Assembly: GCA_963802255.1 (NCBI GenBank)
Contig: CAWDHY010000001.1
Location: 235,842 to 299,841 of the forward strand
Length of the DNA stretch: 64,000 nt
Direction: 5' to 3'
Source: Candidatus Magasanikiibacteriota bacterium
Lineage (GTDB): Bacteria > Patescibacteriota > Patescibacteriia > Magasanikbacterales > GWA2-37-8
In this document: in pieces, positions 1 to 64,000 of the stretch
Numbering within the stretch: position 1 is the first letter of the stretch
Layout of the letters: every line of letters begins with the position of its first letter
Notes under the pieces: model-generated
What the model was told of the DNA's origin: nothing
Seen by the model: only the letters and a program-made list of their open reading frames with translations
Databases searched by the model: none
Position numbers and translations under genes: made by a program

Positions 1-3
1 AGT

Positions 4-549
4 TTATATCTTTTTAACCTGTAAAGCGTCAAGTTCCACCGGCGTTTCCCGCCCGAACATGGTAACCATAACTTTAATTTTTCCGCGTTCATGGTCAACC
101 GCACTTATTTTTCCTTCAAAATTTTTGAACGGCCCATCAACAATTCGGACAACATCGTTTTCTTCAACATCAATTTTATGTTGCGCTTCAACTGCGGTAA
201 CGCGTTTCATGAGCGCCTCAACTTCTTTATTATCAATCGGAGTCGGAGTTGTGCCGGAACCGACAAAGCCGGTGACATTGGGCGTATTGCGCACAACATA
301 CCACGAGTCGTCGTTTACAATCATTTCTACCAGCACGTAGCCCGGAAATATTTTTTCTTCAATAGTCGTGCGTTTTCCGTTTTTTATTTTTATTTTTTTC
401 TCTTTGGGAACAAGAATATTGAAAATCCTGTCGTTCATATCAAATGAATCAACGCGTTGTTCCAGGTTGCTTTTAACATTTTCTTCGTAGCCGCTATAAG
501 TGTGTAAAACATACCAGCGGCGGCCTAAATTTAGTGTTTGTTTAGCCAT
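4..549 (-). CDS. nusG: Transcription termination/antitermination factor NusG
   Basis: 181 aa. N-terminal NGN-type motif (YVLHTYSGYEENV) and C-terminal KOW-type motif (FEGKISAVD). secE lies immediately upstream on the same strand, the classic secE-nusG pair. Confidence 0.9.
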   Translation of the reverse strand: MAKQTLNLGRRWYVLHTYSGYEENVKSNLEQRVDSFDMNDRIFNILVPKEKKIKIKNGKRTTIEEKIFPGYVLVEMIVNDDSWYVVRNTPNVTGFVGSGTTPTPIDNKEVEALMKRVTAVEAQHKIDVEENDVVRIVDGPFKNFEGKISAVDHERGKIKVMVTMFGRETPVELDALQVKKI

Positions 550-560
550 ATCCTCCTAGC

Positions 561-746
561 TTAGCGGGTAATTAATTTCTCAATACCCAAATTAAAGACA
601 TAATCAAGCGCTACAAAAAAGAACGCAAAACCGACAGATAATCCGATGACCAGCACTGAATAGTTGAAGGTCTGTTTTTTTGTAGGCCAAGAAACCTTTT
701 TTGCTTCAGCCCAGGAACTTTTGAAATAGTTGATGATTTTTTCCAT
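561..746 (-). CDS. secE: Preprotein translocase subunit SecE
   Basis: 61 aa with a single C-terminal TM helix (VLVIGLSVGFAFFFVALDYVF). Sits directly upstream of nusG on the same strand. The call rests on size, topology and synteny. Confidence 0.7.
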   Translation of the reverse strand: MEKIINYFKSSWAEAKKVSWPTKKQTFNYSVLVIGLSVGFAFFFVALDYVFNLGIEKLITR

Positions 747-833
747 ATTTTTTGGACTTAAAAACGGCCTGTGGCCGGTATGGCGATAATATACATTATA
801 TACTTTTTTTTGTCAAGAGAAGCGAAAAATACG

Positions 834-3166
<2,333 letters not shown>

Positions 3167-3202
3167 TTATCACATTTAAACTTCTACGGCAAGAGATAAG
3201 TG

Positions 3203-3211
3203 TGGTATAAT
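3203..3211 (+). promoter_or_regulatory. Extended -10 promoter element (TGg TATAAT)
   Basis: tgtggtataat sits immediately upstream of the first in-frame ATG (3233) of the following ORF. The same TGnTATAAT pattern recurs upstream of other genes in this window. Confidence 0.35.
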
Positions 3212-3232
3212 ACACCGCGTAATATAATATAT

Positions 3233-4207
3233 ATGATAAATTTCTACAATCAGCAAAATCGTGATAATTATGTAGACAGCCATGGAGCCGGTACACCGGC
3301 ACCGGTAAAAAACGGCAAACCGGTAAAAGCCAATCTGTCCAAATATGTTGACCCGACAGGGGAGTTTGGGTCCGGTCAATTTAAGTGGGCAATGTGGTAT
3401 GTAAAAAATAAAGTAATGCTCTACCGACTAGCTGTAATATTGCTTATTATTTTTTCCGTCACAACGATCAGCTTTTCGCTTTGGAAGGCGGTAAATATTC
3501 TTGTTTATGATTTGACTGAAAAGCCAATCATTGAACAGCAGTTATCAGCGTCAATTGATTATACTGTTTTACATCCGCGTTTTTCTCCGTTTCCGATTGA
3601 AATTTTGAACACCTATGTTTTGCCCGGAGGCACCGAAAGAGTAGATGCTTTGGCAGAAGTTGTTAATCCGAACGAACGCTATATCGCCACCTTTGACTAT
3701 TATTTTGATTTTGGTACCACATCAACCGCGAGACAAACAGCCATATTGCTACCTCTGGAAAATAAGCCGGTCGCTATTTTCGGGTTGGATTCGGCTGAAT
3801 ATGCCGGCGGATCAAATTTTATGATTGAAAATTTGCATTGGTCGCGTGTATCCGCGCACGAAGTTGCTGATGTACGTTCATGGCAGGAAGACCGGTTGTT
3901 GTTCAATATAGAAAATTTTGTATTTGGTTTTGCCGATAGTGCCGGCGAGGCAAACGCGAACTCAATCCGTTTTTCATTGAAAAACGATACGGCGTACGGT
4001 TATAAAAACCCTCTTTTTTATATCGGTCTTTACCAAGGGGGAACTCTTGCAGGCGTAATGAAATTTGACCTGCTGGATTTTCAGTCGCTTGAAACTCGCC
4101 AGATTGACTTGCGTAATTTTGTTCAAAATTTAAGTGTATCCGAAATCAAGATATTCCCGGTTATTGACCTGTATAACAAAGAAGTGTATCTTGCACCGAG
4201 AAAGTAA
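3233..4207 (+). CDS. Hypothetical membrane-anchored protein
   Basis: The ORF-track ORF 3200-4207 begins with a GTG inside the putative promoter. The first ATG is at 3233, and further in-frame ATGs sit at 3392 and 3416 just before a TM helix (LYRLAVILLIIFSVTTISF). No recognisable catalytic motifs. The start is uncertain. Confidence 0.4.
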   Translation: MINFYNQQNRDNYVDSHGAGTPAPVKNGKPVKANLSKYVDPTGEFGSGQFKWAMWYVKNKVMLYRLAVILLIIFSVTTISFSLWKAVNILVYDLTEKPIIEQQLSASIDYTVLHPRFSPFPIEILNTYVLPGGTERVDALAEVVNPNERYIATFDYYFDFGTTSTARQTAILLPLENKPVAIFGLDSAEYAGGSNFMIENLHWSRVSAHEVADVRSWQEDRLLFNIENFVFGFADSAGEANANSIRFSLKNDTAYGYKNPLFYIGLYQGGTLAGVMKFDLLDFQSLETRQIDLRNFVQNLSVSEIKIFPVIDLYNKEVYLAPRK

Positions 4208-4212
4208 TATCT

Positions 4213-5313
4213 ATGATTTTATTTGACCGCTTATCTTGGCGCGGTTTTGACTGGGCGCTGATTGTAGCCGCAGTGTTTTTGTGCGCCATCGGATTTGCCG
4301 CTATTTACAGTGTTGACTTATCACAAGGTGCTGAATTGATCTTTACCAAGAAACAATTAATTGCGTTCGGTATCGGCACAATATTAATGATGTGGGCGGC
4401 ATTTGTCGCTCATACTTTTTTTAAAGCATACGCCAAGTGGATATATCTATTTGCTGTAGTGCTGCTTGTTGCTGTATTAATTTTTGGACGTACTATCCGC
4501 GGTACGAAAGGCTGGTTTGCGTTTCCCGGATTTTCTTTACAGCCTGTGGAATTTGCAAAAATCGGATTAATTTTAATGCTGTCATATGTGACTGCGCATT
4601 TCGGACGTCGTTTTGAAAAACCGTTGTTTTTTTTGGGAACCGGAGCAATCGCACTTTTAATGATTGCATTGGTTTTGCTTCAGCCGGATTTGGGGTCAGC
4701 TATTCTGCTGGGTTTAATCTGGTTTGGCCTAATGTGGCTGGTTGGCACGCGAAAAATTTATCTGGTTTTGCTGACGCTTGCTCTTGTCTTGTTCAGTTTT
4801 GTTGCCTGGTCGTACTTGCTTGCGCCTTACCAAAAAGAACGCCTGCTAACATTTGTGGACCCAGGGCGCGATCCGCTTGGCTCGGGGTACAATACAATCC
4901 AGGCAACGATAGCTATCGGATCGGGAGGTGCTTTCGGCCGCGGTCTGGGATTTGGTTCACAAAGCCAACTGCGTTTTTTACCTGAAACGCAAACAGACTT
5001 TATTTTTTCGGTTATTGGCGAAGAACTTGGTTTCGCCGGAGTAATTGTGGTAATGTCGCTATATGGTCTCCTTTTTTACCGCTTGCTAAGCATTGCCCGT
5101 TCGACAAAAGATGATTTTGTGGCACTGACAGCCAGCGGGGCAGCCATCTTGTTTTTTTCTCAATTTTTTATTAATATCGGAGCTAACGTCGGTCTTTTGC
5201 CTGTAACCGGTGTTACCATGCCGTTTGTCAGTTATGGAGGGTCATCTCTTGTCGCCAACATGCTTTTAATAGGTGTTGTTGAAAGTTTAAATAGAAGAAC
5301 CAAATCAGTATGA
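4213..5313 (+). CDS. SEDS-family peptidoglycan glycosyltransferase (FtsW/RodA/SpoVE family)
   Basis: 366 aa polytopic membrane protein. Family-typical motifs include GSQSQLRFLPETQTDFIFSVIGEELGF and PVTGVTMPFVSYGGSSL. Confidence 0.85.
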   Translation: MILFDRLSWRGFDWALIVAAVFLCAIGFAAIYSVDLSQGAELIFTKKQLIAFGIGTILMMWAAFVAHTFFKAYAKWIYLFAVVLLVAVLIFGRTIRGTKGWFAFPGFSLQPVEFAKIGLILMLSYVTAHFGRRFEKPLFFLGTGAIALLMIALVLLQPDLGSAILLGLIWFGLMWLVGTRKIYLVLLTLALVLFSFVAWSYLLAPYQKERLLTFVDPGRDPLGSGYNTIQATIAIGSGGAFGRGLGFGSQSQLRFLPETQTDFIFSVIGEELGFAGVIVVMSLYGLLFYRLLSIARSTKDDFVALTASGAAILFFSQFFINIGANVGLLPVTGVTMPFVSYGGSSLVANMLLIGVVESLNRRTKSV

Positions 5314-6686
5314 AGAAGAAAAAAAATCGTTTGTCGCGGTATAAAAAAATTTGGCGGTTGGGTATGGAAGAATACAACACCGATCATTTTGATATCTCCA
5401 AAGATGGGGAGTTGGTTGTAAGAGAAGGAAATTTTCAATACAACATTTATGACATTGTTAAAAAGTATGGCACGCCAACCGAGATTGCTTTTCCCACTAT
5501 AATAGAAAATCGTGTGCGTGATCTGATTGAGACTTTTAACGCATATATAAAGATATTGGGTTATAAAGGAAAGTTTTTTTATCATTACGCGATGAAGGTA
5601 AATCAAAATAAGGAAGTGGTGTTGCCGGCCGTGGCAGAAGGCGCCAATTTAGAAGTGTCTTCGGCCAATGAATTATTTTTGGTAAAAAGAATTTTTGAAC
5701 AGGAAAAATTTCACGCTAAAATTCGGGTTGTCTGCAATGGGCCCAAAACAGAGAAATATATGAGTCTGATTGAGGAACTCCGGGCTAAAGGGCTGATCAT
5801 TATACCGATTATTGAAGATTACACCGAGCTTGAGCGGATGAAAAAATTTAACGGACCGGTGGGTATCCGTGTGAATTTGAATATACGGGTACAAAGCCAT
5901 TGGGATAAAAAATACAATCGTTACGGTTTTACCGAAGAAGAAATTATTAAAATCGGGCGGGTGCGTAATTTGCAGATTTTACATTATCATATCTCCAGTC
6001 AGGTGGATAAAATTGAGGGGCTGGTAAGGCCGGTGCGCCGCGCATTGGAGCTATTTGCCAAGCTGAAAGAAAAGAATATTGGTCTTGATACTTTGGATAT
6101 CGGCGGTGGCGCCGGCGTGCCATATGAAAAAAAGAAAAAATATTATACAGCTAAAAGCGTTATCAGCCATATTGTCCGAGCGGCAAAAAGACAGTGCGAG
6201 CGTTTGGGGATCAAGCATCCGAACCTGATAGTGGAGTGGGGCCGGTATGTGGTTGCGCCGGCGCAGATTACAATTTATAAAATATTAACTGAAAAGCCGA
6301 TTGAAAATAAAGCGGATACTCTCTGGTATTCAATAGACGGGTCACTGATCAACGACTTGTCGGATACCTGGGCGATCCATCAGAAATGGCATGTGGTGCC
6401 GGTCAATAATATCGCCAAATTAAAAATGAAAAAAGTTTGGATTGCCGGCTCGTCCTGTGATAGTGATGACCGCTATACCGGCGGAGATTATGTTTCGCTT
6501 CCCCGTCTGGAAGATGGCGAAGAACAGTTTATCGCTTTTTTTGACACCGGCGCTTATCAGGATCCGTTGTCATCTCATCATTGTCTTTTGTCTTCTCCTG
6601 CAAAATTGGTGGCGGCAAACGGCGAGATGAAACAAATCCGGCGCCGTGAAACGCCGGAGGAAATCGGAAAAATGTTCGGTTGGTAA
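5310..6686 (+). CDS. PLP-dependent Orn/DAP/Arg decarboxylase-family enzyme, SpeA (biosynthetic arginine decarboxylase)-like
   Basis: 458 aa. PLP-lysine motif HYAMKVNQN, as in SpeA YPIKVNQ. LDIGGGAGVPY glycine-rich loop. Late C(D/S)SDD-type motif (GSSCDSDD). The fold family is confident. The substrate is not. Confidence 0.55.
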   Translation: MKKKKNRLSRYKKIWRLGMEEYNTDHFDISKDGELVVREGNFQYNIYDIVKKYGTPTEIAFPTIIENRVRDLIETFNAYIKILGYKGKFFYHYAMKVNQNKEVVLPAVAEGANLEVSSANELFLVKRIFEQEKFHAKIRVVCNGPKTEKYMSLIEELRAKGLIIIPIIEDYTELERMKKFNGPVGIRVNLNIRVQSHWDKKYNRYGFTEEEIIKIGRVRNLQILHYHISSQVDKIEGLVRPVRRALELFAKLKEKNIGLDTLDIGGGAGVPYEKKKKYYTAKSVISHIVRAAKRQCERLGIKHPNLIVEWGRYVVAPAQITIYKILTEKPIENKADTLWYSIDGSLINDLSDTWAIHQKWHVVPVNNIAKLKMKKVWIAGSSCDSDDRYTGGDYVSLPRLEDGEEQFIAFFDTGAYQDPLSSHHCLLSSPAKLVAANGEMKQIRRRETPEEIGKMFGW

Positions 6687-6689
6687 TAT

Positions 6690-7763
6690 ATGAATGAACG
6701 CCTAAAAAAATTGCGTGAAAAAATTATTGAGACTGCTAAATTGTTAAAGCTTGACGATCTCAAGATGAAAATGGAACAGCTCTCGGCTGAGATGAATAAT
6801 CCGGATTTTTGGAATAACCCCGAAAATGCCCAAGCCATATCCGCTGATTACAACGACATAAAAAAAGAAATTGAAAAGTGGGACGGGATAAGAAATGAAA
6901 CAGATGAGCTGATAGAATTATCCGGTGATAATGATGCCGGTATGGCGGACGAGCTTGAAAAACAAATTGAAATGCTGGAAAAAAAATTCGAGGACTATGA
7001 ATTTTTTTTATTACTAAATGGACCGTATGATGCGAACGGCGCGGTGGTAGCCATTCACGCCGGTTCGGGTGGTACAGAAGCACAAGACTGGGCTGAAATG
7101 CTAACCCGGATGTTGATGCGTTTTTCCGAGAAAATGGGCTGGCGTACGCGGGTAGTGGATGAATCCCGCGGACAGGAAGCCGGCTATAAATCAATCACTT
7201 TTGAGATTAAAGGACGCTACGCTTATGGTTATCTAAAGTCCGAACATGGCGTACATCGGCTGGTGCGTATTTCACCGTTTGATGCGGAAAAAATGCGGCA
7301 TACTTCCTTTGCTTTGGTGGAAGTTTTGCCTGAGCTGCCGGAAAAGGAAGAGGTACCGGTTGACCCGAAAGATTTACGGATTGATACTTTTATGTCGGGC
7401 GGTCATGGCGGTCAAAGCGTGAACACCACTTATTCGGCTGTACGCGTCGTTCATATCCCAACGGGTATCAGTGTGTCTTGTCAGAATGAAAGATCACAAC
7501 AGCAAAACAAAGATACGGCGATGAAAATTTTGAAAGCAAAGTTGTTTCGGTTGGAGCTGGAAAGAAAAGCAAAAGAACGTGAAGATTTGCGCGGTGAATA
7601 TAAATCGGCAGAGTGGGGGAACCAAATTCGTTCCTATGTTTTACATCCGTATCACATGGTAAAAGACCATCGCACTGAATATGAATCCGCCGACCCTGAA
7701 GGAGTGTTGGAAGGGGAATTACAACCACTTTGTGAAGCGTACCTGAAATGGATAAAAAAATAA
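6690..7763 (+). CDS. prfB: Peptide chain release factor 2
   Basis: 357 aa. SPF tripeptide (RISPFD) specific to RF2. GGQ motif (SGGHGGQSVNTT). GSGGTEAQDWAEML and DFWNNPENAQ closely match E. coli RF2. The ORF is uninterrupted, so there is no programmed +1 frameshift site. Confidence 0.85.
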   Translation: MNERLKKLREKIIETAKLLKLDDLKMKMEQLSAEMNNPDFWNNPENAQAISADYNDIKKEIEKWDGIRNETDELIELSGDNDAGMADELEKQIEMLEKKFEDYEFFLLLNGPYDANGAVVAIHAGSGGTEAQDWAEMLTRMLMRFSEKMGWRTRVVDESRGQEAGYKSITFEIKGRYAYGYLKSEHGVHRLVRISPFDAEKMRHTSFALVEVLPELPEKEEVPVDPKDLRIDTFMSGGHGGQSVNTTYSAVRVVHIPTGISVSCQNERSQQQNKDTAMKILKAKLFRLELERKAKEREDLRGEYKSAEWGNQIRSYVLHPYHMVKDHRTEYESADPEGVLEGELQPLCEAYLKWIKK

Positions 7764-7764
7764 T

Positions 7765-9492
7765 ATGCTTCGATTTAGAAAAGATAACATTTCAGAAATT
7801 GCCGCCTTATTTTTAGGCGGCAATATTATTGTCATACCTACAGAGACATCATATGGTTTGGGCTGTGACGCGACAAACAGCAAGGCGGTTGATAAAATTT
7901 TTACAGTAAAAAAACGGCCCGTCAATAATCCGCTGCTTGTTATTTTGCCAAACACGGCAAGCGCGAAAAAGTATTTGGTTTGGAATAATACTATAGATGA
8001 ATTAGCCAATAATTATTGGCCGGGACCACTGACGATTGTCGGAAAATATGCCGGCGGCGATTTGGTCAAAGGGGTTATCGCGTCTGACGGGACTATTGCC
8101 GTGCGCGTTACCGCTGACCCATGGTTAAGCGAATTATGCCGGAAAACGGGGCGTCCGCTTGTCGCCACATCGGCAAATATTTCCGGACGAGGAGATATTT
8201 ATGACGCAAAAATAATTGAGAATCATTTTAACGGCCAAACAGAAACACCAGACGCGATTGTTGACGCCGGAGAATTGCCGGCCAATCCGCCGACAACTAT
8301 CGTGGCTGTAAGTTCCGGTAAATTAAAAATATTAAGGCAAGGCTCACTGTCTGTTAAAAAAACGGAAAAGAGAAAAAATTGGCTGGATTATTTTTTTATT
8401 GGAGCGGCCGCTGTTGCAGTCGCAATAATTATCGGATACTTTTGGAATGTAGCGCTTATTGATATTGAAAATAATACACTTTTAACCGCCTCATTTTTTG
8501 AACAGCGCTATGTTAAAGGCGTAAAGAATCCGCTTAAAACAGTGAAGGGTCTTTATCTCACGGCTTACTCCGCCGGCAGTAAAACAAAAATTAATGAAAT
8601 AATAAATTTGATTAAACAAACTGAACTGAACGCCGTTGTAATTGATATAAAAGATTATAGCGGTTTAGTTCTTTACGACAGTCAGTTACCGGTGGTGAAT
8701 GAATTACGCACAAAAGATGACCGGTTAGGCGATGTTCAGGCGTTGGTAAAAAAATTGCATGATAACAAAATATATGTGATTGCGCGTCAGACAGTTTTTC
8801 AGGATCCTATATTGGCCGAAAAAAAACCGGATTGGGCAATAAAGAAAAAAAGCGGGGGAGTGTGGCGCGACCGCAAGGGTCTTGCCTGGGTTGATCCGAC
8901 AAGGCGGGAAGTATGGGAATACAATTTGGCAATTGCCAAAGAAGCGGTGCAGTTTGGCTTTGATGAGATAAATTTTGATTATGTCCGTTTTCCCTCTGAC
9001 GGCAATATGAGCGAGGTGGTTTATACGGTCGGTGACAGAAAAAAATATGAAGTAATGGCCGATTTTTATGAATTTTTGAGCCATCGTTTGTCGCTTGAAC
9101 CGGTTTGGCTGTCACTTGACCTTTTTGGCTTTGTTATGGAAAAAAGCGGCGAAGATGATATGAATATCGGACAGCGTCTGATGGATACGGTAGACAACGC
9201 AGATTATGTTTGCCCGATGATGTATCCGTCGCATTATCCGGCCGGACATTTGGGGCTAGCGAACCCGGCAAACTATCCGGCGCAAGTATTTGAAAATGGT
9301 TTCCAAAAAGGAATGCCCAAGGTTGCAGGACGCCGGGCGAAAATAAGGCCGTGGATTCAGGCTTTTAATCTGGGCGCAGTATATGATGCGGAAAAAATCC
9401 GCGCGCAAATAGAGGTGACGGAAAAATATTCCGATGCCGGGTGGTTATTATGGAATGCGTCCAACCGGTACACTGAAGCGGGACTAAAATAA
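7765..9492 (+). CDS. L-threonylcarbamoyladenylate synthase (TsaC/YrdC domain) fused via a TM helix to a C-terminal TIM-barrel glycoside-hydrolase-like domain (DUF4015/GHL-type)
   Basis: The N-terminal ~190 aa carry YrdC/Sua5 motifs (IIVIPTETSYGLGCDATN, KKRPVNNPLLVIL, VATSANISG). A hydrophobic helix follows (WLDYFFIGAAAVAVAIIIGYFW). The remaining ~350-aa domain (NAVVIDIKDYSG, FDEINFDYVRFP) resembles putative extracytoplasmic glycosidase-like domains. The ORF is continuous at 575 aa. Confidence 0.65.
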   Translation: MLRFRKDNISEIAALFLGGNIIVIPTETSYGLGCDATNSKAVDKIFTVKKRPVNNPLLVILPNTASAKKYLVWNNTIDELANNYWPGPLTIVGKYAGGDLVKGVIASDGTIAVRVTADPWLSELCRKTGRPLVATSANISGRGDIYDAKIIENHFNGQTETPDAIVDAGELPANPPTTIVAVSSGKLKILRQGSLSVKKTEKRKNWLDYFFIGAAAVAVAIIIGYFWNVALIDIENNTLLTASFFEQRYVKGVKNPLKTVKGLYLTAYSAGSKTKINEIINLIKQTELNAVVIDIKDYSGLVLYDSQLPVVNELRTKDDRLGDVQALVKKLHDNKIYVIARQTVFQDPILAEKKPDWAIKKKSGGVWRDRKGLAWVDPTRREVWEYNLAIAKEAVQFGFDEINFDYVRFPSDGNMSEVVYTVGDRKKYEVMADFYEFLSHRLSLEPVWLSLDLFGFVMEKSGEDDMNIGQRLMDTVDNADYVCPMMYPSHYPAGHLGLANPANYPAQVFENGFQKGMPKVAGRRAKIRPWIQAFNLGAVYDAEKIRAQIEVTEKYSDAGWLLWNASNRYTEAGLK

Positions 9493-9506
9493 TTTAGAGT
9501 ATCTTT

Positions 9507-10403
9507 ATGAATGATAAACTTTTCAACCCGGATTATCTTTACTCTCTCTGTAAAAATTACGGCCTTCAACCGTCAAAAAAATACGGTCAGAATTATTTAG
9601 TTAATCCGGAAATTTTAGAAAAAATAATTGAAGCAGGTGATTTGGGAAAAACCGACACTGTTGTGGAAGTCGGTCCCGGTTTTGGCGTGCTCACTTTTGC
9701 TTTGGCGGAACGCGTGAAACGGGTGGTGGCTTTTGAAATTGAGAAAAAAATTTTTAAATATTGGGAAGACAGAAAGCCGAAAAATTTAGAGATTATTTGG
9801 GACAATATTTTAAAGCAGGCTAAAAAATTTCCGGCCGGTGATTATAAAGTTGTTGCCAATCTGCCGTATCAAATCACTTCGGCGGTAATTCGACCTTTTT
9901 TTGAAGCAGAAAACCCGCCCGAATCGATGACACTCATGGTACAAAAAGAAGTGGCTGAAAGAATTTGTGCCAAACCAGGGGATATGTCGCTTTTATCGGT
10001 GGCTGTACAATATTATGCTGATGCTGAAATTGTGGATCATGTGGCCCGTGAGAATTTTTGGCCGGAACCGAAAGTCGATTCGGCGATAATTAAATTGTCA
10101 TTACGAAGTGACAGAGAACATACCATTGTCATTCCCGCGGAGGCGGGAATCCAATCGTGCGTCATCCCGGGCGAAGTTGCGGGATCCCCCCGAAAGAATT
10201 TTTTCCGCCTGGTTAAATCCGGTTTTGCCAGCAGGCGTAAATTATTGATTAAAAATATTCTTCCAATAATCGGCAAAAAAAATAGAGAACTTTTAAAGAA
10301 AATCTTTGCCGATATTGGCCTGAAAGAAACCGCCAGGGCCCAAGAATTATCAGTTGAACAGTGGATTCGACTGACTGAGGGCATGCGGGAATTTAGTGGT
10401 TAG
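9507..10403 (+). CDS. rsmA: 16S rRNA (adenine1518/1519-N6)-dimethyltransferase RsmA/KsgA, carrying an in-frame 21-aa insertion
   Basis: KKYGQNYLVNPEILEKI and VVEVGPGFGVLT SAM-binding motifs, and NLPYQITS catalytic motif. At 298 aa the protein is about 20 aa longer than typical KsgA. The extra segment corresponds to the hairpin repeat at 10128-10185. Confidence 0.85.
   Translation: MNDKLFNPDYLYSLCKNYGLQPSKKYGQNYLVNPEILEKIIEAGDLGKTDTVVEVGPGFGVLTFALAERVKRVVAFEIEKKIFKYWEDRKPKNLEIIWDNILKQAKKFPAGDYKVVANLPYQITSAVIRPFFEAENPPESMTLMVQKEVAERICAKPGDMSLLSVAVQYYADAEIVDHVARENFWPEPKVDSAIIKLSLRSDREHTIVIPAEAGIQSCVIPGEVAGSPRKNFFRLVKSGFASRRKLLIKNILPIIGKKNRELLKKIFADIGLKETARAQELSVEQWIRLTEGMREFSG
10128..10185. repeat. 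Tandem double-hairpin palindromic element (gtcat-tcccgc-ggag-gcggga-at ... gtcat-cccggg-cgaagtt-gcggga-t) inserted in frame within rsmA
   Basis: Two adjacent stem-loops, each starting with gtcat. They encode IVIPAEAGIQSCVIPGEVAGSP on the + strand and ...GMTHDWIPASAGMT... on the - strand. The architecture resembles the elements at 60008-60063 and 52060-52125. Confidence 0.5.
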
Positions 10404-10558
10404 AATTTTTCCGGCTTTATCCACTGTATAAGTATTTGGCCCGGAGCGTTATTGTGATATAATAATATTGTATATATTTGCCAATCTATAAGCGAACGCA
10501 GGTGAGGAAATTTGTCCGGCCTTACCGGATATATTTCTGAACTGAGAAGCTTATATAT

Positions 10559-11245
10559 ATGGGTTTAACACCCTGCGGTTCATCCCGCAGTGCATATATG
10601 GCTGAAGAAAATCCGCATCTGTCCAAGGAACAGAAAATCGGTTTGGTTTTACTGTCTGCTTTTGTTTTGCTGGCAGTGACTCTTGGATTAATTCAAATGC
10701 GGAATACTCTGTACAGTCCTTTTGCTTTAAATACTTCTATACCGCCGATGATCGGGCAGGAAGTAAATACTCCCGAAGCTCTTCGTTATCGCGACACGGA
10801 CATGGATGGGTTAAGCGATTATGATGAATTGTATATTTTTACCACCAGCCCATATTTAGCCGATTCGGATTCAGACGGTATCACCGATAAACAGGAAATT
10901 GATCAGGGGAAAAATCCCAATTGCGCCGAAGGGAAAAATTGTATTGGTAATGTCGGAGAAAATGCGTCTACTGTTGCCGGACAAGCCGACATACCAACAC
11001 TGTTTGATTACCGCATGCCGACAACAATTGAAGAGCTAATTTCCAGCCCGGAACAAATGCGGGAGATTCTTTTGCAGTCAGGCGTGGAACAATCGGTGGT
11101 AGACCAGATATCAGACGATGATTTAATGATAATGGCCTCGGAAATTTTTGCTTCCAGCACTATTATGGGTGATATTGTCACAGCCACAAGCACGCAAAAT
11201 ACTACGGCGACGGCTCAATTTATAAACGAGATGATGTCAGAATAG
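10559..11245 (+). CDS. Membrane-anchored secreted protein with thrombospondin-type-3-like Ca-binding Asp-rich repeats
   Basis: N-terminal TM/signal anchor (IGLVLLSAFVLLAVTLGLI). DxDxDGxxDxxE motifs (DTDMDGLSDYDE, DSDSDGITDKQE). Lies directly upstream of the giant protein gene. Confidence 0.5.
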   Translation: MGLTPCGSSRSAYMAEENPHLSKEQKIGLVLLSAFVLLAVTLGLIQMRNTLYSPFALNTSIPPMIGQEVNTPEALRYRDTDMDGLSDYDELYIFTTSPYLADSDSDGITDKQEIDQGKNPNCAEGKNCIGNVGENASTVAGQADIPTLFDYRMPTTIEELISSPEQMREILLQSGVEQSVVDQISDDDLMIMASEIFASSTIMGDIVTATSTQNTTATAQFINEMMSE

Positions 11246-11260
11246 AAGAGACAACCAATT

Positions 11261-14200
11261 ATGATAACAAAAACAAAAAAATTCGGTTTAGCGGCAATAC
11301 TCGCCAGTTTTGTTTTTGCTTTTGTTTTTGGTCTGGCTCTTTTTAGCCCGAAGCCGGCGCAGGCGCAATTAGTAACTTCAAATCCTGATGTTATGGGTTG
11401 GTTAACCGGACAAACAGTAAAAGATACTCAAAAATCCTTTTTAGAAAAAGTAAAAACAGAAGGCCTGCTCATGGTCGCGTCAATGCTGATGAACGGCTTA
11501 AATTATTTTCTGAATAAGATTGCCTATGATATGGCCGTATATTTGGCGGCCGGTGATTTTGGCCAGGGGCCGTTTGCCAGCAGTGAGAACTTTGGCAACT
11601 ATTTGGCGCAAACAGCCGGCGACGCGCTCGGTGAAGCGCTTTATACTCTAAGCGAGGATCTTGGTTTGGATTTGTGTAATTTGCCCGACCTACGTCTTGA
11701 TTTGATGTTAAAATTAGGCTTTCATTTTAACTATGGCCCACCAACACCGCGTTGTACCTGGCAACAATTAAAAAGCGCTTATAATGTTGAAAATATCAGA
11801 AGCAAATATGCCTCACAAGAGGGTTTGGCGAGCCGGCTGGGCATGGGCGTCCAGGTTGAAGACAGTGATTTTGGTGTATGGTTTTCCGGCAAAGAGAAAA
11901 TTGATACTTATGCCGCTGAACAAACGACCGGCGCTCAGCTTGACCGTGAGGAGGGTAGTGGTATATTTGCCGCTTCTGAAATTATTTCACACAAACAGAC
12001 AATCCCGGCCACTGTAATGCGGGAAGAATTTAATGCTCAATCCGCCTCTGCACAAAAAGAAGGCCGTCAGGCGACTGCCATGACCGGGATGGCTTCGGCT
12101 TTGGAAAAGGGAGGTACCTCTTTGGCGCTGAATACAGTTAGTACTTTCGTTAATACTCTTCTTGGCACTGTTTTAAATAATTTTATTACAAAAGGACTTT
12201 TGCCTGGCGGTAAAAAAGTTTGTAATCCGGGTTTAAGCATTTCCGGTGTGGGCTGGGACCAGTGCGAAGATGACGATTCGGCTGAAAGCATGGCCGCCAG
12301 CTATTACTCATCCGGAAGCGCGGGTACCAGCAATCGCCGGGCGGCGCAAGAAATGTTTAGCGAATATTTAAAACCGAAAATTCAGACCATGGAGAATTAT
12401 GATATTTCGCCAAATATGGCTGAATGTTCAGAAGATAATTTATTGCCTGAATCTTGTATCGTTGATCAGTCGTTTTTACAAATTTTGCAACAGGCTAATA
12501 CGGGCGAACCATTCACTATTAAGCAAGCGATGGAACGCGGACTTTTGCATGCTGACTGGAAATTGATTCCGGATGAAGACGCGGCCAACAACCAGAAGTT
12601 CGACTGTTCCCAGTCGGCCTATTGCCATAGGAATATCAGATATCTGCGGTTGGCGCGCGTTTTGCCGTTGGGTTTTGAAATCGCCGCAAATATTTCCTCA
12701 AAAGACAACCCTCCCACTCTAAAGGAAGTAGTTGAAGGTTATTATGACCCCACTTCAAATTATTACCGCCTAGTTAATCCGCATTGGGTGATTAAACTAC
12801 CGAAAATGCGTTGTAAATCCTATGTTTATAGCGCTATCGTATCGAATGGCGCCCGTTTGCAAACCTGCGCTGATATTCAGCATTGCGTTGGTTTTAATAA
12901 AGATGGTTCGTGCCAGGCATGGGGATATTGTTTAAGAGAAAAACCGATTTGGAAATTTAAAGCTGATTATTGCGATTCACAATACAATACTTGCCGGGCA
13001 TTTACCGGTTCAGATGGTGATACTGTCGGATATTTAACCCGTACACTTGATACGGAGAATTGCAATTCGGAGAATGACGGCTGTTCGCACTATGCCAATA
13101 CAAAACATTATTTTTCCGCCACTTCCACCGATTGGTATTTGCCGAGGATAAGCACCTCTTCGGGCAGTTTTTTCAACACCAGCATATCATTTAATAAAAA
13201 AGCGACTTTATGTGGCGCTTCCAATGATGGTTGTAGCGCATATCAGGTGGCGGCAAAGCCGGAAACAGTGGTGTATTTAAAAAAAGCGCCGGATTATCTG
13301 TTTTGTTATGATGCCGATTCCACGCTTGAGTCAAATAATTACGAGCAGACATTCGCCCGGCTGGCAAACGGTATCAGCTGGCCGCAGACAGTTGCCGACT
13401 TGAGTTTGTTACGCCCGGCTGACGCGGAAAAGTGCAAAGAATATGCGCAAGTTTGTTTGCCTGAAGAAGAAAATTGTAATTTATACACTTCCGCTTTGAC
13501 CAGGGAAATTATTCCGGGCAAATTTCAGCCGGCGGTCATTTCCGGCGGTTTGGTCACATGGAATGACCAGTGCGACGCAAAATGCGTTGGCTATGCCGCG
13601 TATCAGGAAGTGCCGAGCAACTACTCAAACGGCAACCCGCTCGCATATATTATTCCCTCGTCCGGAAATTCCTGCGGTTCGTCTGATGCCGGTTGTAGTG
13701 CATTCACAAATTTGTCCACTGATACGGGCGGTCTTGAACAGACAGAATATTTTTCATATTTGCGTTTGTGCATCTTGCCTGACGCAAATAAACAGAAAAA
13801 CTTTTATGTATATGAGAGCTCTGAAAAAAGCGGTTATCAATTAAAAACGTATACTTTTGAAAAAGACAATCTTGGCGGGCCAAAACAAATTTATCATGAC
13901 CCGGAAGAAATGGATCTGTATACCGGTGATTCTGGTTTGTGTGATGAAGAAAGCTATTTAGCCGGCACTGCCGATCCTGATTGCCATCAATTTAACGATG
14001 ATCAGGGCGATAGTTATTACGCCATGTTGTCAAAAACGGTAATTGTTTCTGACACATGCACACCATACAGATTGAACAGCCCCGAGCTTGTGACAGGTTT
14101 TTCGCCAACTGATCTTCGTTGTCCGTATGATTTTGAACCGACTGATACAGACAATAGAGCGGGAGATACGGTTGAATTGAAAGAAAATTCCTGCTATTAC

Positions 14201-17200
14201 ATGGGATTTACGGGCAATACTAATGGAGCAGGCGATGCCAGATCGTGCACTAAAGAGGCTGATTCATGCCGGGGATATAAAGGCAATGCCGGCAACAATG
14301 TCCGTTCGCTAGTTTCTGATAATTTTGAAAATACAATTGAAGATTGGGCGGGGGATAGTATTACGCATATCGCCACTTCATCAGAATCAACTCAATTAGG
14401 CGGTCATTCATTGAAAGTGTCGGCAACTACAAATGGCATTGCCGATTCTTCGGCCCACCGCAGTTTTGATTCAGTACAAAAAGGGAAAAGTTATTTTCTT
14501 ACTTTTTGGGCAAAAGGTAATTTACCAATAGACCGGATAACCATAAGGGGAGGCGCCGGTGAGCAGGAATTCGTAAACAGCATTTCTGTTTCTGATGTGT
14601 GGCGTTATTATTCTTATGGTCCGCTTGAATATAATGGCGAAAGTGGTGATGGAGTTTTGTCTTTTTACGTCGGTAATGGCGGAGGGACTGAAAAATCATT
14701 CTTCCTTGATAATGTATCGTTAAAAGAGGTTACTGATTATATTTATTTGGTAAAAAATTCTTTAAGTGTTGATCCGATTTGTGACAGCAATCCGGCTGAT
14801 AATTTGCCGGGCGAAGCACTGGGCTGTATGGCATATACTGATCCGGCAAAAAATACATATAATTTAACAAATTTCAGTTATTTGTGCCGTGAAGATGCAG
14901 TCGGTTGTACCGCCTTGCTTGACACAGGCAATACGCCGAATGATCCGCTGGCCAGAGCCTATAATGTATGGGTAAAAGGTTCATCAGGATCGTTGGCTAG
15001 TGTATCGGTTGAAGGTACTTCATATTCATGTCAAGTGCCGGTTGGCAAAGATGGTTGTTACACAAACATTCTAGATATTAACAGTCTCGGAAATCTTTAC
15101 GCATTACAAGGGAGCGAAATTACATTAACTAATTCAACAGTAATTGTTCCTCCGGATACGCCTTCTTCCTCGCCAATTTATCTTGTTGCCAGTAAAAATG
15201 TAACCTGCAAAGCGGAAAATATGGGCTGTCAGGTTCTTGGAAAAGGCAAGTATACGCCTAGCGGTAATACTTTTTCTGTTGCTACCGGCGAAGTCACCCA
15301 CTATGAGGTTTTTGAAGAAGTGGCGGTAAAAAATGATCCGGCGCTATATGATACAAGCTTGTGCAAGTCGGAAGAAAACGGGTGTAAATCATGGAAATCA
15401 GGCGATAGTGTTTATTATTTCAAAGATCCGATGCAAAATGGAAAAATGGTGTGCAAATATATTTCGCCGGCTGCTTCCACTTTCCATATGGAAGCGATGA
15501 CCATTGTCACACCGGATTTTCAGGTGGTAAGTTTCCCGGAAATGGATATAAATTATTCTCTTGGTGGCTGGGCGTGGAAAGATGTTGGTATTTGTAGCGG
15601 AGCCGCCAAATGGTGCATGAACGACAGTGAATGCGGCGAAGGAAATACGTGTTTGTACAAAAATAAGATTCCTTGTTCGCCAGGATTTTTCAGTGTGGCA
15701 GACGGCTGGGGTTTGTGGTCTTATGGTAATAAAGATAAATATAGAGGTTTTGTCGGTGAATGTCCGGTTGAACAATCCGGTTGTACTGAGTTTGTTGACC
15801 ATAGCTCTTCCGGAGATGAGAAAAGATGCGCCATGTCAGGCCAGAAATGTGAAAGCAATAGCGACTGTACGGAAGAATCGACGGATGATATCTGTGTGGT
15901 AAATACATCAAATGCATATTATCTGATTGATAATAATAATTTGAGCGAGCAGAAGTCCGTTTGTAACGGCCAAGTTAGCCAGGCCGAGGGTTGTGTTCTT
16001 CTGGACAATACAAACCAGCCGACAAAGATGTATGATACTGAAGCAACATATCAGGCGTCTATTGATGCGAAAGACGCGTTGATTAACCCGTTAAGTAGCG
16101 GTGACAGCAATGACGCGAATACTATTATAAAAGTAACTCATGACCGAATTTGTGGTGAGTGGGCGTATTGTGATTTGAAGCAGGAATTTGAAGATGAAGA
16201 AACGGGCGAGGCCACTTCGCGCTGTTATCATTTAGGTGTGTGCGAAAAAGCCGGCGCGGTTGATAATATTGCCGGAAAAGTAGTAAAAGAATGCGCAGTA
16301 ACAGTACTTGATTGGCCGACAAAAGATTTGGTACTGACAAAATGGCAATATCAGAACACTCAAGAAAATTGGGATTCTTTGAACTATTCAGGATACTCCA
16401 CATATAACACCTATCAAGTGCCGGATTTGTCGGCGAGGAAAGTAAGCAGTACATATCGTCTGGTTTATGTTGATTCGGAATTTAGCTTTAAAGGTAGCGG
16501 CACCCCTTCAAGCGAGCGCTGTCTTAATCCGACTGATCCAGCTTATGAGGATGGGCAAGAATGCAGTACGGAAGAATATGCAGAATGTTATAATGGTGAA
16601 TGTTTAGTTGCCTATAATAATAGCGGAGCGGAATATTCACGTTCTCTCCAATGCCGCGCTTATCCGGAGATGACAAGTCCGTTTCCGTATCATGTACTGA
16701 CAGATCCAAGCAATGATGTTTTGGAATTTAAAGATAGTTTTGACGGCGTTAATTTATGTAAAACTAATAATGGCAACTATACATCACTCTGTGAAACAGA
16801 GTGTGGATACAGAAAAATCAAGACTGACGGGGGAGAAGTTTTTGAACCGATCTCCCGGCCTATGGAAGGAAGCTACGTTTGCGCGACAGGACCGCAAACC
16901 GGCGAATTTTGCAGTGGACCGGAATCAACTGAATGTGGCGATGGCGAAATCTGTTCAAAAATAAAAAGTTTCCAGATATTAAACGGCTGGATGGGGTATT
17001 GTCTGGAACGCGACGCAACTTATCGTATTAATGGAACAAATACACAAAACTGTATGACCTGGTGGCCGATTGAATCTCCGCCTGGAGTACCTAATTTGTG
17101 GGATACTGATCCGAAGGCGGGTTATGAAATTGCCGACGGTCCGCAAGACAGATTTATGTGTATTGAAAATGAGCCGATATTTAATAGAGATAGTATCTTA

Positions 17201-17257
17201 TGCTTCAAGCGAAGCAAATGGCAAAGTAAATCTTGGCGGTTTACTTGTGGGTATTGA
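11261..17257 (+). CDS. Giant Cys-rich secreted/cell-surface protein (N-terminal part, 1998 aa)
   Basis: Signal peptide (FGLAAILASFVFAFVFGLALFSPKPAQA). Very high Cys content in CxxC/CxnC patterns throughout. No enzymatic motifs. The 3' end overlaps the next ORF, which is in the +1 frame. Confidence 0.6.
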   Translation: MITKTKKFGLAAILASFVFAFVFGLALFSPKPAQAQLVTSNPDVMGWLTGQTVKDTQKSFLEKVKTEGLLMVASMLMNGLNYFLNKIAYDMAVYLAAGDFGQGPFASSENFGNYLAQTAGDALGEALYTLSEDLGLDLCNLPDLRLDLMLKLGFHFNYGPPTPRCTWQQLKSAYNVENIRSKYASQEGLASRLGMGVQVEDSDFGVWFSGKEKIDTYAAEQTTGAQLDREEGSGIFAASEIISHKQTIPATVMREEFNAQSASAQKEGRQATAMTGMASALEKGGTSLALNTVSTFVNTLLGTVLNNFITKGLLPGGKKVCNPGLSISGVGWDQCEDDDSAESMAASYYSSGSAGTSNRRAAQEMFSEYLKPKIQTMENYDISPNMAECSEDNLLPESCIVDQSFLQILQQANTGEPFTIKQAMERGLLHADWKLIPDEDAANNQKFDCSQSAYCHRNIRYLRLARVLPLGFEIAANISSKDNPPTLKEVVEGYYDPTSNYYRLVNPHWVIKLPKMRCKSYVYSAIVSNGARLQTCADIQHCVGFNKDGSCQAWGYCLREKPIWKFKADYCDSQYNTCRAFTGSDGDTVGYLTRTLDTENCNSENDGCSHYANTKHYFSATSTDWYLPRISTSSGSFFNTSISFNKKATLCGASNDGCSAYQVAAKPETVVYLKKAPDYLFCYDADSTLESNNYEQTFARLANGISWPQTVADLSLLRPADAEKCKEYAQVCLPEEENCNLYTSALTREIIPGKFQPAVISGGLVTWNDQCDAKCVGYAAYQEVPSNYSNGNPLAYIIPSSGNSCGSSDAGCSAFTNLSTDTGGLEQTEYFSYLRLCILPDANKQKNFYVYESSEKSGYQLKTYTFEKDNLGGPKQIYHDPEEMDLYTGDSGLCDEESYLAGTADPDCHQFNDDQGDSYYAMLSKTVIVSDTCTPYRLNSPELVTGFSPTDLRCPYDFEPTDTDNRAGDTVELKENSCYYMGFTGNTNGAGDARSCTKEADSCRGYKGNAGNNVRSLVSDNFENTIEDWAGDSITHIATSSESTQLGGHSLKVSATTNGIADSSAHRSFDSVQKGKSYFLTFWAKGNLPIDRITIRGGAGEQEFVNSISVSDVWRYYSYGPLEYNGESGDGVLSFYVGNGGGTEKSFFLDNVSLKEVTDYIYLVKNSLSVDPICDSNPADNLPGEALGCMAYTDPAKNTYNLTNFSYLCREDAVGCTALLDTGNTPNDPLARAYNVWVKGSSGSLASVSVEGTSYSCQVPVGKDGCYTNILDINSLGNLYALQGSEITLTNSTVIVPPDTPSSSPIYLVASKNVTCKAENMGCQVLGKGKYTPSGNTFSVATGEVTHYEVFEEVAVKNDPALYDTSLCKSEENGCKSWKSGDSVYYFKDPMQNGKMVCKYISPAASTFHMEAMTIVTPDFQVVSFPEMDINYSLGGWAWKDVGICSGAAKWCMNDSECGEGNTCLYKNKIPCSPGFFSVADGWGLWSYGNKDKYRGFVGECPVEQSGCTEFVDHSSSGDEKRCAMSGQKCESNSDCTEESTDDICVVNTSNAYYLIDNNNLSEQKSVCNGQVSQAEGCVLLDNTNQPTKMYDTEATYQASIDAKDALINPLSSGDSNDANTIIKVTHDRICGEWAYCDLKQEFEDEETGEATSRCYHLGVCEKAGAVDNIAGKVVKECAVTVLDWPTKDLVLTKWQYQNTQENWDSLNYSGYSTYNTYQVPDLSARKVSSTYRLVYVDSEFSFKGSGTPSSERCLNPTDPAYEDGQECSTEEYAECYNGECLVAYNNSGAEYSRSLQCRAYPEMTSPFPYHVLTDPSNDVLEFKDSFDGVNLCKTNNGNYTSLCETECGYRKIKTDGGEVFEPISRPMEGSYVCATGPQTGEFCSGPESTECGDGEICSKIKSFQILNGWMGYCLERDATYRINGTNTQNCMTWWPIESPPGVPNLWDTDPKAGYEIADGPQDRFMCIENEPIFNRDSILCFKRSKWQSKSWRFTCGY

Positions 17258-19637
17258 CACGGCGATACATGACTCCTCACAAACTTGCTTGAATGATTAC
17301 TCTGTTCAAACAATGCCAAAAAATAATTCTTATAAGATAATAAATCAGTCTGACTTGGGCATGGGTGATAATTCAAAATTCGCTTTTACAAATTTACCAT
17401 CTAATGTTGCGGTTTCCGGTTGTTATACAGCTGATAACGAAGGAGAATATGTATGGGGGATGGCCGCGAAATATTCAGCAGCCATGTATTGTCCGATAAA
17501 TCGTGATACTCTTATTTTGGATGGTGATAAAGGTGCGGGGCCATCGTCATGGGTAGGCGAAACAATGGCTTTATGCACATCAATTCAGGGAACGGGAACT
17601 GATGGAATGCGTTACGATGATGAACAGGAACGCTGGGAATGCGATGGCTGGAATCCTTGGCAGGATAATTACTTCACCGGTGGGCCTTACCATTGGAACA
17701 ATGCGAAATGGGCGGAAGGTTATGGATCGAAATTTTTTAACCGTAATGAGATTGAAAGAATAGATGTTTTTATTGATGAAATGAATAGCAAGGTGCGCAG
17801 TAATGGGTGGGTTAGTTTTATCCGCGATGCAGTAAATGCTGATGAAGGTGACGGAGATCGTTCATTTGTTGCGGAGCAATCGTGGGTTTATCCTGATGGC
17901 GATTCCAGTATCCATACTATTTCATTAGATGATCAAGGTAAATATGGCTGGACAGCATGGCAATATTATGGCGGCTCTGGGGCGGCTGGTTGGACTATTT
18001 CCGATGGCACAAATGACAAGGGCAGAATAATATCGCAAGGGCTGGATACCGACACCTACCATTTTGAAGATGTGGAATCAACAGCGGCAAATACCAAAAA
18101 TATTGGCATTCGTGTTGTTTGGGATGAAAGTAATAATTTACGGGGAATTTGGCTTAATTTGGAAGGAACCGATGGCGATGCTGATTATATAGGAGATGGT
18201 GACTGCGAACCTGGTTTGGACATGGGCACTGCCTTTATCATTCATTTCACTCACGGTAAGTGCAAGAAGTTTGCGCAAATATCTAATTCCGCCTCTTCAA
18301 CCGGTATTGATTTTAAACCCTATCCTAATTATTTGAATAACAATGAGGTTTCGTTATATGAATCTGACGCCTCCCGTTATCCGGGCAAAACCACGTGGGA
18401 TAATGAATTATATTACGCAAGACGAACTGATGATTTGAACGGAGGTAAATATGGCTTGGCTTTTAGTACGGAAGACGGATATGTTGATATTAGAAATAAA
18501 ACGGCGGCTTTTATTAATCCATTCACATATTACAAAAAAATTGTGCACGATAGGGAGTTTTTTCACACCCAATCAGGTGATATAAATGCAAATTATGAGT
18601 TTACCGGATATAATGCTGGTGTAGCTTTAGTTTCGGCTGATTCGCGAACAGCTAAAAGCAATAACCCCGATTTTTACGACTATACTTTTTCAGATATACC
18701 CAATTCAACTCCGTACGGTAAAATGTTAACGAAAATGTTTGCCAGAGCCGGTAGTTTTTGGGAGCTGGTTTATGATGGCGGATATAATAATGGATATTCA
18801 TCATATTATGGCAGTGTTGACGCCTCAAAACCGAGAACTTCGACGGGCCCGGTTGACCAAATGAATCGTTTTCCACCCCGTGTGGCGGCACCGTCGGGTG
18901 ATACATGGGAATTGGATAAAATATCTGTAAATGGACAAACTGAGGGGAATATTTATCTCTACTCCGGCTCGCAAACACACATAAAGTTTTATGCCTGGGC
19001 TCATGGTAATCAGATGCCGATTCGTCAAATAGTGGTAGATAAAGGCGATGCTCCGGATACGCGTATTGATTCCGGTATGGTAAGTTCCATTGGAAATCGC
19101 AAACCGGTTTGTGCTGATAAAGCGTGCGGGACAACTGCTGAACTTACTCAATATCCATGTTCCGACAGCAGTGATTGCGATGCAGGGGAAGTTGATTTAG
19201 GTACTTGTTCAATTTTAACCCATGAATATCAAAAATTTGGCAATACTGATGATACCGGGTGTAAAGCCAAGCCGTGGGATTTTGTCACTGATTATAATTG
19301 CCCTTATGGAACAATGGACATTGTGGACAATGGCGAACAAATTAGTGGCTCAAATATTGATTGGAATAAAATACGAACGGAATTTTACAATGCCCCGTAT
19401 GTCTGTCTTGCCCGTCCGCAAATATTTGTAATGGATAATTGGGGTTGGTGTGCAAGCCGTGATCCTGATGACGGCGGATGTAATTATGAAAGTAATGCTA
19501 GTGTAAAAGGATACGGCTGTTACTATGAGGCTGGAAGTAGTGGAATTATAATCAGTGTGATTATAACGATAAAAGCGAACCATGGGTTAATTATGACGGC
19601 TATGTGGTTGTGGTTCCGTTGCCCGGAAGTTAAATAA
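17070..19637 (+). CDS. Probable continuation of the giant surface protein after a +1 frameshift (855 aa), or a separate gene
   Basis: Overlaps the previous ORF by 187 nt in the +1 frame. No signal peptide or TM at its N-terminus. Same W/G/D/Y/N/C-rich composition. A terminator follows at 19676. Confidence 0.5.
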   Translation: MNLRLEYLICGILIRRRVMKLPTVRKTDLCVLKMSRYLIEIVSYASSEANGKVNLGGLLVGIDTAIHDSSQTCLNDYSVQTMPKNNSYKIINQSDLGMGDNSKFAFTNLPSNVAVSGCYTADNEGEYVWGMAAKYSAAMYCPINRDTLILDGDKGAGPSSWVGETMALCTSIQGTGTDGMRYDDEQERWECDGWNPWQDNYFTGGPYHWNNAKWAEGYGSKFFNRNEIERIDVFIDEMNSKVRSNGWVSFIRDAVNADEGDGDRSFVAEQSWVYPDGDSSIHTISLDDQGKYGWTAWQYYGGSGAAGWTISDGTNDKGRIISQGLDTDTYHFEDVESTAANTKNIGIRVVWDESNNLRGIWLNLEGTDGDADYIGDGDCEPGLDMGTAFIIHFTHGKCKKFAQISNSASSTGIDFKPYPNYLNNNEVSLYESDASRYPGKTTWDNELYYARRTDDLNGGKYGLAFSTEDGYVDIRNKTAAFINPFTYYKKIVHDREFFHTQSGDINANYEFTGYNAGVALVSADSRTAKSNNPDFYDYTFSDIPNSTPYGKMLTKMFARAGSFWELVYDGGYNNGYSSYYGSVDASKPRTSTGPVDQMNRFPPRVAAPSGDTWELDKISVNGQTEGNIYLYSGSQTHIKFYAWAHGNQMPIRQIVVDKGDAPDTRIDSGMVSSIGNRKPVCADKACGTTAELTQYPCSDSSDCDAGEVDLGTCSILTHEYQKFGNTDDTGCKAKPWDFVTDYNCPYGTMDIVDNGEQISGSNIDWNKIRTEFYNAPYVCLARPQIFVMDNWGWCASRDPDDGGCNYESNASVKGYGCYYEAGSSGIIISVIITIKANHGLIMTAMWLWFRCPEVK

Positions 19638-19675
19638 ATGAAGGATGAGTGACAGAGATAGAATGTAAAAAAATA

Positions 19676-19707
19676 AAAATCCCGACGTAAAGTCGGGATT
19701 TTTAATC
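19676..19707. terminator. Rho-independent terminator hairpin (aaaatcccgacgtaaagtcgggatttttaatc)
   Basis: 8-bp GC stem plus T-run, with an A-run on the other side making it bidirectional. Sits between the convergent giant gene and the lipoprotein gene. Confidence 0.65.
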
Positions 19708-19763
19708 AAACCAGAAATTATTTTTTAATCATTTCTTGTTTGAAAAGGCCCGGATGATGTGAA

Positions 19764-20375
19764 TCAAATGGGCCGAGGCAGGATGTTTTTGCGGTGAGGT
19801 TTGTGGACTAGGAACTGATTAGCGTTCGTAATCGTTTTCATCGTTTGCAGATTAGCACCCCAGAAATTCACGTGAAGCACGGCGGTTGAAACGGTATCGT
19901 TCCGATAGATCTTTACATGCTGATCATCTTCAGCGTTGTATGTCTCAAGCGGGAGCTCGGTGCCGAACAAAGCGTAATAAAAAGTTGCGGCGCCGGTCGA
20001 TTCCACCTTGCATTCGTCGCCGGAGACGGTTAGGATGATGGTGAGGAGGTGATCGGGAATATGCGAGTAGTTCACGATGTACCAATCGCCCTCGATGTCG
20101 TAGCATCCGTTGTCGGGGTCTTCGGTCTTCAGGCAATCGCAGGCCGTGGGGTCGTCGGTCTCGGTGTCGGTATCCGTATCGGTGTCCGAATCCGTGTCAG
20201 AATCGGTATCCGTATCGGTGTCCGAATCCGTGTCGGAATCGGTGTCGCCGTCGGCATCCCCATCCACGCAGTCGCCGTTCTCGTCCTCCACACAGTCGTC
20301 GCCCTCGTCGCAAGCGGTGACGAACGCGGCCATCATGACGATGGCCATGAGCGCGAAAATGTTTCTCATCGTCAT
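19764..20375 (-). CDS. Putative lipoprotein with an acidic (D-T/D-S)n dipeptide repeat region; GC-rich compositional outlier
   Basis: Signal peptide with a lipobox-like AFVTAC. Residues ~36-75 are GDADGDTDSDTDSDTDTDTD... The DNA in the first half of the gene is visibly GC-rich compared with its neighbours. Confidence 0.5.
   Translation of the reverse strand: MTMRNIFALMAIVMMAAFVTACDEGDDCVEDENGDCVDGDADGDTDSDTDSDTDTDTDSDTDSDTDTDTDTETDDPTACDCLKTEDPDNGCYDIEGDWYIVNYSHIPDHLLTIILTVSGDECKVESTGAATFYYALFGTELPLETYNAEDDQHVKIYRNDTVSTAVLHVNFWGANLQTMKTITNANQFLVHKPHRKNILPRPI
20151..20270. repeat. Imperfect 6/12-nt tandem coding repeats (gtcggtatccgtatcggtgtccgaatccgtgtc...) encoding the (DT/DS)n tract
   Basis: Directly visible periodicity. 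The antisense frame gives a spurious SVSVSESVS ORF. Confidence 0.6.
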
Positions 20376-20767
20376 GGCTGACTCTCCTTTTTCTTCCCCC
20401 GCTCGTCGGGGGATTTGCTGTGATGATTTTCGCCCCTTGCGGGGTCCTTCGGTTATAGCCCAGGAATTTGGATGTATTTACTTTTTCTTCCCCTTCTGAC
20501 ATTGGTCAGAAATATATGTTCTATGGGAATCAATTTAAGATTTTCTTTCGCTACAAGCGTGTCAAAATTACTCTGTCATTTTTCAATATATCCAAATTTC
20601 TGGGCTATTGCCCGGTAGAGACCGTAAGGCATTCTACTGGGCCATGTATTTATTTATCCTGCCTATTTTGGCTAGAAATAGCGTTTCCGCTAAATATAGC
20701 ACTTTTGTAAAGATCTATTGTTATTTTAGGCCATTTTCAGGCACTTAACAACATATATTAGCACAAA

Positions 20768-20797
20768 TTGACGGGTTTGTCAAGGGGGGTGTATAAT
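20768..20797 (+). promoter_or_regulatory. Sigma70-like promoter (TTGACG-18-TATAAT, TG immediately upstream of the -10)
   Basis: ttgacgggtttgtcaaggggggtgtataat lies 37 nt upstream of the 20834 ATG. Confidence 0.4.
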
Positions 20798-20833
20798 ACC
20801 CACACTTAAAAAAAATCATCAATTTTATACATT

Positions 20834-21133
20834 ATGTCCGGTCAAGAAACCACAATTAATGAGCTGATGGAGTTTTTGCAGGAGGAGATGTTTTCCAAAG
20901 CCGATGGTAAAATGTTAGAAAAAAGGCTTGATGGAAAAATCAGCCAAGTTCATCTTGAACTTTCCGGACAACTCCGAATGATTGAAATTGATATTAAAGA
21001 TATTAAAGAGCGCCTAACGCGTTTAGAAAAAAGAACCATTGAAGATGCGGACGCAACCGCGAAGGATGTTTTGGAATTACGCCGCCGGATTGAGGCGCTG
21101 GAAAATAAAGTTCGTGAATTACAGCCGGCATAA
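20834..21133 (+). CDS. Hypothetical coiled-coil protein (99 aa)
   Basis: Heptad-like charged sequence (LTRLEKRTIEDADATAKDVLELRRRIEALENKVRELQ). No recognisable domain. Confidence 0.45.
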   Translation: MSGQETTINELMEFLQEEMFSKADGKMLEKRLDGKISQVHLELSGQLRMIEIDIKDIKERLTRLEKRTIEDADATAKDVLELRRRIEALENKVRELQPA

Positions 21134-21221
21134 TGGGCGCATCCGCATATTTGAATAGAAAAAAGCGGCTGGAAGTGTTTCCAGCCGCTTTTAATGAACG
21201 GAGAGATGTTGGCCGGCAGCC

Positions 21222-21698
21222 CTATTTGATTGAGGCTCGTATCCGTGCCGCGATCTGTTCTAATGTGCGGTCATCGGCTCTAGGGCCGTCGGCTGAAGTA
21301 AGGAACCCGTCGTATATTTCATTGAATCGAGGTTGGTCCGACAGAATGGGGCGCCAGCGCTTCATTTTTGTCCCATGCATCGGATAGAGCTTCGCGTGTG
21401 CGTGGTCAATTCCGAACCCCTCCACAATCATACCTGTTCTGCCAACATCACGGAAGTACTTGTTAAGGTGGGCGGTCACGATGCGGGATGCCTCCATCAG
21501 CCCCGCGTAAATTGGCCCGGGCAGGCTGAAGACATCGCTCGGGTAGTGTTTTTTCGTGATGACGATGGTTGCACCGGGAGTATTGGGGTAAATGGACAAA
21601 AAAGCCAGGTGGTTATCATCTTCCCATATCTTGTGGCATGGTTCAGCGCCGACTATAATGGCACAGAATATGCAATTCTGTTGATGAATTTTTTTCAT
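21222..21698 (-). CDS. HIT (histidine triad) superfamily nucleotide hydrolase, Hint-like, with a variant triad HAHAK
   Basis: N-terminal CIFCAII...EDDNHLAFLSIYPNTPGATIVITKKHYP matches the Hint consensus (IFxKII...ED...AFxDIxP...LVIPKKH). The triad region is GIDHAHAKLYP. The gene looks GC-richer than its neighbours by eye. Confidence 0.6.
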   Translation of the reverse strand: MKKIHQQNCIFCAIIVGAEPCHKIWEDDNHLAFLSIYPNTPGATIVITKKHYPSDVFSLPGPIYAGLMEASRIVTAHLNKYFRDVGRTGMIVEGFGIDHAHAKLYPMHGTKMKRWRPILSDQPRFNEIYDGFLTSADGPRADDRTLEQIAARIRASIK

Positions 21699-21870
21699 CG
21701 TATTCTCCTTTCCTGATTAAAAGAGCCACTCTCCGTTTTATCAATAAATTTATAAATTGTCAAGACTGGAGATAGTGTGCTTGACAAGCAATGCTGAACG
21801 CCCTAAACTATCATGTTAATAGGTACTATAAGTAATATGGCATTTTTTATCATATTAAAGCTCATATAGA

Positions 21871-22995
21871 GTGAATATGTTACCTGAATATTTGCTTAAT
21901 ATAATCCGGCAGGATGATGACAAATTTTTTGGACATGAGCGTTCCGACTATGCAATTCCGATGTACTCTCCGGAGAGGCATTATTTGGATTTAACCAGAA
22001 GCAAATATTATCACGCGCTTCTTATAATGCGGAATGCCGTTTCAGCTTTATGCGACCATTATTTTGGAATCGAATTCGGTGCGAAAAAAGTTGATCTTTT
22101 TATGATCACGCCGAGCATCTCTTCACCAATGGGCCCCGGATCGAATTCAGCGGCAGTTCCAATAAAATTCGGTCAGTTTGACTCATTTTTAGTTGATTCG
22201 GCGCAGTTCGGGTTTGAACCGTTGTTGTTAAATAATTTTTCAAAAGTTTACTGCTATTTGCCATCAATGCGCGGCGAAGACCACGATCGAAGGCATCTTA
22301 ATCAATTTTTTCATTGCGAGGCAGAAATAAAAGGAACTCTTCAGGATGTTTATCCGATTGTGGAAAATCTCGTAAGAAATCTTTGCCAGACTCTCTCGAG
22401 CATGCCGAATATTATTAATTTAATCAGCGCGAGTCCGGAAGACACGGCATTGCATCTTCAACAGACGGCAGAAGTCCTATCTTTCCCGAAGATTAGTTTT
22501 GATGAAGCTGTGGATGTATTAGTGAAAAATGGCATGCGAGATTGTGTCATATTTACCGATACTGGTCGCGATATTACAGCTAAAGGTGAAAATGAACTTG
22601 CTAAGCATTTGAATTCTAATACACCTTTTTGGTTAACCGGTTTTGACCGTGATCGGGTTCCTTTTTATCAGAAGCCTCATAGTAATAGTCCAGATAAAGT
22701 TATAAATGCTGACTTACTATTTCCCCAGATTACTCCTGAATCTTTTGGTGGAGAAGTTGTCGGGTGCGGTGAGCGACAAGATTGCGCGGAGGAGATGAGG
22801 AGGTCATTACAGCGCCAGGGAATATCCGCCGAACCTTATGACTGGTATATTAATCTTAGGAATCAGCCAGGATATCAAACGACCTCCGGATTTGGCCTTG
22901 GCATTGAACGGTTTCTTACATGGGCGCTTTGCAGACCTGATATCAAGGATGTAATTATTTACCCTCGTTTAAAAAATGTCCGAACTTATCCTTAA
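21871..22995 (+). CDS. Class II aminoacyl-tRNA-synthetase catalytic-core paralog lacking an anticodon-binding domain (AsnA / Asp-Asn-RS-like ligase)
   Basis: 374 aa. Class II motif-2-like MRGEDHDRRHLNQFFHCEAE. Motif-3-like TSGFGLGIERFLTWAL. No N-terminal OB fold. Confidence 0.5.
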   Translation: MNMLPEYLLNIIRQDDDKFFGHERSDYAIPMYSPERHYLDLTRSKYYHALLIMRNAVSALCDHYFGIEFGAKKVDLFMITPSISSPMGPGSNSAAVPIKFGQFDSFLVDSAQFGFEPLLLNNFSKVYCYLPSMRGEDHDRRHLNQFFHCEAEIKGTLQDVYPIVENLVRNLCQTLSSMPNIINLISASPEDTALHLQQTAEVLSFPKISFDEAVDVLVKNGMRDCVIFTDTGRDITAKGENELAKHLNSNTPFWLTGFDRDRVPFYQKPHSNSPDKVINADLLFPQITPESFGGEVVGCGERQDCAEEMRRSLQRQGISAEPYDWYINLRNQPGYQTTSGFGLGIERFLTWALCRPDIKDVIIYPRLKNVRTYP

Positions 22996-23845
22996 TTATA
23001 TGGATTATTACAGCGACGTAAAAGAATATTTTAATGAAAAAGCACGCGAATATGACGATGTTGATAAACAGTTATATTGGGTTTTATCTGACCAGTATTT
23101 CAAAAAAATTTTAAGGAATGAACTGGATGATTTTTTTTCCAATTTTGAAAATGCACGCATTCTTGACGCTGGTGCCGGGACTGGCCGCTGGACCTTAATT
23201 TTAGATGAACTATTCGGGGCAAAAATCGGTAGCGGAGTTTTGGTGGATATTTCTTCAAAAATGCTTGATGAGGCAAAAAAGAAAATTGAAAAAAGCAATT
23301 TGTCGTCCAAGTACTCATGCCAAGAGGGTAATATTGAGAGTTTGGATTTTATAGAAAACGGTTCAATTGATCTGGCAATTTCTTTTTATAACGTCATTAG
23401 TTTTGTGGAACATCCTGAAAAGGCGCTGAGGGAAATAAGCGAGAAATTGCGGACCGGGGGCATCCATATTAGTATAGTGGCGAATAAGTATCACGCATAC
23501 TATTTTTCCATTTTGACTAATAGGTTAAATGAGCTGGATAATATATTTCACAAGTCGCTGATACGATTTAACGACGCTATGCCGGCAATTCATTGTTATA
23601 CGCCCGAAGAAATCAGGCAGCTATATGCTCAAAACGGTTTTGCCGATATCCGTGTTTTCGGCGGGCCAAATTTTATCTATCCGGGCATGGAAGAAACGAA
23701 AGTACTCGGGAATACTGAGCAAATTGCGAATAAATTAAGCGATCGGTCGATTTTTGACAAGATACTGTCAATTGAAATGGAAAATTACAGCAATCCGAAT
23801 ATTGTCGGTCGCGGAAATGTTTTACTAGTAATCGCAAAAAAATAA
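22976..23845 (+). CDS. Class I SAM-dependent methyltransferase
   Basis: Motif I ILDAGAGTGRWT, and an acidic post-I residue (VLVDIS). 289 aa. Alternative start at the ATG at 23000. Confidence 0.6.
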   Translation: MSELILNYMDYYSDVKEYFNEKAREYDDVDKQLYWVLSDQYFKKILRNELDDFFSNFENARILDAGAGTGRWTLILDELFGAKIGSGVLVDISSKMLDEAKKKIEKSNLSSKYSCQEGNIESLDFIENGSIDLAISFYNVISFVEHPEKALREISEKLRTGGIHISIVANKYHAYYFSILTNRLNELDNIFHKSLIRFNDAMPAIHCYTPEEIRQLYAQNGFADIRVFGGPNFIYPGMEETKVLGNTEQIANKLSDRSIFDKILSIEMENYSNPNIVGRGNVLLVIAKK

Positions 23846-23846
23846 T

Positions 23847-24833
23847 ATGTATGAAATCAGACCCGGTGACACTATAGGAATTGTTTCTCCTTCAGCGCCG
23901 ATTGCCGGTTATTGTCCGAAACGCTTGGACAGGGGAGCGAAACTGTTGGAACATATGGGCTATAAGGTTAAACTGGGGAAAAATGTTTCACAAATAAGTG
24001 ATTATACTGCCGGTTCCGCTTCCGACAGGGTTTCAGATATTCATAGCATGTTTGAAGACGTTGAAATTATGGCTGTTATCGCTACGGTTGGCGGTTTTAA
24101 TGCCAACGACTTGCTTGACAAATTGGATTATAAATTTATTGCCGATCATAAAAAGATTTTTATTGGTTATAGTGATATCACAGTATTATTGTCAGCACTA
24201 TCAAAATTATCGGGTATTAAGGCAATTATGGGGCCGATGATTTTGCCGCAATTCGGCGAATTTCCTGGCATGCTGGAATTTACAAAGGATTCATTCCAGA
24301 AAGTTACGCAGGGAATTGGAAGCGGAGAAAAATATGTTTTGCCTCAATCGGATCAATGGACTGAAGAGATGCTGTTGTGGGACAAAGAGGACAATCGGCC
24401 GAGAAATATGGCTGCGAATGAAGGATGGAAAGTAGTCAGCGGGGGGATGTCCAGAGGCAGATTGGTTGCCGGTAATTTAAATTCCCTGGTCAAACTTATA
24501 GGAACTCCTTATATCTATGATTTTCAAGACGCGATTCTTTTTTTGGAAGACGACGACAGTGAGTCGCCGGCTACAGTACGGCGCATGCTTATGCAAATGA
24601 AACAAGCAAACTTATTGGTGGGAGTTAAGGGCTTTGTGTTCGGCAGGTTTCAAAAAAAGAGCAATATCGCGGAACAAGACATAAGAAATATTTTTGAAGT
24701 TCTTTATGAAAAAGTTGAAATACCGGTAATAATGAATGCGGATTTTGGGCATACGGACCCCATGTTATGTTTGCCAATTGGAAACGAGGTCGTAATTGAT
24801 ACGGAAAAATCCGGGATAACAGTTATTTTATAA
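23847..24833 (+). CDS. LD-carboxypeptidase / microcin C7 immunity MccF-family serine peptidase (peptidase S66)
   Basis: N-terminal GDTIGIVSPSAP. Nucleophile motif IFIGYSDITVL. Acidic FLEDDDSE and late DFGHT consistent with an S66 Ser-Glu-His triad. 328 aa. Confidence 0.7.
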   Translation: MYEIRPGDTIGIVSPSAPIAGYCPKRLDRGAKLLEHMGYKVKLGKNVSQISDYTAGSASDRVSDIHSMFEDVEIMAVIATVGGFNANDLLDKLDYKFIADHKKIFIGYSDITVLLSALSKLSGIKAIMGPMILPQFGEFPGMLEFTKDSFQKVTQGIGSGEKYVLPQSDQWTEEMLLWDKEDNRPRNMAANEGWKVVSGGMSRGRLVAGNLNSLVKLIGTPYIYDFQDAILFLEDDDSESPATVRRMLMQMKQANLLVGVKGFVFGRFQKKSNIAEQDIRNIFEVLYEKVEIPVIMNADFGHTDPMLCLPIGNEVVIDTEKSGITVIL

Positions 24834-24886
24834 GAAAAGTTCTTTACAATCAAAATTGACGCCACAGAAGAGATAGGAGGTTGATA

Positions 24887-26203
24887 ATGAAAATGGGCGA
24901 TTTGCTTCGCTTTGCTCCGGAGGGTACAGAGTTCTCCGGTCGGGTTCGCTTGCTGAGTAAACGGAGATTCGGCAAGATCTGTTTTTGTGGGGTGCGGTTT
25001 CATGAAGACCAGGTCCAGATCATGATGAACGCGGAATTGGTGAATTTTCACGAGATTTCTCGCTTGCCGCTCGGAAGCCTCATCGTGGTTCGCGGTGTTA
25101 AAACTCTCACAAAGATCGGTGAACCAACCCTTCGCGTCACTGAAGCGGTAGTGGAATTTGTGTTCGACGGAACGATGCCGGACAAGTTTCATGGTTTGTC
25201 GTCAGGGCACCGGTATCGCGATCGGGTCCAAGATCTGATGGTAAATCCGGATTCTTTTTTCTTCGCGCGCAAGATGACAGCCGCGCTTATGGCAATGCGA
25301 CAGTATCTTTATAAGCAAGGATTCCGTGAATTCATCACCGGAGTTCTTCAGGAGCAGTTTGAAGGCGGACAGGCAAACGCATTTTCAACCTTGTGCCGTG
25401 CGAACGGACATTTGCTGTATTTGAGTCTGACGAGCGAACTCAAATTGAAACGCCTGATCGTGTCCGGTTTCGAGCGCGTGTTCGAAATTGCCCAGTCATT
25501 CCGTAATGAGGGGATAGACGCCATTCACTCGCCGGAGTTTACTCTCCTTGAGATGTACGCCGCCGACCATGACTGTCACGAAATGATGATTCTCTTGGAG
25601 CGGATGGTTTGCGAAGTGGTTGCCGCTTGTGAAGGATCGCCTGAAATTTTGTTCGCGGTGGATGACAATTATAATCACATAGTATCATACCAGCCGCCGT
25701 TCAAGCGGTTGACGTTCAGGCAGGCGTTCGAAACATTTGTCGGTGGTTGGAATGAGTGTGATATCGGCCATCTTTCCCAATGCATGCCAGATTTGTTCAG
25801 TCGGTCAATGACGAGATTCACTTGGCTTATGAAGGTCATCGAAAAGATATTAGCTCCCAAGTTGATAGAACCCACTTTCCTCACGGAGCTTCCGATTGGG
25901 ATGTCTCCCTTCGTAAAAAATCACGAAAGAGGCGAAACAAGTGACAGGGCTTTCTTCATAGCACAAGGCGTGTTTCTCGCCGATATCTACACCGACGAAA
26001 ACAGAATCGGGAAGGTTGAAGAAGCATTGCGTGTTCAGGCGTCGGAGACAAACAACCCGCTCAATGAGGAATACCTTGACGCTTTGAGGCTTGGTATGCC
26101 CCCAACGGCGGGTATCGGGCTGGGCTTGAATCGGTTGCTGATGCTCATGTTACACGATCTCCCACAAAACATTAAGGAAACCATGTTGTATCCGATATTG
26201 TGA
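24887..26203 (+). CDS. Lysyl-tRNA synthetase-like class IIb aaRS (short, GC-rich)
   Basis: N-terminal OB fold. GHRYRDRVQDLMVN (LysRS RYRQRYLDL-like). Motif 1 FREFITGVLQ. Motif 2 FRNEGIDAIHSPEFTLLEMY. Motif 3 PPTAGIGLGLNRLLMLM. GGAGG RBS lies 6 nt before the ATG at 24887. Visibly higher GC than the flanking genes. Confidence 0.7.
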   Translation: MKMGDLLRFAPEGTEFSGRVRLLSKRRFGKICFCGVRFHEDQVQIMMNAELVNFHEISRLPLGSLIVVRGVKTLTKIGEPTLRVTEAVVEFVFDGTMPDKFHGLSSGHRYRDRVQDLMVNPDSFFFARKMTAALMAMRQYLYKQGFREFITGVLQEQFEGGQANAFSTLCRANGHLLYLSLTSELKLKRLIVSGFERVFEIAQSFRNEGIDAIHSPEFTLLEMYAADHDCHEMMILLERMVCEVVAACEGSPEILFAVDDNYNHIVSYQPPFKRLTFRQAFETFVGGWNECDIGHLSQCMPDLFSRSMTRFTWLMKVIEKILAPKLIEPTFLTELPIGMSPFVKNHERGETSDRAFFIAQGVFLADIYTDENRIGKVEEALRVQASETNNPLNEEYLDALRLGMPPTAGIGLGLNRLLMLMLHDLPQNIKETMLYPIL

Positions 26204-26282
26204 ATGGGAATTGTCACCAAAATTGTATGTGTCAAATAATAAGTCTAGCGATTTTTTTCAGCTTTTTTTGGATGTTCCTCCC

Positions 26283-26316
26283 GGCGCACTAATCACGATT
26301 AGTGCGCCGTTTTTTT
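26283..26316 (+). terminator. Rho-independent terminator (ggcgcactaatcacgattagtgcgcc + T8)
   Basis: Perfect 9-bp stem and T-run directly after the LysRS-like gene. Confidence 0.75.
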
Positions 26317-26354
26317 ACTAGTTTTCTGTGGATAAAATTAATCGGCATTTAGCT

Positions 26355-26383
26355 TTGTGGACGCAACTCTTTTGTGGTATAAT
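26355..26383 (+). promoter_or_regulatory. Promoter: TTGTGG-17-TGgTATAAT
   Basis: ttgtggacgcaactcttttgtggtataat lies 30 nt upstream of the 26413 ATG. Confidence 0.4.
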
Positions 26384-26412
26384 ATATATGTAAATTAAGC
26401 CAATCGGCTGAT

Positions 26413-29235
26413 ATGTTTAATTCCCTTCGTATAAAGGGAAAAATTCTTTGGGATGTCATAAAACCGCGCAACCGGCTGGGTTTATTGTCGGCTGTTTTTG
26501 TAGTGTCCGCATTGCTTGTACTCATTTTTGTTGTTGGTCCTCAGGCATACGCCTCATCAATTGGCGATGATATCGCCAGTATGATCGGGGAGTTGTTTTT
26601 ATGGATTGCGACAAAACTATTATCCCTTACTGTTTTCTTATTAAAATTTGTAATAGAAATTGCGAGCTACAACAATTACATCAATTCCGGAGCAGTCACG
26701 CTTGGCTGGATTTTAGTGCGCGATGTGACGAATATGTTTTTCGTCATCATTTTGATGGTCATCGCTTTTGGTACTGTGCTCGGCATTGAACAATATGAAT
26801 GGAAAAAATTATTGGTTAAATTTGTAATGGCGGCTATACTTGTAAATTTTTCCCGCGTTATTTGCGGAGTGATAATTGACGCGGCTCAAGTTTTTATGAT
26901 GACTTTTATTTCCGGCGTGGCTGCAGTTGCCGGCGGAAATCTTATCAACGCTTTAAAATTGGAGAGTATTTTGTCATACAGCAAGAACACTTCAGCCGAG
27001 GCTATGAAGCATATGAATGTTGTGGTCACTTCCATGTTCGCTTGTGTTTTCGCTTTTGCCACAGTGGTAGTTATGGGCGCGTATCTGGTGGTACTGATCG
27101 GACGCGCCATTACACTATGGGTGCTGATTATTTTATCGCCATTGTCCTTTGTGTTAAGTGTCATTCCAAAAACTCAGCAATATGCTTCGCAGTGGTGGAG
27201 TGAATTTAGCAACAACGTAATTGTCGGTCCGGTGCTTGCATTTTTTCTTTGGCTGGCGTTTGCCGTGGCCGGTGGGTCGGATGTTCATCAGGAGTTCTCA
27301 AGTGGTTCGGCATATCCGATGACAGACCCGGCGTCAGAGCAGGCGGCGATAGAGGCCATGGGTGCGCAGTCAGCCACAGAATCATCAGGTACAAATTTGA
27401 GCGCGGTGATGGAGTGGGATAATATGGCCAGTTTTATCATTGCCGTTGGCCTGCTTTTAGCCGGCGTCAAAACCGCGCAAAAACTTGGCACTGCCGGAGC
27501 CGGAGCGCTTGGTGCGGCCGGCGGAGCAGTCACTGGATTTGCTATGGCCGCGACCGGTGTGACCGCGGCCAGATGGGCGGCCAGAACGGGTGTGGGCGCG
27601 GCAAAAAGAGGGGCGATGAAAGCCGGAAAATTTGTTGCTATGAAAGCGCCGGTGGTTGGTGGTGATGCGTGGAAGAGGAGGGGGAGATCGATAAAGGCGG
27701 GTGTAGCGGAAAAATATCAGGATGTGATGAGGGGATATGAAGGAGCGACGAATAAATTGCGGAAAGGAAAGGGCTGGCGTCGTGCCTTGGGTTCTGTAGC
27801 GCCTTTAACGAGTTTTCAAAAAGAAAAAGATGTTCAGTTTAGAGAATCCATGGCAAAGGTAGCCAAAGAAGAGCGTGAAGAGTTGCATGGTAGGGGTGGA
27901 ACAGAACTCGGTAAAAGAGCCGGCAGAAGAAAGAAACACTTGGAACATGTGATTGAAGAAGAGGACTTTAATAAAAAAGCCGGTCTTATGCTTGCTGAAG
28001 CCGATGCATATAAGCGTGTCGGTAAAAATGAAATGGCGCAGAAAATATATAATGACCGGGATGCGATGATTTATGACAGAAAAATGAAACAGGATGTCGC
28101 CCACATGGACTATCCGCAATTAATGGGTGCGGCAGAAGCCGGCGCTCAAGCAACGGCGGATATAAAGAAAAAAATTGTAGAAGAGTATGGCAAAGGTGAT
28201 AAAGCTGATAAAAGTAAAATAGACGGCTATAGTGAAAAATTAAATGAGCAGCAATTACATAATACGCGACTTTTGGCACACGCAAGAGGAATGGGCGGCG
28301 CGACTGCTACGGATGTTAACAAAATGCTTTCTTCCTTTTCAGGCCAAGATGACACCGACCATAGCGCGGCAGCCGAGGCATCGCGGGTTTATGGTCTTGA
28401 CGCGAATAAGGAAAATGAGAAAAAAATATTAGAAGATTTAGTAAAAAAGTTTGGAAATAGCGGGCAGAATCAGGCGGCGATGAGCGCATTAGCAAAAGCA
28501 AATGCCGCTCTGATTAAGACCGATGCAACAAAAATTGGCGCAGCCGCTTCAATTAGCGAGGGAGTTGTAATTGATGAAAGGACAGGAGTAAGAAATGTTG
28601 TGCGAGGTTTCGGGAGGGGTGTTGGTGATTTTGATATAAAAGGAAAAAATCGAAAAGAAGAATATGAAAGATTGGATGAAAAAGAGAATCTCGCATTGCT
28701 GAGTGGGGATATTGAAAAAGCCGAGAAATTAGGAATAGAAAAAAAGGAACATGAATCAAATTCTTTTGAGACCAGTGAAGCAAAGGCCAAATATTTTAGT
28801 GAGGTTGCCGCAGTATCGTATCGGGAATCTACCGATGCTAACAGTATTGTTAGTTCGGCAAAAAGGGACTCGCAAGGAAATATCACTGATGTCGTAAAGT
28901 TTGATGACCGTCAGTTGGAGTCAATGAGCCGTTACCTTGGCGCCACGCCAGCCACTCAGATGAAGAAGGCTTTTCCACCGAGCATGATTGAGGCATTAAA
29001 TAAAATGGCGATGAGTGGAGAAAATGCCGCCTTTTTACTTAAAAGGTTGTCATCAAAAATGACCGATGATAATCAAATAAAGGCGCTCACGTCATTACTT
29101 GGGGGAATTGCCGGTAAAAGACCGGCGCAAGAAGCACAAACAACACCAGGAGGAAAAGCCCAGGCGGCGCGTGCGGCGACAGAAGAGAGTGATGAAATCG
29201 AAGCAGAAGAAGATGCAAAGTTTAACAAAAAATAA
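26413..29235 (+). CDS. VirB6/TrbL-like polytopic membrane protein with a long charged/coiled C-terminal extension (T4SS-like component)
   Basis: 940 aa. Multiple N-terminal TM helices over the first ~270 aa, then a Gly/Ala-rich segment, then a K/E/A-rich tail. The architecture matches VirB6/TrbL-type proteins. A VirB4 homolog lies downstream. Confidence 0.45.
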   Translation: MFNSLRIKGKILWDVIKPRNRLGLLSAVFVVSALLVLIFVVGPQAYASSIGDDIASMIGELFLWIATKLLSLTVFLLKFVIEIASYNNYINSGAVTLGWILVRDVTNMFFVIILMVIAFGTVLGIEQYEWKKLLVKFVMAAILVNFSRVICGVIIDAAQVFMMTFISGVAAVAGGNLINALKLESILSYSKNTSAEAMKHMNVVVTSMFACVFAFATVVVMGAYLVVLIGRAITLWVLIILSPLSFVLSVIPKTQQYASQWWSEFSNNVIVGPVLAFFLWLAFAVAGGSDVHQEFSSGSAYPMTDPASEQAAIEAMGAQSATESSGTNLSAVMEWDNMASFIIAVGLLLAGVKTAQKLGTAGAGALGAAGGAVTGFAMAATGVTAARWAARTGVGAAKRGAMKAGKFVAMKAPVVGGDAWKRRGRSIKAGVAEKYQDVMRGYEGATNKLRKGKGWRRALGSVAPLTSFQKEKDVQFRESMAKVAKEEREELHGRGGTELGKRAGRRKKHLEHVIEEEDFNKKAGLMLAEADAYKRVGKNEMAQKIYNDRDAMIYDRKMKQDVAHMDYPQLMGAAEAGAQATADIKKKIVEEYGKGDKADKSKIDGYSEKLNEQQLHNTRLLAHARGMGGATATDVNKMLSSFSGQDDTDHSAAAEASRVYGLDANKENEKKILEDLVKKFGNSGQNQAAMSALAKANAALIKTDATKIGAAASISEGVVIDERTGVRNVVRGFGRGVGDFDIKGKNRKEEYERLDEKENLALLSGDIEKAEKLGIEKKEHESNSFETSEAKAKYFSEVAAVSYRESTDANSIVSSAKRDSQGNITDVVKFDDRQLESMSRYLGATPATQMKKAFPPSMIEALNKMAMSGENAAFLLKRLSSKMTDDNQIKALTSLLGGIAGKRPAQEAQTTPGGKAQAARAATEESDEIEAEEDAKFNKK

Positions 29236-29268
29236 GATGCAAGTGATATATTTTCCATTTTAACGAAT

Positions 29269-30372
29269 ATGCGGAACTATAATCCACAGCAAAACAGTCA
29301 AACAAATTTTGCAGAATTGCAAAAAGATTTTTTTGAAACCGATATATTGGCGCCGGATGCTTTTGCGCCTATCAAAAAAGATTTGATTGATTATTTTAAT
29401 TCCGCCGACGCATCCGCTAAGAAAAATAGCAGGCAATTTTGGTTGTTGAACGTATATGCTACCTGGAAGTTCATTAATCAGCTTTCTCCGACTGAAGTAA
29501 TTGATTTTATGGTGGAACAAATTCCTGATGCCATACGGCTGGGATTTGATGTGACTGATAAATTGATCTGGTATATGGGGTTGAATGTTAATGATTTGGA
29601 AAATAGGATGATTTTTTATTCCGAGATAAGAACAAAAATTCTGACAGGAGATTTCTTTATTGACTCAGCCGGAAAAGAAATGACAATGAAAGATCTTTTC
29701 CAACAGATTCGCCTGCTTGACAGTTATGCGAATGACGCCATGCGGGCAGCTGAATTATATGAAAAGATTCAGCGAACATTATTCGCCGGTACGGAGAATG
29801 ATTCAATATATGAGTATTTAATAATTGACCACAGAGAGGCGGTAGAAAAAATGGTTGATTTGGTTAGCTTTATCAATACAGTAGAACCGGATAAGATTTG
29901 GGAAACGGTAGAAGGCGCCATATTTATTGAAACCACACAAACATCGCCGGATGAAGTGCCTGTACCGGTGGTGGAAAAACCGGAAATAATCAGACCGACA
30001 CCCGAATTGGAAATGAAAGCAAAGGCGCTTGCGGCTGCTGATATGAAACCGGGTTCAACTGAAAAACCTGTAAATTTGGCGACGGAGCCGGCAAAGCAAG
30101 CGGAACCTAAAAAATCTTTTCAACCGCCAAAATCTGTCCAGCCACCAAAGCCGGCAGAACCGGTACAACCAGTTACGCCAGTTAAGCCGTCCTATGCAGA
30201 AATTCGCAGAAAAATTGAAGCTGTGTTTCCGAAAGACGCGCAGGGTGAGTATACAAATTTAGACAGTTTACTTGCCGCTCTGCAGAGCGCAGCTGAGAAA
30301 TACAACGATCCGAAAATTTCCGAACTGATGTATTTTGACGAATCTGACAATAAATTTAAATGGAGCATATAA
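29269..30372 (+). CDS. Hypothetical protein with a C-terminal Pro/Lys-rich linker (T4SS-like cluster)
   Basis: 367 aa. PEPxKP repeats (KSFQPPKSVQPPKPAEPVQPVTPVKPS). No known domain. Confidence 0.4.
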   Translation: MRNYNPQQNSQTNFAELQKDFFETDILAPDAFAPIKKDLIDYFNSADASAKKNSRQFWLLNVYATWKFINQLSPTEVIDFMVEQIPDAIRLGFDVTDKLIWYMGLNVNDLENRMIFYSEIRTKILTGDFFIDSAGKEMTMKDLFQQIRLLDSYANDAMRAAELYEKIQRTLFAGTENDSIYEYLIIDHREAVEKMVDLVSFINTVEPDKIWETVEGAIFIETTQTSPDEVPVPVVEKPEIIRPTPELEMKAKALAAADMKPGSTEKPVNLATEPAKQAEPKKSFQPPKSVQPPKPAEPVQPVTPVKPSYAEIRRKIEAVFPKDAQGEYTNLDSLLAALQSAAEKYNDPKISELMYFDESDNKFKWSI

Positions 30373-30373
30373 T

Positions 30374-31357
30374 ATGGCTGAAAGTACAATGATTACGATA
30401 AAAAGACCGGATGGGACCATAGAAAAAATTTCTTTGGCAGAATTTATGGCGCGTAAGAAAAAAAAGACGGATGTGCCGGCGGCTTCTAAACCGGCCGTTG
30501 TCGTGGCTCCCGTAGTATCTGCGCCGCAAAAGACAAAACCGTCGATTCAGCCTTCAGAGTCCGTACCAAAGAATTTGCGCCCGCTGAACCATTCAAATAT
30601 TAAATCGCTTGTATCTGAAATTGTTAAGTCAAAGCCGATTGAAAAGTCGGCGACAACACCAAAAGTATCGGTTCCGGTTGTTGTGCCACCTGAAATAAAA
30701 AGGACTGAAGAGAAAAAAATATTTGTTCCGCAAAAACCCGTGGTTAATCCGCCGTCGGTTTCACGTTTTGAAAAATCTGACGCCGCTTCATTGCTTGATG
30801 AAGAAGTTCCACCCCCTGCGACAGTCAATAAACCATTGATCAAACCAATGGGAATGCCTACCGCCTTGATGAAAGAGAATGAAAACATCTTGCCGTCAAC
30901 CTCAGCCCCTGTAAATACTTTCGTGCATGCGCCTCAAACAATGCGAACTATGCAACCCCGTCATGAATCTGCTTTAAACAAGGAGAAGGATATAACAGCT
31001 CCGCCGGTCAGGCCGATGGTCCGTGATATATTTCCGGTGAAGCCATCAAACTTGGGGCCGGTTGATGAGATTGAATTTTTTACTTTAACTGATTTCCGGC
31101 GTTTATCTTCAAATCCGCCTGAAGCGGCGTCGCGTCTCAAACAGAAATTTTTGAATTTACGCGATGAATCGTATGTCTTGTTTATTGATGGCCTTGCCGC
31201 CTGGCGCCAGAGTCCGTTGTTTATTGAATATTCCGGTGCGGTCACTGAGGCATTAAATACAAAGAAGAAATTGTCGGACGTATTATTGTCTGACCCGAAT
31301 AAAATACAAATGAATGAAATTCAGGCTATAATACAAATGGAAAAAGATTTGATATAG
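30374..31357 (+). CDS. Hypothetical Pro-rich protein (T4SS-like cluster)
   Basis: GGAG RBS at 30362 and ATG at 30374 (MAESTMITIKRPDG). The ORF-track start at 30335 overlaps the upstream gene. Pro/Val/Ser-rich middle region. Confidence 0.4.
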   Translation: MAESTMITIKRPDGTIEKISLAEFMARKKKKTDVPAASKPAVVVAPVVSAPQKTKPSIQPSESVPKNLRPLNHSNIKSLVSEIVKSKPIEKSATTPKVSVPVVVPPEIKRTEEKKIFVPQKPVVNPPSVSRFEKSDAASLLDEEVPPPATVNKPLIKPMGMPTALMKENENILPSTSAPVNTFVHAPQTMRTMQPRHESALNKEKDITAPPVRPMVRDIFPVKPSNLGPVDEIEFFTLTDFRRLSSNPPEAASRLKQKFLNLRDESYVLFIDGLAAWRQSPLFIEYSGAVTEALNTKKKLSDVLLSDPNKIQMNEIQAIIQMEKDLI

Positions 31358-31363
31358 CGTCCT

Positions 31364-31795
31364 ATGCAAACACAATTTGTTGTGCCACAATTTATAGATG
31401 TTGAAGATAAGATTTTTGGTCCGGTTACGGCCAGGCAATTTGTGATATTACTTACCGCCGGCTTAACGTTATTTGTCGCTTTCAAACTTGCTGATTTCGC
31501 ATTATTCATTTTTTTAGCCGCGGTAATCGGTGGAGGAGCCCTGATTATCGCTTTTGTGAAAATTAACGGCCAGGCCTTTCATTATTTTTTGCTAAATATT
31601 ATTCAGACATTGAGGCGGCCTGCCTTGCGGATTTGGAATAAAGTTTATGAGACGAGTGAAATTAAGCGCATGCTTGCCGAGGGAATAGTGACAATACCGG
31701 AAGCGGCCAAACCGATTCCTCGGCTCTCATATAGCCGCATCCGCGATTTATCGCTGACAGTGAATACAGGCGGTTATTATCAGGCGGAAGATTAG
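31364..31795 (+). CDS. Small two-TM membrane protein, VirB3/PrgI-like candidate
   Basis: 143 aa with two hydrophobic helices (FVILLTAGLTLFVAFKLADFALFIFLAAVIGGGALIIAFV). Lies immediately upstream of the VirB4-like genes, as in Gram-positive-type T4SS. Confidence 0.35.
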   Translation: MQTQFVVPQFIDVEDKIFGPVTARQFVILLTAGLTLFVAFKLADFALFIFLAAVIGGGALIIAFVKINGQAFHYFLLNIIQTLRRPALRIWNKVYETSEIKRMLAEGIVTIPEAAKPIPRLSYSRIRDLSLTVNTGGYYQAED

Positions 31796-31819
31796 AAAAA
31801 ATATTAAAAAAGGTTGAGT

Positions 31820-32506
31820 ATGAAAAATAAAAAAGCAATAAATAAACGGGCGGCAATGTCAACGGCACAGAAAAATTTGTCTATTGCCGAGATCAAGAAT
31901 GATACCGTGGTGATGAAAGACGGAACTTTGCGGTCCGTGCTTATGGTTTCCAGCATTAATTTTTCCCTTAAAAATGAAGATGAACAGCAGGCGATTGTTT
32001 CATCATATGTGTCTTTTTTAAACGGCCTGGATCATCCATTACAAATAAATATTCAATCGCGTCAGCTTAACGTAAAACCGTATCTGGAAAAATTGGCAAA
32101 AAAAGAACGGGAACAGCCAAACGAACTTTTGAGAATGCAAATCGCTGATTACCGGTCGTTTGTTTCCGAACTGGTAAGCCTGGGCAAAATTATGAGCAAG
32201 CTTTTTTACGTAATTGTTCCATACGACCCGCTTTCAAACAAAAAACGCGGTTTCTGGTCGCGCGCTTCAGAGGTTATCAATCCGGCGATAACCGTGCGGC
32301 TGAAAGAAGAAAGGTTTATGAAAAGAAAATATGATTTGGATATGCGGGTGCGCCAGATTGAATCCGGCCTCACCAGTATGGGCTTGGAAGTGGTGCGTCT
32401 CGACACGCAATCATTAATAGAGCTTTTTTATACCACCTATAATCCGGATATTGCATTGTCCGAACCGCTCGCGTCGCTTGAAACATTAAACGTGGAAAAC
32501 ACATAA
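31820..32506 (+). CDS. VirB4-like N-terminal domain protein (apparent split of VirB4)
   Basis: ~228 aa, ending 4 nt before the ATPase ORF in a different frame. The two ORFs together (~850 aa) are VirB4-sized. Confidence 0.35.
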   Translation: MKNKKAINKRAAMSTAQKNLSIAEIKNDTVVMKDGTLRSVLMVSSINFSLKNEDEQQAIVSSYVSFLNGLDHPLQINIQSRQLNVKPYLEKLAKKEREQPNELLRMQIADYRSFVSELVSLGKIMSKLFYVIVPYDPLSNKKRGFWSRASEVINPAITVRLKEERFMKRKYDLDMRVRQIESGLTSMGLEVVRLDTQSLIELFYTTYNPDIALSEPLASLETLNVENT

Positions 32507-32510
32507 AAAT

Positions 32511-34379
32511 ATGGCATTTAAACCATCTGCGATTAGAGAACAAAAGCAGGCTACCAACAAACTTCATACTGAAACAAGCCAATTAAAGAAACAGGCGGCT
32601 GAAGAATTGGTAACGCTTGAAGAAGAAAAGATATATCGTGAAGGAGTGGTGTCTATCCGTGATTTAGTAGCACCGTCCGCTTTTCGTGTTGAATCGAGCT
32701 TTGTTCAACTTGGCGATGTTTTTTGCCGCACACTTTTTATCACCGCTTATCCGCGTTATATTTCCATTGGCTGGGCGTCTCCTGTCATCAATCTTTCCGT
32801 TACCATGGATTTGTCCATGTTTTTCTATCCGGTTAAATCTGCAGTGATTTTAAAACAATTAAAAAATAAAGTCGGTGCGCTTGAGGCGCAAATTAATGCC
32901 GATACGGAAAAAGGCGCTCCGCGTGATCCGATCCGTGAAACTGCATTGCGGGATATTGAACAGCTGCGTGATGATTTAACACAGGGCACGGAACATTTTT
33001 TTCAATTTTGTTTTTACGTTACGATATACGCGCGTAAAAGAGAAGAATTGGATCAGACAAGCGAGGATATAGAAAATATTTTCGGCGGCAAGCTCATTAT
33101 GACCCGCAAGGTGTTGTACCAATCGGAGCAGGGTTTTAATTCCACATTGCCTTTGTGCAATGACGAATTATATATCGCTTTTAACATGAACAGCTCCCCG
33201 ATTGCCGCATCTTTTCCGTTTATTTCCGCTGAATTGACATCTGACGACGGCATTCTTTATGGCATCAACCGGCATAATAACAGTTTGATATTATTTGAAA
33301 GATTTTCTCTGCAAAATGCCAATATGGTGGTTTTCGCCACGTCCGGCGCTGGTAAAAGTTACGCTATAAAGCTGGAAATTTTGCGTACCATGATGATGGG
33401 AGTTGATGTAATAGTTATTGACCCGGAAATGGAATACAAGCATTTAAGCGACGCGGTCGGCGGAACTTATGTCAACATCTCTCTTTCATCAGAGGCAAAA
33501 ATTAATCCGTTTGATTTGCCGCGTCCGATGGGTATGGAAATATCCACTGAAGACGTGATACGCGGCGCGGTTATTACTATGAAAGGGCTTTTGCGTATCA
33601 TGCTTGGTGGTTTAACGGTTGAGCAGGATGCGATTATTGACCGCGCTCTTATTGAAACCTATGCTAAAAAAGATATTACACCTGATGCTGATTTAGCCAC
33701 TGTGAAACCGCCGATTATGCAGGATTTGGTGGAAATATTAGAGGGAATGCAGGGTTCTGAAGAACTGGTACTGAAATTGCAGAAATATACGGAAGGAACT
33801 TTTAGCGGTCTGTTTAATTCGCCGACCAATGTTGACATGAAAAATCAGCTGGTTATTTATTCTGTCCGCGATCTTGAAGAAGAACTACGGCCGATTGCCA
33901 TATACTCAATCATAAATTATATTTGGAATGTTGTCCGTTCTGAAAGGAAAAAAAGAATATTGGTTATTGACGAAGCTTGGTGGCTGATGATGCACGAAGA
34001 TTCGGCGCGATTTATCTATGCATTGGTAAAGCGGTGCCGGAAATACTATTTGGGCGTCACTACCATTACTCAGGATGTCAACGACTTTCTAAAATCTCAG
34101 TACGGCCAGGCGATTGTGACCAACTCCGCTCTGCAATTACTTCTGCGTCAGTCGCCGGCATCAATTGACCTGATACAAAAAGTATTCGTACTTACTGACA
34201 GCGAAAAATATTTACTTTTGGAGTCTGGCGTCGGTGAGGGAATATTCTTTGCCGGCCGAAAGCATGCCGCCATCAAGATAGTGGCGTCTTACACTGAAGA
34301 TCAGATAGTTACCACAAATCCGGAACAGCTTTTAGCCATTGAAAAAGCCAAAAAAGAATTTAACGCGGAAAATAAATAA
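32511..34379 (+). CDS. VirB4/TraE/TrbE-family type IV secretion ATPase (ATPase domain)
   Basis: Walker A VVFATSGAGKSYAIK. Walker B ILVIDEAWWLMMHEDSARF. Downstream TITQDVNDF. 622 aa. Confidence 0.7.
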   Translation: MAFKPSAIREQKQATNKLHTETSQLKKQAAEELVTLEEEKIYREGVVSIRDLVAPSAFRVESSFVQLGDVFCRTLFITAYPRYISIGWASPVINLSVTMDLSMFFYPVKSAVILKQLKNKVGALEAQINADTEKGAPRDPIRETALRDIEQLRDDLTQGTEHFFQFCFYVTIYARKREELDQTSEDIENIFGGKLIMTRKVLYQSEQGFNSTLPLCNDELYIAFNMNSSPIAASFPFISAELTSDDGILYGINRHNNSLILFERFSLQNANMVVFATSGAGKSYAIKLEILRTMMMGVDVIVIDPEMEYKHLSDAVGGTYVNISLSSEAKINPFDLPRPMGMEISTEDVIRGAVITMKGLLRIMLGGLTVEQDAIIDRALIETYAKKDITPDADLATVKPPIMQDLVEILEGMQGSEELVLKLQKYTEGTFSGLFNSPTNVDMKNQLVIYSVRDLEEELRPIAIYSIINYIWNVVRSERKKRILVIDEAWWLMMHEDSARFIYALVKRCRKYYLGVTTITQDVNDFLKSQYGQAIVTNSALQLLLRQSPASIDLIQKVFVLTDSEKYLLLESGVGEGIFFAGRKHAAIKIVASYTEDQIVTTNPEQLLAIEKAKKEFNAENK

Positions 34380-34417
34380 TTATGTCCGCGCCGGCCGGCG
34401 TTAATATTAAATAATAT

Positions 34418-35008
34418 ATGACAACACTCCGATCCCGTTTATTCATCTTTATCAGTTTGGTGGTTTTGGTAATACTTGCCATAAGCATTGCCATTATTGT
34501 GTTTGTAAAACAGAAAGCGGCGGCGCCCGAAGAACAACCTGTTGAGGATACCTCGCAGATTGATTCGACAAATTTCCCGGTACAATTGACTCCGGAGCCG
34601 GTTAATATTCCGGCCGGGACACAAGTTAAACCGTTGACTACGGATGAGGCACTCAAAAACGGGGCAAAACAGATGGCTAAAATATTCACTGAGCGTTACG
34701 GCACATATTCATCCGACAGTGATTTTGCGAATGTTAGAGAAGTAGAATCATTAGTCACTAAAAGTTATTGGTCTGAACTTGAAAAAACAATCGGAACAGG
34801 AAAGCCGGCGATGTTCATTGGTGTAACTACCAATGCGGTGGCTTCCGAAGTCGCTGAATACGGAGGCGGAAAAGCGACAGTCAATGTATCTGTTCAGAAA
34901 ACAACGACCAGAGGGTCAAGCGTTACAGAATCCAGCGAAAAAGCGAAAGTATGGCTTATACAAAGCGGTGGTGTCTGGTTGGTTGATGATTTTGAATGGG
35001 TCAAATAG
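34418..35008 (+). CDS. Hypothetical N-terminally membrane-anchored protein
   Basis: 196 aa. TM helix LFIFISLVVLVILAISIAIIVFV, then a soluble domain with no recognisable motifs. Confidence 0.4.
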   Translation: MTTLRSRLFIFISLVVLVILAISIAIIVFVKQKAAAPEEQPVEDTSQIDSTNFPVQLTPEPVNIPAGTQVKPLTTDEALKNGAKQMAKIFTERYGTYSSDSDFANVREVESLVTKSYWSELEKTIGTGKPAMFIGVTTNAVASEVAEYGGGKATVNVSVQKTTTRGSSVTESSEKAKVWLIQSGGVWLVDDFEWVK

Positions 35009-35023
35009 ATTAAAAAAATATTA

Positions 35024-35046
35024 AGACGCCCGCAAGGGCGTCTTTG
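35024..35046 (+). terminator. Terminator hairpin (aagacgcccgcaagggcgtcttt)
   Basis: 8-bp GC stem with a gcaa tetraloop-like loop, directly after the stop at 35008. Confidence 0.6.
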
Positions 35047-35050
35047 TGAT

Positions 35051-35752
35051 ATGATTATTAAATTAATTAAAGAAATATTGTTTCCCGTTTTTTGCATTGA
35101 GTGCGGTGAAGAAGGGGAGTGGTGGTGCAAGCAGTGTTTTGAAAATAGCTTTATCAGCGTGGTTTTAAGATGCCCCGGCTGTGGCAAGACCAATCACGGT
35201 GAGACTTGCCAGGTGTGCAGAAGTTCTGTTTTTTTGGACGGCACCATAGCTTTAATGGAATATGCGGAGACAAAGCCGGCAGGAAAATTAATAAAAAATT
35301 TTAAATATAAATTTGCTCACGATACCCGGCCAGCTTGGGAAATGATCGCGGATAAATGCATACCGAAAATAATTTTGCCGGACAATGGTGTCATCACACC
35401 GGTACCGCTATATCCCAGGCGGGAAAGAGAACGCGGGTTTAACCAGTCGGATATTCTTGCCGGAATTTTTTTTGATAAAATTAAAAAATATTTTCCCGAA
35501 AGAAAATATGAAATAAATAATAAAATTCTCCGGCGCACGCGCGCCACAAATCAGCAAGCTAAGTTATCAAGAGAAGAACGTGAAAGAAATGTCAGCGGAG
35601 CCTTTTGCGTTAAAAATAAAATAGTCCCTTATTCTGTAATATTGGTTGATGATATTTTTACGACCGGTGCGACATTAAATGAATGCGCAAAAGAATTAAA
35701 ACAGAATGGAGTAAAAAAAGTCTGGGCGTTAACTTTGGCCAGGACTACCTGA
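35051..35752 (+). CDS. ComF-family phosphoribosyltransferase (ComFC-like) with an N-terminal double zinc ribbon
   Basis: CIECGEEGEWWCKQC...CPGCGKTNHGETCQVC zinc-ribbon cysteines. PRTase motif VILVDDIFTTGATLNE. 233 aa. Confidence 0.7.
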   Translation: MIIKLIKEILFPVFCIECGEEGEWWCKQCFENSFISVVLRCPGCGKTNHGETCQVCRSSVFLDGTIALMEYAETKPAGKLIKNFKYKFAHDTRPAWEMIADKCIPKIILPDNGVITPVPLYPRRERERGFNQSDILAGIFFDKIKKYFPERKYEINNKILRRTRATNQQAKLSREERERNVSGAFCVKNKIVPYSVILVDDIFTTGATLNECAKELKQNGVKKVWALTLARTT

Positions 35753-37313
35753 CTTTTTTCCAGACAATTGCGATATTATCTTCAAAAATAATTTGCCAGT
35801 TCGCGCTTTTTCTGAGCATTTTTTCCAATTGAGGCGGGTCAGGCACCTGCGCCTCGGCAATTCCTTTTTCCCCGAATATAATCTGATTAATTGCGTTTGG
35901 TTTTCTGTAGCTTGCGTAATATTGGCTAAGAAGCACATATTCAGCAGGGCTATTTTCAAGTTCACTGAATCCTCCGGCTTCATATTTTATTTTTCTGTAG
36001 CGTTCAAGACGGGTTTCGCTTTCATCGTATTTCCACGTCGCCGTGCCACGGCCGTCAAAATACAACAGAGCGTTTTGCATCGTCCAATTCAGGTATCCGC
36101 CCCAGCGAAATTCATTGAATAAATATATTTCTTTGCCGGCCGTTTCTTGCGAAAGGAATTCAACCGCATCGTAGGGGAATGGATATCGCAAAAGTAAATT
36201 TTTATCTAACCAGATATTACTGTTTGTTTTTATCGCAGGAGCGAAAAGAAAAATTAAAATTATGACCGCCAGCGCAGAAATAATTGATAAAATATTTGCT
36301 GAAAATTTTGCTTTTTTAAACGCTGTGAAAATTTTTTCTTTTGCCAGGCCGAATATGACAGTCAGAGCAGGTATACAAACTAATACAAGATACACATTAT
36401 TTCTTTTGTATTGCCAAGCAGAGTAAAAAATTGCAAAAAAAAGTAAAAGCTGCGGCAGAGTCACCTGTTTTCTTCGCCAGCCCCAAACAGCAAAAACTGC
36501 GGTAAAAGATCCGATAATAAGCGGCCAAACATACACGGGATAGGCATAGCTTGGCACCCATTCGGTAATAATCGTTTTAAAGTATCCGGAAGTAAAATAT
36601 TCTCCGACTTCCGTCCATATTTTTGTTCCATAAGGGTTAAAAAGAAGTAATAGGGCAGATATAGCTTGCCAGAAGAATGAAGCTATTATAGTGCTTTTTG
36701 TCCAGCCGGTCTCTTTTCCCGCAAAATGCGGAAGTCTGTTTTTGATTAACAAAAAGATAATGTTTCCGAAAGTATATATATTGATAATGATAAAGCCCAG
36801 TGCCCAGCTGCCATGCAGAGCCGACCAGAGCCAGAGAATGGGAGGCCATAAATAGTAAGATTTTATTTTCGGCAGTTTTTCTAAAGTCAGCCAAAGTAAT
36901 GAAAATAATATAAGAACTAAAAATGCCAGCCGCATGCTAAAAAGAAATTTTAGGGAAGCCACGCCTAAAAGTGAAAAAATTATTCCGGCAATAGTAATTT
37001 TTTTAATAAATATTTTTAGAGCCAGCAAAAATGAAAGCCAGATAGCAGCCGAAACAATCAGTACCAGCGAAAAGTAGCCAAAAGAAGAATAGAGCAGCCA
37101 AAAAAGCAAATCTCCGCCCCATTCATGATTAGTCCAATTTTGGCCGAAGTGTGGCCATGTGTAGGTATCCTGATATTGAAAATTGCCGGCAAAAGCATCA
37201 CGGCCAAAACGCAAATGCCAGCCAAAATCACCGTCAAATGTATTGGATACAAAGGATACAACCAGGACAAATCCGGCTATAATCAGAGCGATTTTTAGGA
37301 TTTTTTGTAGCAT
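35745..37313 (-). CDS. Large polytopic membrane protein with a C-terminal extracytoplasmic domain; possible GT-C-type glycosyltransferase
   Basis: 522 aa with about 12 predicted TM helices and a ~150-aa soluble C-terminus. Only a weak resemblance to GT-C glycosyltransferase topology, so the function is uncertain. Confidence 0.35.
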   Translation of the reverse strand: MLQKILKIALIIAGFVLVVSFVSNTFDGDFGWHLRFGRDAFAGNFQYQDTYTWPHFGQNWTNHEWGGDLLFWLLYSSFGYFSLVLIVSAAIWLSFLLALKIFIKKITIAGIIFSLLGVASLKFLFSMRLAFLVLILFSLLWLTLEKLPKIKSYYLWPPILWLWSALHGSWALGFIIINIYTFGNIIFLLIKNRLPHFAGKETGWTKSTIIASFFWQAISALLLLFNPYGTKIWTEVGEYFTSGYFKTIITEWVPSYAYPVYVWPLIIGSFTAVFAVWGWRRKQVTLPQLLLFFAIFYSAWQYKRNNVYLVLVCIPALTVIFGLAKEKIFTAFKKAKFSANILSIISALAVIILIFLFAPAIKTNSNIWLDKNLLLRYPFPYDAVEFLSQETAGKEIYLFNEFRWGGYLNWTMQNALLYFDGRGTATWKYDESETRLERYRKIKYEAGGFSELENSPAEYVLLSQYYASYRKPNAINQIIFGEKGIAEAQVPDPPQLEKMLRKSANWQIIFEDNIAIVWKKVR

Positions 37314-37375
37314 AGTATTTCTTGACTTCTCATTGATAATAATGATATAATTTTAGCGCAAAATTAGCAAATATT

Positions 37376-37467
37376 GGAGAGGTGGCTGAGTGGTCGAAAG
37401 CGGCACACTGCTAATGTGTTGTGCGGCTCTCAAGGTCGCACCGAGGGTTCGAATCCCTCCCTCTCCG
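37376..37467 (+). tRNA. tRNA-Ser (anticodon GCU)
   Basis: Cloverleaf: acceptor ggagagg/cctctcc; anticodon loop ctGCTaa; long variable arm (gttgtgcggctctcaaggtcgcacc); T-arm gagggttcgaatccctc. No encoded CCA. Confidence 0.8.
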
Positions 37468-37470
37468 CAT

Positions 37471-37510
37471 AAAATAAAACTTAGGCTTTGCCTAAGTTTT
37501 ATTTTATTTG
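37471..37510. terminator. Hairpin terminator after tRNA-Ser (aaaacttaggctttgcctaagtttt + T-rich)
   Basis: Perfect 8-bp stem and T-rich tail. Confidence 0.55.
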
Positions 37511-37539
37511 AAAAGATGGCAGGATGAGAAGTTTACACC

Positions 37540-37595
37540 CTGGAGCCCCGCTTGCTTGCAAGCGGAAAAAGGCGGAAGGGTGAATCCCTCCCTCT
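37540..37595 (+). other. Degenerate tRNA-like fragment repeating the 3' end of tRNA-Ser (gggtgaatccctccctctccgc)
   Basis: 22 of 24 nt identical to the T-arm and acceptor 3' strand of the upstream tRNA-Ser. An anticodon-arm-like hairpin cgcttgcttgcaagcg precedes it. Confidence 0.4.
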
Positions 37596-37835
37596 CCGCT
37601 CATACAAAAAATACCCGAAAGGGTTTTTTTTGTCTGCTATTCGTTTTCTTTGCCACTCCATAAATATCGTGTTATAATTACTTTTTAATTCATTTAAATT
37701 TTTCTATGGCGAAGGGAAATAATTCGCAGAAGAAGGAAAAAAAGAAACCGAAAAAAAAGAAGTAGAAAATAAAAATCCGCTTAATCGCGGATTTTTACGT
37801 ATCACGGAAAAATATATCGCTTTTTAAAAAAATAT

Positions 37836-38336
37836 TCAATCAATCTTTACAATTTTATATTCAATCTCATTATTTTCCGTTTTAATTTTTATTACATCTC
37901 CAACGCTTTTCCCCAAAAGTTTTTCACCCAAAGGTGAATTTTGAGAAATGATTCCTTTTTGCGGATCGGATTCCATTGAACCGAGTATCCGGTATGTTTT
38001 TTGTTTTTTACCATCATCAATTGTCACTGTATGTCCGAGCCCGACACTGTCGGTTTGTTGTTGGGGTTTGATAATTATCGCTCGCCGCAATTCTCCCTCA
38101 TAGTTAAGAATTTTTTGATTAACACTACGCAAACGCCCTTTGGCCGCCTGATATCCTGCATTTTCAGAAAAATCTCCGCCTTGAGCAAGTAGAGCGACTT
38201 CTTCCATAAGCTTTGGCTTGACCATTTTTTTTAATCTTTCAAGTTTTTTTTCAATTTCAACAACACGCGCTTCAGTGATGTGCGGGTCTTGAACCAAGTT
38301 TGTATATTTTCCGGGTTTTCGGTAGGGGATTTGCAT
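37836..38336 (-). CDS. greA: Transcription elongation factor GreA
   Basis: 166 aa. N-terminal coiled-coil. GDFSENAGYQAAK motif with the acidic tip (D, E). C-terminal FKBP-like domain (GLGHTVTIDDG...EIEYKIVKID). Confidence 0.85.
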   Translation of the reverse strand: MQIPYRKPGKYTNLVQDPHITEARVVEIEKKLERLKKMVKPKLMEEVALLAQGGDFSENAGYQAAKGRLRSVNQKILNYEGELRRAIIIKPQQQTDSVGLGHTVTIDDGKKQKTYRILGSMESDPQKGIISQNSPLGEKLLGKSVGDVIKIKTENNEIEYKIVKID

Positions 38337-38497
38337 GACCGTATAATAGCATATGATGCCAATATTTTCGAATTTACAGATTATATTTATATTATGCGCA
38401 ATCGAAATAATGAAAATACAAGCTTTTTTGGCTTAAATTAAACATTTTTTTACCTGTGCATATCTTGTTTGACAACAGTGTAATAATATCCTTTTGG

Positions 38498-38506
38498 TGC
38501 TATAAT
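38498..38506 (+). promoter_or_regulatory. Extended -10 promoter (TGcTATAAT) upstream of the giant adhesin gene; TTGACA at 38469-38474
   Basis: ttgaca ... tgctataat lies 66 nt before the ATG at 38572. Confidence 0.4.
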
Positions 38507-38571
38507 ATAGTTATATTTTTTAATAATTACAGTCTTCAAAGAGATTTTTGGAGACCTATATTTAAAGTTAT

Positions 38572-41500
38572 ATGTTAAGTAGACATCTCGCCAGGGGCCT
38601 GACAATAATAGGGTCCATGTTTGTATTATCTTTATTCATTGGTTCCGCGCCGGCATCGGCAGCAAGTCGTTATTCTGTTGCAAATGGAAACTGGAATTCG
38701 ACAGCCACATGGTCAGCAACTTCCGGAGGAGCGCCGGGAGCTAGCGTTCCTGTGGCTGGTGATACCGTAACTATTGAGGGTGCGCGTACCGTTACTTTAA
38801 CGGCTAATGCCGCCTGCGCAAGTATAACTTTTGTTGCATCTGCGACAGGAAATACGTTAAATCTTGGAACATTTCAACTTGATGTTTCGGGAGCAATCAC
38901 CATCCCAAGATCAGCCGCTGTACCAGCGAACCTTATCGCCGTTGGCGCCGGTACTTTGAATGCCGGAAGTATTACATTTACTAGCGCTGGCACTTCTGTG
39001 AGGCATCAACTAACAATTTCGACGGGGACAGTAACAGTCACAGGAAATATTACTGGAAGTGCTGGCAATACCAGCCCTACGATCACATTTACTGGCGCAG
39101 GGACTCTGAATGTAGGTGGTGCGCTGTTTGCTCCGGCCGACGGCACATTAACAACTTTTACGGGAAGTACAGTTAATTATAACGCAGCGGGAGCCCAAAC
39201 GGTTCAAATTTTTAATTACAGCAATCTAACTCTTTCCGGTTCTGGCGCAAAAACAGGCGCAGTTACCACTGTAAATGGCAACTTAACATTAGGCGGTACA
39301 GCCACATATGCCACAGGAGCTGCTTTAGCGGTAGGAGGCAATGTAAATGTTGGAGACGGCACCACTCTTACCGTGGCAGGTTTCAACTTTACGGTTACCG
39401 GAGCGACAAACATCGGTGGCGGCGCGAGTGGTAATTTAACTTTTTCCTCAACCGCGGGGACGAAGACATTTACTGGTTTGGTAACAATTAATTCCGGCGC
39501 GACATGGAACGATTCAGTCAATGAAGCTATTAATTTTCGTGGCGGTGTCACCAATGGCGGAACTTTTACCGCAGGTACAGGCGCCTATACTTTTACCAAC
39601 AACGCACAGGCAATAAATGGAACTATTTCAATTCCTACAGTCACGGTTACCACTATTACATTGACAAACAATGGTTCGCTTACGGTTGGAACGGCGTTGA
39701 CAGGAACCGGCGGATTAACGAACAGCGCGACTGGGGTGTTAAATATAGGAGGTACTTCAACCATTACAACTTTAACCGCAACGGCTGTAGGTAATGTGAT
39801 TGATTACACTGGAGCTAGCCAGACAGTAAAATCAACGACTTATGATATTCTTAGTTTTTCAGGTTCAGGTACAAAGACGCTGGGTGGCGTGGTCACAGCT
39901 GGGAATATAACGATTGGCGCCGGTACGACCTTGGATGTCAGTGGTAGTAATTATGCGCTGAATGTAAATGGAGATTGGGTTAACAATAATGTTTTTACGC
40001 CAAGAAGTGGCACAGTAACTTTTGGTAAATCGGGCGCGCAATCAATTGGAGGCACTACGGCTCCGGCATTTTATAATCTTACATTGACCGGGTCCGGAAC
40101 GAAAACATTTTCCGCTGCCGCTGCGATTGGAGGAGATTTGGCAATTACGGGTACAGCAGACGTTGATTTGGGATCTTATACTTCTAGCGCTAATACATTA
40201 TCGCTTGGCGCTGCAGGGCAATTACCCGGTTCTTGGGGTGGCACTGCTTCCGCGGCTACTTATCAAAATAGTACATATTTTGGGACGACCGCAACCGGTA
40301 TTTTAAATGTAGTTACCATGGCAAGTTTAGCAACGGATTATTTCCGGTCAGCAGGGACAGGAACCTGGGATGCAATAAGTACGTGGGAAAGTTCTTCTGA
40401 TGGTAGTACTAATTGGCACGCCGCCACCCTGGCGCCTTCAAATACCGCGAATACTATCACTATCCAGAACTCGCATGTGGTAACCATCAGCGCCGCGGCC
40501 ACATTATCAATTGATCAGGTCGTAGTTGAAGCAGGTGGTGAAATTGACTTGGCGAATTCAGCCGGCACCTTGACGATAGCTAATGGCGCAGGCACTGATC
40601 TGGACGTATATGGAACATTTAAAAATTTAAAAACGACAGCCATCACATTAACGGGTACGGCTGTATTTGAAAACGGAAGTATTTATGATCACGCAATGGC
40701 CGCTGGCACAATTCCATCAGCTACATGGGTTGATGGCTCAACGGTAAAAATTACTGGGGTGACCGGTTCGGCGCCGACGGCTACACTTAGCAGTATTGGG
40801 CAAAATTTTTACAATTTGACTTGGAATAGCCCGGGTCAGAGCTGGAATCCGACCACTGGTGCAGCTTCGGCTCTCACCATCAGGGGCACTTTTACTTTTG
40901 AGGATAGCGGAACAGGGAGTTATGTCTGGCCGTCTGCAGACTGTACCGTCGCAAATTATGTTCAAACGGGAGGTATCGACCGCCTCAGTTACACAGCAGC
41001 CAGAACCCATACTGTTGGAAATTTCTCGGTAAGCGGTGGCACAGCTGATTTTACGCAAAGTACGGGCGCCCCAGTTGTCAATATCAGTGGCGATGTATCC
41101 ATAACCGGAAGCGGGGCATTGATTATCAGCGGCGGGGGTGGTAGCGCTACTGTGAATTTTGCAGGTACAAGTTTACAAACTTTTTCATCAGGAGGCACTA
41201 TTTCCGGTGCCATCGGTTGGAATATCAATAGTGGAGCAATTGTTGATTTTGGGACTAGTGTGTTGAGTGGCGGTGCTTCAAGTAACTTTAGTGTGGCATC
41301 GGGTGGTAGTATTATTACAGCCAACACAGCTGGTTTGACGGCGAGCGGAGCGGCGGGCTCAATACAGGTGGGTGGAACAAGAACCTACAGCACAGGAGCC
41401 AATTATGAATATAACGGATCCGCAAATCAGGTAACGGGCGATGGTCTGCCTGCTACAGTTAATAATCTCGTAATTGATAATTCCGGCGCAGGTGGTGACA

Positions 41501-44361
41501 ACACGGTAACTCTCACCCAAGTGATTGCCGTAACGGGAGACTTATCGGTAACGAATGGCATGCTTGGTTTGGGAGTTTCAACCGCCCATACCGCCAACGC
41601 TTTGTATTTGGGTGGAACGCATCAAGCAAATGGCACATGGGGTTCGTCCGCTTCGGTAGCGACGCATCAAAATGACACCTATTTTTCCGGCTCGGGCTAC
41701 GTAACGATAGCGACCGGCTTGACTGATTCTGAAGAAGTGGCCAATGCCAAAGCGGCCCTCTTGGCGGCTTCACCGATGACCGCGACCGAAGGGGTAGATA
41801 CAGATGCTGTCACTATGGCTCAAGCTATTGTTGACGCCGCTGCATCCGGCGTGACTGTTTCCATGAACTCATCAGCTAATGGACATGTCGATGGCACTAC
41901 CGGAGCTATTACCTATGATGCTTCGGCGGAAACTGCTAACGTAACTTTTGATCTGGACAAAGGTGTGGCAAATGACAATCAGGTTGTATCTTTTATTGTT
42001 CCGGCACACATCCTGACTGATTCTGAAGAAGTGGCCAATGCCAAAGCGGCCCTCTTGGCGGCTTCACCGATGACCGCGACCGAAGGGGTAGATACAGATG
42101 CTGTCACTATGGCTCAAGCTATTGTTGACGCCGCTGCATCCGGCGTGACTGTTTCCATGAACTCATCAGCTAATGGACATGTCGATGGCACTACCGGAGC
42201 TATTACCTATGATGCTTCGGCGGAAACTGCTAACGTAACTTTTGATCTGGACAAAGGTGTGGCAAATGACAATCAGGTTGTATCTTTTATTGTTCCGGCA
42301 CACATCCTGACTGATTCTGAAGAAGTGGCCAATGCCAAAGCGGCCCTCTTGGCGGCTTCACCGATGACCGCGACCGAAGGGGTAGATACAGATGCTGTCA
42401 CTATGGCTCAAGCTATTGTTGACGCCGCTGCATCCGGCGTGACTGTTTCCATGAACTCATCAGCTAATGGACATGTCGATGGCACTACCGGAGCTATTAC
42501 CTATGATGCTTCGGCGGAAACTGCTAACGTAACTTTTGATCTGGACAAAGGTGTGGCAAATGACAATCAGGTTGTATCTTTTATTGTTCCGGCACACATC
42601 CTGACTGATTCTGAAGAAGTGGCCAATGCCAAAGCGGCCCTCTTGGCGGCTTCACCGATGACCGCGACCGAAGGGGTAGATACAGATGCTGTCACTATGG
42701 CTCAAGCTATTGTTGACGCCGCTGCATCCGGCGTGACTGTTTCCATGAACTCATCAGCTAATGGACATGTCGATGGCACTACCGGAGCTATTACCTATGA
42801 TGCTTCGGCGGAAACTGCTAACGTAACTTTTGATCTGGACAAAGGTGTGGCAAATGACAATCAGGTTGTATCTTTTATTGTTCCGGCACACATCCTGATA
42901 ACTCCGACATTGTCTATAACAAATTCGCCGGTCACCTACAATGGGTCCTCACAAGCTGCAACCGTGGTTGGTTCAGTGGCAGGTGTTGTAAGTGATAGAA
43001 AATATGATGGTTCATCCACAGTTCCAATCAATGTCGGCACTTATGCGGTAACAGCAGACTTTGTACCGGATGACACTATAAATTATAGCAGTCTAAATGA
43101 TGCCTCGGCTGGTAATTTAACAATCAATGCTAAATCCATCACTGTTACTGCAGTTGCTAAATCCAAAGTTGTTGGCGCTTCTGACCCAACTTTGACATAT
43201 ACTTCTTCTGACGGCTCCGCGACCTTCACAGGCTCTCTTGTTCGTGCAGCAGGTGAGGCAGTCGGAACCTATACCATTAGCCAAGGCACTTTAGCCGTGG
43301 TGGGTACAAATTTTACTATTTCATCTTTTATATCAGCCAACTTTACTATTACTGACAGTGGCGGTGGTTCTTTTTCCCTTCCTTCAGCGATTGGCGACGG
43401 CTCGGCTGATTTCAGCATTCCAATGGGGGCAACGGAGAATATTGGCAATGTGGGAGGCGGTGGAATCAATCTGTTGGGATATATCAATTCTCTTGCTAAC
43501 TTTACGGCACTTGTTAGCCATAATAGATTGTTAGAACAGCACGGCTTATCGATTATTGGTTTAGATCTGTTCAGCAACATCATAACTATTCGGATAGATT
43601 CAAATTCGCAGGAATTTTCCTTGAATTTGGGAGACACGGTGAAGGTGGATTTGGACGGTGATAATACGCAGGATGTTTCCGTCAAGTTTGAAGATGTCTT
43701 TATTAATCGCGCCGAATTAACAATAAAATCTTTGCTGGATTCGGGGCAAGACTGTCCGACGCTCTCCGCAGGCGACATGGTAAAAGTTATTGGTAAGCCG
43801 GCGATTTATGCACTTAACAACGCTTTGCAGGTACTGTATTTCCCTTCAGGCGATGAATTTAAATCCTGGCGTCCGACATACGGCGGATACATCTCTATTT
43901 CGCAATCATGTTTTGACACGTTGTCCGTTCCGAGTGCCTATCCTGGCGCTGTGAACTATCGTCCGGGTTCGTATATTGTTAAGCGTCCATCTCTTGATCA
44001 GTTATATGTCGTGGAGCCGGATAACACTTTAGCTACTATTTCACCTTCCGCTGCCGCTGGTCTGTATGGCGCCAATTACACGGTTATGACTGTGGCGGAT
44101 GTGTTCTGGCCACACTATATTAATCGCGGTACGGATATTTCCACTGCTACACCTCATCCGGGCATGTTGATCAAGGTTGATGGAGTCACCTACTATGTGG
44201 AAGCGGGCAATACACTGCGCGAAGTTACGTCAGCCGGCATGACCGCCAACGGCTTCCAGACGAAGTTTGTATATACGTTATCGAATAGCGTCGTAAATGG
44301 CTGGGCAAAAGGAAATAAGCTGGAAACCTCCGAACCTGTCCTAACCAATAAGACGCAATAG
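38572..44361 (+). CDS. Giant (1929 aa) secreted cell-surface adhesin-like protein with beta-helix-type G/T/A/N-rich repeats and four identical 98-aa tandem modules
   Basis: Signal peptide (IIGSMFVLSLFIGSAPASAASR). Degenerate GxxTLxGxxT-type repeats. 4 x 98 aa perfect repeats. C-terminal ~480-aa unique domain. Confidence 0.6.
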   Translation: MLSRHLARGLTIIGSMFVLSLFIGSAPASAASRYSVANGNWNSTATWSATSGGAPGASVPVAGDTVTIEGARTVTLTANAACASITFVASATGNTLNLGTFQLDVSGAITIPRSAAVPANLIAVGAGTLNAGSITFTSAGTSVRHQLTISTGTVTVTGNITGSAGNTSPTITFTGAGTLNVGGALFAPADGTLTTFTGSTVNYNAAGAQTVQIFNYSNLTLSGSGAKTGAVTTVNGNLTLGGTATYATGAALAVGGNVNVGDGTTLTVAGFNFTVTGATNIGGGASGNLTFSSTAGTKTFTGLVTINSGATWNDSVNEAINFRGGVTNGGTFTAGTGAYTFTNNAQAINGTISIPTVTVTTITLTNNGSLTVGTALTGTGGLTNSATGVLNIGGTSTITTLTATAVGNVIDYTGASQTVKSTTYDILSFSGSGTKTLGGVVTAGNITIGAGTTLDVSGSNYALNVNGDWVNNNVFTPRSGTVTFGKSGAQSIGGTTAPAFYNLTLTGSGTKTFSAAAAIGGDLAITGTADVDLGSYTSSANTLSLGAAGQLPGSWGGTASAATYQNSTYFGTTATGILNVVTMASLATDYFRSAGTGTWDAISTWESSSDGSTNWHAATLAPSNTANTITIQNSHVVTISAAATLSIDQVVVEAGGEIDLANSAGTLTIANGAGTDLDVYGTFKNLKTTAITLTGTAVFENGSIYDHAMAAGTIPSATWVDGSTVKITGVTGSAPTATLSSIGQNFYNLTWNSPGQSWNPTTGAASALTIRGTFTFEDSGTGSYVWPSADCTVANYVQTGGIDRLSYTAARTHTVGNFSVSGGTADFTQSTGAPVVNISGDVSITGSGALIISGGGGSATVNFAGTSLQTFSSGGTISGAIGWNINSGAIVDFGTSVLSGGASSNFSVASGGSIITANTAGLTASGAAGSIQVGGTRTYSTGANYEYNGSANQVTGDGLPATVNNLVIDNSGAGGDNTVTLTQVIAVTGDLSVTNGMLGLGVSTAHTANALYLGGTHQANGTWGSSASVATHQNDTYFSGSGYVTIATGLTDSEEVANAKAALLAASPMTATEGVDTDAVTMAQAIVDAAASGVTVSMNSSANGHVDGTTGAITYDASAETANVTFDLDKGVANDNQVVSFIVPAHILTDSEEVANAKAALLAASPMTATEGVDTDAVTMAQAIVDAAASGVTVSMNSSANGHVDGTTGAITYDASAETANVTFDLDKGVANDNQVVSFIVPAHILTDSEEVANAKAALLAASPMTATEGVDTDAVTMAQAIVDAAASGVTVSMNSSANGHVDGTTGAITYDASAETANVTFDLDKGVANDNQVVSFIVPAHILTDSEEVANAKAALLAASPMTATEGVDTDAVTMAQAIVDAAASGVTVSMNSSANGHVDGTTGAITYDASAETANVTFDLDKGVANDNQVVSFIVPAHILITPTLSITNSPVTYNGSSQAATVVGSVAGVVSDRKYDGSSTVPINVGTYAVTADFVPDDTINYSSLNDASAGNLTINAKSITVTAVAKSKVVGASDPTLTYTSSDGSATFTGSLVRAAGEAVGTYTISQGTLAVVGTNFTISSFISANFTITDSGGGSFSLPSAIGDGSADFSIPMGATENIGNVGGGGINLLGYINSLANFTALVSHNRLLEQHGLSIIGLDLFSNIITIRIDSNSQEFSLNLGDTVKVDLDGDNTQDVSVKFEDVFINRAELTIKSLLDSGQDCPTLSAGDMVKVIGKPAIYALNNALQVLYFPSGDEFKSWRPTYGGYISISQSCFDTLSVPSAYPGAVNYRPGSYIVKRPSLDQLYVVEPDNTLATISPSAAAGLYGANYTVMTVADVFWPHYINRGTDISTATPHPGMLIKVDGVTYYVEAGNTLREVTSAGMTANGFQTKFVYTLSNSVVNGWAKGNKLETSEPVLTNKTQ
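41720..42895 (+). repeat. Four perfect tandem copies of a 294-bp coding repeat
   Basis: Identical copies start at 41720, 42014, 42308 and 42602. Each encodes LTDSEEVANAKAALLAASPMTATEGVDTDAVTMAQAIVDAAASGVTVSMNSSANGHVDGTTGAITYDASAETANVTFDLDKGVANDNQVVSFIVPAHI. Confidence 0.9.
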
Positions 44362-44508
44362 CCGAAAAATTTCAGAATACGGAAAATATCAATCATATAT
44401 AACCAAAATATCAGCTCTGAGCTGATGTTTTGTTTTATGTTCAAATATTTGCCATTTTTGATACCGGTGGATATAATACTTAAGTAATTCATTGTTATCT
44501 ATTTATAT

Positions 44509-45570
44509 ATGTCAAAAGTGTTTGCTGGTCTCGTAGCCGTAGTCGTATTCGTCGGCGTAGTTTTTTTAGTCATCAGGTTTTCCTCTCCGGAAGATTCATG
44601 GTTATGCCAAAATGGTGCTTGGATTAAACATGGCAATCCCAGCGAGGCAATGCCGTTAACCGGTTGTGAATTGCAGTCGGCGGATCAAGAAAATAATGCC
44701 GGCATGGCAAATCCTGCTTCAGTAAATTGCGTGGATAAAGGCGGTAAAGTGGAAATAGAAAATGACGCGAGTGGCGGGCAATATGGAATGTGTGTTTTTC
44801 CGGATGGCAAACAGTGTGAAGAATGGGCAATGTTTAGAGGCGAATGCCCGGTTGGCGGAGAAATGCCGCGTGAAACTTCAGTTAAATTTCCGCTTATTTC
44901 AGAACCAATGATAAGTCCGTTAAGCATCAAAGGCACAATGCCTGGTTCATGGTATTTTGAGGCAACTGCGCATGCGGAGTTGTATGATGCGAATGGAAAA
45001 CAGATTGCCGCTGTGCCGGTGCAGGCTATCGGCGAATGGATGACTGAAGCGCCGGTTGAATTTGAAGCGGTTCTCAAATTTGAAAACCCGGAAACAGCTA
45101 CCGGTACCTTGGTTTTCAAAAACGATAATCCTTCCGGCTTGCCGGAGAATAGCAAATCTGACTCTTATCCTGTTTTTTTCGGGCAAACGGTTAAAGCATT
45201 TTTTAGCAATAGTGAAATGAATCCTGGAATGCTGGATTGCAAACCAGTTTATGGTGTTGATAGAACCATCAAGAAAACCACGGCTGTCGGCCGGGCGGCT
45301 TTGGAAGAACTGCTAAAAGGTCCGACCGAAGAGGAAAAGAGCGGTAAATATTTTACCAGTATCAATTCGGGCGTGTCGATAAACAGTCTGACCATCGAGA
45401 ATGGTATCGCCAAAGTCGATTTTGATAAGCAGATTGAATACCAGTTAGGCGGTTCTTGTCGTGTATCAGCGATAAGATCGCAAATTGAAGAAACTTTAAA
45501 GCAGTTTTCTACAGTTTCATCGGTGGTCATCTCAGTTGATGGCCGGATTGAAGACGCTCTTCAGCCATAG
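44509..45570 (+). CDS. Secreted protein with an N-terminal DUF333-like Cys-containing domain and a C-terminal GerMN-like domain
   Basis: Signal anchor (FAGLVAVVVFVGVVFLVI). NGAWIKHGNP...CVDKGGKVEIENDASGGQYGMCVFPDGKQCEEW resembles DUF333. The C-terminal ~100 aa (GIAKVDFDKQIEYQLGGSCRVSAIRSQIEETLKQFSTVSSVVISVDG) resembles GerMN. A TGgATATAAT promoter-like motif lies upstream (~44465). Confidence 0.45.
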   Translation: MSKVFAGLVAVVVFVGVVFLVIRFSSPEDSWLCQNGAWIKHGNPSEAMPLTGCELQSADQENNAGMANPASVNCVDKGGKVEIENDASGGQYGMCVFPDGKQCEEWAMFRGECPVGGEMPRETSVKFPLISEPMISPLSIKGTMPGSWYFEATAHAELYDANGKQIAAVPVQAIGEWMTEAPVEFEAVLKFENPETATGTLVFKNDNPSGLPENSKSDSYPVFFGQTVKAFFSNSEMNPGMLDCKPVYGVDRTIKKTTAVGRAALEELLKGPTEEEKSGKYFTSINSGVSINSLTIENGIAKVDFDKQIEYQLGGSCRVSAIRSQIEETLKQFSTVSSVVISVDGRIEDALQP

Positions 45571-45638
45571 ATATTGTTTTCAATAGGGCGGTTTTTTTAT
45601 GTCACAAATGACATTTTTTTACGTTATCTATCGTAGTT

Positions 45639-46211
45639 ATGCTTAATAATGGCGGAGATCCGCGTGATTTATTAATACGGGCAAAAGAAGGCGATTCCCA
45701 AGCATTTGCTTTGCTTTATGATGAGTATTACACGCCGGTTTTCCGTTATCTCTATGGCCGCCTTCGGGACAAAGATCAAGCAAATGATCTGGCTCAAACT
45801 GTTTTTTTGAAGGTATATGAAGCATTGGGCCGCGTTGAAGTGCGAGAAACACCATTGAAATATTTTTTCACTGTTGCGAGAAATTCTCTCATTGATTATT
45901 GGCGCAAGAAAAAAACACTACGCCTTGACGACAATGATGATGCCCGGCAAAACATACCGGACAAAAGCGGTGGCCAGATAGAAATATTGGAGAGTATGGA
46001 AATGTCAGTATTTGTGAAACGTGCCTTGGATAATCTAAATGATGATGATCAGGAAATTATAATCTTAAAATATTTTAACGGGTTTTCGGCAAGAGAAATT
46101 GGTGAACAGATTGGGATTAGCGAGGATGCTGTGCGTCAGCGACAGTGCCGCGCCTTAAAGCTGTTAAAAGAAATACTGGGTCCCTTGAAAGACGCCTCGC
46201 CATTAATATGA
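45639..46211 (+). CDS. ECF-family RNA polymerase sigma factor (sigma-70 regions 2 and 4)
   Basis: Region 2 (DLAQTVFLKVYE, ...SLIDYWRKK). Region 4 HTH (FSAREIGEQIGISEDAVRQRQCRALKLLKE). 190 aa. Confidence 0.75.
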   Translation: MLNNGGDPRDLLIRAKEGDSQAFALLYDEYYTPVFRYLYGRLRDKDQANDLAQTVFLKVYEALGRVEVRETPLKYFFTVARNSLIDYWRKKKTLRLDDNDDARQNIPDKSGGQIEILESMEMSVFVKRALDNLNDDDQEIIILKYFNGFSAREIGEQIGISEDAVRQRQCRALKLLKEILGPLKDASPLI

Positions 46212-46237
46212 TTTGTACGAAATATATTTAAATAAAT

Positions 46238-46747
46238 ATGGAGAATGAATTTGATAAAATTGAACAACTGCTTTTTTCCGAAGGAAAAAAGATTAAGCCG
46301 TCTGCCGAAGGGCTCCGGTCCGCTTTAGGGCGGATGACCGTGCCGGTCACAAATATTTCTGACAATCGTTTTAATAATATGGAGGCGAAAAAAGGTCGGG
46401 CCTTAACCAATAATTTATTTGAACATATCAATAATATTATGAATTCATTTTGGAAAGTTGCAGTGCCGGTCGGTCTCGTTGTGGTCATAGTTGCCGCAAT
46501 CGGCTACTGGCGCTTCTCAATCGTTCCTTCAAATCAATTGGCAAATCAGCAAAAGGCCGTACAGCAAATTATCAATGTTCCTGTGGAATTTGCGTCCGCC
46601 GAAGTTTCAGCGTCGGTTGATGAGATAATTAATAATATAATAGATGATGAGGCTATTATTACCGCGGACACGGAAGATGTGTTTTTAGGTGATTATGACG
46701 CCGAGGCTTTAATGGCATTTGACAGTGTAACTACTTTGTATGAATAA
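46238..46747 (+). CDS. Putative membrane-spanning anti-sigma factor
   Basis: 169 aa. Single central TM (VAVPVGLVVVIVAAIGYW). Lies immediately downstream of the ECF sigma gene. Inferred from context only. Confidence 0.35.
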   Translation: MENEFDKIEQLLFSEGKKIKPSAEGLRSALGRMTVPVTNISDNRFNNMEAKKGRALTNNLFEHINNIMNSFWKVAVPVGLVVVIVAAIGYWRFSIVPSNQLANQQKAVQQIINVPVEFASAEVSASVDEIINNIIDDEAIITADTEDVFLGDYDAEALMAFDSVTTLYE

Positions 46748-47549
46748 AAAATATTTATCTATCGCATTGACCGTTGCTGTGGCCGGAACAATGGTGGCAG
46801 CGCCTGTTTTCGCGGTTGTGCGCGCTCCCGGAAATGATGCGGCTCCAATGTTGCAACAAAAGATCGGAGAAACATTTTGCTCTCGTTTGGGCTCTGCTAA
46901 CGCCGCTAAGGAAACAAAAATGGCTGAATTGGAAAACAGATTATCTTTAAAAAGATCCGAACAGGCGGGTGAACTGGAGAAACGCCGGCTTGAAAGAGAA
47001 AATAAATTGGCTGAAAAGATATCCGAGTCGGACAGTAAGCGCCTGGCCGGATATGAAAAATTGCTTGAAAAGGCGACGACCGATGAGCAGAAAGCCGCTG
47101 TAGAACAGTTTAAATTAACCGTTGAAACAGCGGTATCTACAAGACGCGCGGCGATTGATCTGGCAGTTGATGAATTTCGTGCTGGTTTGGACAGTATTAT
47201 CGCTGAACGTAAAACAGCAAATGATGCTGCGCTTACCAGACTAAAGGCGGCAATAAAAACAGCCGAGGGTAAAGCGGAAGCCGATTGCGGAGCAGGTATT
47301 GATCCGGCTACAGTTAGAACTCAATTACGAAGTTCTATAGAAGCCGCGAGAAATGTGTTTAAGACAGAGCGCGAGTCAATGGTAAAAATAGGAGAACAGG
47401 TTAAAACTTTAAACACCGCAAGAAAAACCGCTTTTGACAAGGCAAAAGCTGATTTTAAAGCAACGGTTGAATCTGCCATCAATGAATTGAAAGCTGTATT
47501 CCCGGTGAAAGGACCGGCTAATTCCACAACGACTGCAACAGTTGAATAA
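46740..47549 (+). CDS. Secreted alpha-helical/coiled-coil protein (hypothetical)
   Basis: Signal peptide (LSIALTVAVAGTMVAAPVFA). K/E/A-rich helical repeats. 269 aa. Confidence 0.4.
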   Translation: MNKKYLSIALTVAVAGTMVAAPVFAVVRAPGNDAAPMLQQKIGETFCSRLGSANAAKETKMAELENRLSLKRSEQAGELEKRRLERENKLAEKISESDSKRLAGYEKLLEKATTDEQKAAVEQFKLTVETAVSTRRAAIDLAVDEFRAGLDSIIAERKTANDAALTRLKAAIKTAEGKAEADCGAGIDPATVRTQLRSSIEAARNVFKTERESMVKIGEQVKTLNTARKTAFDKAKADFKATVESAINELKAVFPVKGPANSTTTATVE

Positions 47550-47564
47550 TTGGCTGAAGAATAT

Positions 47565-47606
47565 AAAAATCCGTCCTTTTCAATAATGTTAGGGACGGAT
47601 TTTAAA
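47565..47606 (+). terminator. Terminator hairpin (aaaaatccgtcc ... ggacggatttt)
   Basis: 8-bp stem (atccgtcc/ggacggat) and a T-run. Lies 15 nt after the stop at 47549. Confidence 0.55.
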
Positions 47607-47703
47607 TTCTTTAGCTTATACTTGACAATTATCAATTTTTTATGCATTATACAATGTTGTTCATTAATAACTAAACAAGCAATGCCAATGGCAGAAAGAG
47701 GGG

Positions 47704-48525
47704 ATGATGGGTGCTTCAAAAGTCCATCGTGTTGACCCCTCTATTTTGAGGGAATTCAACTCACTGGTTGCTGAACTTCAGGATCAGTTGTTGAGCGCGG
47801 AACCGGCGAAAGCGATGCGGATATTAAAAAATTTGCGTTGCATTGCCGAGGGGCAGTATGTGGATCAGGAACACCGGATTACCCTGCCACCGCAAATACC
47901 GAATTTTAATTCGCCATATTTTGTCAGTCCCACCAATCAATTCGTTAATGTGCTTGAGTGGAACGAGCGCTTTAACTGGAAGATTCCTGAATTGGTATTT
48001 ACGGCGTTCCAAAATGATCCGCCAAAATGGCCGTCAAAGAAATTGTCGGCCGTTGTACTGACGGTCTATCTGGAGACAGCGCAAAGGACATACGAAGCGC
48101 TTTGGGAGGTGATAGCCCGCAATATGCGTGAGAATAGTATTCAAACATATAGAAATGAGAAGGGATTTCCCGAATTGTTGCCGGATATTTGCCATCCCGG
48201 TTTTTGTCTGCGCTGGGAAACGATTGATTTTTCTCCGCACCATATCGGCGCTAAACCGGTTGATGTGCGGAGTCCTGATAATTCGCCTCACGCCGGCATA
48301 ATGTCGGCAGCGGCACATTTTCCGAATTGGCTTCTGGCAATGGATGGAGATGAGGTTCCTTTTGCTTGGCTTCATGGATATATGGTCAATCTTGGCAATG
48401 ATGAACCCTGGCCGAACCGGGTTCCTCTCCTTGGCTGGGATAAAGACCGCGCGGAGCTATCGCTGGAACTTTATGCCGAGAGCCGCGGTAATCCGCGGGC
48501 CGCTTTTCCTTGGCGGGTGGATTGA
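47704..48525 (+). CDS. Hypothetical protein (273 aa), Trp/Pro-rich, no recognisable domain
   Basis: Long ORF whose codon usage looks somewhat GC-richer than neighbours. No motifs recognised. Confidence 0.35.
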   Translation: MMGASKVHRVDPSILREFNSLVAELQDQLLSAEPAKAMRILKNLRCIAEGQYVDQEHRITLPPQIPNFNSPYFVSPTNQFVNVLEWNERFNWKIPELVFTAFQNDPPKWPSKKLSAVVLTVYLETAQRTYEALWEVIARNMRENSIQTYRNEKGFPELLPDICHPGFCLRWETIDFSPHHIGAKPVDVRSPDNSPHAGIMSAAAHFPNWLLAMDGDEVPFAWLHGYMVNLGNDEPWPNRVPLLGWDKDRAELSLELYAESRGNPRAAFPWRVD

Positions 48526-48636
48526 TCTATGTTGTGCTCGTTTTTTCAAGCCGAGAGGGGACACTGTTCCTTCTCGGCTTTTTTGTTTCTTTTTTTATGG
48601 AAATGTACTATAATAATAACAATAACCATTATAAAT

Positions 48637-49080
48637 ATGCCGGCGGAAAGCACAAAAAAGTATTTTTTACCAGTAGAAATGACGGACGATTTAAACGGCG
48701 ACCTGCCCTTTTTTTCGTCTCTTCAAAACGTTTCTGAAATTGAAGACCATCACGAGGGACAACTCTCGGTTGATGTGGCTGAAACAAAAAATGAGTTAAT
48801 AATTATCGCCCCGATGGCAGGCGCGCCAAAAGGTAAGGTTGAATTGCATTTGCACAATGACTTACTCACCATCCGTGGCGACAGAAAATCACCGGTGCCT
48901 GATGGCGCTTACTATCATTTTAGCGAATGTTATTGGGGTAAGTTTTCGCGTAGTATTGTTTTACCTGTTGATGTTCACCTTGAATCAGCCAAAGCTGAAT
49001 ATCATTTTGGACTATTGACAGTTCGTTTGCCAAAAGTCAAAATTGATCAGTCAATTCCGATTACAATCGTTGAGGAGTAG
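48637..49080 (+). CDS. Hsp20/alpha-crystallin family small heat-shock protein
   Basis: ACD hallmarks: LSVDVAETKNELIIIAPMAGAPKGKVELHLHNDLLTIRGDR ... GKFSRSIVLPVDVHLESAKAEYHFGLLTVRLPK. Start taken at the internal ATG at 48637, because the ORF-track N-terminus is low-complexity. Confidence 0.75.
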   Translation: MPAESTKKYFLPVEMTDDLNGDLPFFSSLQNVSEIEDHHEGQLSVDVAETKNELIIIAPMAGAPKGKVELHLHNDLLTIRGDRKSPVPDGAYYHFSECYWGKFSRSIVLPVDVHLESAKAEYHFGLLTVRLPKVKIDQSIPITIVEE

Positions 49081-49085
49081 TTATA

Positions 49086-51097
49086 TGAAAGAAGAAGAAA
49101 TCAAGGAGCAGAATGCGGTAGTGGTTGCCGCTCCCGAAAAATCATGGCGACATATTATCTGGATAGCGATATCGTTTATCGCAGTATTTTTTTTGGTGTC
49201 TCTGATTTTTTGCGGTTCGGTATTCGGCTATACAAAAAAATACGCCGGAAAAGTTTATCCGGGTGTCTATCTGGGCGATTATCCTTTGGGCGGGATGGAT
49301 GAAGATTCGATAAGGCAGTTTATTGACGGGTTGAATAACAGATTAAATAAGGAGGGGGTAATATATATATATGATGACGCGGGTGAAAAAAAGCGGGTTC
49401 AAGTTGATACGACAATCCGCGAAAGTGACGCTATTATTGAATTAATATCGCTTGGCCACGACGGCATTGAGAAAGTTGCGTTTGATGCCGGACGAGGAAG
49501 TATCAGCGCCTGGCGAAAATATATTGACCCGGTACTTTTGAGAATAAAAAATTTACACATTTTTTTGCCGGTAAATGTTCAGAAAGATAAATTTATTGAA
49601 ATAATAAAAAGTGAGTTGTCTTCAGTTGAGAAAATACCGCAAAATGCCGGAATAAAAATTATCTCCCGCGATCCTTTAAAATACGAAATAATAGAGGAGC
49701 AAGCCGGAGAAATTTTTAATTATGATAAAATTGTTGATGACACTGTGGCGCGACTATCGGCTTTGAATTTGGACGAACAAGTTATTGAAAAAGAAATCGT
49801 TGTGCCAAAAACAGAAGCAAAATATCTGGATGGCCTGGAAGAAAAAATTGCCAGGGTTATTGGATATGGAGATATTATTCTCACTTATGTGGATCCAAAA
49901 ACGGCTGAAACCAAAACCGGAAAAATTACTTCCGACGAGATTTGTGCTTCTTTCGCCCCTCAAGTTGACGAAAGCGGTAATGTTTGGCTTGCTTTGGATG
50001 AAGAAAAAATTAGTAAATATCTGGAAAATTTTAAATATATATTGGACATACCGGCGGAAGAGTCAAAGTTTGTTATTGAGAACGGTAAAGTGAAAGAATT
50101 CAAAAGCGGGTCTGTCGGTCAGATGTTAAATATTGAGAAAACGCTTGCTTCAATTAACGGTCTGATGCAGGGCCGGAACAATGGGTCGGTTACGGCCACT
50201 GCCACTATTTCTTTAATTGTTGATCCAAGTGAGCCGAAAATTAAATTGGCTGATGTGAATAATTTGGGCATCACCTCAATTATCGGGACCGGATTTTCAA
50301 CTTTTTACGACAGCCATACAAACAGAATAAAAAATATCGCTCATGCTGTGGAAAGGCTGAATGGGACTATTATTGCTCCGGGGGAAGAATTTTCATCAAT
50401 TCGTTATGCCGGGCCGTTCACTTCTGAGAACGGGTATTTGCCGGAAGAGGTAATAAAAGGAAACCAGATAAAAAAAGAGATTGGCGGCGGGATGTGCCAG
50501 ATCGGCACTACACTTTTCCGCATGGCCATGAATTCCGGCATGCCAATAACAGAGCGTACTAATCATTCGTTGGTGGTCGGTTATTATGCTGATCCGGTAA
50601 ACGGTAACCCGGGCACTGACGCAACACTTTATGAACCGATACTCGATTTTAAATTTTTAAATGATACCGGCGGTTATCTTTTACTTGAAACGGAAATTAA
50701 TTACAAAAGCCAGCGTCTTACGTTTACTCTTTGGGGAAAACCGGATGGAAGGACCGGATCGTTTACTCATCCGCTTGTGAGCAAATGGATTCCGGCAGGA
50801 GAACCGCAAGAGACATATACGACCACTTTGGCTCCCGGAGAAAGAAAATGTCAGAATGCATTCCGGGGTGCGGTGGCTAGTTTTACTTATACTCGCTATA
50901 CTTCAACTACGGAAAAAATTGATCGGGTTTTTACAAGCTATTACCGGCCTCTGCCAAAAAGTTGTTTGGTCGGAGTTGACCCGGTGGCTTGTCCTGATTT
51001 AACAAATTGCGCTTCAACGGAGGGCAGTGGCACGGCATCAAGCTCGACGCCCGCCCCAGCCCCAGTTGCCTCAAGCACGGTTACCACCACCATATAA
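49086..51097 (+). CDS. VanW-family protein (membrane-anchored, extracytoplasmic)
   Basis: N-terminal TM (IIWIAISFIAVFFLVSLIF). VanW-type motif GGGMCQIGTTLFRMAMNSG. S/T-rich C-terminus. GGAG RBS before the ATG at 49086. Confidence 0.65.
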
Positions 51098-51108
51098 TTA
51101 GTAAATAC

Positions 51109-51143
51109 AAAACTCCTCCCCGAAAGGGGAGGAGGTTTTTTTT
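51109..51143. terminator. Rho-independent terminator (aaaactcctccccgaaaggggaggagg + T8)
   Basis: Perfect 10-bp stem and T-run. Bidirectional, with an A-run on the 5' side. Confidence 0.8.
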
Positions 51144-51433
51144 GCAGGGGGTAAAAATAATCCCCCTTTTGTTTCCGTATTCAAGAAGATGTGATAAGGG
51201 CGAAGGCGAGCCGTAGCCTGCACTTGCCGATACCACATCCCCATGCTTGTGTGAATACGGGAAAGTATCCGCCTCTCTCGGGGCAAAAAAGCCCGCGGGC
51301 ACTTTTCCGCATTTCAAGCTAGAATTTTTATGGAACTTATAAGTATAGCATATATTGGCGGTTTTGTCAAGAGGCACATCCCATAATAACAAAAAATCCG
51401 CTTATTTCAGCGGATTTTTCAACTATTTTATGC

Positions 51434-52030
51434 TTATTCAAGCACTTTGTCTATCAAACCATACTTCTTTGCGTCGCTGGCTGTCATAAAATTATCTCTG
51501 TCCGTATCTTTTTCCACAGTTGTTATCGGCTGACCCGTAAGCCCGGACAGTATTTTGTTTAGCCGTTCTTTCATTTTTAAGATTCTTTCAGCGTGAATTT
51601 TGATATCACTAGCCTGGCCTTCCATTCCGCCCATTACCTGGTGAATCATTATTTCCGAATTTGGTAAGGCGAATCTTTTGCCTTTTTTTCCTGCCGCCAA
51701 TAATACTGCCGCCATACTCGCCGCCATGCCGATACAAATGGTTGAAACGTCGGACTTCACATATTGGATAGTGTCATAGATAGCCATACCGGCTGTGACA
51801 GAACCACCGGGAGAATTAACATATATCTTAATGTCTTTGTCTGAGTTTTGATTATCTAAAAATAATATCTGAGCAATAATAGTGTTCGCCACGGCGTCGT
51901 CTATCGGTCCGCCTAAAAATACGATTCTGTCCTGAAGCAGACGGGAATAAATGTCATATGAGCGCTCACCAAAGTTTGTTTTTTCAACTACGATGGGAAT
52001 GAGATGTTGGGAAGAGGGATTTTTGTTCAT
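51434..52030 (-). CDS. clpP: ATP-dependent Clp protease proteolytic subunit
   Basis: 198 aa. [30 protein letters not shown] (Ser nucleophile), [13 protein letters not shown] (His), and the D of the triad in [14 protein letters not shown]. Confidence 0.9.
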
Positions 52031-52059
52031 ATATTTTGATTTTATGATTTATGTCGCGC

Positions 52060-52134
52060 GTCATGCTGAACTTGTTTCAGCATCTTTACGGCGTCCGATA
52101 GATCCTGAAACAAGTTCAGGATGACAAATGTCAT
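52060..52134. repeat. Near-perfect palindromic element in the clpP upstream region: gtcat-gctgaacttgtttcagc-atct...agat-cctgaaacaagttcagg-atgac, followed by atgacaaatgtcat
   Basis: 15-bp perfect inverted repeat ctgaacttgtttcag / ctgaaacaagttcag separated by 24 nt and flanked by gtcat/atgac. Same architecture as the insertion in the 16S gene (60008-60063). Confidence 0.55.
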
Positions 52135-52140
52135 TATATC

Positions 52141-53106
52141 TTATTTTTTGTTCAGCGTCAAAATGCGTTCAATGACCTCGTCAATCGTGCCGTCGGCGGT
52201 AAAACCGGCCGCTTTTTTATGGCCGCCGCCGCCAAATTTTTTTGCTAAAGCTGAAACATCAATGTCTTCTGCGGTAGTGCGGAAGCTGCCTTTTACTTTT
52301 CCGTCTGTCGTTTCTTTGAGAATGAGTGTAATATCCGCGCCATCAATATTATTCATAAAATTTGCCAGGCCGTCACCGTCATTTTCGGAAAGGTCCGTGT
52401 TTTGAAAATCCGAGAGTTTTAAATATGTGTAAGCCAGGTTCAACTCATCATTTTTCCGCAACCGGCTAAGAGCCGAACCCCAAAGACGCAAAATATTCAT
52501 TGATTTATCTTTTTGAGTAAAGAAGTTTATCATTTTAAAATTAGCGCCAAGACGGACAAGCTCTCCGGCAGTAGCGAGAGAGGATGGGGTGGTGGCGGAG
52601 TTTGTAAAATTATCCGTATCTGTAATCAGGCCGGTAAGAATATTCGTCGCCATATGTCGGCTGACCGGTATGCGGTTTATTTCAAAGTAGCGGTAGAGTA
52701 CTTCAGTGGTTGATGAAGCATTTGTTTTGACCAAATTGAAATGGCCGTAATTTTCATTAGTGGCATGATGGTCGATATTAATAATATACGCCGGATGGTT
52801 TTTAACTATTTTATTAATGCCGGCATACCGAAGGTCGCCTGAATCAAGCACAACAATCGTGTCGATTTTGTAATCGAAAAAGATTGATTCGTCAGTGTGA
52901 ACGAAGGGTGTGTTCGGCAAAAAATTTAATTTCTGACCAATTGGCGTTGAACAAAATATTATGCTTTCACGGCCATTTGCTATTAAATATTCGTTCAAAG
53001 CACAGGCGGAACCCAAAGCATCACCGTCCGGATTTGGGTGAGGGACGATGACCACTTTTCGGGCATTTATAAGATGATTATGGATTTGTTCGGCTTGAAT
53101 TTGCAT
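52141..53106 (-). CDS. DHH-DHHA1 family phosphoesterase (NrnA-like oligoribonuclease / pAp phosphatase)
   Basis: HPNPDGDALGS motif I. DHH motif (INIDHHATN). DHHA1 GGGGHKKAAGF. 321 aa. Confidence 0.75.
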   Translation of the reverse strand: MQIQAEQIHNHLINARKVVIVPHPNPDGDALGSACALNEYLIANGRESIIFCSTPIGQKLNFLPNTPFVHTDESIFFDYKIDTIVVLDSGDLRYAGINKIVKNHPAYIINIDHHATNENYGHFNLVKTNASSTTEVLYRYFEINRIPVSRHMATNILTGLITDTDNFTNSATTPSSLATAGELVRLGANFKMINFFTQKDKSMNILRLWGSALSRLRKNDELNLAYTYLKLSDFQNTDLSENDGDGLANFMNNIDGADITLILKETTDGKVKGSFRTTAEDIDVSALAKKFGGGGHKKAAGFTADGTIDEVIERILTLNKK

Positions 53107-53142
53107 AGCTCTTTTTTCATTGAACCTGGCAGTATATTCCTA

Positions 53143-53173
53143 TTGCCCGTGTCTGTCAAGATGTGATATAATT
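53143..53173 (+). promoter_or_regulatory. Promoter candidate (TTGCCC-19-TGaTATAAT) upstream of smc
   Basis: tgtgatataat extended -10, 24 nt upstream of the ATG at 53197. Confidence 0.3.
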
Positions 53174-53196
53174 ACGTAAAATTACGGTTGTATATT

Positions 53197-56100
53197 ATGT
53201 ATTTGAAACGATTGGAACTTGCGGGTTTCAAATCATTTGCCAAAAAAACAGTAGTTGATTTTTTGCCGCCGAAAGACGGCCGTTTTAGTGTTACGGCAGT
53301 TGTCGGGCCAAACGGGTCAGGCAAATCTAATATTGTTGATGCAATTCGCTGGGTAATGGGCGAACAGAGCATGAAAGCGGTCCGAGGTAAAAAAAGTGAA
53401 GACGTGATATTTAACGGCTCGGAAACAAAAGGCCAAATGGGCGTGGCAGAAGTAGTGATGACGCTTGATAACAGCGACGGTAAAATTTTAAAAGATTATC
53501 CGGAAATTGTTGTTAGCCGCCGTCTGTACCGTTCCGGAGAAAGTGAATATATTATTAATAATAATCAGGTTCGGTTATTTGATATTCATCTGGTGATGGC
53601 GCAAGCGCAATTTGCCGAAGGATCATATGGTATTATCGGACAGGGTATGATTGACCGGATGCTTTTGCTTAGTCCGTCTGAGCGCAAAGATTTTTTGGAT
53701 GAAGCGGCCGGGATAAAGGAATTTAAAATAAAACGTCATCAGGCGGAATTAAAGCTCGGCCGCACAATCGATAATATGGATCAGGCGGAGCGTTTAATGC
53801 AGGAAGTTGAACCGCGTTTGAAAATTCTTCAAAGGCAGGTTCGTAAGTTGGAAAAACGGCAGGTGGTGGAAATGGAACTCCGCGATACGCAGGAAAAATA
53901 TTATTCCACCTTGTATTGGCGCAATAAAAAAGAGCTGGATGAAATTTCGGCTGCGTTAAAATTATCCGATGAGCGGTATGCTGTTTTATACAAGGATCTT
54001 AACGTTGTCCAAAATGAATTGGCGGATTTTTCCCGTTCGGCAAGCAGACAGGAAGTGTTTGCCGATTTGCAAAAAAAACACGAGGAGGCGGTAAGGTCAA
54101 GAAACGAGATAGATCGGCAAGCGGCAATTATTGATGGACAGATGCATGCCGAGTATGGCCGTGAAGGCAAACAGAATATTACTTGGTTGGAAAATAAGTT
54201 TAATGAATTAAATTTTCAGAAAGAAAAATTGGAATCCGATATCAGCTCATTAAACGTTCAGGAAGAAAAGACAAACGAAGATATTTGGAAGCTAAAAAAG
54301 AAAATTGACGACCGGTCGGCCGAGAAAGCGGAGCGCATGGTAAAAATATCAAGACTCCAGAGCGAGATGATTGAAGGGCAATCAGAGCAGAGTTATCTTC
54401 AGGCATCGGGTTTGTCAACGGTAAAAGCGGTGCTTGACGCAAGAACTCAGCTTGGAAAGATTTATGGAGTGGTGGCCGAACTTGGGGAAACAGAAGAAAA
54501 TTATCGCCTGGCATTGGATGTTGCCGCCGGTGGAAATTTGTCTTCAGTGGTTGTTGAGTCAGACGAGGTAGCCAGGGCGTCAATAAATTATTTGCGTGAA
54601 AAACGATTGGGCATAGCCACTTTTTTGCCATTGAACAAAATAGCCGAACGGCCGGAAGACGCGGAAATATCCGTTCTGATTGGCGAGCAGGATGTTGTCG
54701 GGCGGGCAATTGATTTGGTGCGTTTTGATTCTAAATTTGCCAACATTTTTTCCCACGCTCTCGGCAATACTCTTGTTGTTAAAGACTTAAAAGCCGCCCA
54801 GCGCATTGGTATCGGCCGGGTGAGAATGGTTACTTTAGACGGCGACCTGGTTGAAAAGAGGGGTGTGATGAAAGGCGGTTGGCGCCGTGAGCGGTTTAAC
54901 GCCTTAGGTTTTTCCGCAAAGATGGCGCTTGGCGCAGGGAACAGGCTGAAAGACTGCCAGCAGGAATTAACGGTGGAACAGCAGAATCTCCTGGATATTG
55001 AACAGGCGCTAGAAACAGTTAAGCGGGAATTGCAGACGCTTGAAATAAAAAAAGGATCAAGCGTGGCGAAAAGGCAGATGCTTGAAAGTGAAAAACAAAA
55101 CGGGCAAAAGGAGCTTGCCCGGCTTGAACGAGAATTGTCTTTTTTCAAAATGAGTCCGGAAGAATTCGGTGTTAAGTTATCTGAATTAAATCGCGAAAAG
55201 GAAAAGATGGTTCTGGAAATGGAAGTAAAAACGAAAATTGTTGAATCGCTTGAAAAAGACATGCGAGTTTTCAATGAGAGAGAGGAAGAAAAGAAACAGC
55301 GGGTTTTTTCTCTTCAGGAAGAAATGCAAAAAAAGCAAAATGAGCTGAATCAGGTATCTTCAGAACGTAATGATCATAGGGTGCGGTTGGCCAGGCTTGA
55401 AACCCGCGCCGAATCATTGTCTGAAGAAGTGCAAAATGACATGAATGTTTCGCTAGAATCAATTATTGACCGGCGGTCAGACGACACAAGTGCGGAAGAT
55501 GTTGAAAAATTAGCGGCTGAAATACAAAAATTAAAGTACCAATTAAATTTAATCGGCGGAATCGACGAAGAAGTGATCAGCGAATTTGAAACGACAAAAG
55601 AACGCTTCAATTTCTTATTTAATCAATTGACTGATTTACGTCAGGCAACGGATGACTTAACAAAAATGATTGTTGAGCTTGATGATCTGATGAAAACCAA
55701 GCGCGCCACCGCTTTTAGAAATATCAAAAAAGAATTTAATCGGTTCTTTAAAATATTGTTTGATGGAGGAACAGCGGACCTAGTTGAAATGTACGAAGAA
55801 GAAGTAGAAGAAGGTGAAATGTCCGGTGAAATGCCGGTGGAAACAATGGTTGAGACGCCGGTTGAAACCAATCAAAAAAAGAAGAAAAAGGAAAAGATTC
55901 TTGCCGGTATTGAAGTGATTGCCAACCCGCCCGGGAAAAAAATAAAAAGTTTGAATTCTTTATCAGGCGGAGAGCGCACTCTGACTTCAATAGCTCTTAT
56001 CTGCGCCGTATTGAATTATAATCCGTCGCCATTCGTGGTATTAGATGAAGTAGAAGCGGCGCTTGATGAAGCCAACACCGTGCGTTTTACCAAAATTATA

Positions 56101-56256
56101 GAAGAATTGTCACGACATGCTCAGTTTATTCTTATTACTCACAACCGCGTTACCATGCACTCTGTTGACGCTCTTTTTGGCGTCGCTATGGCAGCCGACG
56201 GCGTCTCGCGTCTTTTGAGTGTAAACATGGAAGATGCTCCAGCAATGGCAGATTAG
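53197..56256 (+). CDS. smc: Chromosome segregation protein SMC
   Basis: N-terminal Walker A GPNGSGKSNIVDAIRWV. Long coiled coils. Hinge region. C-terminal signature LSGGERTLTSIAL and Walker B FVVLDEVEAALD. Start taken at the ATG at 53197. Confidence 0.85.
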   Translation: MYLKRLELAGFKSFAKKTVVDFLPPKDGRFSVTAVVGPNGSGKSNIVDAIRWVMGEQSMKAVRGKKSEDVIFNGSETKGQMGVAEVVMTLDNSDGKILKDYPEIVVSRRLYRSGESEYIINNNQVRLFDIHLVMAQAQFAEGSYGIIGQGMIDRMLLLSPSERKDFLDEAAGIKEFKIKRHQAELKLGRTIDNMDQAERLMQEVEPRLKILQRQVRKLEKRQVVEMELRDTQEKYYSTLYWRNKKELDEISAALKLSDERYAVLYKDLNVVQNELADFSRSASRQEVFADLQKKHEEAVRSRNEIDRQAAIIDGQMHAEYGREGKQNITWLENKFNELNFQKEKLESDISSLNVQEEKTNEDIWKLKKKIDDRSAEKAERMVKISRLQSEMIEGQSEQSYLQASGLSTVKAVLDARTQLGKIYGVVAELGETEENYRLALDVAAGGNLSSVVVESDEVARASINYLREKRLGIATFLPLNKIAERPEDAEISVLIGEQDVVGRAIDLVRFDSKFANIFSHALGNTLVVKDLKAAQRIGIGRVRMVTLDGDLVEKRGVMKGGWRRERFNALGFSAKMALGAGNRLKDCQQELTVEQQNLLDIEQALETVKRELQTLEIKKGSSVAKRQMLESEKQNGQKELARLERELSFFKMSPEEFGVKLSELNREKEKMVLEMEVKTKIVESLEKDMRVFNEREEEKKQRVFSLQEEMQKKQNELNQVSSERNDHRVRLARLETRAESLSEEVQNDMNVSLESIIDRRSDDTSAEDVEKLAAEIQKLKYQLNLIGGIDEEVISEFETTKERFNFLFNQLTDLRQATDDLTKMIVELDDLMKTKRATAFRNIKKEFNRFFKILFDGGTADLVEMYEEEVEEGEMSGEMPVETMVETPVETNQKKKKKEKILAGIEVIANPPGKKIKSLNSLSGGERTLTSIALICAVLNYNPSPFVVLDEVEAALDEANTVRFTKIIEELSRHAQFILITHNRVTMHSVDALFGVAMAADGVSRLLSVNMEDAPAMAD

Positions 56257-56369
56257 CGTCTGTTGACAAAAAAGCCCTTATATTGTATATTTATCACGCT
56301 CTCTAAGAGCCCGAGGTCCACGAAACCCGGGTTGAAACAGTCGGTTATATATAAAGATATTGATTATTT

Positions 56370-56954
56370 ATGTTGATTATCCGTTTACAGCGCGTGGGTA
56401 AGAAGAAATTTCCGACCTACCGCATAATTATTTCGGAAAAAACCAAAGATACTCAAGGTACTTATCTTGAGAAACTGGGTACTTTTAATCCGCACATAAA
56501 AGAAAACCAGTTAAATATTGATGCTGAGAAAGTTAAATATTGGATTTCCAAAGGTGCGCAAATGTCAGAAACTGTAAATAATTTATTGGTGGAAAACAAA
56601 ATTATTGAAGGGAAAAAAGCAAAATCTGTTTATTTGTCGAAAAAACGCAAATCAAAATTAGAGGAAAAGGATAAAGCAAAAGTTGAGGCGGCTGCAAAAA
56701 ATAAAGCTGAAGCAGAAGCCAAAGCAAAGGCTGAAGAAGAGGCAAAAGCAGCTGCGGAAGAGGCGGTAAAAGTTGAGGCGGAAATTCCCACTGTGCAAGA
56801 AGAGTCTCCGTCTGAAGTAGTTGTTGAAGAAAAAAGTGAAACTGAAATTCAAGCGCCCGCTGCCGTAGTTGAGGAGCCAAAAGCAGAACCGGCACCGGCT
56901 GAAGAATCAGTCCCCGCTGTGGATGCTCCACCCGCAGAAGATGTAGTGGCTTAA
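56370..56954 (+). CDS. rpsP: 30S ribosomal protein S16 with a ~110-aa K/A/E-rich C-terminal extension
   Basis: N-terminal MLIIRLQRVGKKKFPTYRIIISEKTKD...GTFNPH matches S16. The C-terminal tail is (KAEAEAKAKAEEEAKAAAEE)-like low complexity. Confidence 0.85.
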   Translation: MLIIRLQRVGKKKFPTYRIIISEKTKDTQGTYLEKLGTFNPHIKENQLNIDAEKVKYWISKGAQMSETVNNLLVENKIIEGKKAKSVYLSKKRKSKLEEKDKAKVEAAAKNKAEAEAKAKAEEEAKAAAEEAVKVEAEIPTVQEESPSEVVVEEKSETEIQAPAAVVEEPKAEPAPAEESVPAVDAPPAEDVVA

Positions 56955-57088
56955 TTGGGGGATCTTGACGCACAGATACTTTACTGATATAATTGTACCA
57001 GAATCGTGGTGGCTTGCGCCGGTTTGTCAGTTCTGGCAGACCGCATGTCGAACAAGTTACCCGTTCATTAAAAATTAAGTTAGTCTCT

Positions 57089-57406
57089 ATGAATAGCGAT
57101 CAGCAATTTCTAGAATTCGTCGTTAAAGCGATTGTTAACAATCCGAACGATGTAAAGGTTGAACGCGTGATTGACGAAAGAGGAGTTCTCCTCACTTTGG
57201 ATGTCAATCCGAGTGATATGGGTTATGTGATTGGCAGAAGCGGACAGACCGCCAGATCCATTCGCACTTTGCTCAAAATTGTAGGAGCGAAGAACAATGC
57301 CCGCGTGAATCTGAAGATCAATGAACCTGTCGGCGGACGCGGTCCAAGAACCGCTCGCGCTGAAGAGCCAGTTGATACCAGTGCAGTAGATAATCTGGAT
57401 ATATAA
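57089..57406 (+). CDS. KH-domain RNA-binding protein (YlqC/UPF0109-like) of the rpsP operon
   Basis: VIGRSGQTARSIRTLL GxxG KH loop. Conserved position after rpsP. Start at the ATG at 57089 (MNSDQQFLEF). Confidence 0.7.
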   Translation: MNSDQQFLEFVVKAIVNNPNDVKVERVIDERGVLLTLDVNPSDMGYVIGRSGQTARSIRTLLKIVGAKNNARVNLKINEPVGGRGPRTARAEEPVDTSAVDNLDI

Positions 57407-57412
57407 ATTTTA

Positions 57413-57452
57413 AAAACCACCCCGGCAATTTGTCGGGGTGGTTTTGTATAGT
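57413..57452 (+). terminator. Rho-independent terminator (aaaaaccaccccggcaatttgtcggggtggttttgt)
   Basis: 10-bp stem ccaccccggc/gtcggggtgg with a mismatch, then a T-rich tail. Confidence 0.65.
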
Positions 57453-57686
57453 ATGCTGTGATAAGATATAAAAAAAGAAGCCACCGACTTCGGACGTAAG
57501 GGTGCCGTGGGGGTGGCGGTACCCATACTGGAGGTTGACCGTGTCGGTGGCTAGGCAAAAAAAGAGCTTTTACAAAGGAGAAAACGCACTTCTGTCGTTG
57601 TGCTCGGCCATCGCGGGTTTTTGCCCAATTGACCGCAATGTATATTCACACTAACATGATGCTAATGTTTTGTCAATGTTATTCCT

Positions 57687-58340
57687 ATGAAATTTGATAT
57701 ATTAACTTTATTCCCGGATATTATATATAGCTATTCATCAGAGAGTATTTTAAAGCGCGCTCAAAAAGCCGGCTTGGTGAAAATCGCCGCATATAATTTT
57801 CGTGATTTTACTAAAGACAAACAGCATCATGTTGATGATAGGCCGTATGGTGGCGGTGCCGGAATGGTGCTTCAGATTCAGCCGATATATGATTGTTTAA
57901 AAAAAATTAAAGCCGTTAAAGGAAAAATCAAAAGAACAAAAATTGTAATCATGGATCCGGCCGGTAAAAAATTTGACCAGCGCATGGCCGAAAAATTTTC
58001 AAAATTGGACCGCCTTGTTTTAATCTGCGGACGCTATGAAGGTTTTGATGAGCGTGTTAATAAACTGGTTGATGAAAAAATTTCTGTGGGAGATTATGTA
58101 ATTTCCGGAGGAGAATTGCCTGCCCTAACCATTGTTGAAGCAGTGGCACGATTGATTCCGGGAGTGCTTGGCAATGAAGAATCTTTGTACGAAGAAACTC
58201 ATGGCGGAAAGGATAAAATACTTCGCGAATACCCGCAATACACGCGGCCGGAAAACTTTTTAGGACTGAAAGTTCCTAAGATATTATTATCAGGTGATCA
58301 TGAAGAAATTTTAAAATGGCGAAAAAAACACAGTAAATAA
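57687..58340 (+). CDS. trmD: tRNA (guanine37-N1)-methyltransferase TrmD
   Basis: MKFDILTLFPDI N-terminus. SPOUT knot motifs (LICGRYEGFDERV, GDYVISGGELPALTIVEAVARLIPGVLG). Confidence 0.9.
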   Translation: MKFDILTLFPDIIYSYSSESILKRAQKAGLVKIAAYNFRDFTKDKQHHVDDRPYGGGAGMVLQIQPIYDCLKKIKAVKGKIKRTKIVIMDPAGKKFDQRMAEKFSKLDRLVLICGRYEGFDERVNKLVDEKISVGDYVISGGELPALTIVEAVARLIPGVLGNEESLYEETHGGKDKILREYPQYTRPENFLGLKVPKILLSGDHEEILKWRKKHSK

Positions 58341-58835
58341 GCCAAAAATTAGGTATTTTTTTATTTTTGCGGCGGTTTAGAAGAATGACTTTTACTATCC
58401 ACAGGGCGGTGGATATCGCTAGCTCTTGACAAAAAAAGGCTATTAGTGTATTTTTAACATACTAAAAATTATTGAAACGGTCTTCATCTTTCAAACCAAA
58501 AAATATTTTTTCTAAGTCCGACCGAATGTAAACCGTCTAAGGCGGTGTTCAGGCCGAGAAACTGGAAAGAGAAAAGAGCAAGTCATGTTGGCTTTCTCTT
58601 TTTTCTTTCTTATTAAAATGTTATTCATCATCCACCGATAGGCGGACCAGAATAACAAAAATAGAAAGACGAACTTTGACAACATAAGTGTGACAAAAAC
58701 CACACAAGAATCCCATCAACAGATCCGCTTTGCGGGGATGTTATGGGATATATCGTTTATTCCAAAACAATAACAACTATTATTTCTCCTTTGAAACGCT
58801 TGGCGTTTTTTGGAGAAAACTTCAAATTCTTATTA

Positions 58836-60478
<1,643 letters not shown>

Positions 60479-60594
60479 TGGAGAAACTCTTCGCGAAAGC
60501 GAAGCGATCTCAGTCGAGTTCTGATATAAGATTAATTTCTTATCGGAGCGGAGTAAACGATCAAGGTTTTTGTCACATTTGTGCTGTTAAAAAA

Positions 60595-60627
60595 TTGACC
60601 GCTTTTTGCGGTCAATTTTATTTTTCC
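60595..60627 (+). terminator. Hairpin (ttgaccgctttttgcggtcaa) plus T-run downstream of the 16S
   Basis: 8-bp stem and T-rich tail ~115 nt after the 16S 3' end. Confidence 0.5.
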
Positions 60628-60681
60628 ACATTTTTTACTCTTGATTATTTTTTGATTTTGTTGTATTATTTTTTCACAAAA

Positions 60682-60755
60682 GGGCGGCTAGCTCAGTTGG
60701 TTAGAGCGCCACATTGACATTGTGGAGGTCACAGGTTCGATTCCTGTGTCGCCCA
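60682..60755 (+). tRNA. tRNA-Val (anticodon GAC)
   Basis: Acceptor gggcggc/gtcgccc. D-arm tagctcagttggttagagc. Anticodon arm ccaca-ttGACat-tgtgg. T-arm acaggttcgattcctgt. Discriminator a. No CCA. Confidence 0.8.
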
Positions 60756-60848
60756 CGACGCAAGCGTCGTGATTGGAACACTGGGCGTTCCACTGACATC
60801 GTGAACTTGATAATAATTTATAAAAATGCTATTATTGTTCGCGAATTA

Positions 60849-60996
60849 GGGCAATTAGCTCAGATGGTTAGAGCGCGTCACTGCTAATTGCCAGGGAGTG
60901 ATAAAATGAAAATTTATTTTCATTTTCCACGAGCGCCGCAATTATTCCGCCCGAAGGGACGCTAAGCGTTTCGAAGGGCGGTTAATGACGAGGTCA
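60849..60996 (+). pseudogene. Disrupted partial copy of tRNA-Ile: 5' half identical to the downstream tRNA-Ile, ~110-nt insert, then a taatgacgaggtc fragment, no T-arm
   Basis: gggcaattagctcagatggttagagcgcgtcactg is identical to 61021-61055. The anticodon loop is altered (ctgctaattgcc). A later ggttaatgacgaggtc matches the 3' anticodon stem. The T-arm and acceptor 3' strand are missing. Confidence 0.5.
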
Positions 60997-61020
60997 TGAA
61001 TTTACAACTTATGTAAAAAC

Positions 61021-61095
61021 GGGCAATTAGCTCAGATGGTTAGAGCGCGTCACTGATAATGACGAGGTCGGAGGTTCGATTCCTCCATTGCCCAC
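61021..61095 (+). tRNA. tRNA-Ile (anticodon GAU)
   Basis: Acceptor gggcaat/attgccc. Anticodon arm cgtca-ctGATaa-tgacg. T-arm ggaggttcgattcctcc. Discriminator a. Confidence 0.85.
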
Positions 61096-61130
61096 AAAAC
61101 AACACACCTGGAACAGGTGTGTTGTTTTGT
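61096..61130 (+). terminator. Terminator hairpin (aaaacaacacacctggaacaggtgtgttgttttgt)
   Basis: 12-bp stem and T-run immediately after tRNA-Ile. Confidence 0.7.
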
Positions 61131-61259
61131 ATAGTAGATAATAGATGCGCAGTAAAAATGTCCATCTGCTTATTGTGGTATTGACAAGAAAGTAATTTGG
61201 TGATATTTTAATTTGTCCGGATACAAATAGTGTTCATTCAAAAAAGGAGATTTTTTTCC

Positions 61260-61871
61260 ATGGTTAAACATATAGCGATCTGCCTGATTACCATGTTGCT
61301 TTTCTGTTGGATTGCTTCGGCCGAAGAACGAATTGATTTCGCCCTTGAGACGGGCGTTCCAGACGACTTGCTGATAATTGCTCTGGACAAGAGCATTGAG
61401 CGGCTGGTGAACAAATTTGGAGAAAAACACTGGCTTTATGGCAAGAAAAATAGAGAACGCCATATTATATCCGAGCAGATCCTTACTTCGTCTAAACTTC
61501 ACACTGTGCCTCCGTTTTTGGTGGTAACTGTCATCTATCGGGAAAGCAAATTTAATCCAAAAATGAAGGGTAAAAGAGGGGAGATTGGTCTGATGCAGAC
61601 ACATGGAGTCGCCATTAGTGGCTGTGACCTGTCAACCCCGGAGGGACAGATCGATTGTGGAACAAAATACATTCGCACTTCAATTGACTACTGTGGTGGC
61701 ATATCATTATTGCGGGGACTTGCGGTTTACGCATCCGGCTATTGCGACCCCAATGATGAAGTCAAAAAGAAGATGGAGGACAGGCTGGATATGTACTTGT
61801 CACTTTGGCGAGATGCAAAAAATGATTTGACCGAAGGTCAGTTTTCCGTTGAGTTGGCTGCCAATGATTAA
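61260..61871 (+). CDS. Secreted lytic transglycosylase (SLT domain)
   Basis: Signal peptide (HIAICLITMLLFCWIASA). SLT motifs RESKFNP ... GEIGLMQ ... AYASG. AAGGAG RBS 10 nt before the ATG at 61260. Confidence 0.7.
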   Translation: MVKHIAICLITMLLFCWIASAEERIDFALETGVPDDLLIIALDKSIERLVNKFGEKHWLYGKKNRERHIISEQILTSSKLHTVPPFLVVTVIYRESKFNPKMKGKRGEIGLMQTHGVAISGCDLSTPEGQIDCGTKYIRTSIDYCGGISLLRGLAVYASGYCDPNDEVKKKMEDRLDMYLSLWRDAKNDLTEGQFSVELAAND

Positions 61872-62068
61872 ATCTTTTTTAGCCGATACTGCGTTTGTCT
61901 TGAGGCAATAACCGTGGAAATATATTCCGGCGTGGGTTCTAGCTGTTTTTGGCTAGTTCTTGCGCCGGAATTTTGTATTTCGCCATCCTTGCCAAAGGCG
62001 AAAAAGTAGTGTATATTGGTATAAGTGAAAAAATGAAATTTTCTATTTTTTTAGCACAATACAATACT

Positions 62069-62677
62069 ATGGAAAATTCAAATGACAAGTGGGGTGAGAT
62101 AAGGAAAAAAATATTGAAATTTTTGGCATCCGCCGGGTTATTTTTGTTTGAGATGGTAAAAATTGCTGTTTTAGCGGGTATTACCATCGGGTTAATTCGC
62201 TATTATCTGTTTAAACCCTTTTACGTTAAGGGCGCTTCCATGGAACCGAATTTTTTTGAAAAAGAATATCTGATAATTGACGAGTTGTCTTACCGGTTTC
62301 GTGAACCGCAAAGAGGAGAGGTAGTTGTATTCCGTTATCCGGAAAATCCGAAAGAATATTTTTTAAAGCGTATTATTGGTTTGCCGGGAGAGACGATAAA
62401 AATTACCGGCGGACAAGTGACAATATATAATTCCAATCATCCGGAAGGGGTGATGATTGATGAATCATATTTGCCGTTAGATTTAAAAACCGAAGGCGAC
62501 AGAGTGATAAAAATCAGCGACACTCAATATTTTTTAATGGGGGATAACCGCCCAAATAGTTACGACTCTCGTCGTTTCGGGCCGGTTGACCGCAGTTTAA
62601 TTGTCGGCCGTGCCTGGGTTAGAGGATGGCCGGTATCCAGAGCGCAAACATTTAAAGCGCCAGAGTTTAATATATAG
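62069..62677 (+). CDS. lepB: Signal peptidase I
   Basis: TM anchor, then box B GASMEPNF (Ser nucleophile), box D with the general-base Lys in YFLKRIIGLPGE, and box E GDNRPNSYDSRRFGPV. Start chosen at the ATG at 62069. Confidence 0.8.
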   Translation: MENSNDKWGEIRKKILKFLASAGLFLFEMVKIAVLAGITIGLIRYYLFKPFYVKGASMEPNFFEKEYLIIDELSYRFREPQRGEVVVFRYPENPKEYFLKRIIGLPGETIKITGGQVTIYNSNHPEGVMIDESYLPLDLKTEGDRVIKISDTQYFLMGDNRPNSYDSRRFGPVDRSLIVGRAWVRGWPVSRAQTFKAPEFNI

Positions 62678-62683
62678 CGCATT

Positions 62684-64000
62684 ATGCCAATAAAAAAGTC
62701 AAAAGATAAGAAGAAGCAAGCGCTGAAAAAAAATAGAGAACAAAAGCCGAAAACAAAAAAGAAAGAAATTGACAGTAAGGATCACGGGCAGGCGGAAAAA
62801 GGAAAAAGGGCTTATAGCGTTTTACGGGGCATGCATGACATTTTGCCTCGAGAAGAAAAATATTGGAAGCCACTGTATCACAATGCGGAAAATTTGGCTG
62901 ATCATTTTCAGTATGGACGCATAGAAACTCCGATAATGGAAGAGGTTGGCTTGTTTGTCAGATCACTCGGAAAAGGTACTGACGTGGTGGAAAAAGAAAT
63001 GTATATTTTTGAAAATGATGAAATTGGGCGAGTTTGTTTGCGTCCGGAAGCCACTGCTTCGGTTGCTCGCGCCTTTATCAACGGCGGCATGTGGAATTAT
63101 CCGCAACCGGTAAAGCTCTGGTATTGGGGACCGATGTTCCGCCATGACCGTCCGCAGGCCGGCCGTTATCGCCAATTTTTTCAGGTTGGATATGAAATTT
63201 TGGGAGCTGAAGACCCGGCTATGGATGCCGAATTGGTCTTAATTGCATTCAATTTTTATAAAGACATCGGCTATCCAGTGGAGATCAGAATCAACAGTAT
63301 TGGTTTGCCGGAAGAGCGCGAACGCTATAAAAATGAATTGGCAAATTTTTATCGGACAAAGAAAAGTTATTTATGCGAGGACTGCCGCAAGCGTCTGCTA
63401 AAAAATCCTCTAAGACTTTTGGATTGTAAGGAAGACCAATGTCAGCCGATAAAAGATGAAGCGCCGCAAATAGTTGACTGGTTGTCAGATTCATCGAAAA
63501 GTTATTTTATGAAAGTTTTAGAACATCTGGATGAATTAGGAGTGCCGTACAGCCTGGATCCGACACTGGTGAGAGGGTTGGATTATTACACCCACACTGT
63601 GTTTGAGGTATATTCAAATATTCCGGCTGAAAATCCAGAGGAAGAAAAATCTCAAAGCGCGCTTGGCGGAGGGGGCCGTTATGATTTGTTGGTTGAAGAA
63701 ATGGGCGGCCGTCCAACTCCCGCTGCCGGTGTGGCACTTGGGATAGATCGGTCCATAGCCATGCTCAAACAGTATGCTGAAAAAAATTCTTTAAATTTGC
63801 CCAAGCCGGTGTATGACATCTTTTTTGCTCAGCTTGGCGATAGGGCAAAAGGAAGAGCCTTAAAGATGATCAATGATTTGCGTTCCAGTGGTTTAAAAGT
63901 CGGGTTTAATCTGTATAAAAATTCGTTGAAAACTCAGTTGGAATTAGCGAATGACCTGAAAGTGCCGTATGCTCTTATTATCGGTCAAAAAGAGGTTCAG
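62684..64000 (+). CDS. hisS: Histidyl-tRNA synthetase (3' end truncated by the window edge)
   Basis: Not in the ORF track, presumably because there is no stop inside the window. The ORF runs from the ATG at 62684 to the window end. Class IIa motifs: motif 2 FRHDRPQAGRYRQFFQ, His-specific GLDYYTHTVFE, and GGGRYD. N-terminal K-rich extension. Confidence 0.85.
   Translation, partial: MPIKKSKDKKKQALKKNREQKPKTKKKEIDSKDHGQAEKGKRAYSVLRGMHDILPREEKYWKPLYHNAENLADHFQYGRIETPIMEEVGLFVRSLGKGTDVVEKEMYIFENDEIGRVCLRPEATASVARAFINGGMWNYPQPVKLWYWGPMFRHDRPQAGRYRQFFQVGYEILGAEDPAMDAELVLIAFNFYKDIGYPVEIRINSIGLPEERERYKNELANFYRTKKSYLCEDCRKRLLKNPLRLLDCKEDQCQPIKDEAPQIVDWLSDSSKSYFMKVLEHLDELGVPYSLDPTLVRGLDYYTHTVFEVYSNIPAENPEEEKSQSALGGGGRYDLLVEEMGGRPTPAAGVALGIDRSIAMLKQYAEKNSLNLPKPVYDIFFAQLGDRAKGRALKMINDLRSSGLKVGFNLYKNSLKTQLELANDLKVPYALIIGQKEVQ

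What the first reader, a model, noticed from the sequence alone, without database searches (positions are those of the whole stretch)
26413..35752. T4SS-like/competence-associated cluster: VirB6-like, two Pro-rich proteins, VirB3-like, split VirB4, anchored protein, ComFC
Genes for a polytopic VirB6/TrbL-like protein with a very long charged tail, a Walker A/B VirB4-family ATPase, small membrane proteins and ComFC are co-directional and tightly spaced. CPR bacteria often carry such minimal VirB4/VirB6 systems, which have been proposed to mediate DNA uptake or host-cell interaction. The Pro-rich linker proteins are uncharacterised.
Basis: partly seen in the sequence, partly recalled or inferred. 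Interest (0 to 1): 0.55.

Follow-up and report, generated by a model that had tools for sequence, protein, structure and literature searches.

The report
Patescibacterial type IV secretion operon with comFC
This is the chromosomal, non-conjugative type IV secretion gene cluster typical of ultrasmall CPR/Patescibacteria (here a Magasanikbacterium), with the DNA-uptake gene comFC as its last gene; the arrangement was published in 2025, so it is real but ordinary.

Summary
Eight co-directional genes at 26413-35752, 1-42 nt apart, encode:
- an extended VirB6/TrbL-like membrane protein
- two proline-rich orphan proteins
- PrgI (VirB3-like)
- TrsD (the VirB4 N-terminal part as a separate protein)
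- a VirB4 ATPase of the Gram-positive CD1110/MPF-FATA type
- a membrane-anchored protein whose predicted fold is VirB8-like
- ComFC

The organism is a Candidatus Magasanikbacterium (Patescibacteria). I take it to belong to GTDB class ABY1.

In 80 related loci the block keeps the same order while its flanks differ. comF follows the VirB8-like gene directly in 55 of 61 loci that have enough downstream sequence. The TrsD/VirB4 split is present in nearly all of them, so it is not a pseudogene.

The 64-kb window holds no coupling protein, relaxase, integrase, cell-wall hydrolase or pilin array.

Quinonero-Coronel et al. 2025 (PMC12102498) already describe this system, including the comF association and VirB8 homologues in ABY1.

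Its function is unproven. I favour a VirB4-driven translocon at the host contact site. Nucleic-acid import handed to ComFC is an attractive but untested sub-hypothesis.

What I add is small: structural support for the VirB8-like protein, a widespread orphan component (gene C), and numbers for the comF linkage.

Novelty: already known. Interest about 0.28.

The parts
26282..26309 (+). Intrinsic terminator closing the upstream LysRS-like gene. It marks the left boundary of the T4SS transcription unit.
   Evidence: 12-bp stem with 7 GC pairs followed by TTTTTTT.
26355..26383 (+). Candidate promoter of the cluster: TTGTGG, 17 nt, then TGgTATAAT (extended -10).
   Evidence: Read directly from the sequence. 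The scan tool did not call it because the -35 hexamer matches only 3 of 6 positions. This is inferred, not shown.
26413..29235 (+). A: extended VirB6/TrbL-like polytopic membrane protein. It has a signal-peptide-like N-terminus, about 8 TM segments in residues 1-360, and a 540-aa K/E/A-rich tail that evolves fast.
   Evidence: Pfam TrbL E 0.0046 over profile positions 2-190 of 215; NCBIfam CD3337/EF1877 E 5e-5. Five of 32 orthologue N-terminal domains hit TrbL, the best at 1.9e-11. TM scan. The core, residues about 40-440, aligns in about 46 loci; the tail aligns only in the 1-2 closest relatives.
29269..30372 (+). B: orphan protein with a globular N-terminal region, a Pro-rich linker (about residues 204-334) and a conserved 60-aa C-terminus. 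It has no TM segment and no signal peptide.
   Evidence: No Pfam, NCBIfam or PDB relatives. Only 15 database homologues, all named hypothetical. Found in 24 of 80 loci, always between A and C.
30374..31357 (+). C: conserved orphan component. It has an N-terminal beta-hairpin plus helix (residues 1-31), a disordered Pro-rich linker of about 190 aa, and a C-terminal helical domain (residues 225-327).
   Evidence: AlphaFold2 model: C-terminal domain pLDDT about 96, linker below 60. No PDB fold match, no Pfam hit for any of 36 members, no PDB profile hit. Present in 64 of 80 loci, directly upstream of prgI. The C-terminal domain has 1675 representative relatives at E<=1e-3; in the 150 best that were listed it always sits at the C-terminus.
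31364..31795 (+). D: PrgI-family (VirB3-like) membrane protein with two TM segments.
   Evidence: PF12666, E 5.5e-9, 36.9 bits, above the cut-off of 27. Two TM segments. Found in 70 of 80 loci.
31814..32506 (+). E: TrsD/TraD-like protein, i.e. the N-terminal part of VirB4 encoded as a separate polypeptide.
   Evidence: NF041427 TrsD E 2.8e-8. It also matches the N-terminal segments of two full-length VirB4 models (CD1110 positions 10-94; Mbov_0397 positions 90-219). A separate ORF of about 226 aa is present in 71 loci.
32511..34379 (+). F: VirB4 ATPase of the MPF-FATA/CD1110 type, lacking the N-terminal segment that E carries.
   Evidence: NF045971 E 1.2e-106, 357.8 bits, above the cut-off of 325, model positions 158-730 of 752. 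PDB 4AG5 at 6.6e-47. Walker A at residues 278-283 and Walker B at 483. The nearest plasmid VirB4s are from Firmicutes and Actinobacteria at 27-34% identity.
34418..35008 (+). G: VirB8-like bitopic protein with a TM helix (residues 4-33), a disordered linker (32-61) and an NTF2-like alpha+beta domain (75-195).
   Evidence: AlphaFold2 mean pLDDT 76.9, about 90 in the C-terminal domain. The top Foldseek hits in the PDB are the PrgL VirB8 domain 7AED (2e-5), CagV 6IQT, TcpC 3UB1, R388 TrwG 8RTD and A. tumefaciens VirB8 2CC3. No sequence-family hit. Found in 66 of 80 loci, directly after virB4.
35023..35044 (+). GC-rich hairpin (9-bp stem, GCAA loop) between G and comF. It has no T-run on the + strand.
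   Evidence: It could be an RNA-stability or attenuation element; this was not tested. In most relatives the G-comF spacer is 50 nt or less.
35051..35752 (+). H: ComFC, with a double zinc ribbon plus a PRTase-like domain. It is the last gene of the block and overlaps the convergent gene 35745-37313 by 8 nt.
   Evidence: TIGR00201 E 1.5e-29 over model positions 1-190 of 190; GntX E 3.4e-24. Four CxxC pairs and VILVDDIFTTG. A profile of the orthologues hits H. pylori ComF 7P0H at 3e-5 over its full length. Adjacent to G in 55 of 61 loci.
10559..20375 (.). Probably associated surface-protein genes: a TM + TSP3-repeat protein (10559-11245), a 1998-aa secreted Cys-rich protein (11261-17257), an 855-aa protein (17070-19637) and a 203-aa D/T-rich lipoprotein-like gene on the - strand (19764-20375).
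   Evidence: In the closest relatives (L001, L002, L006, L012 and others) homologues of these genes lie directly upstream of the virB6-like gene. In L019, L020, L023, L066 and L078 the TSP3 protein lies directly upstream of gene C. The association rests on synteny only.

Best explanation
The cluster is the chromosomal type IV secretion system (T4SS) of the Patescibacteria clade. It derives from the conjugation machinery of monoderm bacteria (MPF-FATA) and appears here in the arrangement I take to be typical of GTDB class ABY1.

Shown by sequence or predicted fold:
- It encodes the cytoplasmic-membrane core of a T4SS: a VirB6-like channel subunit, the VirB3-like PrgI, a two-piece VirB4 motor (TrsD + VirB4) with intact Walker motifs, and a VirB8-like bitopic protein.
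- It also encodes two lineage-specific proline-rich proteins and, as the last gene, ComFC.

Inferred:
- By analogy with solved T4SS structures, PrgI and TrsD dock the VirB4 hexamer under a VirB6/VirB8 membrane platform.
- ATP hydrolysis by VirB4 drives assembly and passage of macromolecules across the single membrane at the contact site with a host cell.
- Because the window has no relaxase or coupling protein, the system is not a conjugative DNA exporter.
- Because comFC is an integral, tightly spaced member of the block, the cargo handled in this lineage most likely includes nucleic acid moving inward. ComFC would receive single-stranded DNA on the cytoplasmic side, much as the H. pylori ComB system works with ComFC.

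Direction and cargo are not shown. I put about 0.9 on the identity, about 0.6 on a host-contact translocon function, and about 0.3 on ComFC-coupled nucleic-acid import.
For: Component identities.

Taxonomy: Magasanikbacteria.

Conserved block with variable flanks: in 80 loci, VirB4 was found in 80, TrsD in 73, PrgI in 70, G in 66, ComF in 66, C in 64 and A in 48. The window's neighbouring genes were found in at most 7 loci.

Operon-like spacing: the median G-comF spacer is 13.5 nt and comF is adjacent in 55 of 61 loci. A terminator and a promoter-like site sit upstream of A.

Not a mobile element: GC content matches the surroundings. No T4CP, relaxase, integrase, VirB1-like hydrolase or pilin array was found in 64 kb.

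Literature:
- The Patescibacteria VirB4 clade nests in MPF-FATA. TrsD, PrgI and VirB6 are widespread, relaxases are rare, and ABY1 loci commonly include comF (PMC12102498).
- The T4SS is essential for epibiotic growth of S. epibionticum and lacks a recognisable coupling protein and relaxase (PMC10633639).
- Import of nucleic acid has been proposed as a role (PMC11665869; PMC12102498).
Against: There are no functional data for any ABY1 organism.

In Saccharibacteria, deleting comEC abolishes transformation but not growth, whereas the T4SS is essential. The essential role of the T4SS there therefore does not run through the classical competence channel.

The comF linkage is confined to the ABY1-type loci. 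It was not seen in the five most distant loci (L065, L067, L069, L074, L080).

The linkage could reflect co-regulation or inherited gene order rather than physical cooperation.

In this genome a hairpin separates G from comF.

A coupling protein may be encoded elsewhere in the 628-kb contig. The 2025 survey finds VirD4 homologues far from virB4 in most genomes.

The VirB6 assignment for A itself is below Pfam's threshold.
Confidence: 0.75

Rival explanations
1. The system is an effector or toxin exporter. It injects proteins into the host cell or secretes them at the interface, as the Xanthomonas and Streptococcus suis 89K systems do. On this view comFC is only a co-transcribed or hitch-hiking neighbour with its usual role in ComEC-dependent transformation.
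For: Reviews name effector delivery as a leading speculation for Saccharibacteria (PMC11665869; PMC10633639). B and C have no export signals and carry long disordered regions, so they could be substrates or adaptors. Large secreted Cys-rich proteins are syntenic with the cluster.
Against: No candidate effector or immunity pairs were recognised in the block. comF is kept adjacent, on the same strand and often within a few nucleotides, across VirB4 identities from 96% down to about 66%. That is hard to explain by chance neighbourhood when all other flanks turn over.
Confidence: 0.3
2. The machine serves adhesion or pilus biogenesis only. It assembles a surface filament or adhesin complex that holds the epibiont on its host, without moving cargo.
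For: VirB2-like pilin arrays are common and essential in other Patescibacteria. Tubular structures at the interface have been reported in a cultivated relative (bioRxiv 10.64898/2026.06.21.733656). Giant surface proteins are syntenic here.
Against: A screen of small ORFs for TM segments found no pilin-like array of small two-TM ORFs anywhere in the 64-kb window. The ComFC linkage is unexplained by this model.
Confidence: 0.12
3. The cluster is a remnant or active part of an integrated conjugative element that exports DNA.
For: The closest non-CPR relatives of the VirB4 are on conjugative elements of Firmicutes and Actinobacteria. The gene order VirB6-PrgI-x-VirB4 matches a Clostridium plasmid.
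Against: The window has no relaxase, coupling protein, integrase or cell-wall hydrolase. The flanks are housekeeping genes and GC content is uniform. The block appears to be inherited vertically across the related loci. Identity to plasmid VirB4s is only 27-34%. The 2025 survey reaches the same conclusion.
Confidence: 0.04
4. The cluster is not a T4SS at all but an FtsK/HerA-type DNA pump with unrelated membrane proteins.
For: DUF87/HerA and AAA_10 give modest hits on the P-loop region.
Against: The VirB4-specific model scores 357.8 bits, above its curated cut-off, and the solved VirB4 domain 4AG5 is hit at 6.6e-47. PrgI, TrsD, a VirB6-like protein and a VirB8-like protein all lie in the same block.
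Confidence: 0.01

Closest known systems
Patescibacteria-clade T4SS (Quinonero-Coronel et al. 2025, PMC12102498; S. epibionticum SEML1_0006-0019, Wang et al. 2023, PMC10633639)
   Same: It has a chromosomal location, a VirB4 of MPF-FATA ancestry, a separate TrsD next to VirB4, PrgI/VirB3 and VirB6, and no nearby relaxase or coupling protein. For class ABY1 specifically, comF lies in the locus and VirB8 homologues are detectable.
   Different: No VirB2-like pilin array or peptidoglycan hydrolase lies next to virB4 here, unlike in Saccharimonadia. The locus adds two Pro-rich orphan genes (B, C) that the paper does not discuss. In my set comF is an integral operon member (55 of 61 loci), whereas recG and radA are only occasional neighbours (7 and 6 of 80 loci).
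MPF-FATA conjugative T4SS of Firmicutes, CTn2/CD1110 subclass (e.g. Clostridium botulinum pCDC3875, locus L081) and pGO1/pSK41 TrsC-TrsD-TrsE
   Same: F scores above the curated cut-off of the CD1110 VirB4 model. The order VirB6-like, PrgI, (x), VirB4 is the same. A separate TrsD protein exists in the pGO1 subclass.
   Different: Identity is only 27-34%. The plasmid encodes a VirD4-like coupling protein, an SLT hydrolase, a MOBP relaxase and a single-chain 797-aa VirB4. The window has none of these, has a much longer VirB6-like protein, and ends with comFC.
Helicobacter pylori ComB DNA-uptake T4SS working with ComEC and ComFC
   Same: It is a T4SS without relaxase or coupling protein that serves DNA import, and ComFC is needed to handle the incoming single strand (cited in PMC10633639 and PMC11665869). 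It is a functional analogy for a T4SS-ComFC partnership.
   Different: ComB is a diderm MPF-T-type system with VirB7, VirB9 and VirB10, and comFC is not part of its operon (from my own knowledge). Here the VirB4 is of the monoderm type. There is no experimental link.
Archaeal Ced DNA-import system (CedA/CedB)
   Same: It uses a VirB4/HerA-like ATPase to import DNA between cells.
   Different: F scores only 52 bits on the CedB model (cut-off 700) and 23 bits on CedD, so it is not a member.
Extended VirB6 proteins (Rickettsiales VirB6 paralogues, F-plasmid TraG)
   Same: They combine a polytopic VirB6 core with a large hydrophilic C-terminal extension of unknown role (FEMS review PMC12857230).
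   Different: The tail here is K/E/A-rich and shows no detectable homology to those extensions. It is conserved only in its presence, not in its sequence.

Membership tests
VirB4 (T4SS signature ATPase), MPF-FATA / CD1110 type | Whole-protein score above the curated cut-off of a VirB4-specific model | tested here: met
   NF045971: 357.8 bits against a cut-off of 325, E 1.2e-106. PDB VirB4 domain 4AG5 hit at 6.6e-47.
VirB4 (T4SS signature ATPase), MPF-FATA / CD1110 type | Intact Walker A and Walker B motifs | tested here: met
   SGAGKS at residues 278-283 and ILVIDE at residue 483.
VirB4 (T4SS signature ATPase), MPF-FATA / CD1110 type | Placement inside the monophyletic Patescibacteria clade in a VirB4 tree | not tested
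   No tree was built. Indirect support: the 80 best genomic relatives are almost all labelled Patescibacteria or are unclassified MAGs, and plasmid VirB4s reach at most 34% identity.
Patescibacteria-clade T4SS locus | A separate TrsD-like gene next to virB4 | tested here: met
   E hits TrsD at 2.8e-8 and the N-terminal segments of full-length VirB4 models. It lies 4 nt upstream of F. A separate ORF is present in 71 loci.
Patescibacteria-clade T4SS locus | PrgI/VirB3 homologue near virB4 | tested here: met
   PF12666: 36.9 bits, above the cut-off of 27.
Patescibacteria-clade T4SS locus | VirB6/TrbL homologue | tested here: inconclusive
   A itself scores 17-19 bits, below the Pfam cut-off of 25.9, though the alignment spans 2-190 of 215 profile positions. 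Five of 32 syntenic orthologues hit TrbL at E <= 0.01, the best at 1.9e-11. A profile of the family did not find solved VirB6 chains.
Patescibacteria-clade T4SS locus | No relaxase and no coupling protein associated with the cluster | tested here: met
   None was found among the ORFs of 110 aa or more scanned in the 64-kb window. The rest of the 628-kb contig could not be read.
Patescibacteria-clade T4SS locus | VirB2-like pilin genes near virB4 (frequent, not universal) | tested here: not met
   The small-ORF TM screen found only SecE, PrgI and implausible ORFs. The screen is crude and no pilin HMMs were run on small ORFs.
VirB8 family | Bitopic topology with an N-terminal TM helix and a C-terminal NTF2-like domain | tested here: met
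   The AlphaFold2 model has a TM helix at 4-33 and an alpha+beta domain with pLDDT about 90. VirB8-family structures dominate the Foldseek top hits: PrgL 7AED, CagV, TcpC, TrwG and At VirB8.
VirB8 family | Sequence-profile match to VirB8 or PrgL | tested here: not met
   No Pfam or NCBIfam VirB8-type hit at E <= 1. CONJScan PrgL profiles were not available. G is therefore filed as VirB8-like by fold, not as a sequence-family member.
ComFC / ComF | N-terminal four-Cys zinc finger plus a C-terminal PRTase-like domain with a PRPP loop | tested here: met
   CxxC at residues 15, 26, 41 and 53; VILVDDIFTTG at 196. DZR_2 and Pribosyltran Pfam hits.
ComFC / ComF | Full-length match to ComF models or to a solved ComF | tested here: inconclusive
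   TIGR00201 aligns over positions 1-190 of 190 at 1.5e-29, but at 103 bits it is below the curated cut-off of 233. A profile of the orthologues hits H. pylori ComF 7P0H over its full length at 3e-5, whereas other PRTases match only the PRPP loop.
ComFC / ComF | ssDNA binding and a requirement for transformation | not testable with these tools
   This needs experiments.
Conjugative element (ICE or plasmid T4SS) | Relaxase, coupling protein and integrase or replication module linked to the MPF genes | tested here: not met
   None in the window. The flanks are housekeeping genes: LysRS-like, GreA, tRNA-Ser, KsgA, RF, SMC and rRNA.
Archaeal Ced DNA importer | CedB-type ATPase | tested here: not met
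   52 bits against a cut-off of 700.

The most novel reading that the evidence does not exclude
In ABY1 Patescibacteria the T4SS membrane core and ComFC would form one nucleic-acid import machine. The TrsD/VirB4 motor would pull host-derived DNA (or RNA) through the VirB6/VirB8 platform. ComFC would take the place of the missing coupling protein and relaxase as the cytoplasmic receiver. The conserved orphan protein C, and B where present, would act as flexible proline-rich tethers or adaptors. This would be a ComEC-independent or ComEC-assisting route by which these organisms, which lack nucleotide synthesis, feed on host nucleic acids.
Probability: 0.15. Interest if true: 0.75.

Novelty: already known. 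Interest (0 to 1): 0.28.

Why it matters
The role of the type IV secretion system in Patescibacteria is an acknowledged open question. The system is essential in the one species tested, yet its cargo and direction are unknown. The ABY1 arrangement, with comFC fixed at the end of the operon, is the most direct genomic hint that the machine handles nucleic acid.

That hint, the component list and the non-conjugative interpretation were all published in 2025, so this window adds an example rather than a discovery.

The modest additions could help anyone designing interaction or structure studies:
- Fold-level confirmation of a VirB8-like subunit.
- A widespread orphan subunit with a confidently predicted helical domain that has no structural match.
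- Figures showing that comF, unlike recG and radA, is an integral part of the block.

Tried and rejected
- **Gene C.** The structure prediction gave a confident C-terminal helical domain, but Foldseek against the PDB found nothing at E <= 0.001. No Pfam hit appeared in any of 36 family members, and there was no PDB profile hit. Its function stays unknown.
- **Gene B.** It has only 15 homologues, no Pfam domains and one low-complexity PDB hit. Profile-profile comparison with C shows no relationship.
- **VirB6 against solved structures.** A profile of the family did not retrieve any solved VirB6/TrwI chain, and the single sequence did not either. The VirB6 call therefore rests on Pfam TrbL hits.
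- **TrsD against the PDB.** Nothing was found.
- **ComF against the PDB.** The single sequence matched only PRPP loops of other PRTases. The orthologue profile was needed to reach H. pylori ComF.
- **Replication origin near the cluster.** DnaA-box matches are at chance level (20 found, 16 expected). The GC-skew sign change near 3 kb coincides with a gene-strand switch, so I make no claim about the origin.
- **Pilin search.** The screen of small ORFs for TM segments found nothing convincing. Its sensitivity is limited.
- **Mobile-element reading.** Rejected.
- **FtsK/HerA reading.** Rejected.

Full report
**Observation**

The region 26413-35752 carries eight co-directional ORFs on the + strand, separated by 33, 1, 6, 18, 4, 38 and 42 nt.
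- A strong intrinsic terminator (26282-26309) closes the upstream LysRS-like gene.
- A TTGTGG-17-TGgTATAAT promoter-like site (26355-26383) precedes the first gene.
- The last gene overlaps a convergent membrane-protein gene by 8 nt.
- GC content (0.41-0.46) does not differ from the rest of the window.

**Identity of the parts**

*A (940 aa).*
- It has a signal-peptide-like N-terminus and about eight hydrophobic segments within residues 1-360.
- Its 540-aa tail is about one third charged residues.
- Its own Pfam TrbL/VirB6 hit is weak (E 0.0046, below the gathering score) but spans profile positions 2-190 of 215. NCBIfam gives the Gram-positive 'mobilome membrane protein' CD3337/EF1877 at 5e-5.
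- When the N-terminal domains of 32 syntenic orthologues were scanned, five hit TrbL, the best at 1.9e-11. The family is therefore VirB6-like.
- The core (residues about 40-440) aligns in about 46 loci. The tail aligns only in the closest one or two relatives, although a long tail is always present; the median protein length is about 1025 aa.

*D, E and F.*
- D is a PrgI-family (VirB3-like) two-TM protein, scoring above the Pfam threshold.
- E matches TrsD/TraD and the first roughly 100-200 positions of full-length VirB4 models.
- F matches the CD1110 VirB4 model at 357.8 bits (cut-off 325) over positions 158-730 of 752. It also matches the solved VirB4 C-terminal domain 4AG5 at 6.6e-47.
- E and F together tile a complete VirB4.
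- F has Walker A (SGAGKS, 278-283) and Walker B (ILVIDE, 483).

*G (196 aa).*
- G has no sequence family.
- An AlphaFold2 model (pLDDT about 90 in the C-terminal domain) shows a TM helix, a disordered linker and an alpha+beta cone.
- The best PDB matches are the VirB8 domain of PrgL (pCF10), CagV, TcpC, R388 TrwG and Agrobacterium VirB8.

*H.*
- H is ComFC: four CxxC pairs, a PRPP loop and a full-length TIGR00201 alignment at 1.5e-29.
- A profile of its orthologues reaches the H. pylori ComF structure 7P0H over its full length.

*B and C.*
- Both are proline-rich and have no TM segment, signal peptide or known family.
- C is predicted to have a small N-terminal beta-hairpin/helix, a disordered linker of about 190 aa and a very confident C-terminal helical domain.
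- That domain has no fold match in the PDB, yet it has 1675 representative relatives in the 1.84-billion-protein library. In the 150 best that were listed it sits at the C-terminus.
- B has only 15 homologues and is unrelated to C.

**Organism and conservation**
- A scan of one genome per species found 80 loci encoding relatives of F. The nearest are Candidatus Magasanikbacteria (96% identity), followed by Uhrbacteria and Falkowbacteria (NCBI lineage).
- I take these to fall in GTDB class ABY1. That assignment comes from my own knowledge, not from a tool.
- The window's own proteins occur 100% identical on a public 628,439-bp contig.
- The order A-B-C-D-E-F-G-H is conserved. F was found in 80 loci, E in 73, D in 70, G in 66, H in 66, C in 64, A in 48 and B in 24. 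The window's flanking genes recur in at most 7 loci.
- TrsD and VirB4 are separate ORFs of about 226 and about 625 aa in more than 70 loci. The 'split' is therefore the normal state of the family and not a frameshift.
- comF lies directly after the VirB8-like gene in 55 of 61 loci that have enough downstream sequence. The median spacer is 13.5 nt.
- By contrast, recG and radA occur in only 7 and 6 loci, at variable distance and orientation. The other neighbours are assorted housekeeping genes such as SUF, ZnuA and YibE/F.
- The five most distant loci (VirB4 identity 46-54%) show no recognisable G or comF next to virB4.

**What is absent**
- Pfam and NCBIfam scans of the ORFs of 110 aa or more examined across the 64-kb window found only housekeeping functions and large surface proteins. 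They found no VirD4/TcpA coupling protein, relaxase, integrase or VirB1-like hydrolase.
- A crude screen found no array of small two-TM pilin-like ORFs.
- The nearest plasmid-borne VirB4s are from Firmicutes and Actinobacteria at 27-34% identity.
- One such plasmid locus is Clostridium botulinum pCDC3875. It shows the ancestral layout: VirD4, VirB6, PrgI, a hypothetical gene, a single-chain 797-aa VirB4 and an SLT hydrolase, on a plasmid typed with a MOBP relaxase.
- Against that layout the window has lost the conjugation-specific parts. It has also split VirB4, lengthened VirB6, inserted B and C, and appended comFC.

**Comparison with the literature**

Quinonero-Coronel et al. 2025 (PMC12102498) analysed 3,035 Patescibacteria genomes and reported the following:
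- A monophyletic VirB4 clade nested in MPF-FATA.
- TrsD as the most abundant associated component.
- PrgI/VirB3 and VirB6 homologues.
- Very few relaxases, and coupling proteins mostly far from virB4.
- VirB8 homologues almost only in class ABY1.
- ABY1 loci that 'commonly include' comF, recG and radA, which the authors read as functional coordination.

Wang et al. 2023 showed that the T4SS is essential for epibiotic growth of S. epibionticum and lacks a recognisable coupling protein and relaxase. Reviews call its role 'completely unknown' and mention both effector delivery and nucleic-acid import. The finding is thus a correct recognition of a system that is already described.

**Mechanism**

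Shown:
- The genes encode the cytoplasmic-membrane core of a monoderm T4SS plus ComFC.

Inferred from solved T4SS structures and family knowledge:
- PrgI and TrsD dock the VirB4 hexamer to a VirB6/VirB8 platform.
- VirB4 ATPase activity powers assembly and translocation.

Inferred from gene content:
- The system is not conjugative.

Inferred from the fixed comFC linkage:
- In this lineage the system probably cooperates with ssDNA handling, most simply by importing nucleic acid from a host or from lysed cells. H. pylori ComB working with ComFC is a precedent.

Counter-evidence:
- In Saccharibacteria the T4SS is essential but comEC is not, so the essential function there is not classical transformation.
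- The comF linkage is lineage-restricted.
- This genome has a hairpin between G and comF.

My probabilities are about 0.9 for identity, about 0.6 for a host-contact translocon and about 0.3 for ComFC-coupled import. The rival readings are effector export (0.3), adhesion or pilus only (0.12), conjugative remnant (0.04) and HerA/FtsK pump (0.01).

**Novelty and score**

The kind, the arrangement and the interpretation are all published, so the novelty is 'already known'. My additions are small:
- Fold-level support for the VirB8-like subunit.
- Recognition of gene C as a widespread, structurally unmatched T4SS-linked orphan.
- Quantification of the comF linkage against recG and radA.
- Synteny between the cluster and giant surface-protein genes.

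Interest is 0.28. The most novel reading still open is a single T4SS-ComFC nucleic-acid import machine. I give it about 0.15 probability and 0.75 interest if true.

**Dead ends**
- No fold or family was found for B and C.
- No solved VirB6 or TrsD relatives were found by sequence.
- There is no DnaA-box cluster.
- No pilins were found.

Noticed in passing
window 20376-26400: A roughly 6-kb block separates the virB6-like gene from the surface-protein genes that lie directly upstream of it in the closest relatives (L001, L002). It holds a HIT protein (- strand), an AsnRS-catalytic-domain-only/AsnA-like protein (374 aa), a SAM methyltransferase, an LdcA/S66 (MccF-like) peptidase and a divergent LysRS-like protein (440 aa; 275 bits against a cut-off of 468). 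All the aaRS-like hits are below the curated cut-offs. Homologues of the 374-aa protein also sit just upstream of virB6 in L004, L029, L030, L033 and L058. It could be a cassette for aminoacyl-nucleotide metabolism or resistance, or simply housekeeping paralogues.
   Followed up: partly
window 10559-20375: Four genes here are syntenic with the T4SS block in relatives: a TM + TSP3-repeat protein, a 1998-aa secreted Cys-rich protein with a CBM_4_9 hit, an 855-aa protein whose ORF overlaps the giant gene by 188 nt, and a D/T-rich lipoprotein-like gene. They are candidate host-adhesion partners.
   Followed up: partly
L079 7409-11089: The VirB4 of this related MAG is 1226 aa because an intein of about 560 aa, carrying LAGLIDADG-type motifs, is inserted right after the Walker A lysine (GAGK|S...VHN|S).
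   Followed up: partly
L035, L036, L037, L038, L059 (between trsD and virB4): In five related loci 5.6-7.7 kb of other sequence separates trsD from virB4, although the rest of the order is kept. The content of the insert was not identified.
   Followed up: no
window 58829-60477: The 16S rRNA gene spans 1649 nt against a 1533-position model, so it probably carries an insertion. Insertions in CPR rRNA genes are known from the literature. A weak extra tRNA-like hit lies at 60849-60929 between tRNA-Val and tRNA-Ile.
   Followed up: no
window 26327-26335 (- strand): The only perfect DnaA-box 9-mer (TTATCCACA) in the window lies between the upstream terminator and the putative promoter of the T4SS operon. 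About 0.5 perfect matches are expected by chance in a window of this size (my own estimate), so this is probably meaningless.
   Followed up: partly
window 35745-37313 (- strand): A 522-aa protein with about 11 TM segments and no Pfam or NCBIfam family converges on comF and overlaps it by 8 nt. Homologues follow comF in 7-8 related loci.
   Followed up: no
window 38572-44361: This ORF encodes a second giant protein (1929 aa) with an MBG domain, downstream of greA. It is probably another surface adhesin.
   Followed up: no
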